DNA of 63,748 bases, filler included, from Licmophora abbreviata (taxonomy: Eukaryota), in NCBI GenBank assembly GCA_900291995.1. It is 18 parts of 18 records of this genome, joined end to end, with 100 filler letters (N's around TTAATTAATTAA, not from the genome) between each part and the next. Parts side by side here need not be neighbours in the genome. Positions count along the whole stretch, not along the records: positions 9,812 to 12,593 come from OLMU01001886.1; 17 more parts are not named here. One strand, written 5' to 3'. Position numbers and translations under genes: made by a program. The notes under the pieces were generated by a model. It saw only the letters and a program-made list of their open reading frames with translations, ran no database searches and was not told where the DNA came from. Positions within the stretch are counted from its first letter, which is position 1. Each line of letters begins with the position of its first letter. This document shows positions 1-63,748 of this stretch, one piece after another.

Positions 1-28
1 GCGTGGAATGCGAGGCTGCGTCAGTCAC
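1..28 (-). CDS. probable start of a gene running off the left edge (MTDAASHST...), possibly a LytTR-family regulator
   Basis: GTG at 28-26 preceded by GAAAGGA on the minus strand; divergent from a DUF2306 gene, a common LytTR neighbour. Only 9 codons visible. Confidence 0.3.
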
Positions 29-129
29 GTATGTCCTTTCGTGTGTCACGCATCCGCCGTTGAGCGCCGTTGCGGCGCGACCCAATGGTTAGGACATCCC
101 GTTGCAACTGCCAAGACCGGAGACGCCAG

Positions 130-630
130 ATGACCCTTGCCGCATTCACGCAAGCCTCGCTTGTCATACAGATCCACACCATCGCGGCACTGGTCGCGCT
201 GATCATCGGGCCTGTGGCGCTGTATCGCGCACGGCGCGACAGGTGGCACAAGCGGGTGGGCTATGTCTGGGTGGGGGCGATGGCTTTGGTGGCCGCGTCG
301 GGGTTTTTCATCTGGACGATTGGCCTGATCGGGCCGTTCAGTCCGATTCATCTGTTGTCGGTGCTGACGCTGTGGACGCTTTGGGTTGGAACACGGGCCG
401 CGATCCGCAGGGATATCGCCGCCCATCAGACGGCATTCCGGAGCCTTTACTGGTACGGGGTGATCCTTGCGGGGCTGTTCACCTTCCTGCCGGGCCGAAC
501 GCTGAACGACGTGTTTTTCGCCGCGGACCCGTCCTTTGGGTGGGGAGTGATCGCTGTGGGCGTGACGGTCGTTCTGGGGCGTGCGCTGCGCGAGAGGGGG
601 CTGCGCGGCAAGCTGAGGGGAGGGGGCTAA
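130..630 (+). CDS. DUF2306-family membrane protein
   Basis: IQIH...HKRVGYVWV...GPFSPIHLLS...AH...FTFLPGR motifs; several TM helices; ATG at 130. Confidence 0.8.
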   Translation: MTLAAFTQASLVIQIHTIAALVALIIGPVALYRARRDRWHKRVGYVWVGAMALVAASGFFIWTIGLIGPFSPIHLLSVLTLWTLWVGTRAAIRRDIAAHQTAFRSLYWYGVILAGLFTFLPGRTLNDVFFAADPSFGWGVIAVGVTVVLGRALRERGLRGKLRGGG

Positions 631-696
631 ATTTGTACTTGTGATGGGCTGGGCCTTGGGCTAGAGAGCGCGCACCTACCAGATCACGGATCATGT

Positions 697-783
697 GCGG
701 TCGTGGCGGAATTGGTAGACGCGCAGCGTTGAGGTCGCTGTGGGGTAACACCCGTGGAAGTTCGAGTCTTCTCGACCGCACCA
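697..783 (+). tRNA. tRNA-Leu (anticodon GAG)
   Basis: GCGGTCG acceptor stem, D-loop GGAATTGGTAGAC, anticodon arm CAGCG-TTGAGGT-CGCTG, long variable arm, GTTCGAGT T-loop, encoded CCA. Confidence 0.97.
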
Positions 784-1514
784 TTTTCTCTTGGCAAGCA
801 TTTATTATCAATGGGTTATCCTCTGGAGGCCCATGTATACCCCCCCCTCCGTCCACCCTCTGTGCTGGCCTGCGCAGCACATTAGCCGAGTGGTTCACCG
901 ATATTCATGTTGTCGGCGACCCGCAGCAGATAAAGCGTTCCGCCTTTAACCTGAGGCATCAGCGACAGGCGGAACGCGTTCAACGATTGAACGGAGCACT
1001 GCATTTCGCGAAAATCTGTGAGTCAGGTTTTTCGCGAAACGCTTTAGGTCGGCACCCTGTTGTGGGACGCGTCGCTTTTGTGCAGCGTCATGGCAACGGC
1101 GATGGTCCTGTGACCGACTTTCTATCGGGCGCCGTTGTGCCGGACTTGACGATGCTGCAATCGCACGTGGAACCCGCGATATGCCGATTTGGGGTAGTCG
1201 CCTGCGTGCAAGAGCATCCAGCGATCCGGATTTCTCGCAATCAGATGTTGAGGGGTTTGCGCAGGTGCGGATCCTTGCGCTGATCGCGTATATTTCAGGT
1301 CTGCAGGACCCGTGACAACTATATCTTCCAGCTGTTCCGAATGGTTGGGTTATCGACCGTTTGTTGTGCAAGCTTCATACTCGGAACGACCTCGCAGGCA
1401 TGTCAAGAGATGCGGTCAAAATTTTGGTATCCCCGGCACACCCTCACCAGCCGGGGTGGTTCCCCTTTGCGACTACCGTTTGAATTCCCCTGCAGGCCGC
1501 TTCGATAGAGGCAC

Positions 1515-3468
1515 TCAACCGATCTCATTGGCGGCCAGACGGGAAATTGCGTCACCACTGATTTCTTTACGGCCTGAAGCCCATGTGGCGCGTGCTTTCA
1601 TAGCTACGCGTTCGAGAACCTCTTTTGGTGGACGTTTGGTGGCCGCAGGCCGCATTCCGTCTTCGTGGAAGAGATAGAGACGAGAAGCAAATGTTTCGAA
1701 AGGAAGTGACGCCTCTCCGAAACGCTCTCCGCAGCCGTGGGTTGAAACCAGAGCGCCGTCACCCCAGTCCTGACCCGAGTCATTGTTGGGATTGTAGAAA
1801 TAGACCCGCATCCTGCCGTCGCGATCAGGGGCAACGCGCAGGATCGTGATGGCATGCCAGCCAACGAAGCGACCGGCCGCATNNNNNNNNNNNNNNNNNN
1901 NNNNNNNNNNNNNNNNNNNNNNNNNNTTAATTAATTAANNNNNNNNNNNNNNNNNNNNNNNNNNNNNNNNNNNNNNNNNNNNCGGATCGTCGTTCCGGTC
2001 GGCGCAGAGCCGCCCCATCTCTGCATAAATTCGATCAAGATGCGGGACCATCACTACCGAAACGGGATCGGCGTCCAGAGGTGCGCCCAGGGCAAGCCCT
2101 GCAGGCAGATCGCCGGCATTGATCGCGCGTCCCTCGAAATGCATCATCACGGAGTCGATTCTTGCTGCCTGCGCAACAAGATGCAGCAGGTAGTCGGGAT
2201 CGTTTTGCGCCCACATGGCAATGGCGCGGGCAGATTGACAGGTCGGGTTAGCCCCTTGCCCCACGCCCAAAGGCTGGCCCAGCACCTGAATGCAGCCGGC
2301 TAGCAACAGGTCGGCGGGGGGCGCTGCGTGTAGTCCGGCCATGGACAGGCGCTCGGCGACAGGTTTGCATGGTTCCAGTTCCAGTTGCCGGCGAAAAGCC
2401 GGAGCGATCGGCGCATGATGAAGGATGCCACGATCGAGCATCAGCGACATGCCGTAGACTGCCTGTGCGGTGGCAGGCTGAACGGCCCTGCGGATCAGCT
2501 CGATGACAAGGCCGCGATGTTGCTGGAGACAGTCGCGACCCGTGGTGCCAAGGCCGAGCGTATCCGCGATCATGCCATCATGCTCGGTATCCAGCACCCA
2601 GCTCAGAAAGGCGGCATGATAATCCGAGACAAGACCAGTATCATGCATTGCCCGTGCAAGGCCTTGCGCCTCGTGACGCAGGTCCGTCTCGTCCATCACG
2701 GCAAGCCGCTCTAGGTAGATGCCCAAGCCCGGGTCGCCCATGCAAGCGGACGTCGGACCAAACAGCGCAGAAACAAGTCTGTCTGCACCAAGGCGCCGGT
2801 CACCGATCTCGCTACCGCGCTCGGACAATGTGATTGCGATCTGCGCGATCATATCTTTGGCATGAGCCACCTGGATGGGGCGTTGACGCAGGATACGCCA
2901 GATTTCATCGACCAATTCCCCCAACACATCCTGAAAGCCCACATGCTCAGCCAAATATTGGAAAAGCGCGTTGGTTGTCGCCTGTAGCGATCCTGCCGCG
3001 CGGTCCGCCTCAGCCGTCGTGCCGAAGAAACGCCGCATATTGAGCGCCAGCACTTGGGTCAGAAACCGTTGGGCGGCGGCGGCATGAATGTGGGGGTGCT
3101 CGAACTCGCCCTTCGCCACGGCGAGCAAGCGAAGCAGGCTTACGGCCTCGATGGCGACCGAGGACGGCGCTCCTTGCTCAAGTGTGCCGGCAANNNNNNN
3201 NNNNNNNNNNNNNNNNNNNNNNNNNNNNNNNNNNNNNTTAATTAATTAANNNNNNNNNNNNNNNNNNNNNNNNNNNNNNNNNNNNNNNNNNNNATTCGTG
3301 CAGAGTAGCAATCCCACCCGGGACAGCCATCAGGCGCCACACCACGTCGAGAACTTGAGCCTGAAACCGGGGCTTGGCAAAAGGCCGGGCCTGTTCAAGC
3401 CGTGCTAGCGGCCCATTGAGCGTGGCGACGAGGCGCGCGGCCTCGTCTCCATAAGTTTCTTCGCTCAT
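1515..3468 (-). CDS. large hypothetical protein with a C-terminal papain-like cysteine peptidase signature (split by gaps 1883-1982 and 3194-3293)
   Basis: Three consecutive minus-strand fragments; GQGANPTCQ (Cys codon 2238-2240), GWHAITILRV (His 1854-1856), YFYNPNNDSGQDWG (Asn 1791-1793). Confidence 0.7.
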
Positions 3469-3489
3469 GCGTGATACCCGCCAATCTGG

Positions 3490-4716
3490 TTATACATAGA
3501 AATCAAGTTCTTCCTGTTCCTTGAGCAGATCTCGCAGATGGTGCGGATCCGGCCCGAAGAAATACACTAGTCCCCAATGGGTACCGAAAGCGCTGCGTTT
3601 TGTCACTTTCTGCTCCATCGGTTCAGCCAATTCATGGAATTCGAAATACGGATTCTGTGCCGTCTCCGCCGGGATCTCCATCCGTTCGACGACTCGCCGA
3701 CGCGGATAGGCTCCGAAACATCCCGAGTGGCCCTTGGCATCTTTGACTGGCGTCGGAAAGAAAGCATCAAGCTCCTCGCGCGTGGTTTTGGGATCAAATG
3801 CCAGCACGATTCCTTGATAGCCGTTGAACCCATATGCTCGCTCGATCAATTCCAGCGCGTTGAAACCGGGCGGCCGATAGGCGACCTCGCCGAAATACAT
3901 TGTTCCGTCACTGGTCACGAAATATTCGGGGTGGATGAAACCGAAGTCGATATCAAACGCCTTGATCAGTTTGTTGATTTCTTCTTCGATCTTTGGCCGC
4001 CAGGATTCGAGCTCAGGGGTTGCTGGCACGAAGACCGAATAACCGAGCGTCACATACTCGGAAATGTTGAGAAACTGGATTTCACCGTCCTTGATCCAGG
4101 CCTCGACCGCAAACTCCCAGCCGTCCAGATGGCTTTCGAGCAGGGCTGGAAACTCGTCCTGCGAAATTGAATCGACATCTTCGACTGTGCGGATCGTACG
4201 GTGACCAAGGCATCCCGCCTTGTCGAAGGCCTTGAAATGAATTGGGTCGTCCGGATCGCCCTCGAGCTTGAGTAGTGTCTGGTTCACCCGCTTGAGAAAG
4301 CGCACCACATCCGCATGACTGTCGGCTTCCTCGAAAATACCCACGCGAATGCCCGCGAGCTGAGCACGGCGTTTCATCAAGGACTTGTCGCGAAACAGCA
4401 TGGATTGTCCGAGTAGGCGCGGATTGTCGAGCAGCACGGAGTTAATCGCGCCGGCCCATTCAACGGTCTCTTCGTAGAGAGGGATTGCCACGTCGCAGCC
4501 CTCGTCTTTGAGGATCTGCGCGATCTCATGGGATCGTTCGTTCAGCCGATCAAAATTCCAAGCGATAAAGGGAATGTCGTTGGCCTTGGCATACTCTTCG
4601 GCCCATGATGGCGCGACAATTACGTAACGGCGATCAAACCGGTCAATGGCGTCAATGGCGTTCAGCGACCAGCCGAGGATCGCTACATAGCCTTTGTCCA
4701 AATTTTTTTCAGTCAT
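3490..4716 (-). CDS. ATP-grasp carboxylate-amine ligase (L-amino-acid-ligase-like)
   Basis: FRDKSLMK, HFKAFDKAGCLG, LLESHLDGWEFAVE, HPEYF...FGEVAYRPPG ATP-grasp motifs; ATG at 4716 with upstream AAGG. Confidence 0.85.
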   Translation of the reverse strand: MTEKNLDKGYVAILGWSLNAIDAIDRFDRRYVIVAPSWAEEYAKANDIPFIAWNFDRLNERSHEIAQILKDEGCDVAIPLYEETVEWAGAINSVLLDNPRLLGQSMLFRDKSLMKRRAQLAGIRVGIFEEADSHADVVRFLKRVNQTLLKLEGDPDDPIHFKAFDKAGCLGHRTIRTVEDVDSISQDEFPALLESHLDGWEFAVEAWIKDGEIQFLNISEYVTLGYSVFVPATPELESWRPKIEEEINKLIKAFDIDFGFIHPEYFVTSDGTMYFGEVAYRPPGFNALELIERAYGFNGYQGIVLAFDPKTTREELDAFFPTPVKDAKGHSGCFGAYPRRRVVERMEIPAETAQNPYFEFHELAEPMEQKVTKRSAFGTHWGLVYFFGPDPHHLRDLLKEQEELDFYV

Positions 4717-5565
4717 GTTTGGCCTTTCGTCGGGTGTCGGGAAGGCGAGGGGCGCGCCAGCGCGCTTCTGTCTCTGCCGCCAAGCGATACTGGGGCGCAG
4801 TCTGCCCAGAGGTTGGGTGTGTTGGACGCATAAGAGCCGCGCCACTGTCCGAATATAATTAGTATAACTAAGTTAATTTGCAAGGCTTGCGGTTGTGACG
4901 GAGCCTGTTTGCTGTTTTTTGGTCTTTTGGAATAAGGATATTATCCCGGTAACGTGGTTGTTTGTAATTTCTTGAAGCTGTCAAAGGTCAAAAGATGGCG
5001 GATATTATTTAAATTAAGCTAAATATAAAATCAATCGTTTCGATGTCATCGAAGATTGGCTGTGCGCTGCCCATTGGGCAAGGTGAACCGCCAGTTACAT
5101 GCGCCTGCGCCAAACGTGTCGTGGGTCAGAGACTTTACTTATGTCGCGACATGGCAGGGGGTCGTCGGGGCCGTTTCCATAGACCTGAGCGTCGGCGTCA
5201 CTCTCTCTGGCCCCTTTTTGGCAAATCCGTAGGCGCCGGGAATGATTCGTCGCTTGGCAAACCGGCCCTTGAAGAAAGAAATTGTAGCGCGTTCAAGTAT
5301 AGTTCCGAAAAATTTGGGAGTTTGTTTCCCCGAAATGCACTCTAAGAGTGCGGGTAGGGATAAATAATCCCGTAAAAGGGCGTGACAGTCCTGCGTTTAC
5401 GCTTTGAATGGCGCTGATCCTTTAGTATCGGGCGAAAATGTGTCATAAAAAGGTCAATTGCGTGAGCGCCAATAAAAGCGCCAACAAGACTGATTTTATG
5501 AGCCAGGTTTCGAGCAGATTTTTTGGTTCATCTGAACCGAGCGAAGACAAAAAGGGATTTGAAAG

Positions 5566-6198
5566 ATGATTAGGAAGACATTTCTTGCAGCCATCATGTT
5601 TGCTTTGCCGGGATTGGCATCCGCAGCCACAGTCACCGAGATCAATGATTACGCGACTGCCCTCGGTCAGGTCGATCCGTCGGACTCGCTTGTCTTGCCG
5701 GGCACCTGGACTGCGGCGCCACTGACCATTAGCCCTGATGCAAGCGTGAGCGGGCAGTATCGTTCCCCCTATGAAACCGCCAGCACTGCTGTCCCGGGTA
5801 TCGAGGCAGCAGCGGGCTACTTCAGCGTTGGAGTAGGCTCAACCTACAGCACCAGCAGCAACCCAGCCATTTTGGCGCTCAACAGCCTCTCGAAATCTGT
5901 CAGTCTTTTGTGGGGCTCGCCAGACTCCTACAACACGCTGGACTTGTTGAAGGGTGGCTCTGTGGTCGCCACGATCTTGGGTGGCCAGTTCAACGTGACT
6001 GGTCTCGAGGCATCTTTCGTGACCATCACCGCCGATAACGCGGGTGAGTATTTCGATGGTATCCGGTTCACGTCGACGCAAAATGCCTTCGAGTTCTCCA
6101 ACGTGACCGTTGCGGCTGTGCCACTTCCTGCGGGTGGGCTTCTCCTGCTTGGCGGTCTCGGGGCGCTTGCCGGGCTTCGCCGCAAGACCAAGAAGTAA
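5566..6198 (+). CDS. VPLPA-CTERM sorting-domain surface protein
   Basis: Signal peptide (...LASAAT); C-terminus AVPLPAGGLLLLGGLGALAGLRRKTKK. Confidence 0.9.
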   Translation: MIRKTFLAAIMFALPGLASAATVTEINDYATALGQVDPSDSLVLPGTWTAAPLTISPDASVSGQYRSPYETASTAVPGIEAAAGYFSVGVGSTYSTSSNPAILALNSLSKSVSLLWGSPDSYNTLDLLKGGSVVATILGGQFNVTGLEASFVTITADNAGEYFDGIRFTSTQNAFEFSNVTVAAVPLPAGGLLLLGGLGALAGLRRKTKK

Positions 6199-6223
6199 CG
6201 CCAGCTTTGTAAACTATGGAAAT

Positions 6224-6252
6224 GGCCTCGGGAAACCGGGGCCTTTTCTTTT
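6224..6252 (+). terminator. Rho-independent terminator
   Basis: GGCCTCGG-GAAA-CCGGGGCC followed by TTTTCTTTT. Confidence 0.8.
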
Positions 6253-6380
6253 CGACCGTCACGCTCTTTGGTGAAGCTCCGCACCAAAACTCGAGCAACC
6301 CCTCGGGGCACTTTCGGTCAGGGGCAACCCGTGCGGCGCATCGGTTCAAGGATCGGGAGGCGTTGGCTGGGGTGGTAGGA

Positions 6381-6564
6381 GACCTTCGAAGCCGAAGATA
6401 ACCATCCGAAACCCCCGACGACGCTCCCGAGTGGGGCATTAAGCGGGGGCAAAAACAGAACGGAAGGGTCCCGCGGGTGACACGGCCGGGGAGAGCCGAG
6501 GCGGGTGTCTCACCCGATCCGAACGCTTTAAAGCAGAACGGTTGGGCGGAGGTGGCAGGCGGTT
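6381..6564 (-). repeat. copy 1 of a ~185-bp non-coding repeat (inverted relative to 9527-9711)
   Basis: Its reverse complement matches 9527-9711 except at three small patches. Confidence 0.95.
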
Positions 6565-6653
6565 CCGCTGGGTGGGTCGAGGGCGTGAGAATGATAACGG
6601 GGACAGCCTTGATCAGGCCATCCCCGCTTCTTCCAAATCTCGAGACTGTGTTG

Positions 6654-7337
6654 TTAAGCCTGCGCGGCCCCCTTTTGACGGCGCCGCAGCCACGCCAGTC
6701 CGCCGATACCGGTCAGGAGCAGCGGAAGCCCTGCGGGCAGGGGGATTGGGGCGGTTGTGTCAGTATCGGTGTTGAAGTTGTCAAAGGCGATGCCGATCAG
6801 CCTTGATCCACCCGAGGTCGTGCCTGTGATTTCAATTGATGAGATCAATCCAGACAAACCACTGAATCCGATCCGAGTAACCTGCCGATTGCCGGCGAGC
6901 GGATCATTGCCGTCGAAAAAGATGGACGCAAGTAAGTTGCTGCCCGCGTCAAATGCCTTGAATGTGAACTCTTCCAAATCGTTCCCGGACCCATCAATGT
7001 CCGCGACATCAAAAGAAGCTTCGGACACGGCAGTGACGTAATTGATACTCAGGCTCGTTGTAGTGCCAAAATCGGACGTCAGGAAATAATCGCCGAATGC
7101 ATCGCTGGGGTCCGGCGTGTCGTTAGGTACAAAACCATCCGCATTCCCGCCGACCTTGACAACATTGAGACCGTTTGCGCTGCTGAAAGTAATGCCCTCT
7201 GTCGGAAACGAGGCATTGTTCCCGAGCGATGTGACGTTTCCCGAGTAGCCGGTCTCGAAGTCAATGAAAGCTGCGTTGGCAGCACCGGCTGTAATGAACA
7301 CAGCTGTAGCTGCAATTGCTGACTTAAGTGTAAACAT
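6654..7337 (-). CDS. VPLPA-CTERM sorting-domain surface protein
   Basis: GGAGG RBS; signal peptide (...AANAAFIDFE); C-terminus APIPLPAGLPLLLTGIGGLAWLRRRQK. Confidence 0.9.
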   Translation of the reverse strand: MFTLKSAIAATAVFITAGAANAAFIDFETGYSGNVTSLGNNASFPTEGITFSSANGLNVVKVGGNADGFVPNDTPDPSDAFGDYFLTSDFGTTTSLSINYVTAVSEASFDVADIDGSGNDLEEFTFKAFDAGSNLLASIFFDGNDPLAGNRQVTRIGFSGLSGLISSIEITGTTSGGSRLIGIAFDNFNTDTDTTAPIPLPAGLPLLLTGIGGLAWLRRRQKGAAQA

Positions 7338-7557
7338 AAATAATAGCCTCCGAATTCAATATGGTCGGACGCTACCACAATTATCCGCGTTTGTTAAACG
7401 CTCGCTGAAAAAAGTTTGTTCCTGTTCGGGCAACAATGTGTCCAAAATATGGTCGCTGCTTTCTTCACCGGAGCATTTGCGCAAAACGATCACTCCGTTC
7501 ACCCGAAAACCGAGGAAACCTCCGCATCTATAACGATAGCAATCAAGGAGGTTTCTC

Positions 7558-7683
7558 ATGCTCATCAAAGTCTTGGCGTGGCTGTTCGCGCCCCCGAAGA
7601 AGACCCGCCGGAGTTCCGGCCTGACCGACCAGCTTCGGGGCTGGTTCGTGCTGGCTCTGCTGCTCCTGATCGGGGCGGCCTGA
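7558..7683 (+). CDS. 41-aa hydrophobic peptide (MLIKVLAWLFAPPKKTRRSSGLTDQLRGWFVLALLLLIGAA), below the ORF-track cutoff
   Basis: AAGGAGG RBS at 7545-7551, ATG 7558, TGA 7681-7683. Confidence 0.55.
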   Translation: MLIKVLAWLFAPPKKTRRSSGLTDQLRGWFVLALLLLIGAA

Positions 7684-7686
7684 CCC

Positions 7687-7753
7687 GTGCCCCGTCTCGA
7701 ACCCGACGCGGTGGTCGTCATCCGAGCCTTCGATGACGTCCCCGAACACCTGT
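7687..7753 (+). CDS. start of a small hypothetical protein (MPRLEPDAVVVIRAFDDVPEHL...), truncated by gap
   Basis: GTG 3 nt after the previous stop; open until the gap. Confidence 0.45.
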
Positions 7754-7853
7754 NNNNNNNNNNNNNNNNNNNNNNNNNNNNNNNNNNNNNNNNNNNNTTA
7801 ATTAATTAANNNNNNNNNNNNNNNNNNNNNNNNNNNNNNNNNNNNNNNNNNNN

Positions 7854-8718
7854 GGTCGGGCTGTTCTCGTCCAAGTACCGGGACCGGCGGGTGACGTCGC
7901 TCACGCGGGACGACGGACGCGAGTTCCTGGGTCTGATCGCGCGGCTGTCTCCGCTGATCGGGAAAGTCCCGGACACCCGGCGGATGGGGCTCGACCAACT
8001 CGTCCGCTGGTCCGATCGCGGCACCCGTCGCATCTCGGCGCGGACCCGCAAGCGCATCTGGTCGCAGGTAAACCACTTCCTGGATTGGGCGGTTTACGAG
8101 GGCCACCTTTACGCGAACCCGTTCCGGACCGTCCGCTTCGAGGGGAAGATCAAGCCCGCGCCCTACGCCGTGCCGACCGACGACGAGGTGCGCCAGCTGT
8201 TGGCGTCCCGGGACCCAATGCTCCACGACCCGCTCAAGGTCTGCCTGCTGACGGGGATGCGGTCCGGCGAGGCGCTCGGGTTGCTGCGGGAGGACCTGGT
8301 TCGTAAAGGCAATCTGGGCTGGTTCGTCTGGGTCCGCCCGAACGTCCTGCGGGAGCTCAAGACCGACGCCGCCGAACGGTTGGTGCCGCTTCACCCGGAC
8401 CTGGAGGCGCTCCTGGGTGACCTTCCGTCGGAGGGGCCGCTGTTTCCGGAGCTGTCGGTGAACGTCGTGACCAAGCGGTTCGCGGACCTGCGCAAGAAGC
8501 TGGGGCTGGAGCGTCCCGGTCTGGTGTTCCACTCGACCCGCAAGTGGTTCATCACCCAGTGCGAGCGCACCGGCGTTCCGGAGCACTTCACCGCGTCTCT
8601 GGTCGGGCACAAGTCCGCGCGGTCGGAGAACGGGATCACCTACGGCATCTACTCGGCGGGCATCTCCGACGAGCAGAAGCGCGGGATCGTCGACCAGATC
8701 CGGCTTCCGTCATGCTGA
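7854..8718 (+). CDS. tyrosine recombinase/integrase (5' end lost in gap)
   Basis: Catalytic set TGMRSGE (R), LKT (K), HSTRK (H-x-x-R), LVGH, TYGIY (Y). Confidence 0.92.
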
Positions 8719-8885
8719 TACCGGACATCGAGGCGTTCGAGGAGCGGGCCGCCATCGCCGAGTACGACGGCGGTCTGTCCCGGACGGCGGCGGAGGACCT
8801 CGCGGCGCGTCGGCAGGGCTTCACGGATCGGGAGCACTACTGGCGGTGGTTGGCGGAGTACGTGGTGGCGCGTAAGCTGCCCTGA
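8712..8885 (+). CDS. 57-aa helical hypothetical protein (EAFEERAAIAEYDGGLSR motif)
   Basis: ATG 8712 overlaps the integrase end; motif recognisable from mobile-element small proteins. Confidence 0.7.
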   Translation: MLIPDIEAFEERAAIAEYDGGLSRTAAEDLAARRQGFTDREHYWRWLAEYVVARKLP

Positions 8886-8892
8886 GAGAACG

Positions 8893-8929
8893 GCCCCGGC
8901 TGGCGATGGTTGGCCGGGGTTTCCTTTTG
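8893..8929 (+). terminator. probable terminator of the integrase operon
   Basis: GCCCCGGCTGGC-GATG-GTTGGCCGGGGT (with GU pairs) followed by TTCCTTTT. Confidence 0.55.
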
Positions 8930-9188
8930 AAAGGAGGTCGGAGATGGCGAAGACATTTGGAGTGTTCAGGAGCGTGGTGTTACTCTGCGGGCTCAGTAAA
9001 GTGCTGGTGTCCGAGAGATTAATATCGCGTGTCAACTTCTCATTCAAAAATATGGGGATCACCCAGCTGAGATATCGCGCTTCCTCTATCTAGCCGAAAT
9101 TTTCTTGACGTATGACCGAAATTTAAGTCTTTTTAACGCTATTAGACGTTCTGAATACGATTTTTGAATACTATTTTGGGAGTATGAA

Positions 9189-9467
9189 ATGCTTTCTAAA
9201 ACACTTTCCACTTTCGCCATAGTGTGTCTAATGTCGGGATGTGCTCCAATGATTTCGGGTACAATGAATGCGAGTACGACCCCAGAACTTGTACGAGCGG
9301 AGACTGCTAAACACTTCGGTGTCTCGACAAGCCGCGTTCGGATCAGCAATTACAACAAAGGCATGTTGGCGACACAGTACCAAGCTCGCGTCAGAGGTGT
9401 GCTGTATAATTGCCAATATTACTATGGCAACGTGGTTTGCAAACGCCCAGGGGAGGGGCAACTTTGA
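9189..9467 (+). CDS. small lipoprotein
   Basis: GGGAG RBS; lipobox LMSG-C; markedly low GC. Confidence 0.75.
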   Translation: MLSKTLSTFAIVCLMSGCAPMISGTMNASTTPELVRAETAKHFGVSTSRVRISNYNKGMLATQYQARVRGVLYNCQYYYGNVVCKRPGEGQL

Positions 9468-9526
9468 CGTTTCTGGGGTCTTATAGCCGTTTGGTTTCGA
9501 AGCGTTCATCCTGACATCAAGCGTTT

Positions 9527-9711
9527 AACCGCCTGCCACCTCCGCCGAACCGTTCTGCTTTAAAGCGCCCGATCCCCCGTGAGACACCCGCCTCGGCTCT
9601 CCCCGGCCGTGTCACCCGCAAGACCCTTCCGTTCTGTTTTTGCCCCCGCTTAATGCCCCACTCGGGAGCGTCGTCGGGGGTTTCGGATGGTTATCTTCGG
9701 CTTCGAAGGTC
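9527..9711 (+). repeat. copy 2 of the ~185-bp non-coding repeat (runs into a gap)
   Basis: Inverted match to 6381-6564. Confidence 0.95.
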
Positions 9712-9811
9712 NNNNNNNNNNNNNNNNNNNNNNNNNNNNNNNNNNNNNNNNNNNNTTAATTAATTAANNNNNNNNNNNNNNNNNNNNNNNNNNNNNNNNN
9801 NNNNNNNNNNN

Positions 9812-11173
9812 TGGGACGAGGTGTTCGAGGGAGGCAGCGGGAAGAGGCCCGGACCCAAGCCGAAGGCGAAACCGCGTGACATGCTCAAGGTCGTGCTGCT
9901 GGACCTCTACGTCGCCTGGACGGTCGATCCCGAGCTGTCGATCGGTGTCGATCTCAACCTGCGAAAGTGGGTGGCCGGGAGCCGGTACAACGCCCTTCAT
10001 CTTTCTCGGGCTGTTCCCGGTATCATCCACCGTCTGTCGGACGTGGGTTTGATCGACCTGTCCGTCGGCAGCTACGCGGGACCGGGTGCGAGCACCAACC
10101 GAACCGCCCGGATACGTGCCGCGGAGCCACTTCGAGCCAAGTTCAGGGAGGCTAGGTTCGGTCGGATGGACGTCGGTCATTCCGAGCGGGAGGAGTGTAT
10201 CATCCTTCGGGACCGCGACGGTAGCCCACTGGAATACGAGGACACCGAAGCCACCGTCGAGATGCGTCGTGAACTTCGAGCCTACAACGACCTGCTGCGA
10301 AGGACGTTCATCGACCTGCCGGGTGTCGAGGAGCCATTCATCGAACGGCGGATCAACGTCGGCGTGAGAGCGGGCGACGTGACCCGCGTTCCGATCTTCC
10401 CGGAGAACAAGTTCGTCCGCCGGGTCTTCTCGAGAGGAGACTGGAACCTCAACGGTAGGTTCTACGGCGGCTGGTGGCAGCAGATCGGGTCCGATCTCCG
10501 CAACACCATCCACATCAACGGCGCCCCCACGGTCGAGGTCGACTTCCGGGCGCTTCACGTGAACATTCTGAGCCTGGAGCAGGGTGTGAAGCTGGAGAAC
10601 GATCCCTACGACCTCCCCGAGAGCATTCTGGACGGCGTGGATCGTTTCGCCCAGCGCGGTTACCTCAAGACCCTCGTCCTCACCGCCATCAACGCCGCCG
10701 ATGAGCGGTCCGCGTATCAGGCCTTCCGGGACAACTACCCGGCGACGGACCCGGCGCGACGGTTTCGGAACGGCGACCTGAAGCGACTGCTGGATGCGTT
10801 CATCCGACAAACGCCGCAGTTGGCGGACGCCTTGTTTAACGATCAAGGTATCCGCCTGATGAACGTGGATGCCCGGATCGCGGAAGGTGTTCTGAGAGGG
10901 GCGACGGCACGAGACCTCCCGGTTCTTTGCGTTCACGACAGCTTCATCGTCGACTACCGAAAGACCAAGTTACTCAAGTTCCTAATGGCCTTGGCCTCGG
11001 GACAGGTGGTGGGCAGTGTTCTCCCGATCGCGAACGACTGGATGGGATGGGACGAGGTCGATGAGGAACGACGCGACGACTACGCCGAGGCTCGTCGGAT
11101 CAAGCCAACGCGAGGGTCCCTGGAGCGTCGGGCGGCTTTCGAGACTGTTTACGGACAGATCGCGCAGGGTTAG
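9812..11173 (+). CDS. hypothetical protein with PolA/T7-RNA-polymerase-superfamily palm motifs (5' end in gap)
   Basis: DWNLNGRFY, VEVDFRALH (motif A), RGYLKTLVLTAIN (motif B), VLCVHDSF (motif C) in the correct order. Confidence 0.7.
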   Translation, partial: WDEVFEGGSGKRPGPKPKAKPRDMLKVVLLDLYVAWTVDPELSIGVDLNLRKWVAGSRYNALHLSRAVPGIIHRLSDVGLIDLSVGSYAGPGASTNRTARIRAAEPLRAKFREARFGRMDVGHSEREECIILRDRDGSPLEYEDTEATVEMRRELRAYNDLLRRTFIDLPGVEEPFIERRINVGVRAGDVTRVPIFPENKFVRRVFSRGDWNLNGRFYGGWWQQIGSDLRNTIHINGAPTVEVDFRALHVNILSLEQGVKLENDPYDLPESILDGVDRFAQRGYLKTLVLTAINAADERSAYQAFRDNYPATDPARRFRNGDLKRLLDAFIRQTPQLADALFNDQGIRLMNVDARIAEGVLRGATARDLPVLCVHDSFIVDYRKTKLLKFLMALASGQVVGSVLPIANDWMGWDEVDEERRDDYAEARRIKPTRGSLERRAAFETVYGQIAQG

Positions 11174-12585
11174 CGTGGTAGGTTCCGGAGGAAGCGGTAG
11201 ATCTCCACCATGGCGCGGGTGTCGAGTTGGCAATACCGCAGCAGGCCCTGCGCAATTCGATCGGCTTCCGCAGGGTCCGCGGCAATCATCCGCTTCCAGG
11301 CGTCCATCGCCGCAGTCCCGTCCTGCACCTCGAGGCCTTGGTAGTTGAGCTCCGGGCACACCACGGGCAAGACCTTCTTGATCGAAGTCGACCCATCAAA
11401 CCTCGCGTCGACATACCCGGTTTTGAACGGGTCTTCCAAGTCGACCATGCGGTTGTTGATGTTGCGCAGGAAGGCTTGCTTTTCCGGGAACACTGCCGCC
11501 ATTGCTCTGTTTTGCGTACGCTCAAACGCTGCGTGCCAAGAAACGACGCTTCCCTCGGGGCCGATGTCTTGCTCAAGCTGCTCGATCAAGCGATCCGGCA
11601 GACGAGCTTCTCTCTCCAAGTATTCACGATGTCGCAACTGACCATCCTCGTCCAGAACGTGGAGGGAGTACTGGATCGGAAAGTGCTTATGCGGGCTCGC
11701 TCTGTCGATGATCGGAACCGCCGATGCGTAGGTCTCGTAGTCGAGGAAGTAGAGCGGGAATTCGAGATCGTCGAGGAACTGGTCGATTACACCAAGATCG
11801 ATCTGAGCTTCACCTGTGCGGAAAGCTTCCAGCACCGTTCTTTGTTGCGCCGTGAGATTTAGGTGTACGGGTACGTCCTCTAGCCGGAAGATACCCTGGT
11901 CCACCAAACCCTCGAGGCGCAGTCCGTAGAAACGTGGCAAGCTGTAGATTGATGGTCGCGGTATCTCGGGATTGAAGTGATCGAAGGCGTCGCAGTGCTT
12001 GCCGCGTGACTTGTAACGACAGGAGCAGCCGTCACGGTTGATATTTACGGCGAGCGAGGCGAGTGCCGCGTCGATCTCACGTTCCGTCTCCGCTTCGATT
12101 TCGGCAACGCGATCAGTGATGTCCTGGAAGACTAACAGTTCGACCGGATTGATGTGCCCGTCGCGGACGTAGGCACCGTCGAGGTGGACCAGGAATACCC
12201 GATCAATCGCCTGTCCGGCGCGCTCGGCGCATATCTTCTGGAAACAAGCGTCCTTGAGCTGGTAATGCGGCGCCTCCGTTTTTACTCGAGTCGAGGATTT
12301 GACCTCGTAAAGGGTTGCACCTCCATCGCCACCACCTTCTAGACCATCAACCCGGGCGAATAGTCCATCTTGTGTCTCGAAGACTTGCTCGAAACGCACG
12401 TTATCGTTCCCGCGCTCTTCGAAATATTGGCGAAAGTACCTTTCGACCTCACGCCCTTCATTGGCCAGCTTTTGCTGAAATGCCGAGAAATCACCCTCTG
12501 TGAAGTTCCCAGGATCACGCTTCGCGAGCCAGAACGATTTGTTACAGCTCAAGTATTGGATGAAGTCCGTCTTTGTAAGCGGCAT
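11170..12585 (-). CDS. DUF2779-type nuclease (N-terminal PD-(D/E)xK/Cas4-like plus C-terminal RNase H-fold exonuclease-like domain)
   Basis: ARVDGL...LYEVKSST...DACFQ; FLDYET...WHAAFE...DL...SIKKVLP...YCQLD. Confidence 0.8.
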   Translation of the reverse strand: MPLTKTDFIQYLSCNKSFWLAKRDPGNFTEGDFSAFQQKLANEGREVERYFRQYFEERGNDNVRFEQVFETQDGLFARVDGLEGGGDGGATLYEVKSSTRVKTEAPHYQLKDACFQKICAERAGQAIDRVFLVHLDGAYVRDGHINPVELLVFQDITDRVAEIEAETEREIDAALASLAVNINRDGCSCRYKSRGKHCDAFDHFNPEIPRPSIYSLPRFYGLRLEGLVDQGIFRLEDVPVHLNLTAQQRTVLEAFRTGEAQIDLGVIDQFLDDLEFPLYFLDYETYASAVPIIDRASPHKHFPIQYSLHVLDEDGQLRHREYLEREARLPDRLIEQLEQDIGPEGSVVSWHAAFERTQNRAMAAVFPEKQAFLRNINNRMVDLEDPFKTGYVDARFDGSTSIKKVLPVVCPELNYQGLEVQDGTAAMDAWKRMIAADPAEADRIAQGLLRYCQLDTRAMVEIYRFLRNLPR

Positions 12586-12693
12586 TATGTGATNNNNNNN
12601 NNNNNNNNNNNNNNNNNNNNNNNNNNNNNNNNNNNNNTTAATTAATTAANNNNNNNNNNNNNNNNNNNNNNNNNNNNNNNNNNNNNNNNNNNN

Positions 12694-13042
12694 AGGGATC
12701 GGGGCGGACATGCAGATCGAGCATGTCCTGTTCAACGATCGCGGTGCGGCTGCCCGACAGGAGCGAATAATGCACCCAGCCCCCCGCGCCGTCGCGGTCG
12801 CGCACGCGGCGCCAGTGGCCATGCTCGGCGGTGATCTCGAGCGGCACGTCGCGGCGCTTGAAGACCCAGTCGATCCGGTGGGTCAGGCTGGGACCACGGC
12901 GCACATTGCCTTCGCTCGCCTTCATCGACACGAAGCGCGGCAGGGGAAGATTCGTGACCGGGCCACGATCTTGTTGCTGCGCCTGGCCAGCAGATCCGAC
13001 CGACACCAACAGCGCGCACAGCACCACAAGCAGTGTTTTCAT
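12694..13042 (-). CDS. SH3-domain secreted protein (DUF1058-like), 3' end in gap
   Basis: Signal peptide; LPLPRFVSMK...NVRRGPSLTHRIDW...WRRVRDRDGAGGWVHYSLL. Confidence 0.85.
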
Positions 13043-13153
13043 TTCACGTGATCCGATTTCTGCCCGACGATCTGCATGGGGTTCTTGTGCCCCGTCCGTT
13101 CCTGCGCCAGTCTGGCAGTATTGCGCAGGCAAGAAAAGAAAAAGGAGGGGGAC

Positions 13154-14140
13154 ATGTCATCTGGACGCTTGAGTGTTGTCGTTACGCGACGCTTGCCCGA
13201 GACGGTCGAGAAACGGCTGAGCGAACTTTTCGACGTGTCGCTGCGGGAGGATGACACCCCGATGAGCCGCGCGGACCTGGTCGAGGCGGTGCGGACGGCG
13301 GATGTGATCGTGCCCACGCTGACTGACCGGATCGATGCCGCGTTGATCGCGCAGGCCGGAGATCAGCTTCGGCTGATCGCGAATTACGGCGCGGGGGTGG
13401 ACCATATCGACGTGCACACGGCGCGCCAGCACGGCATCCTCGTGTCCAATACGCCGGGTGTCTCAGCCGATGATACGGCGGATATGGCGATGGCGCTGAT
13501 CCTGGGGGTCACGCGGCGGATTCCCGAAGGGCTGGCGGTGATGCAGGCGGGGGGCTGGGACGGCTGGTCGCCCACCGCGCTTCTGGGCGGGCGTCTGGCG
13601 GGGCGGCGCCTTGGAATCCTTGGGCTTGGCCGGATCGGGCAGGCGGTGGCGCGGCGCGCGGCGGCGTTTGGCATGCAGATCCATTACCACAACCGGCGCC
13701 GGCTGCGCGAAGAGACCGAACAGGAATTGGGCGCGACCTATTGGGAAAGTCTGGATCAGATGGTGGCGCGGATGGATGTGCTGAGCCTCAACTGTCCGCA
13801 TACGCCCTCGACCTTTCATCTGATGAACGCGCGGCGGCTGAAGCTGATGAAGCCGGATGCGGTGATCGTCAATACCAGCCGCGGCGAGGTGATCGACGAG
13901 AACGCGTTGACGCGGATGTTGCGGGCGGGCGAGATCGCGGGGGCGGGCCTTGATGTCTATGAGAACGGTCCCGAGGTGAACCCGCGGCTGCGCGCGTTGC
14001 CGAATGTGGTGCTGCTGCCGCATATGGGATCGGCGACGGTGGAGGGGCGGGTCGAGATGGGCGAGAAGGTGATCCTGAACATCAAGACGTTTCAGGACGG
14101 CCACCGCCCGCCGGATCAGGTGGTTCCGGCGATGCTTTGA
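13154..14140 (+). CDS. 2-hydroxyacid dehydrogenase (D-glycerate dehydrogenase/glyoxylate reductase)
   Basis: GAGVDHID, NTPG, GILGLGRIG, NTSRG, LPHMGSAT. Confidence 0.9.
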   Translation: MSSGRLSVVVTRRLPETVEKRLSELFDVSLREDDTPMSRADLVEAVRTADVIVPTLTDRIDAALIAQAGDQLRLIANYGAGVDHIDVHTARQHGILVSNTPGVSADDTADMAMALILGVTRRIPEGLAVMQAGGWDGWSPTALLGGRLAGRRLGILGLGRIGQAVARRAAAFGMQIHYHNRRRLREETEQELGATYWESLDQMVARMDVLSLNCPHTPSTFHLMNARRLKLMKPDAVIVNTSRGEVIDENALTRMLRAGEIAGAGLDVYENGPEVNPRLRALPNVVLLPHMGSATVEGRVEMGEKVILNIKTFQDGHRPPDQVVPAML

Positions 14141-14201
14141 GGGCTGGGAGCCCACGCCGCATGCCGGGTTATGCCGCGCCATAGACGGCAAGGAGACAGG
14201 C

Positions 14202-15339
14202 ATGAGACTGCCGGCCATAGGATTGATCCTGTTCGTTTTTTCCGGAGCCGCGCTGGCGCAGCAGGCCGCGGATGCCGTGGCGCCCGAAGGGGAAGGCGCG
14301 GGGCGCGTCGCGGCAACGCCCGAGCTTGAGGCGGCGCAGGCGGCACGGGATGCCGGGCGCCCTGCGGAGGCNNNNNNNNNNNNNNNNNNNNNNNNNNNNN
14401 NNNNNNNNNNNNNNNTTAATTAATTAANNNNNNNNNNNNNNNNNNNNNNNNNNNNNNNNNNNNNNNNNNNNGGGCCGCCCTCGTCGGGGGGGGCTGACGG
14501 TGGGGCAGATCCTTGGCCTGCTGGAGCCCTTCGACCTGGCGGCGATGGGGCCGCAAAACGCGCAGGCCTGGCGGCTGATCGGGGATGCGAGCCGCCTCGC
14601 CTTTGCCGACCGAGGCCGCTACATGGCCGATGAGGATTTTGTCCCCGTTCCGGTCAAGGGTTTGATTGCAAAGGAATATATTGAGGAGCGCAGCCAGCTT
14701 TTGCAGGGCGATGACGCGCTGCCCGAGGTTGCGCCGGGACGGCCCGAGTTCGATCACAGCCTGAACCTGGCTGATGACATCTCGTTTGAGTTTCCGTCAA
14801 CCACGCATATTTCGATAACGGATCGTTACGGCAACGCACTGTCCATGACCTCGACCATCGAGAATGCGTTTGGGTCGCGAGTGATGGTGCGGGGGTTTTT
14901 GCTGAACAACGAGTTGACCGATTTTTCCTTTCGATCTCATGAAGAGGGCGTTCCGATCGCCAATCGGGTGGAGCCGGGAAAGCGCCCAAGATCGTCCATG
15001 GCGCCGACCATCGTGCTGAAAGACGGCGCGCCGGTGATGATCGTCGGCAGCCCCGGAGGTAGCCGGATCATCGGCTATGTGGTCAAGGCGATCATCGCGC
15101 ATCTGGACTGGAAAATGGATGTGCAACAAGCGGTTAGCATGCCCAACATGGTCAACAGGTTCGGCGTTTTCGATCTGGAGGCGGGCACATGGGCCGCCGA
15201 TCTTGCGCCGGATCTGGAGGCGTTGGGCTATGAGGTCAGGATCGCGCCGATGGTGTCGGGGCTGCATGCGATATCGCTTGGCGAGGGGTTGCGCGGCGGG
15301 GCCGATCCGCGCCGCGAAGGCATCGCCCTGGGCGACTGA
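14202..15339 (+). CDS. ggt: gamma-glutamyltransferase (split by gap 14372-14471)
   Basis: Signal peptide; STTHISI nucleophile Thr; LNNELTDF; GKRPRSSMAP; GSPGG; GGADPRREG. Confidence 0.9.
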
Positions 15340-15565
15340 AATTCTCCGAAAGGCCCGAAAAAGGGCTTCGGTATCACGTCGGTATTGCGTCGGTGCGATA
15401 TCGGTGCGAGCGCGGCACGAACTGCTGTAGGGCGCGCGACCCCCGGACAGGAGTGTCGGGAAATGCGAAGGCGTCGGTTTTGCGCGTTCTTGTGTCGGCT
15501 GGACCCACCTTGGCGCAGCAGGACTGCTAAACAGGGCGCAATCGTAAGCCAAGGAGTCGCTGCTC

Positions 15566-17081
15566 ATGAAGACCCACGTCAAAGCCCTTATCGTCGGTGG
15601 CGGCGCCATCGGCACGTCGATCGCCTATCATCTGGCCCGGTTCGGCTGGGACGATGTGGTGCTGCTGGAGCGCGACGAGCTGACCAGCGGATCGACATGG
15701 CACGCGGCGGGGCTTTTGCCGCTGTTCAACATGTCCTACGCGGTCACGCATATCCACGACTATTCGGTGAAGTTCTACAAGACGCTGGAAGAAGAGACCG
15801 GGCTGAATGCCGGGTTCTCGGTGGTGGGTAACCTGCGCATGGCGCAGACCGATGCGCGGATGGATGAATACCGGGTCTATGCCTCGACCGCCGAGACGGT
15901 GGGGGNNNNNNNNNNNNNNNNNNNNNNNNNNNNNNNNNNNNNNNNNNNNTTAATTAATTAANNNNNNNNNNNNNNNNNNNNNNNNNNNNNNNNNNNNNNN
16001 NNNNNGGATGCGCCCGAAAGCTTCGATCACGACGCGCGCAGCTTCCGCCGGGGGGGCTGGTGGTCCTATGCGGTGGAAGAGGCGAAGGCGGTGCGCGAGG
16101 GTGTGGGCCTGATCGATGCGTCGGCCTTTACCAAGCACACGGTGAAGGGACCGGGCGCCACGGCGTTTCTGGATTGGTTCACCTGCAACAAGCTGCCCAA
16201 GATCGGGCGGATCAACCTGACCTACGCGCTGACGCCGGCTGGCACGACGCGCACCGAATACACCATCGTGCGGCTTGCCGAGGACAGCTATTACCTTGTT
16301 TCGGCGGGCGCGCTGACGGATTATGACGGCGATTACCTGCGCAAATGCGCCGAGGACAAGGCGGCCGAGTTCGGTTACATCGCGATCGAGGATGTGACCA
16401 CGCAATGGGGTGTCTTTGCCATCGCCGGTCCGAAATCGCGCGATGTGCTGAAAGAGGTGGTCAAGGATGCCGAGCCGGACACGGTGCTGTCCAACAAGCG
16501 GTTCCCGTGGCTGAGCCAGCGCGACATCGAACTGGGCATGTGCCCGGTGCGCGCGATCCGCGTGGCCTATACCGGGGAGTTGGGCTGGGAGCTGCATCAT
16601 CCGATCGAGATGCAGAACTACCTGTTCGACCTGCTGGAAAAGGCCGGTGAAAAGCATGGGCTGAAGCTGGTGGGCGCACGGGCGCAGAACTGGCTGCGGC
16701 AGGAGAAATCCTATCGGGCCTTCGGCAACGAACTGGGCCGGGATGCCACCCCGCTCGAGGCTGACTTGCCGCGCTTCGTGGATCAGTCCAAGGCATTTCA
16801 GGGCAAGGACGCGATGAACGCGATCGGCGTGCGGTTCAAATGCGTGACCGTGTTGATCGACGGGCCGCAGGATGCCGACCCTTGGGGTGCCGAGGCGCTC
16901 TATGATGGCGATGAGCGTGTCGGGCGCCTGACTTCGGGGGGGTATTCGGTGGCGTTCGGCAAGTCGATCGGCATGGGCTATGTCAGCACTGACAAGGCCG
17001 AGGTGGGCCAGACGCTGCAGGTGCGTATCCTGGGCGAGCTGTGGCCCGCCGAGGTGGTGCAGGACAGCCCCTATGATCCGG
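15566..17081 (+). CDS. FAD-dependent oxidoreductase with GcvT domain (dimethylglycine dehydrogenase-like), gapped
   Basis: IVGGGAIG, LTSGSTWHAAG; C-terminal AYTGELGWE and LRQEKSY GcvT motifs. Confidence 0.85.
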
Positions 17082-17181
17082 NNNNNNNNNNNNNNNNNNN
17101 NNNNNNNNNNNNNNNNNNNNNNNNNTTAATTAATTAANNNNNNNNNNNNNNNNNNNNNNNNNNNNNNNNNNNNNNNNNNNN

Positions 17182-17597
17182 TCCACCTCGCCGGTGATGA
17201 GCTGGCCAAGGCAGTCATCGCGATTGCCCGAGCGGACGCGCACGGCCCGGTCACGGGCAAGGATCTGCACAAGGCGCGGCGACACGGTGGTGGTGATCGC
17301 ATGTTGGCAGGCGAGGGCCACGGTGCGGCCGGCCCCGGCAGCCGAGCGGCGCAACCCGTCGCGCAGGGCACGCAGATCGGCGGCCATGCGGCGCATCTCG
17401 TCTTCATGGGCGCGCACGGCCGCCAGAAGTTGCACAGGTTTGCGCGAGCGGTCGAAAAGCGGCGTTCCGATCCCGTCCTCGATGCTGCGGATGCGGCGGG
17501 TGAAGGCCGATTGCGTCAGGTTGCGCGCGTCGGCGGCGCGGGCGAAAGAGCCTGTGTCGAGCACGGCGAGGATATCTTCGAGCCAATCCAGTCGCAT
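17182..17597 (-). CDS. cuyR: LysR-family regulator (CuyR-like), 3' end in gap
   Basis: LysR HTH GSFARAADARNLTQSAFTRRI; divergent from cuyA. Confidence 0.7.
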
Positions 17598-17627
17598 GGC
17601 TCATGGGATAGGGCAGGGCGCGTTAAC

Positions 17628-17662
17628 TTGCAAGATATGCAAGATGGCTTGCGCGTTTCGCA
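17628..17662. promoter_or_regulatory. paired LysR T-N11-A boxes
   Basis: TTGCA-AGATA-TGCAA (17628-17642) and TGCG-CGTTT-CGCA (17650-17662), about two helical turns apart. Confidence 0.65.
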
Positions 17663-17723
17663 TTTGCAGAGGGGGTGTCTGGCGCGGTATCTGCTGGGTA
17701 TCGCATCATAAGGAGGTATCCGC

Positions 17724-18744
17724 ATGCATCTCGCCCGATTCCCACGTCATTTCCTGGCCCATCTGCCCACCCCGCTGGAACGCATGGACCGTCTGAGCGC
17801 CGAGTTGGGCGGTCCGGAAATCTGGATCAAGCGCGACGATTGCACCGGCCTGTCCACGGGGGGCAACAAGACCCGCAAACTGGAATTCCTGATGGCCGAA
17901 GCCGAGGCGCAGGGCGCCGAGATGGTGATGACGCAGGGCGCCACCCAGTCGAACCATGCCCGCCAGACCGCAGCCTTTGCCGCCAAGCTGGGCATGAAGT
18001 GCCATATCCTGCTGGAAGACCGGACCGGGTCGAACGATCCGAACTACAATTACAACGGCAATGTGCTGCTCGATCACCTGCATGGCGCGACCACCGAAAA
18101 GCGCCCCGCCGGCGGTGACATGAATGCCGAGATGGAGGCCGTGGCCGACAAGCTGCGCGCCGATGGCAAGAAGGTCTATACCATCCCCGGCGGCGGATCG
18201 AACCCAACGGGGGCGCTTGGCTATGTCAACTGCGCGTTCGAGTTGCTGAACCAGGTCAATGGCACGGGTCTCAAGATCGACCATATCGTGCACGCCACCG
18301 GCAGCGCGGGCACGCAGGCGGGTCTGATCACCGGTCTGAAGGCGATGAATGCGCAGATCCCGCTTCTGGGGTCGGGGTGCGGCCCCCAAGCCCAAGCAGG
18401 AAGAGAATGTCTATAACCTGGCCTGCGCCACCGCCGAAAAGCTGGGCTGCGCGGGTGTGGTTCAGCGCGAGGATGTGGTCGCCAATACCGATTATGTCGG
18501 CGACGGCTATGGCATTCCCACCGAAAGCGGGCTGGAGGCGATCCGCATGTTCGCGGAGCTCGAAGCGATCCTGCTTGATCCGGTCTATTCGGCCAAGGGG
18601 GCCGCGGGCCTGATCGACCTGATCCGCAAGGGTCATTTCAAGAAGGGCGAGCGGATTGTGTTCCTGCATACCGGCGGGGCCGCGGCGCTGTTCGGCTATG
18701 ACCATGCGTTCGATTTTGCCGACCGCTGGAGCACCGCGGGCTGA
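17724..18744 (+). CDS. cuyA: L-cysteate sulfo-lyase (D-cysteine desulfhydrase family), apparent frameshift near 18370-18390
   Basis: MHLARFPR...[21 protein letters not shown] (PLP lysine); closely resembles Roseobacter CuyA; C-terminal part (PKPKQEENV...LDPVYSAK...FLHTGG) is in another frame. Confidence 0.85.
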
Positions 18745-18778
18745 GGCCTTCGGCCAGAGGCATCCGACCCATGACATG

Positions 18779-18809
18779 AAAGGGCAGGCGCAAGAGCCTG
18801 CCCTTTTTT
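18779..18809 (+). terminator. Rho-independent terminator
   Basis: AAGGGCAGGC-GCAAGA-GCCTGCCCTT followed by T-run. Confidence 0.8.
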
Positions 18810-18834
18810 CGTTCCGCACGGGACGCAGGCCGGG

Positions 18835-19494
18835 TCAGCCCGGGCGCCGCGCCACGATGGCGAGATTGTTGGCGGGCATCTCGACCACGTCGACAAGGAT
18901 CAGCCCGGCCTCGTGCATCCAGTCGATCACGTCGAAATCGTCCTTGTAGCCGATCTCGGGGTCCTGGGCACGCAGGCTGGCGTCGAAGCTTGCATCGCCT
19001 TCGGATGTCGCCTCGCCCGCGCGCAGGAAGGGGCCGTAGACGATCAGCCGGCCATCCGGGGCCAGGGCTTGTGCGGCTTCGGCGATCAGGATCTGGGCCT
19101 CGGGCGTGCTGATGAGGTGCAGGAGATTGACCGTCAGGATCATGTCCTGTCCGGGATGCGCCGCGCCCCAGCCGGGGGCGGTGGCATCAAGCGCCATGGC
19201 GGGGCGCAGATTGGGGGCCTGTGTGCTGGCGGCCCACGCGTCGATGCTGGCGCGGCGGGTGGGGTCGATCTCGGTCGGTTGCCAGTCAAGCCCGGGCAGG
19301 GCGGCGGCAAAGGCTGCCGCGTGCTGACCGGTGCCCGAGGCAAGTTCCAGCACGCGGCCTGCAGCGGGGCCGTGATGGCGGATCAGCGACAGGATCGGGC
19401 CGGTGTTGCGTTCGGCGGAGGGGGCATGCAGGCGACCGGCGTCGCCGGTGGCGGCGACCGAGGCTGTGTCGGGCAGTCTGTCGCGGCGGGGCAT
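18835..19494 (-). CDS. DUF938 SAM-dependent methyltransferase
   Basis: APSAERN, VLELASGTGQH, WQPTE, YGPF, MPANN. Confidence 0.9.
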   Translation of the reverse strand: MPRRDRLPDTASVAATGDAGRLHAPSAERNTGPILSLIRHHGPAAGRVLELASGTGQHAAAFAAALPGLDWQPTEIDPTRRASIDAWAASTQAPNLRPAMALDATAPGWGAAHPGQDMILTVNLLHLISTPEAQILIAEAAQALAPDGRLIVYGPFLRAGEATSEGDASFDASLRAQDPEIGYKDDFDVIDWMHEAGLILVDVVEMPANNLAIVARRPG

Positions 19495-19495
19495 G

Positions 19496-20561
19496 TCAGG
19501 CCTCTTCCAGCCGGTCGGTGGCGGGGGGCGGCGTCGGGCTGAGGGCGCAAAGCCGGGCATAGAGCGCGTCATCCATGTGGAAGGAGACCGCGTTGAGCGA
19601 GGGTTTCAGCTGCTCGGCGGAGCGGCCCGACAGGATCGGCATGGGACCGGCCGGATGGCGCGCGGCCCATGCGGCGGCGAGCGTGGCGGGGTGGATGCCA
19701 AGCTCGTCGGCGAGGAGCGTGAGGTCGCGGGCGGTCTGGTGCATCCAGTCCTGACCGTAGCGCGCGGCGTAGCGGTTGTTATCGGTCAGCCGGCCTTTGC
19801 CGCCTTGNNNNNNNNNNNNNNNNNNNNNNNNNNNNNNNNNNNNNNNNNNNNTTAATTAATTAANNNNNNNNNNNNNNNNNNNNNNNNNNNNNNNNNNNNN
19901 NNNNNNNGTTGTTATCGGTCAGCCGGCCTTTGCCGCCTTGGGCGTATTTGCCGGTCAGAAGCCCGCCGGCCAGCGGCGAGTAGGGGGCGATGGCGATGCC
20001 TTCGGAGTGGCACATCGGCAGGATCTCGACTTCGGCCTGCCGTTTCACGAGGTTGTACATCGGTTGTAGGATCGACACGCGAAGGTCGAAGTCCTGCGCG
20101 ATGCAGGCGGCCTTCATCACCTGCCATGCGGCGAAGTTCGACAGGCCCACATGGCCGATTTTTCCCGCGTCTCGCAGCCTGGCGAAGGTCTCAAGGGTCT
20201 CGCGCAGGTCGGTGTCGGGATCGAAGCGGTGCAGATAGAGGATCTCGACATGGTCCATGCCGAGCCTGCGGCGCGATATATCGAACTGCGCCAAGATGTT
20301 ATCGCGCCCCGCACCCCCCGCATAGCCCGCCTTGGTGGCGATCACCAGCCGGTCGCGGAGGGGGGCTGCGAAGCGGCCCAGCAACTCTTCGGAGGCGCCG
20401 TCGGTGTAAAGATGGGCGGTGTCGAAATGCGTGATGCCAGCCTCGATGCAGGCGTCGAACATGGCGCGGCTGGCGGCCTCATCGGCGGCGCCGCCAAATT
20501 GCATGGTGCCAAAGGCGAAACGGCTGGCCGGGATACCGGCGGGGGATGCGATCTGTGTCAT
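19496..20561 (-). CDS. aldo/keto reductase (split by a gap whose flanks overlap)
   Basis: FGTMQFG, FDTAHLY, LYLHRFD, GLSNF, QPMYNL, PYSPLAGG. Confidence 0.9.
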
Positions 20562-20777
20562 GGCGCGAAGATGGCACGTGTTCGCGCCGGGGGGAAGAGG
20601 GCAAGGCGCGGGAGTGCGATGTGCCGGTTGCCCGGAGGCGGTTGCGCTTGTCGGTTCTGTGCGTCGCCGCAAGGTGCTGCCCAAGAAGATGATGCGTATT
20701 TTCCCGCTCTCCCCCTTGGCATTGGCGGCGGCGTGCCGTCTTATGTGGCTTTGACGCAGCGCGGACAGGAGCGGATT

Positions 20778-21017
20778 TTGATAGACACATCGGATGTTCA
20801 GGGACGACATGCCCAGATTGCCGAGCTGTTCGTGCAGACATTCACCGCGTCCGAGGGCGAGGACGAAGGGGCCTTGATCGGTGGGCTGGTGCGCGCGCCG
20901 CTGCCCCTTGGCCAGTCCGAAGGCTGGATCGGGCAATCCCTGACCGGGGACGAAATCATGCCGCTGCGCGGGCCATGCCCCTGCGTCAGCGCCCTCTCCG
21001 ATCCAGCCTTCTGGTAG
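20778..21017 (+). pseudogene. internally deleted GNAT acetyltransferase remnant
   Basis: N-terminus (LFVQTFTASEGEDEGALIGGLV) joined directly to C-terminus (GWIGQSLT...CVSALSDPAFW); no acetyl-CoA-binding core; 79 codons. Confidence 0.55.
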
Positions 21018-21025
21018 GCGGGGTG

Positions 21026-22069
21026 ATGGCGGGTGAGCCCGATACTGTCCCCGTGACGCTGGAGCAATTGGGCTGGGGTCCGTTCTTTGCCGCGCAGGTC
21101 GATGCCGATGAGATGGTCGCCACGCCGCCGGTGCGGGTTGTCACGGTGCATCGCAGCGGCTTTCGGGTGTTGGGCGAGGGGATCGAGGCCAAGGTGCCGC
21201 CGCGCGCCGATGTGACCGTGGGCGACTGGCTGCTCTTGGACCGCGACACTCCCGGGGCCAGCCGCACGTTGGAGCGCAGCAGTCTGCTCAAACGCCGGGC
21301 GCCGGGTCATGACCGGCAGGTGCAACTGATCGCGGCCAATATCGACACGGTGTTTATCGTCACCTCCTGCAATGAGGATTTCAACATCGCCCGGTTGGAG
21401 CGCTATGTGGCGCTGGCGTTCGAATCCGGGGCCGAGCCGGTGATCGTGCTGACCAAGACCGATCTTGCCACGGATGCGGCGGGTTTCGTGGAGGCCGCGC
21501 TCGGCGTCTCGGACAGGGTGGCGGTCGTGGCGCTCGATGCCCGCGCAGAGGAGCCCGGAAAGGCTTTGGCCGAGTGGTGCAGGCCGGGGCGGACGGTGGC
21601 GTTTCTCGGCTCGTCCGGGGTGGGGAAATCCACCCTGACAAATGCGCTTGCCGGCACCGAGGATATCGCCACGCAAGCGGTGCGTGAGGCCGATGCACGA
21701 GGCCGGCACACCACCACGCGCCGCCAGCTTTATATGGTGCCCGGTGGCAGCATCGTGTTGGACACGCCGGGGATGCGCGAGTTGCAGTTGGCGGATGCCG
21801 CGTCGGGGATCGCGGATGTGTTCGAGGATATCGAGGCGCTGACCACGGGCTGCCGGTTCCGCGATTGCGCGCATGACACCGAGCCGGGCTGTGCGGTGCA
21901 GAGGGCGGTGGCCGAGGGCAGGCTTGACCGCGAGCGGCTGGCGCGCTGGCGCAAGCTGCAGGAGGAGGACGCGCAGAATTCCCTCAGTCTGAACCAGCGG
22001 CGCTCAAAAGATCGCGCCTTCGGCAAGGTGGTGCGACAGGCGACAAAGGAGAAACCGCGCAATCGGTAA
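21026..22069 (+). CDS. rsgA: ribosome small subunit-dependent GTPase A
   Basis: TVGDW, AANID, LTKTD, GSSGVGKST, GRHTTT, DTPGMRE, CRFRDCAH..EPGC zinc site. Confidence 0.93.
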   Translation: MAGEPDTVPVTLEQLGWGPFFAAQVDADEMVATPPVRVVTVHRSGFRVLGEGIEAKVPPRADVTVGDWLLLDRDTPGASRTLERSSLLKRRAPGHDRQVQLIAANIDTVFIVTSCNEDFNIARLERYVALAFESGAEPVIVLTKTDLATDAAGFVEAALGVSDRVAVVALDARAEEPGKALAEWCRPGRTVAFLGSSGVGKSTLTNALAGTEDIATQAVREADARGRHTTTRRQLYMVPGGSIVLDTPGMRELQLADAASGIADVFEDIEALTTGCRFRDCAHDTEPGCAVQRAVAEGRLDRERLARWRKLQEEDAQNSLSLNQRRSKDRAFGKVVRQATKEKPRNR

Positions 22070-22170
22070 GGCGCGGGAGGAGCGGCGCCGGAGGGGTGGC
22101 GCGCCGATCCTGCGACCGGCGCGCGCCTTGGCTTTGTGTGACCGGATCGGTCGGACGGGCAGCGCCCGCC

Positions 22171-23250
22171 TTATTGCGGAATGTCGCCTTCCAGCCCCTC
22201 GACATAGAAATCCATGCCCAGAAGCGTGCCGTCATCGGCGGTTTCGCCGTCGGCCAGCCAATCCGAGCCGTCCTGCTTTTTCAGCGGGCCTGTGAAGGGG
22301 TGATACTCGCCCGACGCGATGGCGGCTTTCATGGCCAGCGCCTCTTCGCGGACATCGGCGGGCACGGCGTCGGTGATCTCGCCGATCTCGACCATGCCTT
22401 CGTTGATGCCGTGCCAGACCTGCTGGGTTTCCCATGTGCCGTCGATCACCGCTTGTGTGCGGGCGATGTAATAGGGTGCCCAATTGTCGATGATGGAGCT
22501 GACGCGCGGGAAGGGCTTGTATTCGGCCATGTCGGACGCCTGTCCGAAGGTCACAACGCCGCCCGCCTTCTCAGCTGCCGCTTGGGGGGCTGTCGAGTCG
22601 GTGTGCTGCAGGATCACGTCGGCGCCCTGTTCGATCAGTGCCGTGGCGGCGTCGGCCTCTTTGGCGGGGTCGAACCATGTGTAGGCCCAGATGATCTTGA
22701 ACTGCACATCGGGATTGACCTTGCGGGCATGGATGAAGGCGGCGTTGATGCCGCGGATGACCTCGGGGATCGGGTAGGAGGCGATGTAGCCCACGATGTT
22801 GGATTTGGTCATCTTGCCGGCGATGTGGCCCTGGATCGCGCGGCCCTCGTAGAAGCGGGCCGAGTAGGTCGCGAGGTTCGGTGCGGTCTTGTAGCCGGTG
22901 GCATGTTCGAATTTCACGTCGGGGAATTTCTCGGCCACGCTGAGGGTGGCGTCCATGAAGCCGAAGGAGGTGGTGAAGATCAGATCGGCGCCGCTGAGCG
23001 CCATCTGGGTGATCGCCCGGCTGGCATCGGCGCCTTCGGACACGCTTTCGCGATAGATCGTTTCGACCTGGTCGCCGAAATGCTCTTCGATGGCGAGCCG
23101 GCCCTTGTCATGCTCGTAGGTCCAGCCACCATCGCCGATCGGGCCGACATAGATGAAGCCGACCTTGGTCTTGTCGTCTTGCGCCAGCGCGATCGTGCTG
23201 GTCAGGCCAAGCGCAAGGGCGGCGCCTGTGAGAAGGGTCTTGAGGGTCAT
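22171..23250 (-). CDS. BMP-family ABC substrate-binding protein (purine/nucleoside)
   Basis: GFIYVGPIGDGGWTYEH, TTSFGFM, EHATGY, WFDPAKE. Confidence 0.9.
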   Translation of the reverse strand: MTLKTLLTGAALALGLTSTIALAQDDKTKVGFIYVGPIGDGGWTYEHDKGRLAIEEHFGDQVETIYRESVSEGADASRAITQMALSGADLIFTTSFGFMDATLSVAEKFPDVKFEHATGYKTAPNLATYSARFYEGRAIQGHIAGKMTKSNIVGYIASYPIPEVIRGINAAFIHARKVNPDVQFKIIWAYTWFDPAKEADAATALIEQGADVILQHTDSTAPQAAAEKAGGVVTFGQASDMAEYKPFPRVSSIIDNWAPYYIARTQAVIDGTWETQQVWHGINEGMVEIGEITDAVPADVREEALAMKAAIASGEYHPFTGPLKKQDGSDWLADGETADDGTLLGMDFYVEGLEGDIPQ

Positions 23251-23291
23251 GTGGACTACTCCCTGTTGGATTGAAAGTGGATGGCAGCGCC

Positions 23292-23980
23292 TCATTGCGA
23301 GGCATGGAAGATGCGGCCCAAAGAGCCGGGCGCGCGGGATTTGTCGGCGGACATGATGACCAGAACAAGTATGGTCACCAGATAGGGCGACATCGACAGG
23401 TATTCGACCGGCACCGCGACGCCCGCCGCCTGAAGGTTGAGCTGCAGGACGCTGACGCCGCCAAAGAGCCAGGCGCCGAGCAGCACGCGCCCGGCCTTCC
23501 AAGAGGCGAAGACCACCAGCGCCAATGCGATCCAGCCGACGCCTGCGGTCATGCCTTCGGTCCATTGCGGCACGCGCACGAGGCTGAGATAGGCGCCGCC
23601 CAGACCGGCGCAGGCGCCGCCGAAGGCGATGGCCAGCACCCGGACGCGCACAACCTTGTAGCCTAGCGCATGGGCGGCGTCGTGATTTTCGCCCACCGCG
23701 CGCAGGATCAGCCCGGCGCGGGTGTATTTGAGCATACCCCAGACCGCCGCCACCAGCGCCAGCGCGAGATACACCATGAGGTCATGCGAAAAGAGCACCG
23801 GGCCGAGGACCGGAATATCGCTGAGCAGGGGGATGTCGAGCTTGGGCGTGGGCGGCGGCTTGATGCCGACATAGCCCTGTCCGAGCAGCGCGCTCAGCCC
23901 CAGGCCAAAGAGCGTGAGCGCCAGACCCGAGGCTACGTGATTGGCAAGCGCGATCTGGGTCAGGGCGGCAAAGAGCAGCG
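23292..23980 (-). CDS. nucleoside ABC permease (5' end in gap)
   Basis: GLILRAVGEN...GGAYLSL...GWIALALVVFASW. Confidence 0.85.
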
Positions 23981-24080
23981 NNNNNNNNNNNNNNNNNNNN
24001 NNNNNNNNNNNNNNNNNNNNNNNNTTAATTAATTAANNNNNNNNNNNNNNNNNNNNNNNNNNNNNNNNNNNNNNNNNNNN

Positions 24081-25166
24081 GGATCGGGGGCGACGCGACA
24101 ACAGGCGCAAGCGGTAGTTGGTCAGCACATCCACCGCCAGCAGGAAGAACAGCAGCATCCCCTGAAAGACCTGGATCGCGGCGGCGGGCAGGCCCAGGTC
24201 GGACTGGGCGATCTCGCCGCCGATATAGGTCAGCGCCATCAGCAGGCCCGCGGCGAGGATGCCCACCGGGTGCAACCGGCCCAGAAAGGCGACGATGATC
24301 GCAGTGAAGCCGTAGCCCACATTGAAATCGATGCTGACCTGTCCGGCGGGGCCGGAGACTTCGAACAGGCCCGCCATGCCCGCCAGCGCCCCGGATGTGC
24401 CAAGGCAGAAGAGGATCAGCCGGGCCGGATTGACGCCTGCGAAGCGCGCGGCGCGCGGTGCCTGACCGGTCAGGCGGATCTGGTAGCCCAGGATATGCCG
24501 GCCCAGCAGGATATGCGCGAAGATCACCGCGATCAGCGCCGCCACCACGCCCCAATGCATCCCCGATCCCGCGATCAGATCGGCATTATGGGCGGCAGGA
24601 TAATCCTGCAGGTTGCGGCTGCCGGGAAAGCCCATGCCCTCGGGGTTGCGCATCGGCCCGAGGGCCATGGCGGCGAGCAATTGCTCGGCCACATAGACCA
24701 GCATCAGCGACACCAGGATTTCATTGGTGCCGAAGCGCAATTTGAGAAGTGCAGGGATCATCCCCCAGACCAGCCCGCCAAGCGCGCCCGCAAGGATCAT
24801 CAGCCCGAAGACGAACCATGCATCGAGAGGATAGAAGGCCAGCGCCACGCCCGCGCCGGTGAGCGCGCCGACGATATATTGCCCCTCGGCGCCGATATTC
24901 CAGATCCCTGCCCGGAAGCCGAGGGCGAGGCCAATGGCGATCAGCACGAGCGGCGCGCCCTTCACCAGAAGCTGGGGGCGGTAGTAGAAGGCGAATTCAC
25001 CGAAAAGCGGCTCCCAGAAGATGGTGGAGATCGCCGCGACCGGGTTCTTGCCCAAGGCGGCAAAGAGTGCCCCGCCCGCCAGCATGGTGACCAGCACCGC
25101 GAGGATCGGCGAGAGGTAGATCCAGTGCCGCGCGGGCTGCGGGCGCCTTTCCAGCCGGAGCCTCAT
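24081..25166 (-). CDS. nucleoside ABC permease (3' end in gap)
   Basis: WNIGAEGQ, NEILVSLML, GYGFTAIIVAFLGRLHP. Confidence 0.88.
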
Positions 25167-25194
25167 GGGCGGGCGGCCTTATTGGTGGGGGCGG

Positions 25195-25275
25195 TGCAGG
25201 GGGCTCTGCCCCCGACATTGAAAATCCGAGGATTTTCAATGCCTCCCCCGGGATATTTGAGGCCAGAAGAAACAG
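25195..25275. repeat. REP/MITE-like intergenic palindromic element
   Basis: GGGGGCTCTGCCCCC plus an 11-bp perfect stem CATTGAAAATC-CGAG-GATTTTCAATG (25216-25241) between two operon genes. Confidence 0.5.
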
Positions 25276-25283
25276 CTGCGCTG

Positions 25284-26732
25284 TCAGACATGGGCCACCT
25301 CCATGTCATGCGCGCCGCCCATCATCAGCCCGATCTGATCGAGGCCGAGTTGGGCAGTGGGGCATATCTCGGACAGGCGGCCTTCGTTGAGCGCGCCGAA
25401 ACGGTCGGCGATTTCCATCAGCTCGTCGAGATCCTGGCTGATGCACAGGATCGCGGCGCCTTCGGCTGCGAGATCGAGCAGAGCCTGACGGATCGCGGCA
25501 GCAGCGGCGGCATCGACGCCCCATGTGGGTTGGTTGACGATCAGCACCTCGGGGCGTTGCAGCACCTCGCGACCGATCACGAATTTCTGCAGGTTGCCGC
25601 CCGACAGCGCCCGCGCGGCAGTGCCGGGGCCGGGGGTGCGCACGTCGAAACGCGCGATGATGCGGCGCGCGAAACCTTCGGTCTCGGGCCAGCGGATGAA
25701 GCCGCGCGTCACCAGCCCCTCGCGGCCCGCGCCGGTGAGAAACGCGTTTTCCGTGAGGCTCATGTCCGGGGCGGCGGCATGGCCCAGCCGTTCCTCGGGG
25801 GCGGCGAGAAGGCCNNNNNNNNNNNNNNNNNNNNNNNNNNNNNNNNNNNNNNNNNNNNTTAATTAATTAANNNNNNNNNNNNNNNNNNNNNNNNNNNNNN
25901 NNNNNNNNNNNNNNATATCTTTCAGAGCGGTGCCGAAAGGGCTGGGCGAGCGGAGCGTGAGGCCGGTGACCTCGAGCGCGACGTCGCCAAGGGGGCGGGC
26001 GGCGCGGGTCGGCGGGGTGATCGCCGTGCCGACCATCATCTGCGCCATCTCGCGGGCGGTGGTCTCGGCGGGCAGGCAGGTGCCGACATTGCGCCCCTGC
26101 CGCAGGATCGTGGCGCGGTCGCACAGCGCGCGGATTTCCTCGAGCTTGTGGGAGATGTAGAGGATGGCCACGCCTTCGGCTGTGAGTTTGCGCAAGGTCG
26201 AAAAGAGGATCTCGACCTCTTGCGGGGTCAGCACCGAGGTGGGCTCGTCCATGATCAGCAGGCGGGGGTCCTGCAGCAGGCAGCGCAGGATCTCGACCCG
26301 CTGGCGTTCGCCAGCTGACAGATCGCCCACCACCCGGTCGGGATCGAGCGGCAGGCCGTAGGTTTCGCTGACCGCGCGGATGCGGCGCGCCAGATCCCCC
26401 ATCGGCGGCGGGGTTTCCATCCCGAGGGCGATATTCTCGGCGACGCTGAGCGCGTCGAAGAGCGAGAAGTGCTGAAACACCATGGCCACACCGCAGGCCC
26501 GGGCGGCGCGCGGCTCTGCGGGGGCATAGGGCGCGCCGTGCAATGTCATGGTGCCGCTGTCAGGTTTGACCAGCCCGTAGATCATCTTGACCAGCGTGGA
26601 TTTGCCGGCGCCGTTTTCGCCCAGAAGCGCATGCACCTCGCCGCGGCCTATGTCGAAGGACACGTCGTCATTGGCGACGACGCCGGGATAGGCCTTGGTC
26701 AGTCCCGAGATGGCAAGAAGGCTGGCTGTCAC
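25284..26732 (-). CDS. nucleoside ABC ATP-binding protein, two ATPase domains (gap 25815-25914)
   Basis: GENGAGKST, DEPTSVL; second domain LSGGNLQK, NQPTWGVD. Confidence 0.9.
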
Positions 26733-26921
26733 GCGGCGGTCCCCTGATGCGCTGTGATGGGCGGCTGACCGATGACTAGCGCAGGCATGCCGGGATGGGC
26801 AATGGTCCGGGGCGCTTTTCCGGGCCAAAGCCAGCTGCTTTGTCTGCGGCTTGGGCAAAAAACGCGCGCCTTGCGGGATCGTGGCTTTTGCCGGGGCGCG
26901 CGGGCGGCTAATCTGCGGGGC

Positions 26922-29900
26922 ATGAGCAGTTCCCCCCGATTCATCCATCTTCGCGTCCATACCGAATATTCCCTGCTGGAAGGTGCTGTGCGGCTCAAGT
27001 CGCTGGCGGGCCTGTGCGAGAAGGCGGGAATGCCTGCGGTCGCGGTGACCGACACCAACAACATGTTCGCCGCACTGGAGTTTTCCGTCACCGCGAGCGG
27101 GGCGGGCATCCAGCCGATCATGGGCTGCCAGGTCGATCTGGACTATCTCGAGACGCAGCCGGGCGAGCGGGCCAAGCCGCCTGCGCCGCTGGTTCTGCTG
27201 GCGCAGAACGAGGCGGGCTACGAGAACCTGATGAAGCTGAACTCGTGTCTCTATCTGCGCGGGGACGGGCAGCTGCCGCATGTCACGCTGGCTGAGCTCG
27301 AGGCGCATGCCGAGGGGGTGATTTGTCTGACGGGTGGGCCGGACGGGCCGGTGGGGCGCTTGCTGCAGGCCGGGCAGCGCCCGGCGGCCGAGGCGCTGAT
27401 GGGCCAGTTGCTGGCAGCGTTCGCAGACCGGATTTATGTCGAGCTGCAGCGGCACCCGGGCGAGGATGGCGCGCCCGAGGCCGAACGGCTGACCGAGCGC
27501 GGCTTTGTCGAGATGGCCTATGCGATGGGCCTGCCGCTGGTGGCCACGAATGATGTCTATTTCCCTGATGCGGGCATGTATGAGGCGCATGATGCGCTGC
27601 TTTGTGTGGCCGAGGGCAGTTATGTGGATCAGGCCGAGCCGCGCCGAAGGCTGACCGCGCAGCATTACTTCAAGACGCCTCAGGAGATGGCGACGCTTTT
27701 CGCCGATCTGCCCGAGGCGCTGGAGAATACCGTCGAGATCGCGCGGCGCTGTGCCTTTGGCGCCTACAGGCGCGATCCGATCCTGCCGCGCTTTGCCGAT
27801 GACGAGGTGGACGAGCTGCGTCGGCAGGCCAAGGAAGGACTTGAGGCGCGGCTGGCGGTGATCCCGCATGCCACATCGGTCGAGGAGTATCACAAGCGGC
27901 TGGAGTTCGAACTGGGCATCATCGAGGGGATGGGCTTTCCCGGCTATTTCCTGATCGTTGCGGATTTCATCAAATGGGCCAAGGAACAGGATATTCCGGT
28001 GGGGCCGGGGCGCGGCTCGGGGGCGGGCAGTCTGGTGGCCTATGCCTTGACCATCACCGATCTCGATCCGCTGCGCTACAGCCTGCTGTTCGAACGCTTC
28101 CTGAACCCCGAGCGGGTCAGCATGCCCGACTTCGACATCGATTTCTGCATGGATCGCCGCGAGGAGGTGATCCAGTATGTGCAGCGCAAATACGGGCGCG
28201 ACAAGGTGGGGCAGATCATCACCTTCGGCGCGCTTCTGTCCAAGGCCGCCGTGCGCGATATCGGCCGGGTGCTTCAGATGCCCTATGGTCAGGTCGACAA
28301 GCTCTCGAAGATGATCCCCGTGGAAGGGGTCAAGCCGGTGTCGATCCAGCAGGCGTTGGCACAGGAGGACCGCCTGCGAGAGGCGGCGCGCAGCGAAGAG
28401 GTCGTGGACCGGTTGCTGACTTACGGCATGAAGGTCGAGGGGCTGTTGCGCAATGCCTCGACCCATGCGGCGGGGGTGGTGATCGGGGACAGGCCGCTCG
28501 ATGCGCTGGTTCCGCTCTATCAGGATCCGCGCTCGGACATGCCGGCCACGCAGTTCAACATGAAATGGGTCGAGCAGGCGGGGCTGGTCAAGTTCGACTT
28601 TCTGGGCCTCAAGACGCTGACGGTGATCCAGAACGCGATCGGGCAGATCCATGNNNNNNNNNNNNNNNNNNNNNNNNNNNNNNNNNNNNNNNNNNNNTTA
28701 ATTAATTAANNNNNNNNNNNNNNNNNNNNNNNNNNNNNNNNNNNNNNNNNNNNATATCGCTGCCGATGGCAGCCCCATCTATGAGCCGTTCGAGGGCGCC
28801 GAGAACGATATCGGTCAGATCCCGCTGGATGACGCCAAGACCTATGAGCTGTATGCGCGCGCGCGCACCGTGGCGGTGTTCCAGGTGGAAAGCTCAGGGA
28901 TGATGGATGCGCTCAAGCGGATGAAACCCACCTGCATCGAGGACATCGTGGCGCTTGTGGCGCTCTATCGTCCCGGCCCGATGGAGAACATCCCCAAATA
29001 TTGCGAGGTCAAGAATGCGCTGAGCGAGCGTGACAGGCTGCATCCGCTGATCGACCATATCCTAGACGAGACGCAGGGCATCATCGTCTATCAGGAACAG
29101 GTGATGCAGATCGCGCAGGAGATGGCGGGCTATACGCTTGGCGGTGCGGACCTTTTGCGCCGCGCCATGGGCAAGAAGATCCAGGCCGCGATGGATGACG
29201 AACGGCCCAAGTTCATCGCCGGGGCCAAGGCCAACGGGGTGGATGACGCCAAGGCGCTCGAAGTGTGGAACCTGCTCGACAAGTTCGCCAATTACGGTTT
29301 CAACAAATCGCACGCGGCGGCCTATGCGGTGGTCAGCTATCAGACGGCATGGCTCAAGGCCAATCACCCGGTTGAGTTCATGGCCGGGGTGATGAATTGC
29401 GATATCCACCTGACCGACAAGCTGGCGGTCTATTTCCAGGAGGTGAAGAAGGGCCTGCAACTGCCCTATGCGCCGCCTTGCGTGAACCGGTCGGATGCGG
29501 TGTTCCAGGTGCGCGGCGGGGTGCTGCATTACGCGCTTGGTGCGCTCAAGAACGTCGGCGTCGAGGCGATGCGCCTGATCGTGGAGGGGCGCAGCGACAA
29601 GCCCTTTGCGACGCTTTACGATGTCGCACGGCGCGTCGATCTGAAACGGATCGGCAAGCGGCCGCTTGAGATGCTGGCGCGCGCGGGCGCCTTCGATGAG
29701 CTTGATCGCAACCGGCGCCGCGTGTTCGACAGCATCGAGCCGCTGATGAACTATTCGGCGGCGATTTTCGATCAGAAGACCTCGAGCCAGGTGTCGCTCT
29801 TTGGCGAGGCGGGCGATGATCTGCCCGAGCCGCGCCTCAGCCCGGTGGAGGATTGGCTGCCCGCCGAGCGATTGACCGAGGAATTCAAGGCGATCGGCTT

Positions 29901-30507
29901 TTACCTGTCGGGCCATCCACTGGACGACTACATGGGCGCGCTGCGCCGCAAGGACGTCAAGACCCTCGACGAGGTTACCGCCCTGGCCGAGCAAAAGGGC
30001 GCGCTGGTGGCCAAGATGGCCGGTGTCGTGTCGGGCAGGCAAGAGCGCAAATCGGCGCGCGGCAACCGCTTTGCCTTTGTGCAGATGTCGGATACGACCG
30101 GCGGCTTCGAGGTGACGCTGTTTTCCGAAACGCTCGAGAAATCCCGTGATTATCTGGAAACCGGCGCGCAGGTCGTGGTCACGGTCGAAGCGACGATGGA
30201 AAGCGATCAGCTGAAACTGCTTGGCCGGGCAGTGTCACCGATCGACGGGGTCGTGGCGGATGCGGGCGCCATGGGGCTGCGCATCTTCGTCGAGACCGAA
30301 GAGGCGATTCCCTCGGTGGCCTCGGTGCTGCAGAACGCGGTCACATCGGTCAAATCCGGGGGGCGCGGGCCGATCCGGTTCTGCCTGATGGGGCCGAACC
30401 TTCCGGGTGAGATCGAGATCGACACAGGGCAGGACTACCCCGTCACCCCGCAAATCAAGGGTGCGATCAAAAGCCTGACCGGCGTTCTGGCCGTGGAAGA
30501 GATGTAG
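26922..30507 (+). CDS. dnaE: DNA polymerase III alpha subunit (gap 28654-28753)
   Basis: PHP domain HLRVHTEYSLLEG; GPGRGSGAGS; PDFDIDF; KFDFLGL; YGFNKSH; OB-fold C-terminus. Confidence 0.97.
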
Positions 30508-30533
30508 CGTGCGGGCGACCGAAGAGCCGCATT

Positions 30534-30728
30534 TTACCAGTGCGGCGGGCGTTCATCGCCAAGCGTGATGCCGCCGCCCAGATCGCTTTCGCGTTCCGCC
30601 TCGCGCTCGAGCAGCAATTGCACCCGGCGCGTCAACAGCGCGATCTCGCGCTCTTGCCGGGTCACGACATCCGACAGATCGTCAAGCGCGCGGGTCAGAT
30701 GGGCGATTTGTTCTTCAAGCGTGTCCAT
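30534..30728 (-). CDS. slyX: SlyX family protein
   Basis: LEEQIAH...DDLSDVV...ERPPHW. Confidence 0.88.
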   Translation of the reverse strand: MDTLEEQIAHLTRALDDLSDVVTRQEREIALLTRRVQLLLEREAERESDLGGGITLGDERPPHW

Positions 30729-30845
30729 GCGCGGAGCTAGCGGTTTTGGGCTGTCGACGTCAATCGCCTTGTTGCCCCGGCTTGCCCCCGCGAGCCCCTT
30801 CGGCTAGACGCTCGGGCAAGCAGCAAACCCCGGTGGATCCCCCAG

Positions 30846-32321
30846 ATGGCCAAGGACAAGAAACAGCCCCGCCCCAAGGCCGAGACGCCCAAGGGCTTTC
30901 GAGATTACTTCGGCACCGAAGTGACCGAGCGCACGGAGATGTTGCGCAAGATTGCGGGCGTGTATCATCTTTATGGGTTCGAGGCGCTTGAATCGAGTGC
31001 CGTGGAAACCGTCGAGGCGTTGGGCAAGTTCCTGCCCGATGTGGACCGCCCGAATGAAGGCGTGTTCGCCTGGCAGGAGGACGAGGGGGATTGGCTGGCG
31101 CTGCGCTATGATCTGACGGCACCGCTGGCACGGGTCTATGCGCAACACCGCAATGATCTGCCGACGCCCTACAGGCGCTACGCGATGGGGCCTGTCTGGC
31201 GTAACGAAAAGCCGGGTCCGGGGCGGTTTCGTCAGTTTTATCAATGCGATGCGGATACGGTTGGCGCGCCTTCAGTGGCGGCTGATGCCGAGATCTGCGC
31301 GATGCTGGCGGACACTCTGGAACAGGTGGGCATCCCGCGCGGCGACTACATTGTGCGGGTGAACAACCGCAAGGTTCTCAATGGTGTGCTCGAGGTCATG
31401 GGGCTGGACGAGGGCGCGCAGCGCGATGCCGTCCTGCGCACCATCGACAAGTTCGACAAGGTGGGCGAAAGCGGTGTGCGCGAGTTGTTGGGCAAGGGGC
31501 GGCTGGATGCCTCGGGCGCCTATATCGACGGGGTCGGACTGAGCGACGAGCAGGCGGGGCCGGTGCTGGCGTTCCTCACGTCAAAGGCCGAGACTGCGGC
31601 GCGGACGCTTGACAATCTGCGCGCCGCCGTAGGGGAAAGCGCGATTGGTCTTGAGGGTGTGCAAGAGCTTGAAACCATTGCCGATCTTCTGGAGGCCCAA
31701 GGCTATGGCCCGGACCGGATCGTGATCGATCCATCGGTCGTGCGGGGGCTTGGATATTACACCGGGCCTGTGTTCGAGGCCGAGTTGACCTTTGAAATCC
31801 TTGATGAAAAAGGCCGCAAGCGGCAATTCGGTTCTGTTGCGGGGGGCGGGCGTTACGACGATCTGGTCAAGCGCTTCACAGGGCAAGCGGTGCCGGCGAC
31901 GGGGGTGTCCATCGGGGTGGACCGGCTCCTGGCGGCGCTGCGTGCAAAGGGCAGGATCGGCGGGACGGTGGAAGGTCCGGTGGTGGTGACCGTGATGGAC
32001 CGCGACCGGATGGCCGATTATCAACATATGGTGGGTGAATTGCGGCGCGCGGGTATCCGGGCGGAGGTGTATCTGGGCAATCCGAAAAACTTCGGAAACC
32101 AGATGAAATATGCCGACCGGCGCGGCGCGCCCATCGCGGTGATCGAGGGCGGCGACGAGAAAGAGCGCGGTGTCATCCAGATCAAGGACCTGATCCTCGG
32201 GGCGCAGATGGCCGAGAATGCGACCCTGGAGGAGTGGAAGGAACGGCCCAGCCAGTTCGAGGTTCCGCGCGCGCAACTTGTTGAAAAGGTGCGTGAAATT
32301 CTGGATGGGCAGGGGCAATGA
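30846..32321 (+). CDS. hisS: histidine--tRNA ligase
   Basis: [42 protein letters not shown]. Confidence 0.96.
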
Positions 32322-33403
32322 CCGACCGCGCCGCGATCCGGGCCGAGGCGGCGCGGCTGCGCGCGGTCTTCGAGGCCGAGGGCGCGCAGCCGGTGGAAAC
32401 GACGGTGCTGCAATCCGCCGAGGTCCTGCTTGATCTCTATGGCGAGGATATGCGGGCGCGGGCCTATGTGACGTCGGATGCGTTGCGCGGGGAGCAGATG
32501 CTCAGGCCGGATTTCACGGTGCCGGTGGTGCAGATGCATATGGCGCATGGGGCGGAACCGGCCTGTTATACCTATTCCGGGGAGGTTTTTCGGCGGCAGG
32601 AGGACGATCCCGACAGGGCCAACGAATATATGCAGGTCGGCTTCGAACTGTTTGACCGCACGGCGCCGGAGGCGGCGGACGCACGTGTTTTCTGCATTAT
32701 TTTCAAGGCGTTGGAGCCTTTGGGCCTGCGTGCGGCCACGGGTGATATCGGCCTCTTGATGGCGGCGGTGGGAGGCTTGCGGACCACCGAGGCGCGCAAG
32801 AAGGCGCTGTTGCGGCATGTCTGGAGGCCGAGACGGTTTCGGGCGTTGATGGATCGTTATTCAGGCCGGGTGCCGGTGCCGGAGAGCCGGGCGGCGCTGC
32901 TGGCCAAGGCGGAGCCGATGGCCGAGGCGGGGCCGATGATCGGATTGCGTAGCGAAGTGGAAATACTGAGCCGGATCAAAGCCTTGCAAGAAGATGCTCA
33001 GGTTGCGTCGATCTCGGATGACGAGGTGGCGCTGATCGATGCCATTCTGGCCGTGCGAGAAACGTCTGATAACGCCTTGGAAAGATTGCGAGATATCGCG
33101 GTTGACATGGGCGCGATCCAACCTGCGGTGGACCGGCTGGCGCGGCGTCTGGAGGCCATGGCGGGACGCGGTCTGGACATCACCAAGCTTGATTTCGAGG
33201 CCAGTTACGGGCGCACCAACATGGAATACTATGACGGCTTTGTCTTTGGATTCTATGCAGAAAAACGGCCTGACCTGCCGCCTGTGGCGACGGGTGGGCG
33301 CTATGACGCGCTGACCCGACAGCTGGGTCGCGGTCGGGAGATACCGGCGGTCGGCGGGGTGGTGCGGCCGGGGCTGGTGGTGGATCTGGGGGGGCTGTCA
33401 TGA
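32318..33403 (+). CDS. hisZ: ATP phosphoribosyltransferase regulatory subunit
   Basis: [24 protein letters not shown]; lies between hisS and hisG. Confidence 0.93.
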
Positions 33404-34095
33404 GCCTCAAGCTGGGGGTGCCGTCCAAGGGGCGGCTGATGGAAAAAACCTTTGAATGGTTCGGCAAGCGCGGCATCGAGTTGGGCCGTGCGGGATCGGA
33501 TCGCGAATATGCGGGCTATGTCCAAGGCATTGATAATGTTGACCTTGTTCTCTTGTCCGCCGGGGAAATTCCAAGAGAGCTGGCCGCCGGGCGCATCCAT
33601 CTTGGGGTTACGGGCACCGATCTGGTGCGCGAGAAACTGGGCCAATGGGATAATCGGGTTGAGGAAATCGCGGAATTGGGCTTTGGTCAGGCCGATTTGG
33701 TACTGGCGGTGCCGGGCGCATGGGTCGATGTGAACACGCTGGACGATCTTGATGCAGTGGCTTCAGCATTCCGCGCAACCCACGGATTTCGTTTGAGAAT
33801 TGCCACGAAGTATCACCGGCTTGTGCGGGAGTTCCTGCGCGAGAACGGGGTGGCGGATTACCAGCTTGTGGACAGTCAGGGCGCCACGGAAGGCACGGTG
33901 AAGAACGAGACCGCCGAAGCGATTGCAGACATCACCTCGACCGGCGACACCTTGCGGGCTAACCATCTGAAAATATTGGAAGATGGGCTGATCCTGCGCA
34001 GTCAGGCGACGCTGTTTCGGGCGCGGCGCGTGCCGTTAAGCGACACGGATCGCAGCACGCTTGCGGAGCTGCTCAAGGGCCTGTCGCTCGACTGA
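33400..34095 (+). CDS. hisG: ATP phosphoribosyltransferase (short form)
   Basis: GVPSKGRL, LGVTGTD, RIATKY, GATEG, IADITSTGDTLRANHL. Confidence 0.95.
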   Translation: MSLKLGVPSKGRLMEKTFEWFGKRGIELGRAGSDREYAGYVQGIDNVDLVLLSAGEIPRELAAGRIHLGVTGTDLVREKLGQWDNRVEEIAELGFGQADLVLAVPGAWVDVNTLDDLDAVASAFRATHGFRLRIATKYHRLVREFLRENGVADYQLVDSQGATEGTVKNETAEAIADITSTGDTLRANHLKILEDGLILRSQATLFRARRVPLSDTDRSTLAELLKGLSLD

Positions 34096-34211
34096 CGTCA
34101 TGTCGTACGATCCGTACGAAACCTACGCGCCTTTGGGACGAAACCGGGACCGGATCGCGGGATTTGTGTCCATCCTGTACGCAATCGTTACAGTATAACA
34201 GAAGAGGACGG

Positions 34212-34285
34212 CAAAACGGGCGTGCCGGGGAGGGCACGCCCGTCATGGTCCGGAGGGAGGGACCATCGCGGGTCAGGGACCCGGA
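34212..34285 (-). ncRNA. three tandem hairpins with CCU-rich loops ending in a terminator (3'UTR/sRNA candidate)
   Basis: Minus strand: CGGGTC-CCT-GACCCG, ATGGTCC-CTCCCTCC-GGACCAT, ACGGGCGTGCC-(CTCCC-type loop)-GGCACGCCCGT-TTT. Confidence 0.5.
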
Positions 34286-34879
34286 TCAGAAGCGGAACGC
34301 ACCGCGCAGCTGAACGGTGGTGGCATCCACATCGGTCGTGGTCGAGTTGAAATTGTTGAACTCGTGATAGAGCACTTCGCCACCGAGCGAGATATTCTGG
34401 GTGACCATGTGCTCATAGCCCGCGCCGATGAAATAGCCGTCATCGTCACCGAGCGTGCTGGTGTCGGCCTGCGCCCAGCCACCTGTGCCATAGAGCAACC
34501 CGTTGCCGATCTTGTAGCCGCCGCGCGCCTTGACGCGGAACACGTTCTCGAGCGTGGGATTGCCCGCGCCAAGACCGATATCGGCCCAGTCATAATCCAG
34601 ACCGCCGCCGACGACCCATTGGCCGAAATCGTAATCATAGCCCGCGATCAGGCCGCCGATCACATCGTCGCCGCTGACGCCGGGCAGATTGGTGTCGACA
34701 TTGCCCCAGCCGATCTGACCGCCGACATACGGCCCGGTCCAGTCGGGGCTGGAGGGGGCGGGCGGCAGCGCCGGTGTGGCGATGACCGGATCGGGGGCCG
34801 GCGCGGTGGCGGACCCGGCGAGGGCCGGACCTGCGGCGAGGGCCAGTGCGGCCAATAGAGTGGAACCTTGTTTCAACAT
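34286..34879 (-). CDS. outer-membrane beta-barrel (porin/Omp25-like) protein
   Basis: Signal peptide; DWTGPYVGGQIGW; C-terminal aromatic (FRF). Confidence 0.88.
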   Translation of the reverse strand: MLKQGSTLLAALALAAGPALAGSATAPAPDPVIATPALPPAPSSPDWTGPYVGGQIGWGNVDTNLPGVSGDDVIGGLIAGYDYDFGQWVVGGGLDYDWADIGLGAGNPTLENVFRVKARGGYKIGNGLLYGTGGWAQADTSTLGDDDGYFIGAGYEHMVTQNISLGGEVLYHEFNNFNSTTTDVDATTVQLRGAFRF

Positions 34880-35157
34880 CGCTCAAACCTCTTTCTTGTC
34901 ATGTCGATCTCCGCGCGGTCATGCGGATGGACCTTGTCGAAACCTTCGGGCCGGGAAGGACCCGAAGATGCCCGGATGCAGGATCTGCCTGCTTGGGTAC
35001 AAGAGAGGTGGGCCGGTTGCGCAGCACGATCAACCGATGCGCGCGCGGGCAGCATGTTCCTGCCCGTTTACGCCGGGTGATGCGCTGAAAAATGCCGGTT
35101 TTCAGAGGAAATTAGCCCAAAAGCCGGGCGAGCGGTCAAAACCCCGTGAGGCGCGCG

Positions 35158-35586
35158 TCAGATGACGCCGATATCGGCCAAGGCCGCCGAAAGCTCGGGC
35201 GGGAGGCTGTCTTCGTTCTGGCGGTGGGCGGCCAGATCGGCGGGCGCATCGGCGGGCTGCAGGTAGCGCCAGCCCTGAAACGGGCGCTTGGGCGCGGTCG
35301 TGGTGCGCACGATTTCGGGGTCGAGGACAAAGGCGCAGCGGCGAATGCCGTCGGCGCCGGTGACCTCATCGAAGCGCAGGATGCGCTGGCGGCATTGCAC
35401 GAGGCCTTGGACGACCCAATAGATCGAGCCGCCGTCCAGCACCTCGTCGGCGCGTTTGGGCCACATGCGGGTGATGTGGCGCGGCTGGCCGTCGGGGCCG
35501 CGCGCGGGGGCCGAGGCCTGCCAGCGCATCAGGCTTTCGACGCTGTCGGAGCCGACGCTGAGCTTGATGAGATGCAGTTTGGCCAT
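35158..35586 (-). CDS. DUF1489 family protein
   Basis: LHLIKLSVG, HITRMWPKR, GGSIYWV, RPFQGWRYL. Confidence 0.88.
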   Translation of the reverse strand: MAKLHLIKLSVGSDSVESLMRWQASAPARGPDGQPRHITRMWPKRADEVLDGGSIYWVVQGLVQCRQRILRFDEVTGADGIRRCAFVLDPEIVRTTTAPKRPFQGWRYLQPADAPADLAAHRQNEDSLPPELSAALADIGVI

Positions 35587-35610
35587 GTGGTGCGATTCCC
35601 CCCGAACAGG

Positions 35611-35654
35611 CCACATAGGGTAGTGGAAATGCGGAGGGCTTCAAGCTATTGTGT
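35611..35654. promoter_or_regulatory. possible tandem NrdR boxes
   Basis: CCACATAGGGTAGTGG and CTTCAAGCTATTGTGT upstream of nrdJ; only partial match to the CACwA...TwGTG consensus. Confidence 0.4.
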
Positions 35655-35683
35655 TCCTTCCCGAGCTGCCGAGGAGTCGCGCC

Positions 35684-37963
35684 ATGTCCCGTTTCACCGC
35701 CCCCATCGCCCAATCCATCTGGGACATGAAGTATCGCCTGAAAGAGGCGGATGGCACGCCCATCGACCAGAGCGTCGAGGATACATGGCGCCGAATCGCA
35801 AGGGCGCTCGCAGCGGTCGAGGATGATCCCAAAACGTGGGAAGAGCGGTTCTATGCGGCGCTGGAGGATTTCAAATACTTGCCCGCGGGGCGGATCACCG
35901 CAGGGGCGGGCACCGGGCGCGGTGTCACGCTGTTCAACTGTTTCGTGATGGGGACGATCCCGGATGACATGGGCGGGATCTTCGAGATGCTGAAGGAAGC
36001 CGCGCTGACCATGCAGCAGGGTGGCGGGATCGGCTATGATTTCAGCACGATCCGGCCCAAGGGCGCCGAGGTGAAAAGCGTGGCGGCCGATGCCAGCGGG
36101 CCGCTCAGCTTCATGGATGTGTGGGATGCGATGTGCCGGACCATCATGAGCGCGGGCAGCCGGCGCGGTGCGATGATGGCGACGATGCGCTGCGACCATC
36201 CCGATATCGAGGATTTCATCGCCGCCAAGGCGGATGCCGCACGGCTGCGGATGTTCAACCTGTCGGTGCTGGTGACGGATGATTTCATGGAGGCGGTCAA
36301 GGCGGACGGGCCGTGGGAGCTGGAGTTCGGCGGCAAGGTCTTCAAGACGGTGCAGGCGCGCGACCTGTGGAACCGGATCATGCAGGCGACCTATGATTAC
36401 GCTGAGCCTGGGGTGATTTTCATTGACCGGATCAACGCGGCCAACAACCTGAATTACTGCGAGACGATTTCGGCCACCAATCCGTGCGGCGAGCAGCCCT
36501 TGCCGCCCTATGGCGCCTGTCTGCTGGGGTCGATCAACATGGCGCGGCTGGTGACGGACCCGTTCGGGGAAGGGGCCGCACTGGACGAGGCGGCGCTGGA
36601 CGATCTGGTGGCCGTGGCGGTGCGGATGATGGACAATGTGGTGGATGCCAGCCGCTTTCCGCTGGAGGCGCAGGCCCGCGAGGCCGAGGCCAAGCGGCGG
36701 ATCGGGCTGGGGGTCACCGGGCTGGCGGATGCGCTGTTGATGGTCGGGCTGCGCTATGGCAGCGACGAGGCGGTGGCGCAGACCGAGGCGTGGCTGCATC
36801 AGATCGCGCGCGCGGCATACCTCGCGAGTGTGGAGCTGGCGCGCGAGAAGGGGCCGTTTCCGTTGTTCGATGCGGGGGCGTTCCTGGCGTCGGGGAATAT
36901 GCGCGGGATGGATGCGGATGTGCGCGAGGCGATCGCCGAGCATGGCATTCGCAACGCGCTGTTGACCTCGATCGCACCGACGGGAACCATCAGCCTTTAT
37001 GCGGGCAATGTGAGTTCGGGGATCGAGCCGGTCTTTGCCTATTCCTATACCCGCAAGGTGTTGCAGAAGGATGGCAGCCGCACCGAGGAGGAGGTGGTGG
37101 ACTATGCCGTGCAGATGTGGCGCGAAAAGTTCGGCGATGCCGAGCTGCCCGGCTATTTCGTGAATGCGCAGACGCTGGCGCCCGAAGATCACGTCAAGAT
37201 GCAGGCCGCCGCACAGCGTTGGGTGGACAGCAGTATCTCGAAGACGATCAACTGCCCCGCCGATATCGGGTTCGAGGCGTTCAAGGATGTCTACATGCAG
37301 GCCTATGAGACGGGCTGCAAGGGCTGCACCACCTATCGGCCCAATGACGTCACGGGCAGCGTGCTGAGCGTGTCGGAGACCAGCGACGCGGCCCCCGGAG
37401 AGGCCGGCGCGCAGATGCCCCAGGAGGGCGGCGAGATCGTCTATATGTCAGAGCCGCTGGACCGGCCCACGGAGCTTGAGGGGGCGACCTACAAGCTGAA
37501 ATGGCCCGACAGCAACCATGCGATCTATATCACGGTGAACGATATCGTGCTGCACGGGCACAGGCGGCCCTTCGAGGTGTTCATCAACTCGAAGAACATG
37601 GAGCATTTCGCCTGGACCGTGGCGCTGACGCGGATGATCTCGGCGGTGTTCCGGCGGGGTGGCGACGTGAGTTTCGTGGTCGAGGAGCTGAAAGCGGTGT
37701 TCGATCCGCGCGGCGGCGCGTGGATGCAGGGCAAGTACATCCCGTCGATCCTGGCGGCGATCGGGGGGATCCTCGAGCAGCACATGATCTCGATCGGGTT
37801 TCTGGAGGGCGAGGGGCTTGGGCTGAAGTCGGACCCGACGCAAACGGTGGTCAATTTCGACGCACCGCGCGGACCGAGCTGCCCGTCCTGTGGCGGCTAT
37901 GACATGCGGATGATCGAGGGCTGCATGACCTGCGCCAGCTGCGGGCATTCGAAATGCGGGTGA
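35684..37963 (+). CDS. nrdJ: adenosylcobalamin-dependent (class II) ribonucleotide reductase
   Basis: LFNCFV, QGGGIG, RRGAMM, TNPCGEQPL, ACLLGSIN, IAPTGTIS; C-terminal TSCPD domain with CxxC..CxxC. Confidence 0.95.
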   Translation: MSRFTAPIAQSIWDMKYRLKEADGTPIDQSVEDTWRRIARALAAVEDDPKTWEERFYAALEDFKYLPAGRITAGAGTGRGVTLFNCFVMGTIPDDMGGIFEMLKEAALTMQQGGGIGYDFSTIRPKGAEVKSVAADASGPLSFMDVWDAMCRTIMSAGSRRGAMMATMRCDHPDIEDFIAAKADAARLRMFNLSVLVTDDFMEAVKADGPWELEFGGKVFKTVQARDLWNRIMQATYDYAEPGVIFIDRINAANNLNYCETISATNPCGEQPLPPYGACLLGSINMARLVTDPFGEGAALDEAALDDLVAVAVRMMDNVVDASRFPLEAQAREAEAKRRIGLGVTGLADALLMVGLRYGSDEAVAQTEAWLHQIARAAYLASVELAREKGPFPLFDAGAFLASGNMRGMDADVREAIAEHGIRNALLTSIAPTGTISLYAGNVSSGIEPVFAYSYTRKVLQKDGSRTEEEVVDYAVQMWREKFGDAELPGYFVNAQTLAPEDHVKMQAAAQRWVDSSISKTINCPADIGFEAFKDVYMQAYETGCKGCTTYRPNDVTGSVLSVSETSDAAPGEAGAQMPQEGGEIVYMSEPLDRPTELEGATYKLKWPDSNHAIYITVNDIVLHGHRRPFEVFINSKNMEHFAWTVALTRMISAVFRRGGDVSFVVEELKAVFDPRGGAWMQGKYIPSILAAIGGILEQHMISIGFLEGEGLGLKSDPTQTVVNFDAPRGPSCPSCGGYDMRMIEGCMTCASCGHSKCG

Positions 37964-38155
37964 GCCGGGGCTGAGGCCGGGGGTGAGGCGGAGGCGCGGT
38001 TTCGCGGTCCTGCGCGCTTGAGAACCTGAGAAGACGGCAACGCCGCTGGCGCGGCGCGGGCCGGCGCGAGCCCCGATGACCCGGCGCGGGCTTGACATGA
38101 GAGCACTGAGCGGGAAGGCTGGAGGGATATTCAGACAAGATATTCAAGGCAAGAC

Positions 38156-40366
38156 ATGATTTTACGCGGCCCTTCTTTCGCATTCGCATTGTCCATCGGC
38201 ATGATCCCGGCTGCGGCATGGGCCGATTGCGCCCCCAATCCGTTCGATCCAAGTGCGGTCCTGTGCGCCGGGGTCGATAGCGACGGGTTCGCCTCTGCGT
38301 TGGGCCATGTCACCGTGAGTATTTTGGGAACGGTGATATCGACAACGGATGCGCTGTGGCTGACCGGGGTCGCGCCGACCATCCTCAACCAAGGGGAAGT
38401 CACTGGCGTGCAAAGGGGTGTGGTGGCGCCCCTGCAGGCGGTCATCCGGAATACCGGCAGCATCCTGGGGCAGAGCGCGGCGGCGGTCGATGTGGCGCAA
38501 GGCGCCACGATCACCAACATCTCCGGCGCGATGATCGCGAGCCTGTCGGGGCAGGCGATTGTCGCGGGCACGGGGCTGACCCTGACCAATCAAGGGGTTC
38601 TGTCCTCTGCCGGAAGCGCGGCGACGGTGGCGGGTGGCGTCTCGGCCAAGGTGATGAACATGGCGGGCGGCGAGATCCTGTCGGTGGACGGGACGGCGCT
38701 CGAGGCGGGCCTCAGCCTCGAGTTGACCAATTCCGGCGCGCGCATCAGGGCCGGGGCCAATGGCGATGCCGTCACCGCCGACACAGGCTATGCGATCCGC
38801 AACGATGTGGGCGCCGAGATCAGCGCGGTCACTGGCGATGCGATTTCGGTGCGTGGCGAGGGGACGATCACCAATCTGACGGGGGCGCAGATCGCATCGC
38901 TGCAAGGTGCTGCCATCCGCGCGGCGGATGGGGCGTTTGTCGCCAATACCGCGGCCACGATCCGGGCGACGGGACAGGCCGCGACGATCAGCGGCTTGAG
39001 CCGTCTTACCGTGCGCAATGCGGGCGAGGGACGGATCACCGCGCTGAGCGGGTCCGCGATCGAGGCAGGGGTCGGGCTGTCGCTGAGCAATGGGCCGCTA
39101 TCGGTGATCGAGAGCCAGGTCGGTCTTGGCGTGGATGCGGGACTATCGGGGGTCGTGTCGAATTTCGGCACGATCTCGGGAGGCATGGGCGGTGTTGCGC
39201 TGGGCGCAGGCTCGAGGCTGCGCAACGAGACCACCGGGTCGATCCGGAGCGCCGGGGGGCCTGCCGTGTCGGGGCGGGGCGCGGTGGAGATCCGCAACGC
39301 GGCAGGGGCCGGGATCATCGCAAGCGGAAGCGCGCCGGCCGTGGCGCTGCAGGCCGCGACCGGATCGCGGCTGCGCAACGAGGGCCAAATCGAGGGCCGG
39401 TCGGGCGATGCGGTGGAGATCGAGGGTCTTGATGCGATCCGCGTCGAGAACGGGATCGCCGGGGAGATCCGCAGCGTGACCGGAACCGCGATCGTGATCG
39501 ATGCGCATGCGGCGCGTGTCGAGAATGAGGGGATCATCCGGGGCGAGGCCGGTGGGATCCGGCACAGCGGCGGTGTCCGGCTCGATGTGGTCAACCGGGC
39601 CGGGGGGCGCATCGAGAGCGCGTCGGGCACGGCGCTCGAGGTGGTCGAGGGACAGGTGGAGACTGAGCGCAACACGGATATCTCGGGCTGGAGCTTCGGG
39701 CTGAGCATCGCCAGCGGGCGGGTGCGGAATGACGGGCGCATCGAGGCCCGGGCGGAGCGCAGCGGAGGTGCCGCCCTGCATGTCGCGGCCTCGGGCAGGG
39801 ATCTTTTTCTGGGCAATGGCGGGGATATCCGGGGATATGCCGGGATCGTTTTTGATGAGCGCAACACGGCGCATCAGCAGGTCGAGAATGCGGGCCGGAT
39901 CGAGGGCACGGGCGGCACGGCGATCCGCTTCGGGCAGGGGCATATGCGCAGCACCGTGAGCCTGCTCGATGACAGTGAGATCGTGGGGGATGTGCTGTTC
40001 GGGGCGTCGGACGATTTCCTCACTATCTTCGATATCGCCTCGGGCAGTTTGATCCGGAACGGCATTTTCGACGGCGGCGCGGGGCGCGATACGCTGACAT
40101 TCGCGACGAGCTATGATTGGGAGGATATCCTGAAGGTCGATCTGCTGGATGAGACCGCCTTCGGGATCACCGTTCGGGCGCAGGACGGCGCGTCCCTGTT
40201 CGGGGAGTTCCGGAATTTCGAGCGGTTTGTGATTGCCGGCACGGCGCGAAGCGGTGCGGAGTTGCGCGAGGCCTTTATCGCGCCGGTGCCGCTTCCGGCA
40301 GGCTTGCCGATGCTGGCGGCGGGGATCGGGCTGATCTTCGGGCTGCGCCGGATAAGGCGGTCTTGA
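38156..40366 (+). CDS. large secreted VPLPA-CTERM protein with autotransporter-passenger-like repeats
   Basis: Signal peptide; many N-x-G-x-I repeats; C-terminus APVPLPAGLPMLAAGIGLIFGLRRIRRS. Confidence 0.85.
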   Translation: MILRGPSFAFALSIGMIPAAAWADCAPNPFDPSAVLCAGVDSDGFASALGHVTVSILGTVISTTDALWLTGVAPTILNQGEVTGVQRGVVAPLQAVIRNTGSILGQSAAAVDVAQGATITNISGAMIASLSGQAIVAGTGLTLTNQGVLSSAGSAATVAGGVSAKVMNMAGGEILSVDGTALEAGLSLELTNSGARIRAGANGDAVTADTGYAIRNDVGAEISAVTGDAISVRGEGTITNLTGAQIASLQGAAIRAADGAFVANTAATIRATGQAATISGLSRLTVRNAGEGRITALSGSAIEAGVGLSLSNGPLSVIESQVGLGVDAGLSGVVSNFGTISGGMGGVALGAGSRLRNETTGSIRSAGGPAVSGRGAVEIRNAAGAGIIASGSAPAVALQAATGSRLRNEGQIEGRSGDAVEIEGLDAIRVENGIAGEIRSVTGTAIVIDAHAARVENEGIIRGEAGGIRHSGGVRLDVVNRAGGRIESASGTALEVVEGQVETERNTDISGWSFGLSIASGRVRNDGRIEARAERSGGAALHVAASGRDLFLGNGGDIRGYAGIVFDERNTAHQQVENAGRIEGTGGTAIRFGQGHMRSTVSLLDDSEIVGDVLFGASDDFLTIFDIASGSLIRNGIFDGGAGRDTLTFATSYDWEDILKVDLLDETAFGITVRAQDGASLFGEFRNFERFVIAGTARSGAELREAFIAPVPLPAGLPMLAAGIGLIFGLRRIRRS

Positions 40367-40415
40367 GCGGGAAAGGCGGCGGGCGATGTGTTCGGCGCGA
40401 CCCTCCCGCAGGCGA

Positions 40416-41225
40416 TCAGGCGGGATCGGACGACCCCAAGCCGCCTGAGCGGTAGGGCTGGAACGACGGCGAGATGGCGTTGGCGGTGTCCTGAAGCGCG
40501 GGCAGGATGTGCTGCTCGATCTTTTCGCGGCTCCAGGTATGGGCGGACACCGAGCATTGAACGGCAGCATGCGCGCGGCCGTCATGGCCGATGATCGGAG
40601 AGGCGACGCCGATTTCGTTGAGGATCATCTGACCCGTGGAGATCGCGAATCCGTCATGCACCGCCTGTTCGACACTGCGCCGGATTTCGGCGCGGTCGGT
40701 GGTGGTGCCGGGGGTGAAGACCTTGATCGGCCAGCTGTCGATCGCGGCGTTGCGTTCATGTTCGGGATAGGTGGAGAGAATCGCCCGGCCCGCTGATGTC
40801 GAGAGCGCGGGCAGGCGGCGCCCGATGATCGTGGCCGCGAAATAGGTGCGTTTGCAGGGCAGGCGGCTGACATAGACGATGTGATCGCCGGACATTTCGG
40901 CGAGGTTCACCGTCTCGCCCAGCTCCTGCGCGAGGTCGATCAGCTTGGGGATCGCCTGCCCGACCAGAGGATCGGACCAGTAATAGGCATAGGCCAGTTG
41001 CAGCCAGGCGTGAGAGGGGCGGAAGCGGCGCGTGTCGGGGTCCTTGTCGAGCATCCCCTCCATGTGGAGCGTGTTGGCCAGACGCTGGGTCGCGCTTTTG
41101 TCGAGACCGCTGCGCTGGGCCAGTTCGGACAAGGACAGCTCGGTATTGCCCTCGTCGAAGGCGCGCAGGAGGCGCAGTCCCTTGGCAAGCGACGCGACGT
41201 AGAGCGTGTTCTGTTTCGAGTCCAT
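40416..41225 (-). CDS. IclR-family transcriptional regulator
   Basis: SLAKGLRLLRAF...LSLSELAQRSGLDKSATQRL; GETVNL; TSAGRAIL. Confidence 0.92.
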   Translation of the reverse strand: MDSKQNTLYVASLAKGLRLLRAFDEGNTELSLSELAQRSGLDKSATQRLANTLHMEGMLDKDPDTRRFRPSHAWLQLAYAYYWSDPLVGQAIPKLIDLAQELGETVNLAEMSGDHIVYVSRLPCKRTYFAATIIGRRLPALSTSAGRAILSTYPEHERNAAIDSWPIKVFTPGTTTDRAEIRRSVEQAVHDGFAISTGQMILNEIGVASPIIGHDGRAHAAVQCSVSAHTWSREKIEQHILPALQDTANAISPSFQPYRSGGLGSSDPA

Positions 41226-41265
41226 GGATCTGCCCTGTGTTTGCGCGCGCGGCGGAGGAAAGGGG

Positions 41266-41330
41266 TTGACGCTCAGCCGCGGTTTCGCATTATGGATCAT
41301 ATATAAGTTTTAAGTATCATATTATGATAC
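41266..41330 (+). promoter_or_regulatory. sigma70-like promoter plus palindromic operator upstream of the ABC operon
   Basis: TTGACG-16 nt-CATTAT; perfect inverted repeat GTATCATA-T-TATGATAC at 41314-41330. Confidence 0.6.
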
Positions 41331-41393
41331 GACGTCAAGATGTAAACCGGGCGAACGCAACATGACGGATCGTCCTTTCACGCAAGGGAGACA

Positions 41394-42914
41394 GTGATGC
41401 GGAAAACATGGTTGAAATCCTCGATCGCCGGGCTGGCGCTGGCGGCGTCGGCGGGTGCTGCGCTGGCCGACAAGGCGAATGACACGCTGCGCGTGGCCTT
41501 CACCAAGGAGCTGGAAAACGTGGACAGTTATTTCAACTCGTCGCGCGAGGGTGTGGTCCTGCAGCGTGCGATCTGGGATGGTCTGATCTATCGCGATCCG
41601 GTAACCAACGAGTATTCGGGCAATCTGGCAACGTCGTGGGAATGGATCGACGACACGACGCTGGAGTTGAAGCTGCGCGAGGGCGTGACCTTTCACAATG
41701 GCGAGCCGTTCAACGCCGATGACGTGGTCTATACGGTCAATTTCGTCGCCAAGGAAGAAAACGGCGTCAAGACGCAGCGCAATGTCAACTGGATGAAATC
41801 GGCCGAGAAGGTCGATGATTACACCGTTCGCATCCTGCTGAAGGAAAAATTCCCGGCGGCGATCGAATTCCTGTCGGGTCCGGTGTCGATGTATCCCGAT
41901 CAGTATTACGCAGAGGCAGGCCCCAGCGGCATGGGGCTCAATCCGGTGGGGACCGGGCCTTACAAGGTCGTCTCGGTCGTGCCGGGCCAGCATTTCGTGC
42001 TCGAGAAGAACGAGACTTATCACGACAGCCCCAAGGGTCAGCCCGAGATCGGCAATGTGGATATCCGCACGATCCCGGATGTGAACACCCAGATGGCCGA
42101 GCTGTTCAGCGGATCGCTCGACATGATCTGGCAGGTGCCTGCCGATCAGGCCGAAAAGCTGGCCGAGATGGGCCGCTTCACGGTCGAGAACGAATCCACG
42201 ATGCGGGTTGGCTATCTGAACATGGATGCGGCGGGCCGGTCGGGCGATACGCCGGTCACCGATCTGCGGGTGCGGCGCGCGATCAACCATGCGATCAACC
42301 GCGAAGAGCTGGTGAATGCGCTGCTCAAGGGCAAGTCGCGCGTCGTTTACACCCCGTGCTTCCCCAGCCAGTTCGGCTGTGTCGAAGAGGCGGCCACGAC
42401 CTATGACTACGATCCCGAGAAGGCGCGCGCGCTTCTGGCCGAAGCGGGCTATCCCGACGGGTTCACCATCGAGTTCTATGCCTATCGCGACCGCGAATAT
42501 GCCGAAGCGATCATGAGCTATCTGAACGCTGTCGGCATCAAGACCGATTTCAAGTTCCTGCAATATTCGGCCCTGCGCGAGCAGAACATGAAAGGCGAGG
42601 TGCCGCTGGCGTTCCTGACCTGGGGCAGCTTCTCGATCAATGATGCCTCGGCGATGGTGAGTCAGTTCTTCAAGCATGGCTCGCTGGACGATGCGCGCGA
42701 CGATCAGGTGCTGGCGGATCTGGAAGTGGCCGACAGCTCGACCGATCCGGAGGTGCGCATCGAGCATTACACCAAGGCGATCGAGCTGATCACCGATCAG
42801 GCTTATTGGGCGCCGATGTTCTCGTACAACACCAACTACGTCTACACGAACGAGGTCGAATACACGCCCACCGCCGACGAGGTGCTGCGCTTCACGACCA
42901 TGTCCTGGAACTGA
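41394..42914 (+). CDS. peptide/nickel ABC substrate-binding protein (family 5)
   Basis: LREGVTFHNGEPFNADDV, PVGTGPY, VRRAINHAINR. Confidence 0.92.
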   Translation: MMRKTWLKSSIAGLALAASAGAALADKANDTLRVAFTKELENVDSYFNSSREGVVLQRAIWDGLIYRDPVTNEYSGNLATSWEWIDDTTLELKLREGVTFHNGEPFNADDVVYTVNFVAKEENGVKTQRNVNWMKSAEKVDDYTVRILLKEKFPAAIEFLSGPVSMYPDQYYAEAGPSGMGLNPVGTGPYKVVSVVPGQHFVLEKNETYHDSPKGQPEIGNVDIRTIPDVNTQMAELFSGSLDMIWQVPADQAEKLAEMGRFTVENESTMRVGYLNMDAAGRSGDTPVTDLRVRRAINHAINREELVNALLKGKSRVVYTPCFPSQFGCVEEAATTYDYDPEKARALLAEAGYPDGFTIEFYAYRDREYAEAIMSYLNAVGIKTDFKFLQYSALREQNMKGEVPLAFLTWGSFSINDASAMVSQFFKHGSLDDARDDQVLADLEVADSSTDPEVRIEHYTKAIELITDQAYWAPMFSYNTNYVYTNEVEYTPTADEVLRFTTMSWN

Positions 42915-43025
42915 TCGCTGAAAAGCTGCGGGCGGTGCGTGATGCGCCGCCCGCAGGTGGCATGTTCCGCCAGACACTGACTGCGTCCTCGCGCCCGTGC
43001 GCGCGATGAAAAAAGGGTTTTGCCC

Positions 43026-44057
43026 GTGCTTATCTTTATTCTGAAACGATTGGGNNNNNNNNNNNNNNNNNNNNNNNNNNNNNNNNNNNNNNNNNNNNTT
43101 AATTAATTAANNNNNNNNNNNNNNNNNNNNNNNNNNNNNNNNNNNNNNNNNNNNCTGAAACGATTGGGGCTTGCCGTTCTGGTGGCCTTTACTGTCTCGT
43201 TCATCAGTTTCACGCTGCTGTTCTTGGCCGGCGATCCTGCGGCCGCATTGGCCGGGGAGACCGGCAGCGGCGAGGATATCGAGGCGATCCGCAAGCTGTA
43301 TGGCTTCGACCGGCCGATGCTGGTGCAGTATTTCGACTGGCTGCTGTCGGCGGTGCAGGGCGATTTCGGGGAGAGCTATTATTTCCGGCTGCCGGTGGCG
43401 TCGCTCATTGCCGAGCGGCTGAGTGTGACGATGACGCTTGGGGTTTGCGGGATCACCTTTGCACTGGCGACCGCGGTGCCGCTTGGCGTGGCCGCCGCGA
43501 TCCGGCCCAATTCGATCATCGACCGTGTGGCGCTGTTTCTGTCGGTGGCGGGGCAGGCGATGCCGAGCTTCTGGTTCGGTCTGATCCTGATCGTGATCTT
43601 TGCGATCAAACTGGGCTGGTTGCCGCCCTCGGGCGCGTCGAGCCCTGCGCATTTCATCATGCCGACCATTGTGCTGGGCTATTACGCGATGCCCGCGATC
43701 ATGCGCCTGACGCGGGCGGGGATGCTGGATGTGCTGGCGTCGGATTATATCCGGACGGCGCGCGCCAAGGGGGCGCCCGAGGGGCGGGTGCTGTTCCGGC
43801 ACGCGCTGCGCAATGCGATCATTCCGGTGGTGTCGCTGGCGGCGGTGCAGATGGGGTTCATGCTGGGCGGCTCGATCGTGGTGGAGTCAATCTTTGCGCT
43901 GCATGGCGCGGGCTATCTGGCGTGGGAAAGCATCGCGCGCAACGATCTGCCCACGGTGCAGGCGCTGATCCTGGTCTTTTCGATGTTCTACATCGTTTTC
44001 ACTTTTCTCGCGGATGTGCTGAACGCATGGCTCGATCCGCGTATGCGGAGCAGCTGA
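43026..44057 (+). CDS. peptide ABC permease (DppB-like); gap flanks overlap
   Basis: GTG 43026 (MLIFILKRLG); PSFWFG; DYIRTARAKG; HALRNA. Confidence 0.88.
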
Positions 44058-44058
44058 C

Positions 44059-44962
44059 ATGGCGATGAGCGAAACCAAAGACCCGCTTCTTCAGGAGATC
44101 ATCGGCCCGACCCCCGGACAGATGCTGCGCAAGCGCGTTTTCGGCCATCAGGGGTTGCTGATCGGGGCCGTGGTGCTGGGGCTGTTGCTGTTCGTGGCGA
44201 TCTTTGCGCCGCTGCTGGCGCCGCATGATCCTTATGCCCAAAGCCTGATGACCCGAATGGAGCCGCCGGTGTTTCTGGGCGGGAGCTGGGAGCATCCGCT
44301 TGGCACCGACCATCTGGGCCGCGATTACCTGTCGCGCCTGATTTATGGCGCGCGGGTGTCGCTGATGATCGGGGCGATTGCCGCGCTGATCTCGGGTGTG
44401 ATCGGCACGGCGATGGGGGTGGCCGCGGGCTATTTCGGGGGGCGCGTGGACATGGTTGTCACGTTCCTCATCAATGTGCGCCTTGCGATGCCGGTGGTGC
44501 TGGTGGCGCTGGCGGTGGTGGCCATTCTGGGCGGGTCGCTGCAGGTGGTGATCGTGGTGCTGGGGCTGTTGCTGTGGGACCGCTTCGCGGTGGTCATGCG
44601 GGCCTCGACCTTGCAGGTGCGGGGGCGTGAATACGTGGCCGCCGCGCGCGCGATCGGCGCCTCGACCCCGCGGGTGATCCTGTCCGAGATCATGCCCAAT
44701 ATCGCCAATAATCTAATCGTGGTGGTCACGCTGGAAATGGCGCATGCCATCTTGCTGGAGGCGGCGCTGTCCTTTCTGGGTCTGGGCGTGCAGCCGCCGA
44801 CCCCGAGCTGGGGGCTGATGGTGTCGGAGGGCAAGAACATGATGCTGTTCGAGCCGTGGATGGTGCTTATTCCCGGCGCAGTGCTGTTCCTGCTGGTGCT
44901 GGCGATCAATCTGATGGGGGAACGGTCTGCGCGACGTGACCGCCCCGGAAAACCGGAGCTGA
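44059..44962 (+). CDS. peptide ABC permease (DppC-like), probable +1 error near 44921
   Basis: HPLGTDHLGRD, YGARVSL, EAALSFLGLG; canonical end NLMGDGLRDVTAPENRS* is restored by removing one A. Confidence 0.88.
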
Positions 44963-44966
44963 GAGA

Positions 44967-45965
44967 ATGGACAAACCTTTGCTGAGTGTCCGAAACCTGA
45001 CGATCGACATTCCGGTCGGGGGCGGCACGCTGCACGCGGTGCGGGGGATCGATTTTGATCTGAACCGGGGCGAGACCCTGTGTATCGTGGGCGAGAGCGG
45101 GTCGGGCAAGTCGCTGACCTCGCTGGCTGTGATGGGCCTTCTGGGCAAGGCCATCCGCCGGGGCGCGGACCGGCTGGAGTTCGACGGCACCGACCTGACC
45201 ACCGCCAGCCCGCGCACCATGCGCAGTCTGCGGGGCGCGCGGATGTCGATGATCTTTCAGGAGCCGATGACGAGCCTCAACCCGGCCTATACGATCGGGG
45301 ATCAGTTGACCGAGGCGCTGTTGCTGCACCGCAAGGTGGGGCGCGAGGCGGCCCGCGCCCGCGCGGTCGAGCTGCTGGAAAAGGTGGGGATCACCGCCGC
45401 CGAAAGCCGGTTGGGGCAATATCCGCACCAGTTGTCGGGGGGGTTGCGCCAGCGGGTGATGATCGCCATGGCGCTGATGTGCGAGCCGGAGTTGATTATC
45501 GCGGACGAGCCGACCACGGCGCTTGATGTGACGATTCAGGCGCAGATCCTGCGCTTGCTGCATGATCTGGGCCGAGAGATGAACATGGCGATGATCCTGA
45601 TCACCCATGATCTGGGCGTGGTGGCGCGCGTGGCCGACAAGGTGGCGGTGATGTATGCGGGCGAGCTGGTGGAGACGGGGGCGGCGACCGAGGTGTTCAA
45701 CACGCCCACCCATCCCTATACGCGCGGGCTTTTGCGCTGCATCCCGCTGCCCGGCAAGACCGAGCGCGGAAGCCGGCTTGGCACGATCCCGGGCATCGTG
45801 CCGTCGCTGATCGGCGATATCCGGGGCTGCGCGTTCCGCACGCGCTGTGCGCATGCGGTGCCGGCCTGCCACGAGGCGATCCCACTGCGCGGCGAGGCGG
45901 GCCACAAGTTCCGCTGTGTTCATGAGGACGGTAAGCGCCACGCCGAAGAGGAGGCCCTCGTATGA
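44967..45965 (+). CDS. peptide ABC ATP-binding protein (DppD-like)
   Basis: GESGSGKS, LSGGLRQR, DEPTTALD, HPYT. Confidence 0.93.
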   Translation: MDKPLLSVRNLTIDIPVGGGTLHAVRGIDFDLNRGETLCIVGESGSGKSLTSLAVMGLLGKAIRRGADRLEFDGTDLTTASPRTMRSLRGARMSMIFQEPMTSLNPAYTIGDQLTEALLLHRKVGREAARARAVELLEKVGITAAESRLGQYPHQLSGGLRQRVMIAMALMCEPELIIADEPTTALDVTIQAQILRLLHDLGREMNMAMILITHDLGVVARVADKVAVMYAGELVETGAATEVFNTPTHPYTRGLLRCIPLPGKTERGSRLGTIPGIVPSLIGDIRGCAFRTRCAHAVPACHEAIPLRGEAGHKFRCVHEDGKRHAEEEALV

Positions 45966-47069
45966 GCCAAGAGACATCCCAAGCCGTGCTGGAATTGCGG
46001 GGCGTTACCAAGACATACCGCGTCAAGCAGGGGATTTTCGGCAAGGCCAAGCCGCTCACGGCGGTCAACGACGTGTCGCTGTCGCTGCCGCGCGGCGAGG
46101 TGCTGGGTCTTGTGGGCGAGTCGGGCTGCGGCAAGTCCACGCTGGCCAAGATCCTGCTGGGGCTGGAGGCGCCGACCAAGGGACAGGTCCTGATCGATGG
46201 CAAGGAAATCCTCGCACAGGACCGGCTGAGCCTTGCGCGGCGCATCCAGCCGATCTTTCAGGATCCCTATTCCTCGCTCAATCCGCGCAAGAGCNNNNNN
46301 NNNNNNNNNNNNNNNNNNNNNNNNNNNNNNNNNNNNNNTTAATTAATTAANNNNNNNNNNNNNNNNNNNNNNNNNNNNNNNNNNNNNNNNNNNNCGCAAG
46401 AGCATTTTCGACATCGTCTCGTTGCCGCTGCGGGTGCACAAGGTGGGCGGCCCCGAGGAGTGGGAGCGCAAGGTGCGCGACATCCTCGATATCGTGGGGC
46501 TGCCGGCGCGGGTGATGAACACCTATCCCAGCCAGATGTCGGGTGGGCAGCGGCAGCGTGTGGCGATTGCCCGCGCGCTCATCATGAAGCCCGAGATCGT
46601 GATCTGCGACGAGCCGACATCGGCGCTGGATGTGTCGGTGCAAAGCCAGATCCTGAACCTGCTGGGCGATCTGCGGAAGGAATTCGGGCTGACCTATTTG
46701 TTCATCAGCCATGATCTGGCGGTGGTCGAGCATCTGGCGACGCGCGTGGCGGTCATGTATCTGGGCCGGATCGTCGAGGAGTCGGATGTCGCGGGCCTGT
46801 TCGACAGGGCGGGGCATCCCTATACGCAGGCCTTGTTGAAATCGGTGCTGACGCCCGAGCCGGGGCTTGGCGTGCCGGACACGCAACTTGGCATGGCCTA
46901 TCCCAATCCGATCGACCCGCCTTCGGGGTGCCAGTTCCATCCGCGCTGTCCGATGGCGACCGCGCAGTGCAAGGCAGTGGCGCCGAGGCCCGTGGAAACG
47001 GCGCATGGCCGGGTGGAATGCCATCTGCACGATCCGCAAAGCCCGATGTATGATGCGAAGGTGGCCTGA
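45962..47069 (+). CDS. peptide ABC ATP-binding protein (DppF-like), gapped
   Basis: GESGCGKST, MSGGQRQR, CDEPTSALD, GCQFHPRC. Confidence 0.9.
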
Positions 47070-47070
47070 G

Positions 47071-48657
47071 ATGTCGGTGAACCTGTCGCGCACGGCGCGC
47101 ACCACGAAGATCGTGATCGAGACCGAAAAGGGCGTTGTCGCGGCCCAGCACAGGCTGGCGGCACAGGCGGGGGCGGATGTTCTGGAGGCGGGTGGCGATG
47201 CGGTGGATGCCGCGATTGCCACCTCGTTCGCCATTGGTGTTCTGGAGCCGTGGATGAGTGGCCCGGCGGGCGGTGGCGCGCTGATGCTGTGGCGCGCGGA
47301 CGAGGCGCGGGCCGAGGCGTTGAATTTCGGGATGTGCGTGCCGGGGGCGTTGGACCCTGCGGACTATCCCCTGAGCGGCAAGGGGCTTGCCGGTGATCTC
47401 TTCCCCTGGGAAGAGGTGGTGGACAATCGCAATGTGCAGGGTGCCACGGCCGTGGCGGTGCCGGGTGTCGTGGACGGCATGGGCCAGATGCACGCGCGCT
47501 ATGGCAAGATGCCCTGGGCCGATCTGCTGGCGCCGGCCATCGGGTTCGCCCGAGAGGGGCTTTTGGTGGATTGGTACGCCGCGCTGGTCATCGCCTCAAC
47601 CACGCGAGAGCTGGCCATGGACGCCGATGCGGCGGCGCTGTTTCTGGAGGATGGGCAATGGCCGAAGATCAGCGGCTGGACGGCATTGGCCGAACAGCGG
47701 CTCGATCAGTCGCGCATGGCCGACACCCTGCAGACGCTGGCGCGCGAGGGTGCCCGCGCGTTTTATGACGGCGATCTGGGGGCGGCGCTTGCGGCGGACA
47801 TGCAGGCCAAGGGCGGCAGCCTGAGCCACGAGGATTTGCGCAGTTACCGAGCTCAGTTCAGCGAGGCGCTGAGTTTCGGGTATCGCGGCGGGCAGATTCA
47901 CGCGGTGCCGGGCCTGACGGCGGGGCCGACCTTGCGGGACGCACTTCACGCGATGACGCAGACGGGCTTTGGCCCCGAGCCGGATGCCACGTCGTTTCGC
48001 GCGACCGCGGGCGGGCTGTTTGACGCCTATGCCGCGCGGCTGCAGACCATGGGCGATACCGGCGAGGCCGAGACCCATCCGGGCTGCACCACGCATTTCT
48101 CGGTGGTCGACCGGCATGGCAACATGGTCGCTCAAACACAGACGCTGTTGTCGATTTTCGGCTCAAGGGTCGTGTCGCCCTCGACGGGGTTGCTGATGAA
48201 CAACGGGATCATGTGGTTCGATCCGGTGCCGGGGCGGCCCAATTCGCTTGGCGCGGGCAAGAGATGCCTGATGAATGTCTGCCCGATCCTTGGCGAAAGC
48301 GGCGATACGCGCTTTGCCTTTGGTGCGTCGGGGGGGCGCAAGATCGTGTCGGCGATGGCGCAGATGGCGTCTTTCGTCGTCGATTTCGGGATGGATGTGG
48401 GGCAAGCCTTTCACCAGCCGCGCATCGATGTCTCGGGGGGGCGGACCATCGTCGCCGACGAGACCCTGCCGGCCCCGGTGATCGAGGCGCTGGCCGCGGA
48501 TCATCCCGTCATCACCACCCACCGCAGCCCGTTTCCCTATGCGTTCGCCTGTCCGGCGGGCGTGATGCGCCGTGACGGTCGCAACAGCGGCTGCACCGAG
48601 ATCATGTCGCCCTGGGGCGACGCCATTTGCGAAGACAACCTGACAGGCACAACATGA
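47071..48657 (+). CDS. gamma-glutamyltransferase-family Ntn hydrolase (cytoplasmic, non-canonical)
   Basis: [26 protein letters not shown]; no signal peptide. Confidence 0.85.
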
Positions 48658-50039
48658 CACGCATTTCCGCAATCGAAACCGTATCCAGTTATTTCGACGA
48701 GGGCCGCTTTCAGGCCGAACTGGCCGATCTTGTCGCCTATGAGACCGAAAGCCAGAACCCCGCGCAGGCGGCAGAGCTGACGCGCTATCTTGAAGAGGCG
48801 ATGACCGACCGGCTGACCGGTATGGGCTTCACCTGCGAGGTGCATCCCAACCCGGTGCAGGGCGCAGGCCCGATCCTTGTGGCCGAGCGTCACGAGGGCG
48901 ACGATCTGCCCACGGTCCTGAGCTATGGGCACGGCGATGTGATCCGCGCCCAGACCGATCAGTGGCGCGAGGGGCTGCATCCCTTCCGCCTGATCGAAGA
49001 GGGCGAGCGGCTTTATGGGCGGGGCAGCGCGGACAACAAGGGCCAGCATCTCATCAATATCGCGGCGCTGGAGGCGGTGCTTCGGACGCGCGGGCAGCTT
49101 GGCTTCAACTGCCGCATGGTGATCGAGACCGGCGAAGAGACCGGCTCGCCGGGGTTGGCGGAGTTTTTCGAGGCGCACAAGGCGGATTTGTCGGCGGATG
49201 TGCTGATCGCCTCGGATGGGCCGCGCCTACAGCCCGAGACACCGACGATGTTCATGGGCTCGCGCGGGGGTGTGACCTTTGATCTGGTGGTGGATCTGCG
49301 CGAGGGCGCGCATCATTCGGGCAATTGGGGCGGGCTGCTGGCGGATCCGGCGATGATCCTTGCGCAGGCGCTGTCCACGATCACCGATGCGCGCGGCCAG
49401 ATCCGGATCCCCGAATGGCGGCCCGACAGCCTGAGCGATGACGTGCGCGCGGCGTTGCACGGTCTGCCGATCGCCGGTGGCGATGGCCCGTCGATCGACG
49501 AGGATTGGGGCGAGGAAAGCCTGACCCCGACCGAGCGCGCCTATGGCTGGAACAGTTTCGCGGTGCTGGCCATGAAAAGCGGTGTGCCCGAGGCGCCGGT
49601 CAACGCGATCTCGGCCCATGCGCGCGCCACGTGCCAGCTGCGCTATGTGGTGGGCACCGAGCCCGAAGATATCGTGCCTGCGCTGCGCCGCCATCTGGAT
49701 GCACAGGGCTTCCAGAAGGTGCAGATCGTCCCGCATGAGCGCGGCTTTTTCCGCGCCACGCGGCTGGCGCCGGATCATCCGTGGGTCATGTTCGTCGCGG
49801 CCTCGCTGGAAAAGACCGCCGGTCAGGCGCCGCATATCCTGCCCAATCTGGCAGGATCGCTGCCCAATGATGCGTTTGCGGATATTCTGGGTCTGCCCAC
49901 TGTCTGGGTGCCGCATTCCTATCGCGGCTGTTCGCAACATGCGCCGGACGAACATGTTCTCAAGCCGGTCTGCCGGGATGCGCTGCGCTTGATGGCGGGC
50001 CTGTTCTGGGACATCGGCGAGGGGGAGTGCCCACGGTGA
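48654..50039 (+). CDS. M20-family metallopeptidase/amidohydrolase
   Basis: [37 protein letters not shown]. Confidence 0.9.
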
Positions 50040-50185
50040 CAGGTGCGCTGAGGATTGGGGACGGGCNNNNNNNNNNNNNNNNNNNNNNNNNNNNNNNNNN
50101 NNNNNNNNNNTTAATTAATTAANNNNNNNNNNNNNNNNNNNNNNNNNNNNNNNNNNNNNNNNNNNNATCCTGAGGCGACCGGCAG

Positions 50186-51271
50186 ATGAGCGTCATGACA
50201 CCCGAATGGTCCGTCAAGCGCCTTGTGCAGCTGGTGGCGATCTATGCGGGGGCGCTGCTCTTCGGGCTGGTGGCGCATTGGCTGCATTTTCCGCTGCCCT
50301 GGATGATCGGGGCGATGGTCTTTGCCTCGAGCGTGCGGATGCTCGATCGACCGCTGCCGGTGCCGGGGCAGACCCGCCAGATCGGGCAGGTTCTTGTCGC
50401 GACATCCGTGGGGCTGTCGTTCACGCCCGAGGCGGTGGGGGCGATGGTGTCGCTGCTCATTCCGATGGTGGGGGCGGCGATCCTGACCATCGGGCTTGGC
50501 TTCGTGGTGGCGGCGTTTCTGATGCGGGTCACGCGGGCCGATATCATCACGGCGGTTCTGGCCTCGATCCCGATGGGGCCGGTGGAAAGCGCGACGCTGG
50601 CGGTGAAGCACAAGGTGCGGCCCGGCCCGGTGGTCTTTGCGCAGACGCTGCGGATCATGTTGCTGGTGATCCTCATCCCGCCGGCCATCGTGGCGCTTGA
50701 CGGCACGGTGAAAGACCCTGTCGCGGCGCTGAGCCGAATGGAGTGGACGCCATCGGGGGCCGTTCTGCTGGCCATTGCAGGCGTGGCGGGGGCCTATGCG
50801 GCGCGCGCGGTGCGGCTGGCCAATCCGTTTTTCGTGGGATCGCTTGGCGGGGCGGCGCTGGCGGCGGCGTTCAGCCTGCCGATCACCGCGTATCCCTATC
50901 CTGTGCTGGTGCTGGCGCAGGTGTTTCTGGGCGTCTGGCTGGGGGCGGTGTTCGACCGCGATCTGGTGCGGCACGCGCGCGGGTTCATCCCGGGGGCGGT
51001 GATGGCGTCGCTTCTGCTGATCGCGCTTTGCACCTGCATGGGAATGACCCTGACCTGGATCACGGGTGAGAAATGGCAGGTGATGATGCTGTCGACGGCG
51101 CCGGGCAGCGTGACGGAAATGGCCCTGACGGCGAAGATCCTCGAAGACGGTCTGGCGGTGGTCACGGCCTTTCACGTGGTGCGTATTTTCATCATCCTGC
51201 CCTTTGCCAGTTCGATCATCAGCGTCACCGCGCGGCTTGCGCAGCGATGGGGGCTGCAATCGCATGACTGA
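50186..51271 (+). CDS. AbrB-family (AidB-regulator-like) duplicated membrane protein
   Basis: PLPWMIG, QVLVATSVG, QTLR, APGSVTEM, FHVVR; two-repeat TM protein. Confidence 0.8.
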   Translation: MSVMTPEWSVKRLVQLVAIYAGALLFGLVAHWLHFPLPWMIGAMVFASSVRMLDRPLPVPGQTRQIGQVLVATSVGLSFTPEAVGAMVSLLIPMVGAAILTIGLGFVVAAFLMRVTRADIITAVLASIPMGPVESATLAVKHKVRPGPVVFAQTLRIMLLVILIPPAIVALDGTVKDPVAALSRMEWTPSGAVLLAIAGVAGAYAARAVRLANPFFVGSLGGAALAAAFSLPITAYPYPVLVLAQVFLGVWLGAVFDRDLVRHARGFIPGAVMASLLLIALCTCMGMTLTWITGEKWQVMMLSTAPGSVTEMALTAKILEDGLAVVTAFHVVRIFIILPFASSIISVTARLAQRWGLQSHD

Positions 51272-51393
51272 CCGAAGGAAAGCCCGACATGACGCAGGCG
51301 CAGCAACGAAAGAGCGCGAGAGATGCGTTGTAAGGTCACTACCGGCCCGGTAGGGTGGCTGAAAATGTTTCACAAAACTGCAGGGAGAACCCA

Positions 51394-52407
51394 GTGAATA
51401 CTATGGTAAAAATCGCACGGACATTTGCCGCGGGGGCCGTTCTGAGCCTTGGTCTGGCAGGTGCGTCCGTTGCACAGGAGTTGAAGTTCTTTACAATCGG
51501 TACGGGTGGAACGGCCTATACCTATTATCCGGTTGGTGGCGTGATCGCCAATGCCATCTCGAAACCGCCCGGATCGCGCCCCTGCGAAGAGGGTGGCAGC
51601 TGTGGTGTGGACGGTCTGATCGCGTCGGCGGTGTCGTCGCGCGGGTCGGTCGACAACATCAATGCCATCGTCTCGGGCTTGCGCAATTCGGGCTTCGCCC
51701 AGTCGGACGTGGCCTATTGGGCCTATACCGGCACCGGCACGATGGAGGGTCAGCCCCCCGCCGAGAACCTGCGCACGATCGCGGCGCTGTTCGAAGAGCA
51801 TATCCACCTTGTCGCCAAGGCCGACAGCGGTATCGACAGCGTCGCCGATCTGGCGGGCAAGCGCGTGTCGCTGGATGAGCCGGGCTCGGGCACCTATGTC
51901 GATGCGCTGCTGATCCTCGAAGCCAACGGTCTGGGCGTCGATGACGTGACGGCTGAGGCGCTGAAGGGCAACGCGGCCTCCGATGCGCTGCGCAACGGGC
52001 GGATCGACGCGTTTTTCGTGGTGGCGGGCTATCCGACAGGATCGCTGGTCGAGCTGGCCTCGGCAGAGGATATCAAGCTGGTTCCGATCGCAGGAGAGGG
52101 CGCCAAGGCGCTCACCGACAAATACGGCTTCTTCGCGCAGAGCGAGATCCCGGCGGGCACCTATGAGGGTGTCGACGCAACATCGACCGTGGCGGTCGGG
52201 GCGCAGTGGTTCACCTCGGCGGAAGAGGATGACGAGCTGATCTACCAGATCACCAAGGCGCTGTGGAACGACAACTCGCGCAAGCTGCTGGATGTGGGCC
52301 ACGCCAAGGGCAAGACGATCACGCCCGATACAGCCCTGAGCGGCGTCGGCGTTCCGCTGCACGCAGGCGCCGAGCGCTTCTACCGTGAGGCCGGCCTGCT
52401 GGAATAA
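51394..52407 (+). CDS. TAXI-family TRAP substrate-binding protein
   Basis: IGTGGTAYTYYPVG, GSVDNI, AQSD, GSGT, PLHAGAERFY. Confidence 0.92.
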   Translation: MNTMVKIARTFAAGAVLSLGLAGASVAQELKFFTIGTGGTAYTYYPVGGVIANAISKPPGSRPCEEGGSCGVDGLIASAVSSRGSVDNINAIVSGLRNSGFAQSDVAYWAYTGTGTMEGQPPAENLRTIAALFEEHIHLVAKADSGIDSVADLAGKRVSLDEPGSGTYVDALLILEANGLGVDDVTAEALKGNAASDALRNGRIDAFFVVAGYPTGSLVELASAEDIKLVPIAGEGAKALTDKYGFFAQSEIPAGTYEGVDATSTVAVGAQWFTSAEEDDELIYQITKALWNDNSRKLLDVGHAKGKTITPDTALSGVGVPLHAGAERFYREAGLLE

Positions 52408-52429
52408 GCCTTCATACGGCACATTCCCG

Positions 52430-52460
52430 ACCCGGTCGCCCAAGGGCGGCCGGGTTTTGT
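52430..52460 (+). terminator. intergenic hairpin after the TAXI binding-protein gene
   Basis: ACCCGGTCGCCC-AA-GGGCGGCCGGGT-TTTG. Confidence 0.5.
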
Positions 52461-52501
52461 CTTTGATATCGCGATGACCTCAAGCCCTGACGGACCCGAC
52501 C

Positions 52502-54535
52502 ATGTCTCAGTATGATCCCGACCATGAATTGACGCCCGAAGAGCTTCACGAGATCGAGCGCAAATTCGATCCCGAACTGGCCTTCAGGCCAACGGGCAAG
52601 GTCATCGGGATCGCCATAAGCGCCCTGCTGGTGGCGATGTCGGTCTATCATTTCTACGCCTCGGGCTTTGCGCTGGTGCGCGAGTTGCTGCATCGCGGGA
52701 TCCATTTGTCTTTCGTGCTGGGGCTTGTGTTCCTGCTTTTTGCATGGCGCAGATCGCTGAGCACGGATCTGCCGAAACCGGCGTGGCACAGGATCAACGG
52801 GGTGCCCGTCGTGGATATCCTGCTGGCTTGTCTGGCGGTGGGGGCGTCGCTTTACCTGCCGCTGCTGCCGCCGGAGATCGTATCGGTGCGGGTCGGCAAC
52901 CCGTCGTCCTTCGATGTGGTGATGGGCACGGCGCTGTTGCTGCTGACGCTCGAGGCCACGCGGCGCTCGGTCGGCTCGACGCTGCCTCTGATCGCGCTGG
53001 TCTTCGTGGCCTTCGCGCTTTTCGGGCCATGGGCGCCGGGGGCGCTGAAGCATGGGGGGGTGGCCTGGGAGGGGCTGATCAACCATCTCTACATGACCAA
53101 TCAGGGGATCTATGGCATCGCCATCGGGGTGATGGCGCAATATGTGTTCCTGTTCATCCTGTTCGGCGTGCTGGCCACACGGATCGGGCTGGGGCAGCTG
53201 TTCATCGATCTGGCGATGGTGGTGGCGGGGCGCTATGCGGGCGGACCGGCCAAGGTGGCGATCTTCTCGTCGGCCTTCATGGGCACCATATCCGGCTCGA
53301 GCATCGCCAACACGGTGACGACCGGAGCGCTGACCATCCCGGCGATGAAAAAGGTGGGATATCCGCCGCATTTCTCGGGCGCGGTCGAGGCGACCTCGTC
53401 CACCGGCGGGCAGATCACGCCGCCCATTCTGGGGGCTGCGGCCTTCATCATGGTGGAGTATCTGGAAATTCCGCTGCGCGATGTTCTGGCCGCCGCCCTG
53501 TTCCCGGCCTTGCTGCATTATTTCGGCATCTTCATCATGGTGCATCTGGAGGCCCGCAAGCTGGGCCTGCGCGGGCTGAGGGCGGATGAGCTGCCCAAGA
53601 TGGGGATCGTACTGCGCCAGCATTGGCTGTCGGTCATTCCGCTGATCGTTCTGGTCTACATGATCCTGAGCGGCAAGACCCCGGATTTCGCGGCGGTCTA
53701 TGGCATCATCGCCTGTGTCGTGATCGGGTTTCTGAACCCGGTCAACCGGCTGTCCTTGCACGATCTGTGGACCGCGCTGGCGGATGGCGCGCGTAATACG
53801 CTGGCCGTGGGGGCGGCTGCGGCGACGGTGGGCATCGTCGTCGGTGTCGTCACGCTGACGGGTGTGGGCTTCAGGCTGGGCTATGTGGTGGTGCAGACGG
53901 CGACCGATATCGGCAATATCGCCGGGAGCGTCTGGCCGCTGAGCCTGTTCACGATCGGTCAGTGGACGCTGTTCTTTTCGCTGATCCTGATCGCGGTGGC
54001 CTGCATCATCATGGGCGCGGGCATCCCGACCACGGCCACCTATATCATCCTTGTTGCGGTGGCGGCCCCGGCGCTTGGCCTGCTGCAGGTCGAGCCGATC
54101 GTCGCGCATTTCTTCGTGTTCTATTACGGCGTGCTGGCCGATATCACGCCGCCCGTGGCCCTTGCGGCCTATGCGGCGGCGGGGATCGCGGGGGCCAACC
54201 CGTTCAAGACCGGCAATACCGCGTTCCGGCTGGGCATCGCCAAGGCGCTGGTGCCGTTCGTGTTCGTCTATTCCCCGGCGCTGTTGATCGTCACGGACGG
54301 GTTCACCTGGGCTGCGTTCACGGTGACGCTGGCGGGGGCGATGATCGGGATCGCCGGGCTTGGCGTGGCGTTCTCGGGCTTTTTCCTCACGCATATGTCG
54401 CGGCTGGAGCGGTGGTGGGTCGGGCTGGTGTCGCTGCTCTTCATCGCGCCGGGCCTGACCACGATGGCGGTGGGCCTTCTGCTATGGGCGCCGGTTTTCT
54501 TCGTTCAGATGACCAAACGCGCCAAGTCCGCGTAG
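52502..54535 (+). CDS. TRAP transporter 4TM/12TM fused permease
   Basis: GGPAKVA, SGSSIAN, STGGQITPP, GIPTTATY, DITPPVALA. Confidence 0.93.
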   Translation: MSQYDPDHELTPEELHEIERKFDPELAFRPTGKVIGIAISALLVAMSVYHFYASGFALVRELLHRGIHLSFVLGLVFLLFAWRRSLSTDLPKPAWHRINGVPVVDILLACLAVGASLYLPLLPPEIVSVRVGNPSSFDVVMGTALLLLTLEATRRSVGSTLPLIALVFVAFALFGPWAPGALKHGGVAWEGLINHLYMTNQGIYGIAIGVMAQYVFLFILFGVLATRIGLGQLFIDLAMVVAGRYAGGPAKVAIFSSAFMGTISGSSIANTVTTGALTIPAMKKVGYPPHFSGAVEATSSTGGQITPPILGAAAFIMVEYLEIPLRDVLAAALFPALLHYFGIFIMVHLEARKLGLRGLRADELPKMGIVLRQHWLSVIPLIVLVYMILSGKTPDFAAVYGIIACVVIGFLNPVNRLSLHDLWTALADGARNTLAVGAAAATVGIVVGVVTLTGVGFRLGYVVVQTATDIGNIAGSVWPLSLFTIGQWTLFFSLILIAVACIIMGAGIPTTATYIILVAVAAPALGLLQVEPIVAHFFVFYYGVLADITPPVALAAYAAAGIAGANPFKTGNTAFRLGIAKALVPFVFVYSPALLIVTDGFTWAAFTVTLAGAMIGIAGLGVAFSGFFLTHMSRLERWWVGLVSLLFIAPGLTTMAVGLLLWAPVFFVQMTKRAKSA

Positions 54536-54564
54536 CCGCTGGCATCCAAGCGGTGACCGGGCTG

Positions 54565-57500
54565 TCAGACCCGGTTTTCCAGCGGCGTCTTGCCGTTCAT
54601 CGACAGGCGTTCGGCCATTTTGATGCCGCGGCGCACCGGGATCAGGGGTCGCGCGGGCAGGGGGGCGTCATAGGTCGCAGGATCGGCCAGTTCGGGGAAC
54701 AGCGTGAAGATTTCTTCGCGCGCCGCCGGAGACACGGCCTTGAGCGCTTCGGGGCCTGTGAACAGCGACTCGGTCGGGGCGCCTTCGGAGAAGATCACCT
54801 GATGACGGTCGAACAGGATGTGCCAGTATTCGACGCCATTGGGGGCCTCATCGACCTCGACGCCATGCAGCGCCACAAGCGCCTTGGCTGGCACGAGCAC
54901 CTCGTCGGTCTGGAACATGCGGCGCGTCACCTTGGAGCGCATGAGCACGCGGTGCTGCGGTGAGACCACCAGATCGCGGACCGGCAAGTTCGTGCTTAGC
55001 GTGCCTTCGCGAATGCGGATCGGCCGGAGCTTGGGATTTGCGGCCAGTTCCGCTCCGCTGAGCTTGCGTGAGCCGATCCAGCGGATGGGCTGATAGCCGT
55101 CATCCATCGTGATGGCGCGATCCGAGGTGGTCAGCTCTTCGACGGGAACTTCGCCGCGATCGGTCGCGATCAAGGTGCCGCGCGTGAAGCAGACGACGAA
55201 ATTCTCGATCTCGGAGAAATTTATGGTGACGAGGTCGCCACTGGCGTCGAAATAGGTGGCTGTGCCGCTTTCGCTGGCCGGATCGTCGCCGGTATAGGTG
55301 ATGTCCACCGGCCCCAGCCCGGTCAGCACAAGGGTGTCGCCTGCGGTCTCGGCCCCTTCGCCGCCGGTGATCGTGATGGTGCCGGGGCCGTCGGTGATCG
55401 ATTGATCGATGGTGAAAATGTCGTCGCCGTCGCCGCCCGAGGCGGTGTCATTGGCCGAGACGATCAGGCTGTCGTTGCCTTCGCCGCCATCGAGCGAGTC
55501 AGCGCCAGCCCCCCCATCGAGCGTGTCATTGTCCATCTCGCCCAACAGGGTGTCATTGCCCGCGCCGCCAACCAGCAGGTCATTGCCTTCGCTGCCGCGC
55601 ATGTCGTCGTTGCCGTCGCCGCCGAAGACGAGGTCATCGCCTGTGTCCCCATCGAGGAAATCATCCCCGAGGCCACCTTCGAGACTGTCATTGCCGTCGC
55701 CGCCGCGCAGATCGTCATTGCCGGTGCCACCTGTAACGGTGTCGTCGCCGGCGCCGGCATCGACGAAATCATTGTCCGCGCCGCCGTCGACAACGTCATT
55801 GCCGCCACCTGCGCGGATGTCATCATCGCCGCCATTGCCAAGGATCGTATCGGCGCCTTCGGTGATTGCGTCCCCTTCGGCGTCGGCAAAGCCAACCGGC
55901 ATGAACTGACCGGATTCGGTGCCGTCCACCGCGTCGGTGAGGATCAGTTCGATGCCTTCGAAGGTCAGGGTTTCTCCCGTGGAGAAGGTGACGACACCGC
56001 GCACGGCGCCGGGATCGTCCGGGTCGTCCTCTTTCTGGATCTGTACGACATCGGCGCCGCGCAGATCGAGCGTGTCGAGATCCGTTGTCCCTTCGGCGCC
56101 GCCGAAGACCACATCGCCTGCCGCATCGGCGGTGGGGTCGTCGGTCGTGACGAAATTGTTGTCGGCGGTGAAGAAATCATTGCCAAGACCGCCATCGAGC
56201 GTATCCGCCCCGGCACCGCCGACCAGCGTGTCGCTGCCCGCGCCCCCCTGAACGAGGTCGTTGCCATCGTCGCCTGCGACGAAATCCGCGCCGTCGCCGC
56301 CATCGAGCGTGTCGTTGCCGTCCTGGCCGCCCATGAAGTCGTCACCGGCGCCGCCGAATATCTGGTCGTCGCCCGCGCCGCCCAGCATGTCATCATTGCC
56401 CGCGTCGCCGGACAGGACATCGTTCCCGTCTTCGCCGCGCAACACATCGTTGCCGTCTCCGCCGATCAGCGTGTCATTGCCCGCGCCGCCCTCGACGAAA
56501 TCATCGCCTGTGCCGGCATCGACGCTGTCATCGCCACCGCCCGCCGCAATGCTGTCATTGCCGTCGACGGTCACGATCGTGTCGGCGCCTTCGGTGACCC
56601 GGTCGCCCTGCGCGTCGATGAACCCGACATTGATGGTGTCTGCCGAGGATGTGCCATCGACAATGCCGTCTGCGTCGGTCAGGACCGTCTCGATCTCGGA
56701 GAAGGCGATGGTGACCGGATCGCCAGCCGTGTTGATATAGGTCGCCGTGCCGCTTTCGCTGATGCCGGTGACAGGATTGAAGGTCGGATCACTGCTGTTG
56801 TAGACCACGGTGACAGGCCCCAGCCCCCGCAGATCCAGAGTGTCGCCACCCGTCTCGACGGTTTCGCCGCCGGTGATGGTCGCATTGCCGCCCGTGGGAA
56901 GGATCGAATCGACAAGGAAGATATCGTCGCCATCGCCGCCGCTGGCCGTGTCATCCGCGCCCAGCACGAAAGAATCCGCGCCCGCGCCGCCGACGAGGGA
57001 ATCCGCGCCTTCGCCCCCCGCAAGCGTGTCGTTGCCGTCGCCGCCGAAGATCTGATCGTCTCCCGTGCCGCCGCGCAGGTCGTCATTGCCCTCATCGCCG
57101 TTGATCGTGTCATTGCCCGCACCGCCTTCGGCAAAGTCGTCACCCGTGCCGCCCGAGATGAAGTCATCTCCATCCTCGCCGCGCAGGTCGTCATTGCCAG
57201 CGTCCCCAAGCAGCACGTCATTATCAAAGCCACCGGCCAGCAGATCGTTGCCATCGCCGCCAAACAGGGTGTCGATACCGGCCCCGCCGAACAGCTGATC
57301 ATCGCCCGCCTGGCCGCGCAGGTCGTCGTTGCCTTCATCGCCGTTGATCGTGTCGTTGCCTGCACCGCCATCGGCGAAATCGTCGCCGGTGCCGCCCGAG
57401 ATGAAGTCATCTCCATCCTCGCCGCGCAGGTCGTCATTGCCGGCGTCCCCAAGCAGCACGTCATTATCGAAGCCACCGGCCAGCAGATCGTTGCCATCGC

Positions 57501-57803
57501 CGCCGAACAGGGTGTCGATACCGGCACCGCCGAACAGCTGATCGTCNNNNNNNNNNNNNNNNNNNNNNNNNNNNNNNNNNNNNNNNNNNNTTAATTAATT
57601 AANNNNNNNNNNNNNNNNNNNNNNNNNNNNNNNNNNNNNNNNNNNNCATTGGCATCGGTTGTGGTTGTCGCAATGACCGTCCCGCCGGAATCCAGAAGCT
57701 GGATGGTTTGACCGGCGATGCCGCTGTCGAAGCCACCGATACCGTCGTTTTCGGTATTGTCGAGATTGCTGTCCGAGACGATGCGGCCGTTGATACTCGC
57801 CAT
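54565..57803 (-). CDS. RTX (Ca-binding nonapeptide repeat) protein with N-terminal SdrD-B-like domain and C-terminal Hint domain (gap 57547-57646)
   Basis: MASINGRIVSDSN...TTTTDAN; dozens of GGxGxDxLx repeats; VVCFTRGTLIAT...VSPQHRVL...YWHILFDRHQVIFSEGAPTES. Confidence 0.88.
57060..57546 (-). repeat. intragenic tandem repeat, 243-bp period (81 aa = 9 RTX nonapeptides), at least 2 copies
   Basis: Identical anchors at 57101 and 57344; the array runs into the gap. Confidence 0.9.
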
Positions 57804-58937
57804 GTCAGATCCCCCCGCGCAAGGACGGGTGGACCGCTGCCGTCAGGCCGAGCAGGGCCAGGGTGCGGGCATGAGCCAGCCTGTGTGCGGCCGAAAGCCG
57901 TGACAGGGACGCATGGCGAGAGTTGTCCGGGAGACTACCTTTGCCGGGCGTACAGATACGCCGGCGCCAATGGCACCGAGTTTGGGCTTGACAAACAAGT
58001 TCCATATCGCAAGTCGCGAACGCCATACCATTCCTCCAAAGGCGCCGGACAGCCCTTCACAGAGCTGCAACGGTCACCTGCACACAACATTTAGCGTCTG
58101 CGTCAGGCTGTCCGGATCGGTCCGGCGGCCTGACGCCACATCACGCTCAATGGATGCTCCCGAGTGCTTCGATAGTCCATCCAAGGGGTTTCGATTTTCG
58201 GAAAAACCAAGCGGGAAGTGGCTAAATTCAAGGGAGATTTTAGTGCGATTCAGAGGGGCTATTCAAAAGTAGTGCATAGTGTTAAATATTTGATTTAAAG
58301 TGAAAAAATATGATAAATTGGGGGCCTCGGAGGTGCGGGTGCCATGCCGGGCAAAACATGTCAAATTTGAGATGTGGCCTAAACGACACGGCGGTCCAAC
58401 GGGTCGAAATTCCGTCATCACAATCCGGCCGCACTCCCAACATTTGAGCGATTTCGTGTGGTCACAATTGGCCGGATCGCACCAATATGTTGACACAAAA
58501 TGGACGCCATCCGAATCACTTGTCTTTTGGCAGGTCCGGGTCTGTCGGGGGTGCCGGGATTGAAGTTCGGACGTCGCGGTGTCCGACATAGGCGTATCTG
58601 TATCCCGCCCCTGCGCATCGGGAGGCCCGCCGGTGGTATCGATCTCGGTCTTGGGTCCAGTTGCGGGTCCGGTTACGCCTGCCATCTGCGATGCAGGTGG
58701 GACGAAGATGAGGAGAAGCCCGGCAAACCACCTATACACTGCAATTTGCTTGACCTCGGCCGCGCCACTCACTTGCGGCTTCCGTTAAAATAACCTGCTA
58801 TTGAAATACGTGTTCTCACCTTCGTCCCACGTGAACCTTAGAATCATGATTTTCTTGAAGGAATGTGTGGATTCACACATATGAGAAATAAGCGGCTTGT
58901 TTAGAGTGATATGCGTTGTGGTGAGCAAGAGTTGTCC

Positions 58938-59582
58938 GTGACCGACCATTCCGTTCTTATCATCGAGGATCGGGCCGATATCGTCGCCCGTCTGAGCGAT
59001 GCGATCAACGTGACGGACGGGCTGAGCCTTGTGGGCTGTGCCTCGACGCTGGATCAGGGGCTCAACCTGCTGTTCGATCTCAAGCCGCGTATCCTGCTGG
59101 TGGATATCGGATTGCCCGACGGGTCGGGGGTGGAAGCTGTGCGCGCCTGCACCGCCGCTGACTGGCAGGTCGACGCAGTGGTCGTGTCGATCTTCGGGGA
59201 CGAGGCCCGGGTTCTGGAGGCGATTCAGGCCGGGGCGAAGGGATATCTTCTCAAAGGCGCTGATCTGGGCCAGATCGGGACCGATATCCTGTCTGTTCTG
59301 GACGGTGGCAGCCCGATCAGCCCCGGTATCGCCCGCCATCTTCTGGCGGTGGTCAAGGAGGGGGGCACGGGCTCTGTGGAACCGGGGTTGTCCCCCCTGA
59401 CCGAGCGCGAGGCCGAAATTTTGCAGGCGGTGGCAAGGGGATACAAGCGGCACGAGATCGCGCAACACCTGGGCATCAGCGCCGGGACGGTGGGCAATCA
59501 CATCACGTCGATCTACCGCAAGCTCGAGGTGAGCACCAATATGGAAGCCGTGGCGCGCGCGTCGAAGAAAGGCTTCCTGTGA
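58938..59582 (+). CDS. NarL/LuxR-family response regulator
   Basis: LIIED, LVDIGLPDGSG, GAKGYLLK, LTEREAEIL...IYRKL. Confidence 0.92.
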   Translation: MTDHSVLIIEDRADIVARLSDAINVTDGLSLVGCASTLDQGLNLLFDLKPRILLVDIGLPDGSGVEAVRACTAADWQVDAVVVSIFGDEARVLEAIQAGAKGYLLKGADLGQIGTDILSVLDGGSPISPGIARHLLAVVKEGGTGSVEPGLSPLTEREAEILQAVARGYKRHEIAQHLGISAGTVGNHITSIYRKLEVSTNMEAVARASKKGFL

Positions 59583-61390
59583 GCCCTTTCCGCATCAGAG
59601 TCATTGCCGGCATGTGCGTCTGGGTGGCCGGACTGCTGGCCGTGTTGTTCGCGCTCAACCTTGGCCAGATCCGCGACATTCCGGGTGCGGTGATGGTTCA
59701 GCAGGTGATGCTGTGCGATGGACCGAGCTGTGCCAGCGGTGACATGGTGGATTTGCCGTTTTTCGCGCCTATCCGCTTCGATCCGCAGCCCGAAACGCTG
59801 CACATGCGCGTCACGCTGCAGCAGATGACATCGCCCGATGGGCTGAACGCACTCTATTTTCCAAAGCTTTCCGACAATGTGGATATCTGGGTTAATGGGC
59901 AACTGTTGCATCCCAACACGCTGCCACGCCGTCTGTGGAATACGCCCTTGCTGGTTCCGGTGCCCGGCCCTCTGGTCGAGACAGGAGAGGTGGCGATCAT
60001 CCTTGCCCTGCGCGGAATGCAGCCCGAGGGGTTGGACCTGCAACCGTTTTTCTATGGACCCAAAAAACTGATCGCCCCGCATCAGGCCGTGCGGGCCTTC
60101 TTTGGGCCGGGGCTGGCGCGGTTCGGTCTGGGGCTGATGGGTATCCTGGCGGTGGCCTTGCTTGTGATATGGGTCTTTCGGCGGCAGGAGCGCGAATATC
60201 TGTGGCTGGGATTGGCCTGTGCCACGGCGCTGATCACACTGGTGCATTTCGGCTATGGCTTTACCCCAACGGGCTATCGGCTCTGGACGGTCATGTGGGT
60301 GCTGTCGGCGTCGCTATATGTACTTTTCATCCTGAAATTTCTGTACCTGTTCGTTGGAATTTCGCTGCCTGGGCTTGAAACGGCGCATGCGGTTGCGTTG
60401 CTGGTATTCGGGGTCGGGGTGATGTTCTTTCCGCCCGAATATGCCTTTGCACTATCCATGTGGGGCAATGTGGCAATCACTGTGCCATCGGCGTTTCTGA
60501 TTCTGGTCGTCATATGGGTCTATCGGGCGCGTATGACCCGGCTGGATTTCGCGATCTTCTTTCCATGTCTCAGCATTGCGATGGTCCTCGGCATTTATGA
60601 GCTACATATGTCGATGGCCAACGCGCCGCTGCGCACGATGCACCTGTTTCACTTCATGCCATTGGTTATGTCGATGGCCTGTAAATGGCTTATCCTGTCG
60701 CGGTTGATCCAGTCCTTGAGGGATTACGAGGATCTGACGGCTTCGCTCAATCATCGCATCATCGAGAAATCCGCCGAGTTGGAGGCCAGTTTTGCCGAAC
60801 TGGCCGACATCCGGCAGCGCGAGGCCATTGCAGCGGAACGTTCCCGCATCATGCTGGACCTGCATGACGGGATCGGGGGGCAGCTTGTCAGCACGCTGTC
60901 CTATATGCGCCGCAATGACGTGGGCGACGACAAATGCCGTCTTGCGCTGGAGGATGCGCTGCGCGATCTGGCCATGATGCTGGACAGCATCGAAAACCAC
61001 GACAGTCTGGTGACCCTTCTGGGGATGCTGCGCACCCGGCTGGAGGGCCTGCTGAGCGAGAATGGCATCGAATTCGACTGGCAGGTGCAAGGCGAGCCGA
61101 GGCCGCGTAACACTGGGCCGTCGCAGGCCTTGAACCTGTCACGGATCGTGCAGGAGGCCATTACAAACGTCATCAAGCATGCGCAGGCGGATACGATCAC
61201 GATTTACGTGGACGAAAGCAGGATCCGGATTTCCGACAATGGCGTGGGTTTCGAGGCGGATGATCCGGGGATCGCCGAAAACCCGTCGCACGGCTTGGCC
61301 AACATGAAGCGCCGAAGCCGGTCGCTTGGGGCGCGGTTCTCGATTTCAAGCTCGTCCAAGGGGACGGATGTCATACTTGACTTCGCATGA
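59579..61390 (+). CDS. membrane sensor histidine kinase (7TM, HisKA_3 type)
   Basis: Periplasmic domain plus ~7 TM; ERSRIMLDLHDGIG, QEAITNVIKHA, DNGVGF, GLANM. Confidence 0.9.
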   Translation: MSPFRIRVIAGMCVWVAGLLAVLFALNLGQIRDIPGAVMVQQVMLCDGPSCASGDMVDLPFFAPIRFDPQPETLHMRVTLQQMTSPDGLNALYFPKLSDNVDIWVNGQLLHPNTLPRRLWNTPLLVPVPGPLVETGEVAIILALRGMQPEGLDLQPFFYGPKKLIAPHQAVRAFFGPGLARFGLGLMGILAVALLVIWVFRRQEREYLWLGLACATALITLVHFGYGFTPTGYRLWTVMWVLSASLYVLFILKFLYLFVGISLPGLETAHAVALLVFGVGVMFFPPEYAFALSMWGNVAITVPSAFLILVVIWVYRARMTRLDFAIFFPCLSIAMVLGIYELHMSMANAPLRTMHLFHFMPLVMSMACKWLILSRLIQSLRDYEDLTASLNHRIIEKSAELEASFAELADIRQREAIAAERSRIMLDLHDGIGGQLVSTLSYMRRNDVGDDKCRLALEDALRDLAMMLDSIENHDSLVTLLGMLRTRLEGLLSENGIEFDWQVQGEPRPRNTGPSQALNLSRIVQEAITNVIKHAQADTITIYVDESRIRISDNGVGFEADDPGIAENPSHGLANMKRRSRSLGARFSISSSSKGTDVILDFA

Positions 61391-61435
61391 TGGCACGCCG
61401 TTTGTCGTGATCGGGTGATTGGCTCGTGGTCGCGG

Positions 61436-62192
61436 TCACATGCCGCTTGTAAAAAGAAACGCCATGTATCCAGCATAGAGAACCAGCATCAGGCCGCCCC
61501 AGATCCGTCCGATCGATTTGGTCGCGAACAGCAGCGCCAGCAGCAGGATGCTGGCCGCAAGCATGATCGGCGCATCGATATCGCGGAACCGGGCCGTGAC
61601 CTCGATGGGTTGAATGACAACCGTAACCCCAAGAATCGCAAGGATATTAAAGATGTTCGAGCCGATCACATTGCCGAGAACCACATCTGAATGACGGCGG
61701 ATGGCGGCGACGATGGCGGTGGCCAGCTCGGGCAGGGATGTGCCGATCGCAACCAGCGACAGGCCAATGACCGCGTCCGGAACGCCGAGATCACGGGCGA
61801 TGTTGACCGCCCCCTCGACCAGCAGATCGGCCCCGAACACCAGCGCCGCGATGCCGCCCAGTGCAAGAACGGGCGGCAGCCATGGGCGCGAGAGGGGGAT
61901 ATCCTCGAATTCTGCGGCCTCGTGCTGGAATGTCTTGGCCAAGCGGTCCCGCCGTTCCAGCCAGTAGCTTGCAAAAAGATAGCCCGCCAGAACCACCAGC
62001 ATCGCGATACCTTGGGTCCGGGTGATGACGGCGGCCTGCATCAGCGCGAGGGCGACAAGCGACACGAGCGTTGCGACCAGTGCCTCGCGCAGCGCCGTGC
62101 GGTCCCATCCGATGATCGGGGCGATCAGCGCCGCCACGCCGACAATCAGCAGGATGTTGGCGATGTTCGAGCCGACGACATTGCCGAGGGCG
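61436..62192 (-). CDS. calcium/sodium antiporter (5' end in gap)
   Basis: GNVVGSNIAN; AIGTSLPEL; GNVIGSNIFN. Confidence 0.9.
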
Positions 62193-62292
62193 NNNNNNNN
62201 NNNNNNNNNNNNNNNNNNNNNNNNNNNNNNNNNNNNTTAATTAATTAANNNNNNNNNNNNNNNNNNNNNNNNNNNNNNNNNNNNNNNNNNNN

Positions 62293-63194
62293 GCGGTTTC
62301 GGCTCATGACTGGCTCGGCCCGCTCCGCTTTCAACCGCGCATGGTGATCGACTGTTCCGGTGACGGCGACCTATCGGCCTGGGCGAGCGTGCCGCACACG
62401 CTTGGCGACGGCAAGGGCAACATGATGGCCGTCAGCCTGACCTTTCACATGGTCGGCGCCGATACCGATGCAGTCTTTGCCGAAGGTGACCCCTATTTCC
62501 GCCGCTTTGCCGCCCGAGGCATCGCCGAAGGTCGGCTGCATCCCGATCTACACAAGCTGTATCCAATGCGCGGTTTTCACGCCGGCACCGTGTTTTGCAA
62601 CACCATGATTATCCGTGGCGTCGACGGCACCGACCCGACTTCCGTCAGCCGCGCAACGCAGGAAGGCCGACGTCGTTGCCACCAGGTCGCGCGCTTTCTG
62701 GCCGGGGACGTGCCTGGTTTCCGGGACGCGCGCATGTGGGGGCTGGGGGCATCCGTCGGTGTGCGGGAAACCCGGCGATTGCAAGCGATCTATCGCATCA
62801 CGAGCGACGACATTGCCCGGGGGGCAAGTTCGACGACGGCATTGCCGCCTGCGACAATCCGATTGACGACGTAATGCGCGCAAGCGCCGAGATGACCCAT
62901 GAAGCGGCGGTCCGTTAGGGCGAGTATTACTCCATCCCATTCCGCGCGCTGGTGCCCGAAACTATCGAGAATCTGCTGTTCGCCGGTCGTCTCATCTGTG
63001 CCGATCCGTTCGCCTTTGCCTCGATCCGCGGCATGCCGCAATGCATGGCGATGGGGCAGGCAACAGGTGTAGCTGCCGCGATGGCACTAGAGGGCGCTTT
63101 GCAGGTCCAGGAAGTGAATGGCGCGGCACTGGCTGCCGAACTGTTCCGGCAAGGGCTTGCCGGAATCGCCGATCGGAAACTGGTGGCTTACTGA
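62293..63194 (+). pseudogene. FAD-dependent oxidoreductase (FAD_oxidored-like) with frameshift and in-frame stop
   Basis: IDCSGDGDL, VGVRETRR, YSIPFRALVP..NLLFAGR..MGQATG; missing G in the run near 62819-62824 and TAG at 62916-62918. Confidence 0.7.
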
Positions 63195-63609
63195 TGATCC
63201 AGGGAATTCCAGTAATTCTTAAACATAATTAGGACTCTTCGTAGTTTGGGCGCCGGCAAGTGTCTTGTCAAAAGAGCCTGAAGCAAGCATCGTTTGCGGC
63301 GGTACGTTGGAAACCTCCATACACATCCTCGCTAATGGAGGAGCGGAGCGAAACGGGCTTCTCAACATTATGTTGGAGGTATGGTGTGCAGGTGAAGAGC
63401 ATACGGGATTGACCGGCTGTTTGGAGCCTTCTTGGAAATTCAATAGAGACGTATATCAGCTATCGATTAGGGGCCCGGGATAACAGTCCCGCTCAAACAC
63501 CGCCGTTTGCTTGTCTTCACCCTTGGGGGGCTAGACTGCCCCAATTCGTGTGCCGTATGTGTGCAATATGGTTCCAAAGGCCGGATCGCGGGCCATAGGA
63601 GAATTAGGA

Positions 63610-63748
63610 ATGCCCAACAACGCAGCCACAGCAGCAGCGATAGTATCCTGTGCCCCTATGATGGATTGGACCGACCGTCATTGCCGATATCTGCATCGGC
63701 TTTTGTCTCGTCGGGCCTTGCTGTACACTGAAATGGTCACTGCGCCGG
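63610..63748 (+). CDS. dusA: tRNA-dihydrouridine synthase A, 5' part (not in ORF track)
   Basis: ...[32 protein letters not shown]. Confidence 0.9.

Follow-up and report, generated by a model that had tools for sequence, protein, structure and literature searches.

The closest described relatives of the locus analysed here are elements that encode polymerases of the TV-Pol family, which was defined in 2008 by Iyer, Abhiman and Aravind from Rhodobacterales and other bacteria, with members from Roseovarius, Sulfitobacter, Loktanella, Paracoccus and a 'Rhodobacterales bacterium' (PMC2579912). According to the available text of that paper, these are minimal family-A/T7 RNA polymerase-like enzymes of 400-600 aa without exonuclease, and a subset with an N-terminal helical domain adjoins lambda-type integrases at integration hotspots rich in restriction-modification genes, which led to the proposal that they act as primase-polymerases of self-replicating mobile elements. 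One member, CCPol-MP of SCCmec, is a proven primase-polymerase (PMC7581432) that primes and extends DNA, requires two catalytic Asp residues and is located on a recombinase-borne chromosomal cassette (PMC7581432, PMC10061031). Pipolins integrate into tRNA genes, encode a tyrosine recombinase together with a primer-independent polymerase of their own, bring cargo rich in defence genes, and have been described as bimodular (PMC11551731, PMC7385651). Tycheposons, which are marine and target tRNA genes, have a tyrosine recombinase that faces inward at one end and optionally a small replication module at the opposite end, with cargo in between, and accrete in tandem into islands (bioRxiv 10.1101/2020.12.28.424599).

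We analysed a window of 63,748 nucleotides that consists of 18 short contigs joined through 17 artificial 100-nt spacers. The original prediction described positions 7558-12585 as an undescribed, small self-integrating element composed of a recombinase, a PolA/RNAP-like enzyme, a cis-acting sequence and cargo. The sequence does contain a genuine small mobile island of marine Rhodobacteraceae, borne by an integrase and spread over linked contigs, but the repeat is an attachment site arm and 'undescribed' was too strong, since the polymerase fits the TV-Pol family, for which replication of integrase-borne elements was predicted in 2008, as far as described in PMC2579912. The feature is likely an island that integrates, probably replicates itself and carries cargo, with two halves that can invert, and in this explanation it measures ~7.5 kb and occupies the 3' end of a Rhodobacteraceae tRNA-Gln(TTG) gene. 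It reaches left to at least 6364, and right past 12593 to the tRNA-Gln gene outside the window. The features are listed below; homologous loci of relatives are denoted by L numbers.

5566-6198, + strand: a further VPLPA-CTERM protein (NCBIfam scan)
6260-6363, - strand: X' stretch beyond the distal core, ~100 nt long and similar to the polymerase-side (P') att arm; aligns with the post-core sequence of L001 and L002
6364-6380, - strand: distal att core, 17 nt, exact match to the tRNA-Gln(TTG) 3' end
6381-6564, - strand: P arm copy A, inverted, with YGCCCC at -58 and -71 from the core
6654-7337, - strand: VPLPA-CTERM surface protein, 227 aa, cargo (TIGR03370, E 1.6e-09; GC 0.544)
7558-7683, + strand: small hydrophobic ORF (orf41), 41 aa, conserved in L002 alone (58% identity)
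7687-7753, + strand: first 22 codons of a conserved 65-aa ORF preceding the integrase, cut at the contig end
7754-7853, no strand: artificial spacer, hiding ~630 bp with the remainder of the 65-aa ORF and the integrase DUF6538 N-terminal domain, judged by the distance between matches in L001
7854-8718, + strand: tyrosine integrase, C-terminal 287 of ~430 aa (PF00589, E 1.3e-08; phrog_1, E 4.6e-38)
8712-8885, + strand: EERAAI protein, 57 aa, its ATG overlapping the integrase stop in ATGCTGA
9189-9467, + strand: lipoprotein-like ORF, 92 aa, cargo (GC 0.487)
9527-9711, + strand: P arm copy B, the contig ending exactly at the P/core boundary
9712-9811, no strand: artificial spacer, presumably covering the internal core and X arm (~350-470 nt in L001 and L060), including ~30 polymerase codons, judged by IR1 of L001 and the L060 order
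9812-11173, + strand: TV-Pol-like minimal family-A polymerase, 453 of ~480-510 aa, with N-terminal winged helix (phrog_4756, E 8.5e-42)
11170-12585, - strand: DUF2779 protein, 471 aa, semi-conserved cargo (PF11074, E 6.2e-35)
12594-12693, no strand: artificial spacer, presumably covering the inverted X arm, core, tRNA-Gln gene and SH3-like 3' end, judged by synteny

Compared with the systems above, the island differs in several respects. The 2008 study, in its available text, deals with gene neighbourhoods alone and mentions no att site, tRNA-Gln target, DUF6538 clade, EERAAI protein, 65-aa gene or inverted-site architecture (PMC2579912). CCPol-MP is encoded in an operon with a helicase, whereas no conserved adjacent MP-like gene or helicase is found here, and it retains the ribonucleotide-excluding Glu and Phe where the island's enzyme has His and Leu; moreover, SCCmec relies on serine recombinases, as far as these papers describe (PMC7581432, PMC10061031). 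The parallel with pipolins drawn in the original prediction is a functional one and goes no further, as their piPolB is a family B polymerase while the fold found here is family A, and their abstracts describe direct-repeat flanks without an internal inverted att site (PMC11551731, PMC7385651). Tycheposons are set apart by their description, being Prochlorococcus elements defined by their own recombinase lineage and primase/helicase hallmarks, in which neither a family-A polymerase nor inverted att sites are mentioned (bioRxiv 10.1101/2020.12.28.424599).

The 17 nt of the distal core also terminate the tRNA-Gln genes of L001, L003, L009 and others. The 185-bp repeat of the original prediction exists and is cis-acting; however, it is inverted and not free-standing, being the P arm of an att site with a tRNA-derived core. 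Its two copies (6381-6564 and 9527-9711) show 94.6% identity over 186 aligned nt (133 nt at 98% ungapped). The full att site comprises the P arm with YGCCCC at -70 and -58, the 17-nt core that equals the tRNA 3' end, and an X arm with YGCCCC at +54 and +66, which runs into the polymerase gene. YGCCCC was found at -58 in 17 of 21 non-tRNA core sites versus 0 of 19 tRNA-proximal sites, and the pair at +53 to +55 and +65 to +67 in 24 of 40 sites, the background being 1.1 per kb. The X' stretch, with YGCCCC at +38 and +54, is probably what remains of an earlier element at this tRNA, and such homologous remnants range from 0 to ~440 nt among relatives.

The integrated element reads tRNA-core-X, segment 1, inverted X-core-P, segment 2 and P-core. 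Since the three cores alternate, each segment is bounded by its own inverted repeat, IR1 (351-514 nt, 92-100% identity) and IR2 (130-375 nt, 85-100% identity). This arrangement of alternating inverted att sites and two invertible segments was absent from the original prediction, and in the literature searched we found no description of such a layout for bacterial elements of this kind. Strict alternation occurs in 9 of the 12 distinct loci with two or more cores (L001, L003, L006, L009, L010, L014, L047, L059 and L060), and an inverted repeat flanks the polymerase gene in 9 of 45 loci. When the orientations of polymerase and integrase relative to the tRNA are compared, all four isomers are found among the genomes of relatives: (+,+) in L001, (+,-) in L003 and L010, (-,-) in L005, L006, L009, L060 and the window, and (-,+) in L047. 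Within one strain, the run contigs, which break at the core, showed neither an excised circle nor an empty site nor an alternative isomer. Counting against the two-segment reading are the exceptions to alternation, L005, L048 (direct repeats alone) and L054, and L014, where the polymerase segment is flanked by inverted repeats but no integrase match lies within 10 kb.

It is possible, if somewhat doubtful, that the island is real but that its alternating inverted sites are a role-less by-product, left behind by successive rounds of integration, deletion and RecA-driven inversion at a tRNA hotspot, with an internal site that the element does not use. The tRNA-Gln gene is an accretion site, as the X-like remnants after the distal core in the window, L006, L047 and L060 attest, and the three irregular variants fit such a history; inverted repeats of 350-500 nt would recombine through host functions anyway, and a segment flip between identical arms should alter no junction, so that no regulatory switch is evident. 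Against this, the three-site plan recurs in most multi-core loci with polymerases just 44-75% identical to that of the window, the arms are homogenised inside each element (92-100%) and divergent between elements, and the internal site retains both arm-motif pairs at exact distances. The plan even survives in L059, where the slot flanked by inverted repeats holds a DUF5906 (D5/SF3-type helicase) protein and an HNH endonuclease in place of the polymerase.

Segment 2 contains the integrase gene. No family match was obtained for orf41 in Pfam, NCBIfam and PHROG scans. The ORF at 7687 was ruled out as part of the integrase and is a separate conserved 65-aa gene, with tblastn matches upstream of the integrase in L001, L002, L003, L005, L010, L047, L048, L059 and L060 and complete ORFs of 65-66 aa in L005, L009 and L010. 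Full-length relatives of the integrase combine DUF6538 with Phage_integrase, and the residues R, K, H, R, H and Y are invariant across 30 homologues. The EERAAI gene always lies directly 3' of the integrase gene in relatives and its product has 250 homologous clusters, every one of them unnamed; the model shows three helices (pLDDT 91.8), for which structure searching gave no fold match. The contrast between GC-rich core genes and compositionally distinct cargo proved real, with a GC content of 0.674 for the integrase, 0.695 for EERAAI, 0.624 for the polymerase and 0.638 for the P arm, against 0.487 (lipoprotein-like ORF) to 0.564 (DUF2779) for the cargo and 0.459 for 8886-9188. The lipoprotein-like ORF had no match in relatives and no Pfam or NCBIfam family, the VPLPA-CTERM protein at 6654-7337 is absent from their elements, and DUF2779 occurs in 2 of 45 genome loci (L001 and L003) and 0 of 80 metagenome loci.

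Beyond the observed anatomy, linkage, fold, conservation and isomers among genomes, we infer the following course of excision, replication, inversion and spread. Segment 2 would serve as recombination module (small ORF, 65-aa ORF, ~430-aa DUF6538 tyrosine integrase, translationally coupled EERAAI and cargo) and segment 1 as replication module, with the putative TV-Pol-type enzyme (winged helix plus minimal family-A polymerase) and cargo, here DUF2779. The integrase, probably aided by the small proteins, would recombine the two direct outer cores and excise a circle holding two inverted complete att sites, which the TV-Pol may prime and copy. Either half could flip by recombination of inverted sites, with either the integrase acting at the cores or the recombination functions of the host acting in the arms, to give four integrated isomers, and the cargo would travel along. 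The island may also pass from cell to cell, and family scans of window proteins and relatives' ORFs found no transfer genes. L104 is a 6.5-kb contig that encodes a TV-Pol and a tyrosine integrase and is probably circular, since its 123-nt ends are identical. In L085, the TV-Pol resides on a plasmid with its own Rep_3 initiator, so the enzyme may be an accessory primase rather than a replicator.

In the yeast 2-micron plasmid, the target of a tyrosine recombinase lies inside long inverted repeats that split the circle into two unique halves, and the class-E genome of herpes simplex has two segments, each flanked by inverted repeats, with a shared terminal 'a' sequence and four isomers. The island resembles both in its two halves set off by inverted repeats, whereas these systems are eukaryotic or viral and do not integrate at a tRNA. 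Orientation isomers of the island are known from comparison among genomes, and a link of inversion to copy-number amplification would be a guess.

The polymerase-like ORF had no Pfam or NCBIfam match. Its AF2 model (pLDDT 94.3) gave VIA Z scores of 13.0 for apicoplast PolA, 12.4 and 11.4 for further DNA polymerases and 11.2 for Klenow, followed by yeast mitochondrial RNA polymerase (11.0), T7 RNA polymerase (9.5) and the phage N4 RNA polymerases (7.2-7.3), while residues 1-117 are MarR-like (Z 8.0). The top Foldseek matches are DNA polymerases throughout, and an Atlas neighbour carries the name 'family A palm domain-containing protein'. The model shows a winged helix followed by a minimal family-A polymerase. 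The protein is consistent with membership of the TV-Pol family, with no direct sequence link to any named TV-Pol. D244 and K286 are invariant in the family, and R282 and H375-D376-S377 are conserved at ≥90%. In family-A DNA polymerases, Glu, Phe and Tyr positions serve to reject ribonucleotides; here, a His follows D244 by five residues and Leu and Asn stand at +4 and +8 after K286, which we take to be these positions by Klenow numbering. Motif C of T7 RNA polymerase ends in HDS, as it does here. Since the ribonucleotide-rejecting residues are replaced and motif C ends in HDS, DNA synthesis by this enzyme is not assured.

We consider it rather unlikely that the protein is not the element's DNA replicase but a promoter-specific RNA polymerase or RNA primase, whose winged helix finds a site in the X arm, or has another purpose such as defence. 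Besides these residues, the fold scores of the RNA polymerases, which are close to those of the DNA polymerases, and the N-terminal DNA-binding domain would suit such a role, as would the X arm, which places the sequence upstream of the polymerase gene at either end of segment 1, its second copy in L001 reading into DUF2779. However, the best folds and top Foldseek matches are DNA polymerases, the in-situ swap for a D5-type helicase gene points to replication, and the sole characterised TV-Pol member makes DNA, as described for CCPol-MP (PMC7581432).

A phage satellite or defective prophage remnant, induced, replicated and packaged by a helper phage and with a polymerase-like gene of phage origin, appears similarly improbable. 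The polymerase family corresponds to phrog_4756 and occurs in 55 phage records, the majority from Vibrio and Aeromonas phages of 90-140 kb, and BFVD holds full-length structural matches with a TM up to 0.69, but these phage homologues are just 23-29% identical. The size and the integrase/replication/cargo plan resemble PICI-like elements and tycheposons as described (bioRxiv 2020.12.28.424599), and part of the cargo resembles defence genes (type ISP restriction-modification and HEPN in L005). Nevertheless, no capsid, terminase, portal or packaging family was found in the window proteins or in 40 scanned ORFs of relatives, and a pattern scan of IMG/VR viral contigs gave no relative. The absence of visible capsid, terminase, relaxase and transposase genes, already noted in the original prediction, was borne out by Pfam, NCBIfam and PHROG scans of 9 window proteins.

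Because of the 17 artificial spacers, adjacency of the feature's parts needed proof, and the original prediction had called their linkage provisional owing to the gaps at 7754-7853 and 9712-9811. The three contigs belong together: in eight relatives on long contigs the genes of the feature lie side by side, and integrase and EERAAI are found ≤10 kb from the polymerase in 7 of 45 genome loci (L001, L002, L003, L005, L006, L009 and L010) and in L047 and L060. The closest relative, L060 (polymerase 75%, integrase 87% and EERAAI 80% identity), matches the window in gene order and orientation, including EERAAI, P-core-X and polymerase, and ends in tRNA-Gln. The first gap is bridged by Logan contigs from four runs (X1, X2, X3 and X5), each with one contig that spans the homologous L002 stretch unbroken, the loose ends being window sequence from either side of the gap; the X1 contig (record 3) extends from sequence 5' of orf41 across the integrase and EERAAI to P arm and core. 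Both ends of the polymerase contig (9812-12593) fall within ~1 nt of the inner IR1 boundaries of L001: the first polymerase residue in the window is that at which IR1 ends, and the DUF2779 start is 8 nt away from the contig end, which matches L001, where 8 nt separate it from the IR1 arm upstream. As the tRNA-Gln gene and both X arms lie outside the window sequence, the map is deduced from synteny in its right half; window positions 12694-15905 hold GGT, glycerate dehydrogenase and SH3-like genes, which in L001 precede tRNA-Gln and the element in that order, and the L014 flank is the same. That the contigs are neighbours in the file alone and stem from unrelated loci or organisms, as the make-up of the window from 18 short, artificially joined contigs might suggest, is highly improbable given the synteny with L001, L002, L060 and others, the bridging contigs of other assemblies, the contig ends at predicted repeat boundaries, and the genes flanking tRNA-Gln in L001 and L014 on the next contigs.

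Among 401 Rhodobacteraceae genomes, co-occurrence, a check put forward in the original prediction, gave a positive result (odds ratio 14.2, p 3.4e-9). The pairing of EERAAI and polymerase is frequent, not obligate: EERAAI is present in 28 genomes and the polymerase family in 43, with both in 15 and within 10 kb of each other in 10, while 13 of the 28 EERAAI genomes have no polymerase at a threshold of E ≤ 1e-20 and 28 genomes have the polymerase without EERAAI.

The 63.7 kb of the window did not represent a single molecule, and consisted of 18 contigs of 1.1-14.3 kb with 17 spacers between them, each 100 nt long and with the same sequence, N...TTAATTAATTAA...N. The island region occupied three of these contigs (3294-7753, 7854-9711, and 9812-12593). 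ORF, Pfam, NCBIfam, and PHROG checks found the genes named in the original prediction where it had placed them, and the described GC contrast was also borne out, with values of 0.62-0.70 for the core genes versus 0.46-0.58 for the cargo. The features of the island contigs were as follows:

7854-8718, plus strand, fragment of a tyrosine integrase (PF00589)
8712-8885, plus strand, 57-aa ORF, here called EERAAI, which starts MLIPDIEAFEERAAI and whose ATG overlaps the integrase stop codon
9812-11173, plus strand, polymerase-like ORF of 453 aa, belonging to no Pfam or NCBIfam family, with a strong match to phrog_4756 (function not known)
same contig, strand opposite to the polymerase-like ORF, DUF2779 gene
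island contigs, two VPLPA-CTERM proteins and one small lipoprotein-like ORF

The ORF at 7687 turned out from the relatives to be the beginning of a separate conserved 65-aa gene and not that of the integrase, with the spacer at 7754-7853 concealing approximately 630 bp.

That the three contigs belong together, which had been proposed provisionally, was borne out by synteny in relatives, by bridging of the first gap, by the position of the contig ends at repeat boundaries, and by matching flank genes. Scanning one genome per species with the polymerase yielded 45 loci. In seven of these (L001, L002, L003, L005, L006, L009, and L010), the polymerase gene has, no more than 10 kb away, an integrase that shares 67-91% identity with that of the window and has an EERAAI homologue directly after it. 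The same linkage of integrase, EERAAI, and polymerase was found in L047, a locus on a 4.4-Mb contig, and in the metagenome contig L060 (also recovered, as L063, in a second assembly). The closest relative is L060, with 75% identity in the polymerase, 87% in the integrase, and 80% in EERAAI; it has the same gene order and orientation as the window, and its polymerase segment terminates at a tRNA-Gln gene. For the bridging test, contigs from four public runs that contained the polymerase contig verbatim, and may stem from the samples behind the assembly, were placed on the homologous stretch of L002. Each run provided one unbroken contig that led from upstream of a 41-aa ORF through the 65-aa ORF and the whole integrase to EERAAI, and the loose ends of these contigs were window sequence from either side of the 7754-7853 spacer. 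One of them continued to the P arm, the arm on the integrase side of the att core, and the core itself. Bridging by run contigs was seen for the first gap only, and the contigs stopped at the core. The first residue of the window polymerase contig aligned to position 10001 of L001, the end of a 351-nt perfect inverted repeat, and its other end lay 8 nt upstream of the DUF2779 start, where the second arm begins in L001, so the contig corresponds precisely to the single-copy DNA enclosed by two repeat arms that had collapsed. Contigs following the island carried three genes, for an SH3-like protein, glycerate dehydrogenase, and gamma-glutamyltransferase, which in L001 and in the related locus L014 lie beside tRNA-Gln. 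ARAGORN found no tRNA-Gln in the window; the sole tRNA gene found was tRNA-Leu(GAG) at 697-783. Elsewhere, positions 55200-57540 were densely filled with direct repeat families of 27-nt period, with 243-nt units of up to 84% identity, resembling a long repeat-rich coding region.

The island has an att site specific for tRNA-Gln and furnished with arm motifs. The 185-bp sequence that had been proposed as a cis-acting repeat is real; its two copies are inverted (6381-6564 against 9527-9711, 94.6% identity over 186 nt), and it is not free-standing, since it is the P arm beside a tRNA-derived core. When the two window copies were aligned with those of relatives, the repeat ended at a 17-nt core, TCCTACCACCCCAGCCA, which forms the 3' end of the tRNA-Gln(TTG) genes of L001, L003, L009, and others. 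In the relatives, the element edges are copies of the core equal to the tRNA 3' end, and the tRNA is left intact; in the window, only the distal core at 6364-6380 is present and the tRNA is missing. The X arm lies on the opposite side of the core from P and runs into the polymerase gene. A motif survey was based on 40 core sites from 22 sources, with arms that diverged between them. The motif YGCCCC, with a background of 1.1 per kb per strand, occurred 58 nt upstream of the core in 17 of 21 sites away from the tRNA and in none of the 19 tRNA-adjacent sites, with a second copy mostly at 70-71 nt upstream. A downstream pair at +53..55 and +65..67 was present in 24 of the 40 sites. A lambda-like integrase would be expected to have arm-type sites arranged in this way, for which these motifs are candidates, and the obvious candidate for reading them is the DUF6538 domain of the integrase N-terminus. 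An Rfam search of 3294-12593 gave nothing above threshold, so the repeat is not a known RNA. The NsiR1-like match at 8866-8928, directly after the EERAAI stop codon (E 0.12, 25.5 bits versus a gathering threshold of 39), is most likely a terminator-like hairpin and due to chance.

The distal site of the window (6260-6564) is followed by approximately 100 nt of X-like sequence, a remnant whose length in relatives varies between 0 and ~440 nt. We considered and rejected that this stretch is the native flank of attB, because of its variable length and because the +54/+66 motif is absent after tRNA-Gln in L057 and L058, two loci that carry no element genes nearby and may be empty sites. The same variable length, together with the absence of the stretch at element-free tRNA-Gln genes, leads us to interpret it as what an earlier occupant left behind. 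To the left of the distal att, at 3490-6198 (GC 0.55-0.58), lie an ATP-grasp-like ORF of 451 aa and the second VPLPA-CTERM protein, which has an Npun_F0296 domain; these genes are possibly cargo from an older element at the same tRNA.

The arrangement of the sites within the element is best seen in L001. From the tRNA end, this locus contains tRNA-Gln with the core, the X arm, polymerase, DUF2779, then an inverted X with core and P, followed by a hypothetical gene, the 65-aa ORF, integrase, EERAAI, small ORFs, a P arm, and a core. The cores thus alternate and are not two direct copies. It follows from this order that the polymerase segment is flanked by a 351-nt inverted repeat (core and X) and the integrase segment by a 296-nt inverted repeat (core and P), both 100% identical, which gives the element a two-segment plan with inverted complete sites. 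Strict alternation was found in nine (L001, L003, L006, L009, L010, L014, L047, L059, and L060) of the 12 distinct loci with at least two cores, and not in L005, L048, and L054. The polymerase-side inverted repeat measured 351-514 nt with 92-100% identity, and included the 5' end of the polymerase gene in L001, L009, L014, L047, L060, and the window, and its 3' end in L003, L005, and L006. Such shifting boundaries are what repeated homogenization would give. Several small polymerase contigs (L011, L013, and L070-L072) had inverted ends, which would be expected if assemblers break at inverted repeats.

With the tRNA as reference, polymerase and integrase were oriented (+,+) in L001, (+,-) in L003 and L010, (-,+) in L047, and (-,-) in L005, L006, L009, and L060, to which, we infer, the window can be added. 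L002, in which the tRNA lies off the contig, and L050-L052, which duplicate L003, L006, and L005, respectively, were left out of this count. All four isomers therefore exist among relatives, each in different genomes. A circle with two inverted complete P-core-X sites, occurring in two isomeric states and integrating through either site, would give exactly the four forms seen. The second X copy of L001 also places the polymerase upstream region and the first 30 codons before DUF2779 (L001:12759-12954 and 9911-10003), and this 30-codon leader stops five codons on, in overlap with the ATG of DUF2779. Cargo located at the far segment end may accordingly be expressed from a duplicate of the polymerase promoter. 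Two further loci, L049 and L053, carry an integrase (52-53%) and EERAAI (58-68%) beside a distant polymerase homologue (22-24%), and have no tRNA-Gln core; they are a sister lineage with another target site.

Full-length integrases of this group are ~430 aa long and combine DUF6538 with PF00589. Among 30 homologues, R277, K310, H367, R370, H393, and Y404/Y407 were invariant, which we take to be the R-K-H-R-H/W-Y catalytic set, and the window fragment retains GMRSGE, HSTRK, GHKS, and TYGIY. The clade comprised 1375 clusters at E <= 1e-20, and the named ones belonged to the Roseobacter group. For EERAAI, at least 250 clusters of homologues were found, none of them named, with 19 invariant positions. 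The structural model gave a confident three-helix fold that matched no known structure, the best fold score being Z 4.4. There was no Pfam, NCBIfam, or PADLOC-type clue to its function and a single weak PHROG match (E 0.0017), its Atlas neighbours were all 'hypothetical', and no longer fused forms occurred among 90 candidates. Because of its fixed place after the integrase and the overlapping stop and start codons, our guess would be that EERAAI is an accessory or directionality factor.

The cargo varies from element to element, and includes DUF2779, type ISP restriction-modification, HEPN, TerB, arginase, HupE, sulfatase, nitroreductase, flavodoxin-like proteins, and an IS630-type transposase in the family, and a VPLPA-CTERM protein and the lipoprotein in the window island. 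DUF2779 was rejected as a core partner of the polymerase, as it was present in 2 of 45 genome loci and in none of 80 metagenome loci. Family-based scans of nine window proteins and 40 ORFs of relatives, many of which have no family and might include a novel packaging gene, detected no packaging or capsid-redirecting genes of the kind that would mark a PICI-like phage satellite, and no conjugation genes were seen in family scans of the window proteins or relatives' ORFs.

The polymerase family is large, and a search at E <= 0.001 collected 5615 representative clusters. Among 91 aligned members, F206, G215, W222, R230, E242, D244, and K286 were invariant, and R216, H249, D264, R282, L290, N294, and H375-D376-S377 nearly so (R216, D264, R282, and D376 in at least 90%). 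The AlphaFold model (pLDDT 94.3, pTM 0.92) has a family-A polymerase fold in which the active-site signature is intact. Residues ~120-430 matched apicoplast PolA with Z 13.0 (255 aa, rmsd 4.2), followed by Aquifex Pol I (12.4), DNA polymerase nu (11.4), Klenow (11.2), and T7 DNA polymerase (10.4), and the single-subunit RNA polymerases of yeast mitochondria (11.0), T7 (9.5), and phage N4 (7.2-7.3). Foldseek gave a probability of 1.0 to PolA entries, and the nearest Atlas cluster is automatically named 'DNA-directed DNA polymerase family A palm domain-containing protein'. Searches of PDB sequences with the polymerase, by sequence or profile, returned nothing meaningful, and the relation is visible by fold comparison only. 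The parallel with pipolins, drawn in the original prediction, does not hold for the polymerase, since that of pipolins belongs to family B and the fold here to family A, with no family-B entry among the matches listed. In the model, the protein starts with a winged helix that is MarR-like (Z 8.0) and made up of residues 1-117, and fold comparison revealed no exonuclease part in the 453-aa protein. D244 is located in strand 238-245 and D376 in the 372-381 hairpin; matched by motif and not by superposition, they would be the equivalents of Klenow D705 and D882. Hairpin 202-219 holds R216 and is followed by the invariant R230, and K286 lies in helix 278-294. Where family-A DNA polymerases (Klenow numbering) use Glu, Phe, and Tyr to discriminate the sugar, the window family has His, Leu, and Asn.

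The protein therefore combines a minimal family-A/T7-RNAP-like core with two palm Asp residues, a hairpin Arg, and a fingers Asp plus RxxxK. In the accessible text of the paper that defined TV-Pol in 2008, this minimal polymerase family is described by its size, the hairpin Arg, the two palm Asp residues, and the fingers Asp plus RxxxK, and it includes a subset with an N-terminal helical domain and has lambda-type integrases as neighbours, Rhodobacterales included (PMC2579912). As modelled, the window protein answers this description. The Ma-LMM01 record contained no match to the polymerase family profile, and no Sputnik protein was among the best 50 BFVD fold matches listed. The TV-Pol of SCCmec, CCPol, was shown to act as a DNA primase-polymerase once bound to a small OB-fold partner (PMC7581432; PMC10061031). 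CCPol does not have the N-terminal domain present in window-type polymerases, and whereas it has a small partner, the latter have no conserved partner gene alongside.

Context clues favour a role of the polymerase in replication. In L059 (600-3900, genome G352), the repeat-flanked slot beside tRNA-Gln contains, in place of the polymerase, a 465-aa DUF5906 protein (a D5/SF3-type helicase) and an HNH endonuclease. Two metagenome contigs are probably circular, as they end in identical terminal direct repeats of 123-127 nt: L104 (6492 nt) encodes a tyrosine integrase and a Sel1-repeat protein in addition to a TV-Pol, and L085 (6782 nt) is a Rep_3 and resolvase plasmid with a TV-Pol, a Sel1-repeat protein, and YbjQ. 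Eight loci with distant polymerase members (25-33% identity) were tRNA-integrase islands of the classical kind, and the tRNAs concerned were those for Leu, Cys, Thr, Ala, Phe, and Tyr. The inverted repeat of L059 includes the C-terminal part of the HNH gene.

The most likely working of the element would begin with excision of the island by the integrase via the outer direct cores. TV-Pol would then prime and copy the circle, guided by its winged helix to a position within the X arm; either half would be turned around through recombination of the inverted sites, and the circle would re-integrate through either site. It is conceivable, yet in our estimation improbable, that the element, once excised, behaves as a small circle equivalent in bacteria to the yeast 2-micron plasmid, whereby the recombinase would act on the two inverted complete att sites and flip one half during transit of a TV-Pol-primed fork, so that one initiation would yield many copies, and integration at tRNA-Gln through either site would produce the four isomers. 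The observations behind this reading are the inverted complete att sites and the four integrated isomers, the latter seen across different genomes. With tycheposons, as far as their accessible description goes, the general plan alone matches.

The module had been put forward as undescribed. This does not apply to the integrase-borne TV-Pol element as such, which the accessible text of PMC2579912 already predicted in 2008, and does apply to the att anatomy and layout, for which no published description was found. In the main texts and abstracts covered by the literature searches, there was no paper with the att anatomy or the tRNA-Gln/DUF6538/EERAAI lineage, nor a report of alternating inverted sites with four isomers or of a helicase-for-polymerase slot swap. 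The only TV-Pol with a bench study in the literature searched was the SCCmec enzyme. The island family offers a compact, well-delimited, and widespread model in marine bacteria that are not pathogens, with defined att sites, arm motifs, and replication slot, and could show how a minimal family-A polymerase initiates replication. Its inverted att sites pose the question whether recombinase-driven inversion, in the fashion of 2-micron, occurs in bacterial integrative elements. The elements also matter as vehicles by which genes for surface proteins, defence, and metabolism would pass from one Roseobacter-group genome to another.

The proposed check of co-occurrence gave a positive association in 401 Rhodobacteraceae genomes, of which 28 contained EERAAI, 43 the polymerase (E <= 1e-20), and 15 both (odds ratio 14.2, p 3.4e-9). 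They were located on one contig, at most 10 kb apart, in 10 genomes. The pairing is thus strong and not obligate. In another alphaproteobacterial order, the polymerase family was present in 24 of 251 genomes. A scan of IMG/VR with the polymerase yielded no relative, and 55 phage records carried the family at 23-29% identity. Only five plasmid records did so, four replicons of 1.5-2.2 Mb and one 128-kb plasmid, and the polymerase is not a common plasmid replicase. One genome, G003 (locus L021), showed eight polymerase-profile matches and three EERAAI matches on several contigs, indicating that some hosts carry many copies or relatives of such elements.

Follow-up and report, generated by a model that had tools for sequence, protein, structure and literature searches.

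We consider that the gene at positions 9812 to 11173 of the window (the whole 63,748-nucleotide stretch of DNA analyzed here) probably encodes a TV-Pol-type enzyme, an element-encoded primase-polymerase that would work on the DNA of the island in the course of recombination or following it. The family to which this new member belongs was proposed in 2008 and is still without a Pfam model; the new part is the context of the gene, an island at tRNA-Gln with invertible segments bounded by inverted repeats. The original prediction had described a compact PolA/T7-RNA-polymerase-like protein of an uncharacterized family in an integrative element. Its observation was confirmed and its interpretation supported, while the novelty of the family and the direct adjacency of an integrase had to be corrected.

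Gene model

The window consists of 18 contigs (1,076 to 14,301 bases each) joined by 100-base N/TTAATTAATTAA linkers, and the TV-Pol gene lies on a contig of 2,782 bases (positions 9812 to 12593). The frame is open from the first base of this contig to 11170 on the plus strand, with no internal stop, and gives 453 residues, residue i being at window position 9812+3(i-1). Full-length relatives have 481 to 485 residues and share an opening stretch, DP.HSRP.DVHRWSDHPEV; set against them, the frame is short of about 30 residues at the N terminus. Feature coordinates are given in Table 1.

The stretch from 9812 to 12593 is present in five public runs (X1 to X5) filed under differing organism labels, which may share one bacterial strain or derive from the source culture. 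In the three runs compared (X1, X2, and X5), the contigs equal the window contig letter for letter. Logan contigs of three runs hold the same 2,782 bases plus 30 nt on either side and nothing further; because they end there, we take the contig breaks to be repeat boundaries.

Table 1. Features of the island, the polymerase gene, and their surroundings, in window coordinates
Feature	Position	Strand	Remarks
att core, 18-nt copy of the tRNA-Gln(UUG) 3' end, no tRNA attached	6363..6380	-	perfect match to the L001 core
Left inverted-repeat arm, integrase segment	6381..6564	.	pairs with 9527-9711
Tyrosine integrase, 5' end truncated at contig end	7854..8718	+	PF00589 at 1.3e-8
57-aa ORF (EERAAIAEYDGGLSR...) overlapping the integrase stop	8712..8885	+	no family found
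Right inverted-repeat arm, integrase segment	9527..9711	.	ends exactly at contig end
Linker	9712..9811	.	putative site of att core (+), cassette arm, and first ~30 TV-Pol codons, by analogy with L017, L020, and L038
TV-Pol-type polymerase gene	9812..11173	+	5' end truncated at contig end; stop 11171-11173
N-terminal winged-helix domain	9812..10171	+	visible residues 1-120
Family-A-like polymerase core (thumb, palm, fingers)	10166..11101	+	residues ~119-430
R216 in beta-hairpin NGRFYGG	10457..10459	+	counterpart of GR in TGRLSS / DWRGRVY
Motif A VEVDFRALH, catalytic D244	10532..10558	+	strand 238-245 in the model; H249 at the place of Pol I E710
Motif B / fingers helix, R282xxxK286...L290...N294	10655..10693	+	helix 278-294; aligned to RRSAKAINFGLIYG of Pol I
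Motif C VLCVHDSF, H375-D376 at beta-hairpin turn	10922..10945	+	strands 371-374, 377-381
DUF2779 gene, 471 aa, TV-Pol cassette cargo	11170..12585	-	PF11074 at 6.2e-35
Linker	12594..12693	.	putative site of second cassette arm, att core (-), and tRNA-Gln (-), by analogy
Chromosomal flank, three contigs	12694..17081	.	syntenic with the flank upstream of tRNA-Gln in L001

Conserved residues and fold

The original prediction had read four motifs in the protein (DWNLNGRFY, VEVDFRALH, RGYLKTLVLTAIN, and VLCVHDSF); all are present in the translated frame, and the coordinates quoted for them are exact (G215, 10454; D244, 10541; R282, 10655; K286, 10667; H375-D376, 10934-10939). The motifs named for comparison are real as well, both in T7 RNA polymerase (DWRGRVY at 421, RSVTKRSVMTLAYG at 627, and IHDSF at 810) and in Escherichia coli Pol I (DYSQIE at 705 and VHDE at 880), the latter also showing TGRLSS at 666 and RRSAKAINFGLIYG at 754. 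Conservation was counted over 125 relatives (27 to 45% identity): G215, W222, R230, E242, D244, and K286 are invariant in all 125, and R216, H249, D264, R282, L290, N294, H375, D376, and S377 are kept in at least 90%. With these residues conserved, the motif set is more than a product of chance, and both catalytic aspartates, one invariant and the other in the second group, are intact as claimed. The proposed replacement of the motif B Tyr by Asn also holds, since position K286+8 is N294 where K758+8 of Pol I is Y766, and a weak profile alignment (below) has the same register.

The protein was modeled with AlphaFold2 from a 39-row alignment (pLDDT, 87.4; pTM, 0.79), and a full-length homolog (76% identical, 59 rows) gave a predicted fold with a pLDDT of 94.1 and a pTM of 0.91. 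The top Foldseek matches in the PDB were solely family-A DNA polymerases (best E, 5e-5), and a comparison with 48,161 representatives was run with a second structural aligner independent of Foldseek; a Zamilon replication protein matched at the level of fold only (Foldseek E, 1.1e-3; rank 42). Structural alignments to polymerases begin at about residue 119 to 128. The pre-palm beta-hairpin that carries R216 is formed by model strands 203-207 and 210-218, D244 lies on strand 238-245, D376 sits at the turn of hairpin 371-381, and in the thumb region, the models have strands and a single long helix (residues 146-163 of the window protein and 177-194 of the homolog); the TV-Pol thumb is described as two antiparallel helices. 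A feature of family-A membership, a polymerase-domain fold in which motifs A, B, and C follow one another, is present. Structure prediction had been proposed as the check that could overturn the reading; it yielded a polymerase-like fold, and both Asp residues are conserved. The protein has no exonuclease or helicase domain, as noted earlier, and the winged helix suspected upstream is borne out by structural matches of residues 1 to 120 to winged-helix proteins.

In profile searches, the protein matched none of the Pfam families at an E value of ≤10, PF00476 and the RNA polymerase family PF00940 included; NCBIfam returned nothing save XopZ at an E value of 0.16 (noise), a sequence/profile search of the PDB gave no match, and the sole library match was phrog_4756 (function unknown; 8.5e-42). 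With hhalign, family profiles A1 and A2 scored a probability of <1% against single Pol I or T7 RNA polymerase sequences, and the 125-row alignment matched seven Pol I polymerase domains weakly (probability, 1.4%; E, 0.038). This weak alignment pairs VEVDFRALH with SADYSQIEL and QRGYLKTLVLTAIN with QRRSAKAINFGLIY, in a register (D244=D705, H249=E710, R282=R754, K286=K758, L290=F762, and N294=Y766) in which the spacings agree. By the same alignment, the window protein has His for E710, Leu for F762, and Asn for Y766. The Glu at E710 of Pol I blocks ribonucleotides; because E710 and Y766 are replaced by His and Asn, the choice of sugar is not readable from the sequence.

Compared with the family-A DNA polymerases (Klenow, Taq, Bst, and apicoplast Pol), the polymerase domain is shorter (about 310 residues versus about 410) and comes without a 3'-5' exonuclease domain and without a PF00476 match. 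Compared with T7-like single-subunit RNA polymerases, the protein is half their size and without an RNA polymerase Pfam match, and no elements for promoter specificity were recognized in it.

Family assignment

The search for relatives at 90% clustering gave 1,309 matches among 8,000 candidates scored, with the best 120 listed; where source names were given among these best 120 of the 1,309 clusters, all were "hypothetical protein," and an Atlas search returned unnamed clusters alone. At 50% clustering, the family has 9,204 representatives (E ≤ 0.001). Species-representative genomes held 470 relatives, from which 80 loci, nearly all of Rhodobacterales, were kept. Distant relatives (about 430 to 450 aa, 23 to 29% identity) were found in 65 phage records, mostly of large Vibrio and Aeromonas phages, all annotated as hypothetical.

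TV-Pol was defined by a hairpin Arg, two Asp residues in an RRM-like palm, a helix-turn-helix (HTH)-type fingers insert with Asp and RxxxK, and no nuclease, in mobile elements that carry an integrase, resolvase, or transposase or else a D5 helicase; a subset has an extra N-terminal domain and adjoins resolvases, lambda-type integrases, or IS630-type transposases (PMC2579912). Its species list includes Roseovarius, Paracoccus denitrificans, Sulfitobacter, Oceanibulbus, Loktanella, and other Rhodobacterales, and its authors, Iyer, Abhiman, and Aravind (2008), expected the enzymes to be primase-polymerases of replicative transposons, connecting TV-Pol to DNA synthesis coupled with recombination (PMC2579912). 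The window protein shows the hairpin Arg (R216), the palm Asp pair, HTH fingers that are inserted behind palm strand 1 and bear the conserved Asp and RxxxK, and the absence of a nuclease domain; with its relatives, it shares a mobile-element setting with integrase, resolvase, or transposase. Of the 60 loci that span at least 6 kb, 31 have a neighboring gene that combines DUF6538 and Phage_integrase and 12 have a resolvase, with IS630-like transposases in a few; the survey of homolog neighborhoods suggested earlier thus brought out integrase, resolvase, and transposase neighbors as well as the tRNA-Gln island. The window protein therefore fits TV-Pol, on features and context rather than on a sequence-profile link. 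The relationship to TV-Pol named in the original prediction agrees with these features and neighbors, but the family is not a new one, having been described in 2008 with Rhodobacterales members beside integrases and resolvases. Profiles A1 and A2 did not match phage Ma-LMM01, a named TV-Pol carrier, an empty answer that is uninformative.

Two points differ from the 2008 description. The N-terminal domain was predicted there to be all helical, whereas the models here have a winged helix with a beta wing, and the text does not mention tRNA-Gln targeting or inverted-repeat-bounded cassettes, both of which were found here.

The family is large, with almost no biochemistry beyond one atypical Staphylococcus member, CcPol of SCCmec, the sole TV-Pol assayed in the parts of the literature available to us (PMC7581432). 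According to the accessible text of that report, CcPol extends primers, primes with dNTPs only together with the OB-fold protein MP, is dead as mutant D169A or D324A, and is in an operon with a helicase (PMC7581432); the authors place it in or near TV-Pol (PMC7581432, PMC10061031) and, in the same portions of text, knew of no other characterized TV-Pol in 2020 (PMC7581432). In our searches of the literature after 2020, we found no further characterized TV-Pol. As far as these excerpts describe the CcPol-MP system, the likeness lies in an exonuclease-less A-family polymerase with two Asp residues on a recombinase-driven island, and the difference in the MP partner and operon helicase of CcPol, neither of which is conserved at loci of the window type. 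In the 60 loci, there is no conserved OB-fold or SSB-like partner directly downstream and no conserved helicase neighbor, and the small ORFs tested for family matches gave none.

The island in relatives

In the relatives, TV-Pol is the tRNA-proximal gene of a 6- to 8.5-kb island at tRNA-Gln(UUG). tRNA-Gln(TTG) was found in 31 of the 80 loci with its 3' end pointing to TV-Pol, and wherever tRNA, TV-Pol, and integrase occur together (17 loci), TV-Pol is in the middle (17/17). The simple form has two direct cores (L007, L008, L016, and L022); in L007, a 23-nt perfect direct repeat, one copy of which is the tRNA 3' end, encloses a 6.1-kb island of integrase, 62-aa ORF, and TV-Pol. L001, the closest relative with context, has an 18-nt repeat that encloses 8.45 kb and a third, inverted core that separates TV-Pol/DUF2779 from the integrase part.

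TV-Pol lies between inverted cores in 13 loci. Without exception, these cores form the outermost part of inverted repeats 244 to 514 nt long; eight of these pairs, including those of three complete genomes, are at least 99.5% identical. L005 is a fourteenth locus with an inverted-repeat-bounded TV-Pol cassette. The arm reaches 107 to 262 nt into the TV-Pol coding region in five loci, and compact 2.2-kb cassettes contain TV-Pol alone. The integrase segment is likewise bounded by inverted repeats in 8 of 9 loci (arms, 60 to 471 nt). Read from the tRNA, the island thus runs tRNA-core-arm', TV-Pol cassette, inverted full site (arm'-core-arm), integrase segment, and arm-core.

Between genomes, all four combinations of TV-Pol and integrase orientation relative to the tRNA occur, and in two Shimia genomes (91 to 94% identical), the integrase segment is inverted in one with respect to the other. 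In resolvase-linked and SAR116-type relatives, the island is enclosed by direct repeats, and TV-Pol is not enclosed by inverted ones; the invertible architecture is thus a trait of the tRNA-Gln islands, not of the whole family. TV-Pol is split in some copies (L033 and L079), so the gene can be lost. Searches of the literature on DUF6538, on tRNA-Gln islands in Rhodobacteraceae, on bacterial double rolling circle replication with tyrosine recombinases, and on newer A-family primases found no description of the island, and as far as they reached, its invertible two-arc, three-site architecture is undescribed.

A 57- to 62-aa ORF (EERAAI.EYDGGLSR...) lies directly 3' of the DUF6538-type integrase in 24 of the 80 loci, overlapping the integrase stop codon; it may encode a directionality factor. 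The purine-rich tract that precedes TV-Pol in L001 was considered as a conserved feature and rejected (1 of 65 loci).

The island in the window

The window fits the layout of the tRNA-Gln islands, the cores and arms next to TV-Pol being supplied by comparison with relatives. Its integrase shares 59% identity, over 285 aa, with the integrase of the DUF6538 type that neighbors TV-Pol in L007. A match to the att core such as that at 6363 is expected 0.06 times by chance, and the arms of the integrase segment, which bound 6381 to 9711, pair over 133 nt at 98% and over a further 41 nt at 98%.

Positions 12717 to 16983 follow, in reverse, the order of the L001 flank, which stops 272 nt short of the tRNA-Gln of that locus, whereas the TV-Pol/DUF2779 and integrase pieces match L001 forward and in the same order; each segment is therefore inverted on its own with respect to L001. 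A search of the window for tRNA-Gln found none, so the tRNA-Gln and the TV-Pol-side cores and arms must, if the layout applies, lie in the two linkers that flank the polymerase contig. The integrative element of the original prediction is thus borne out by the relatives and by the att core in the window, while the adjacency of the integrase is drawn from the relatives, the window being made of short contigs. Synteny with L001 suggests that at least the six contigs from 3294 to 17081 are arranged and oriented as in the genome.

The DUF2779 and TV-Pol genes converge, their 3' ends overlapping by 4 bases. A homolog of the former is at the same place in L001 (58% identity) and elsewhere in L003 (45%), with none in the other scanned loci. 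Weak similarity to Cas4/PD-(D/E)XK (E, 0.015) and to RNase H (E, 3.3e-4) was seen in the DUF2779 protein; a putative nuclease gene beside the nuclease-less polymerase was seen in 2 of the 60 scanned loci of at least 6 kb and in the window only.

On either side of the att core are ORFs of 210 aa (5566-6198, plus strand) and 227 aa (6654-7337, minus strand), each with a signal-peptide-like start, a C-terminal (V/I)PLPAG, a hydrophobic stretch, and a basic tail, without a Pfam match; we take their ends to resemble PEP-CTERM/VPLPA-CTERM sorting signals. A 92-aa ORF with a lipoprotein-like signal (…LMSGC…) lies at 9189-9467 (plus strand), between the small ORF and the repeat arm, with no family found.

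Role of the polymerase

TV-Pol is most likely, by analogy, the primase or replicase of the island. We infer this role from a fold with an intact active site, a DNA-binding domain, the fixed place at the att arm, the inverting segments, and the behavior of CcPol; the same standing applies to catalysis as such, to priming de novo, to the template used, and to any replication outside the chromosome. The island is integrated at the tRNA-Gln(UUG) 3' end in Rhodobacterales and also encodes a DUF6538-type tyrosine integrase with a coupled 57-aa protein. The polymerase consists of a winged-helix DNA-binding domain followed by a minimal family-A core with an intact two-aspartate metal site (D244 and D376). 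Three att cores, present in alternating orientation in many genomes and presumably also in the window, would let both segments, flanked by long and near-identical inverted repeats, flip. In the proposed mechanism, the integrase would excise and invert island DNA, the winged helix of TV-Pol would bind element DNA, and the polymerase would both initiate and continue synthesis there, serving the element as a primase-polymerase of its own. Several points count against this reading: the sequence-profile links are not significant; CcPol alone, from the available text, cannot prime, and the loci here have no conserved SSB-like or helicase neighbor; and the 2.2-kb cassettes hold TV-Pol alone, with some copies split.

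A further step, possible though doubtful, is that the island corresponds, in bacteria, to the 2-micron plasmid of yeast and amplifies by double rolling circle replication. The yeast plasmid has the recombinase Flp and its FRT sites in 599-bp inverted repeats. The excised island circle would carry two inverted attP copies of about 400 to 1,000 nt, with TV-Pol on one of the two arcs between them and the integrase on the other; TV-Pol would start replication, and recombination by the integrase between the inverted sites while replication is under way would flip one fork, so that a single initiation gives many copies. Such a cycle would explain why TV-Pol always lies against an att arm, why the arms stay identical, and why four isomers exist. 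The two systems are alike in having a tyrosine recombinase, two long identical inverted repeats each with a target site, and two arcs in both relative orientations, the isomers here being between genomes and not within one culture. They are unlike in that the island is bacterial, integrated at a tRNA gene, equipped with its own polymerase, and known here from assembled sequence alone; the likeness is one of architecture, not of descent. No excised circle and no mixed orientation within one culture were found in the assembled contigs and genomes, where repeats longer than the reads hide isomers. If true, replication-coupled amplification would be a new means for bacterial islands to raise their copy number.

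The primase-polymerase reading has to be set against four others. It is unlikely that the repeats serve only as a recombinase-driven expression switch, with the polymerase in a nonreplicative task such as gap filling after recombination. Flipping would then set TV-Pol or the integrase behind outside promoters, e.g., that of the tRNA, or away from them, in keeping with the four orientation states among genomes, with the co-direction of tRNA and TV-Pol in one state, and with that of integrase, small ORF, and TV-Pol in another (as in L007, L008, L016, and L022). However, the arms of the five loci noted above include 107 to 262 nt of TV-Pol 5' coding sequence together with the upstream region, so TV-Pol keeps its own upstream DNA in either state. 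The switch also overlaps with the primase-polymerase reading, since Iyer et al. tie TV-Pol to recombination-coupled DNA synthesis.

We regard an element-specific RNA polymerase as equally improbable. Its winged helix would recognize a promoter in the arm and its core would transcribe the island genes in the manner of T7, but all known single-subunit RNA polymerases are much larger than this protein, and its best structural matches are DNA polymerases. T7 RNA polymerase uses a Tyr for ribose selection, and this Tyr is Asn in the window protein; moreover, the sole assayed TV-Pol prefers dNTPs, according to the available text on CcPol, and islands of 6 to 8 kb hardly need a transcriptase of their own.

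Cargo that benefits the host, e.g., a repair or translesion polymerase, is less probable still: TV-Pol has a fixed att-side position in 17 of 17 islands, is the sole gene of the compact cassettes, stays constant while other cargo varies among islands, and has relatives in large phages. A catalytically dead DNA-binding protein that retains the polymerase fold is very improbable, for although some mobile-element Pol relics are reduced to a possibly inactive RRM core, as the accessible part of one report has it (PMC10061031), the metal-binding Asp pair, the hairpin Arg, and RxxxK are kept over 125 diverse sequences.

Two questions arise: whether a bare family-A core with a winged helix can prime DNA synthesis without a partner, and what a polymerase does on a recombinase-driven element. 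The roseobacter island is a compact, culturable test case; with its 2.2-kb one-gene cassette between perfect inverted repeats in sequenced marine strains, both questions are directly testable.

Further observations at other loci

The phage homologs have neighborhoods that are uninformative on function. In Shewanella phage KASIA (L089), a relative of about 450 aa lies between an AAA ATPase and a terminase, near an annotated RNA polymerase, and in Aeromonas phage phiA009 (L090), one of about 450 aa adjoins a Dam methylase, near a transposase.

Just beyond the far att core of the island, L001 (18297-20033) and L041 (18534-20267) both carry a conserved gene whose product, of about 578 aa, begins with a resolvase domain and is of the large serine recombinase type. 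A contig of Rhodobacteraceae bacterium HTCC2150 (L071) carries two TV-Pol copies as direct repeats (975 nt at 94%), and the same 21-kb stretch contains IS630-like transposase genes as well as an inverted repeat of 1,002 nt (99.5%).
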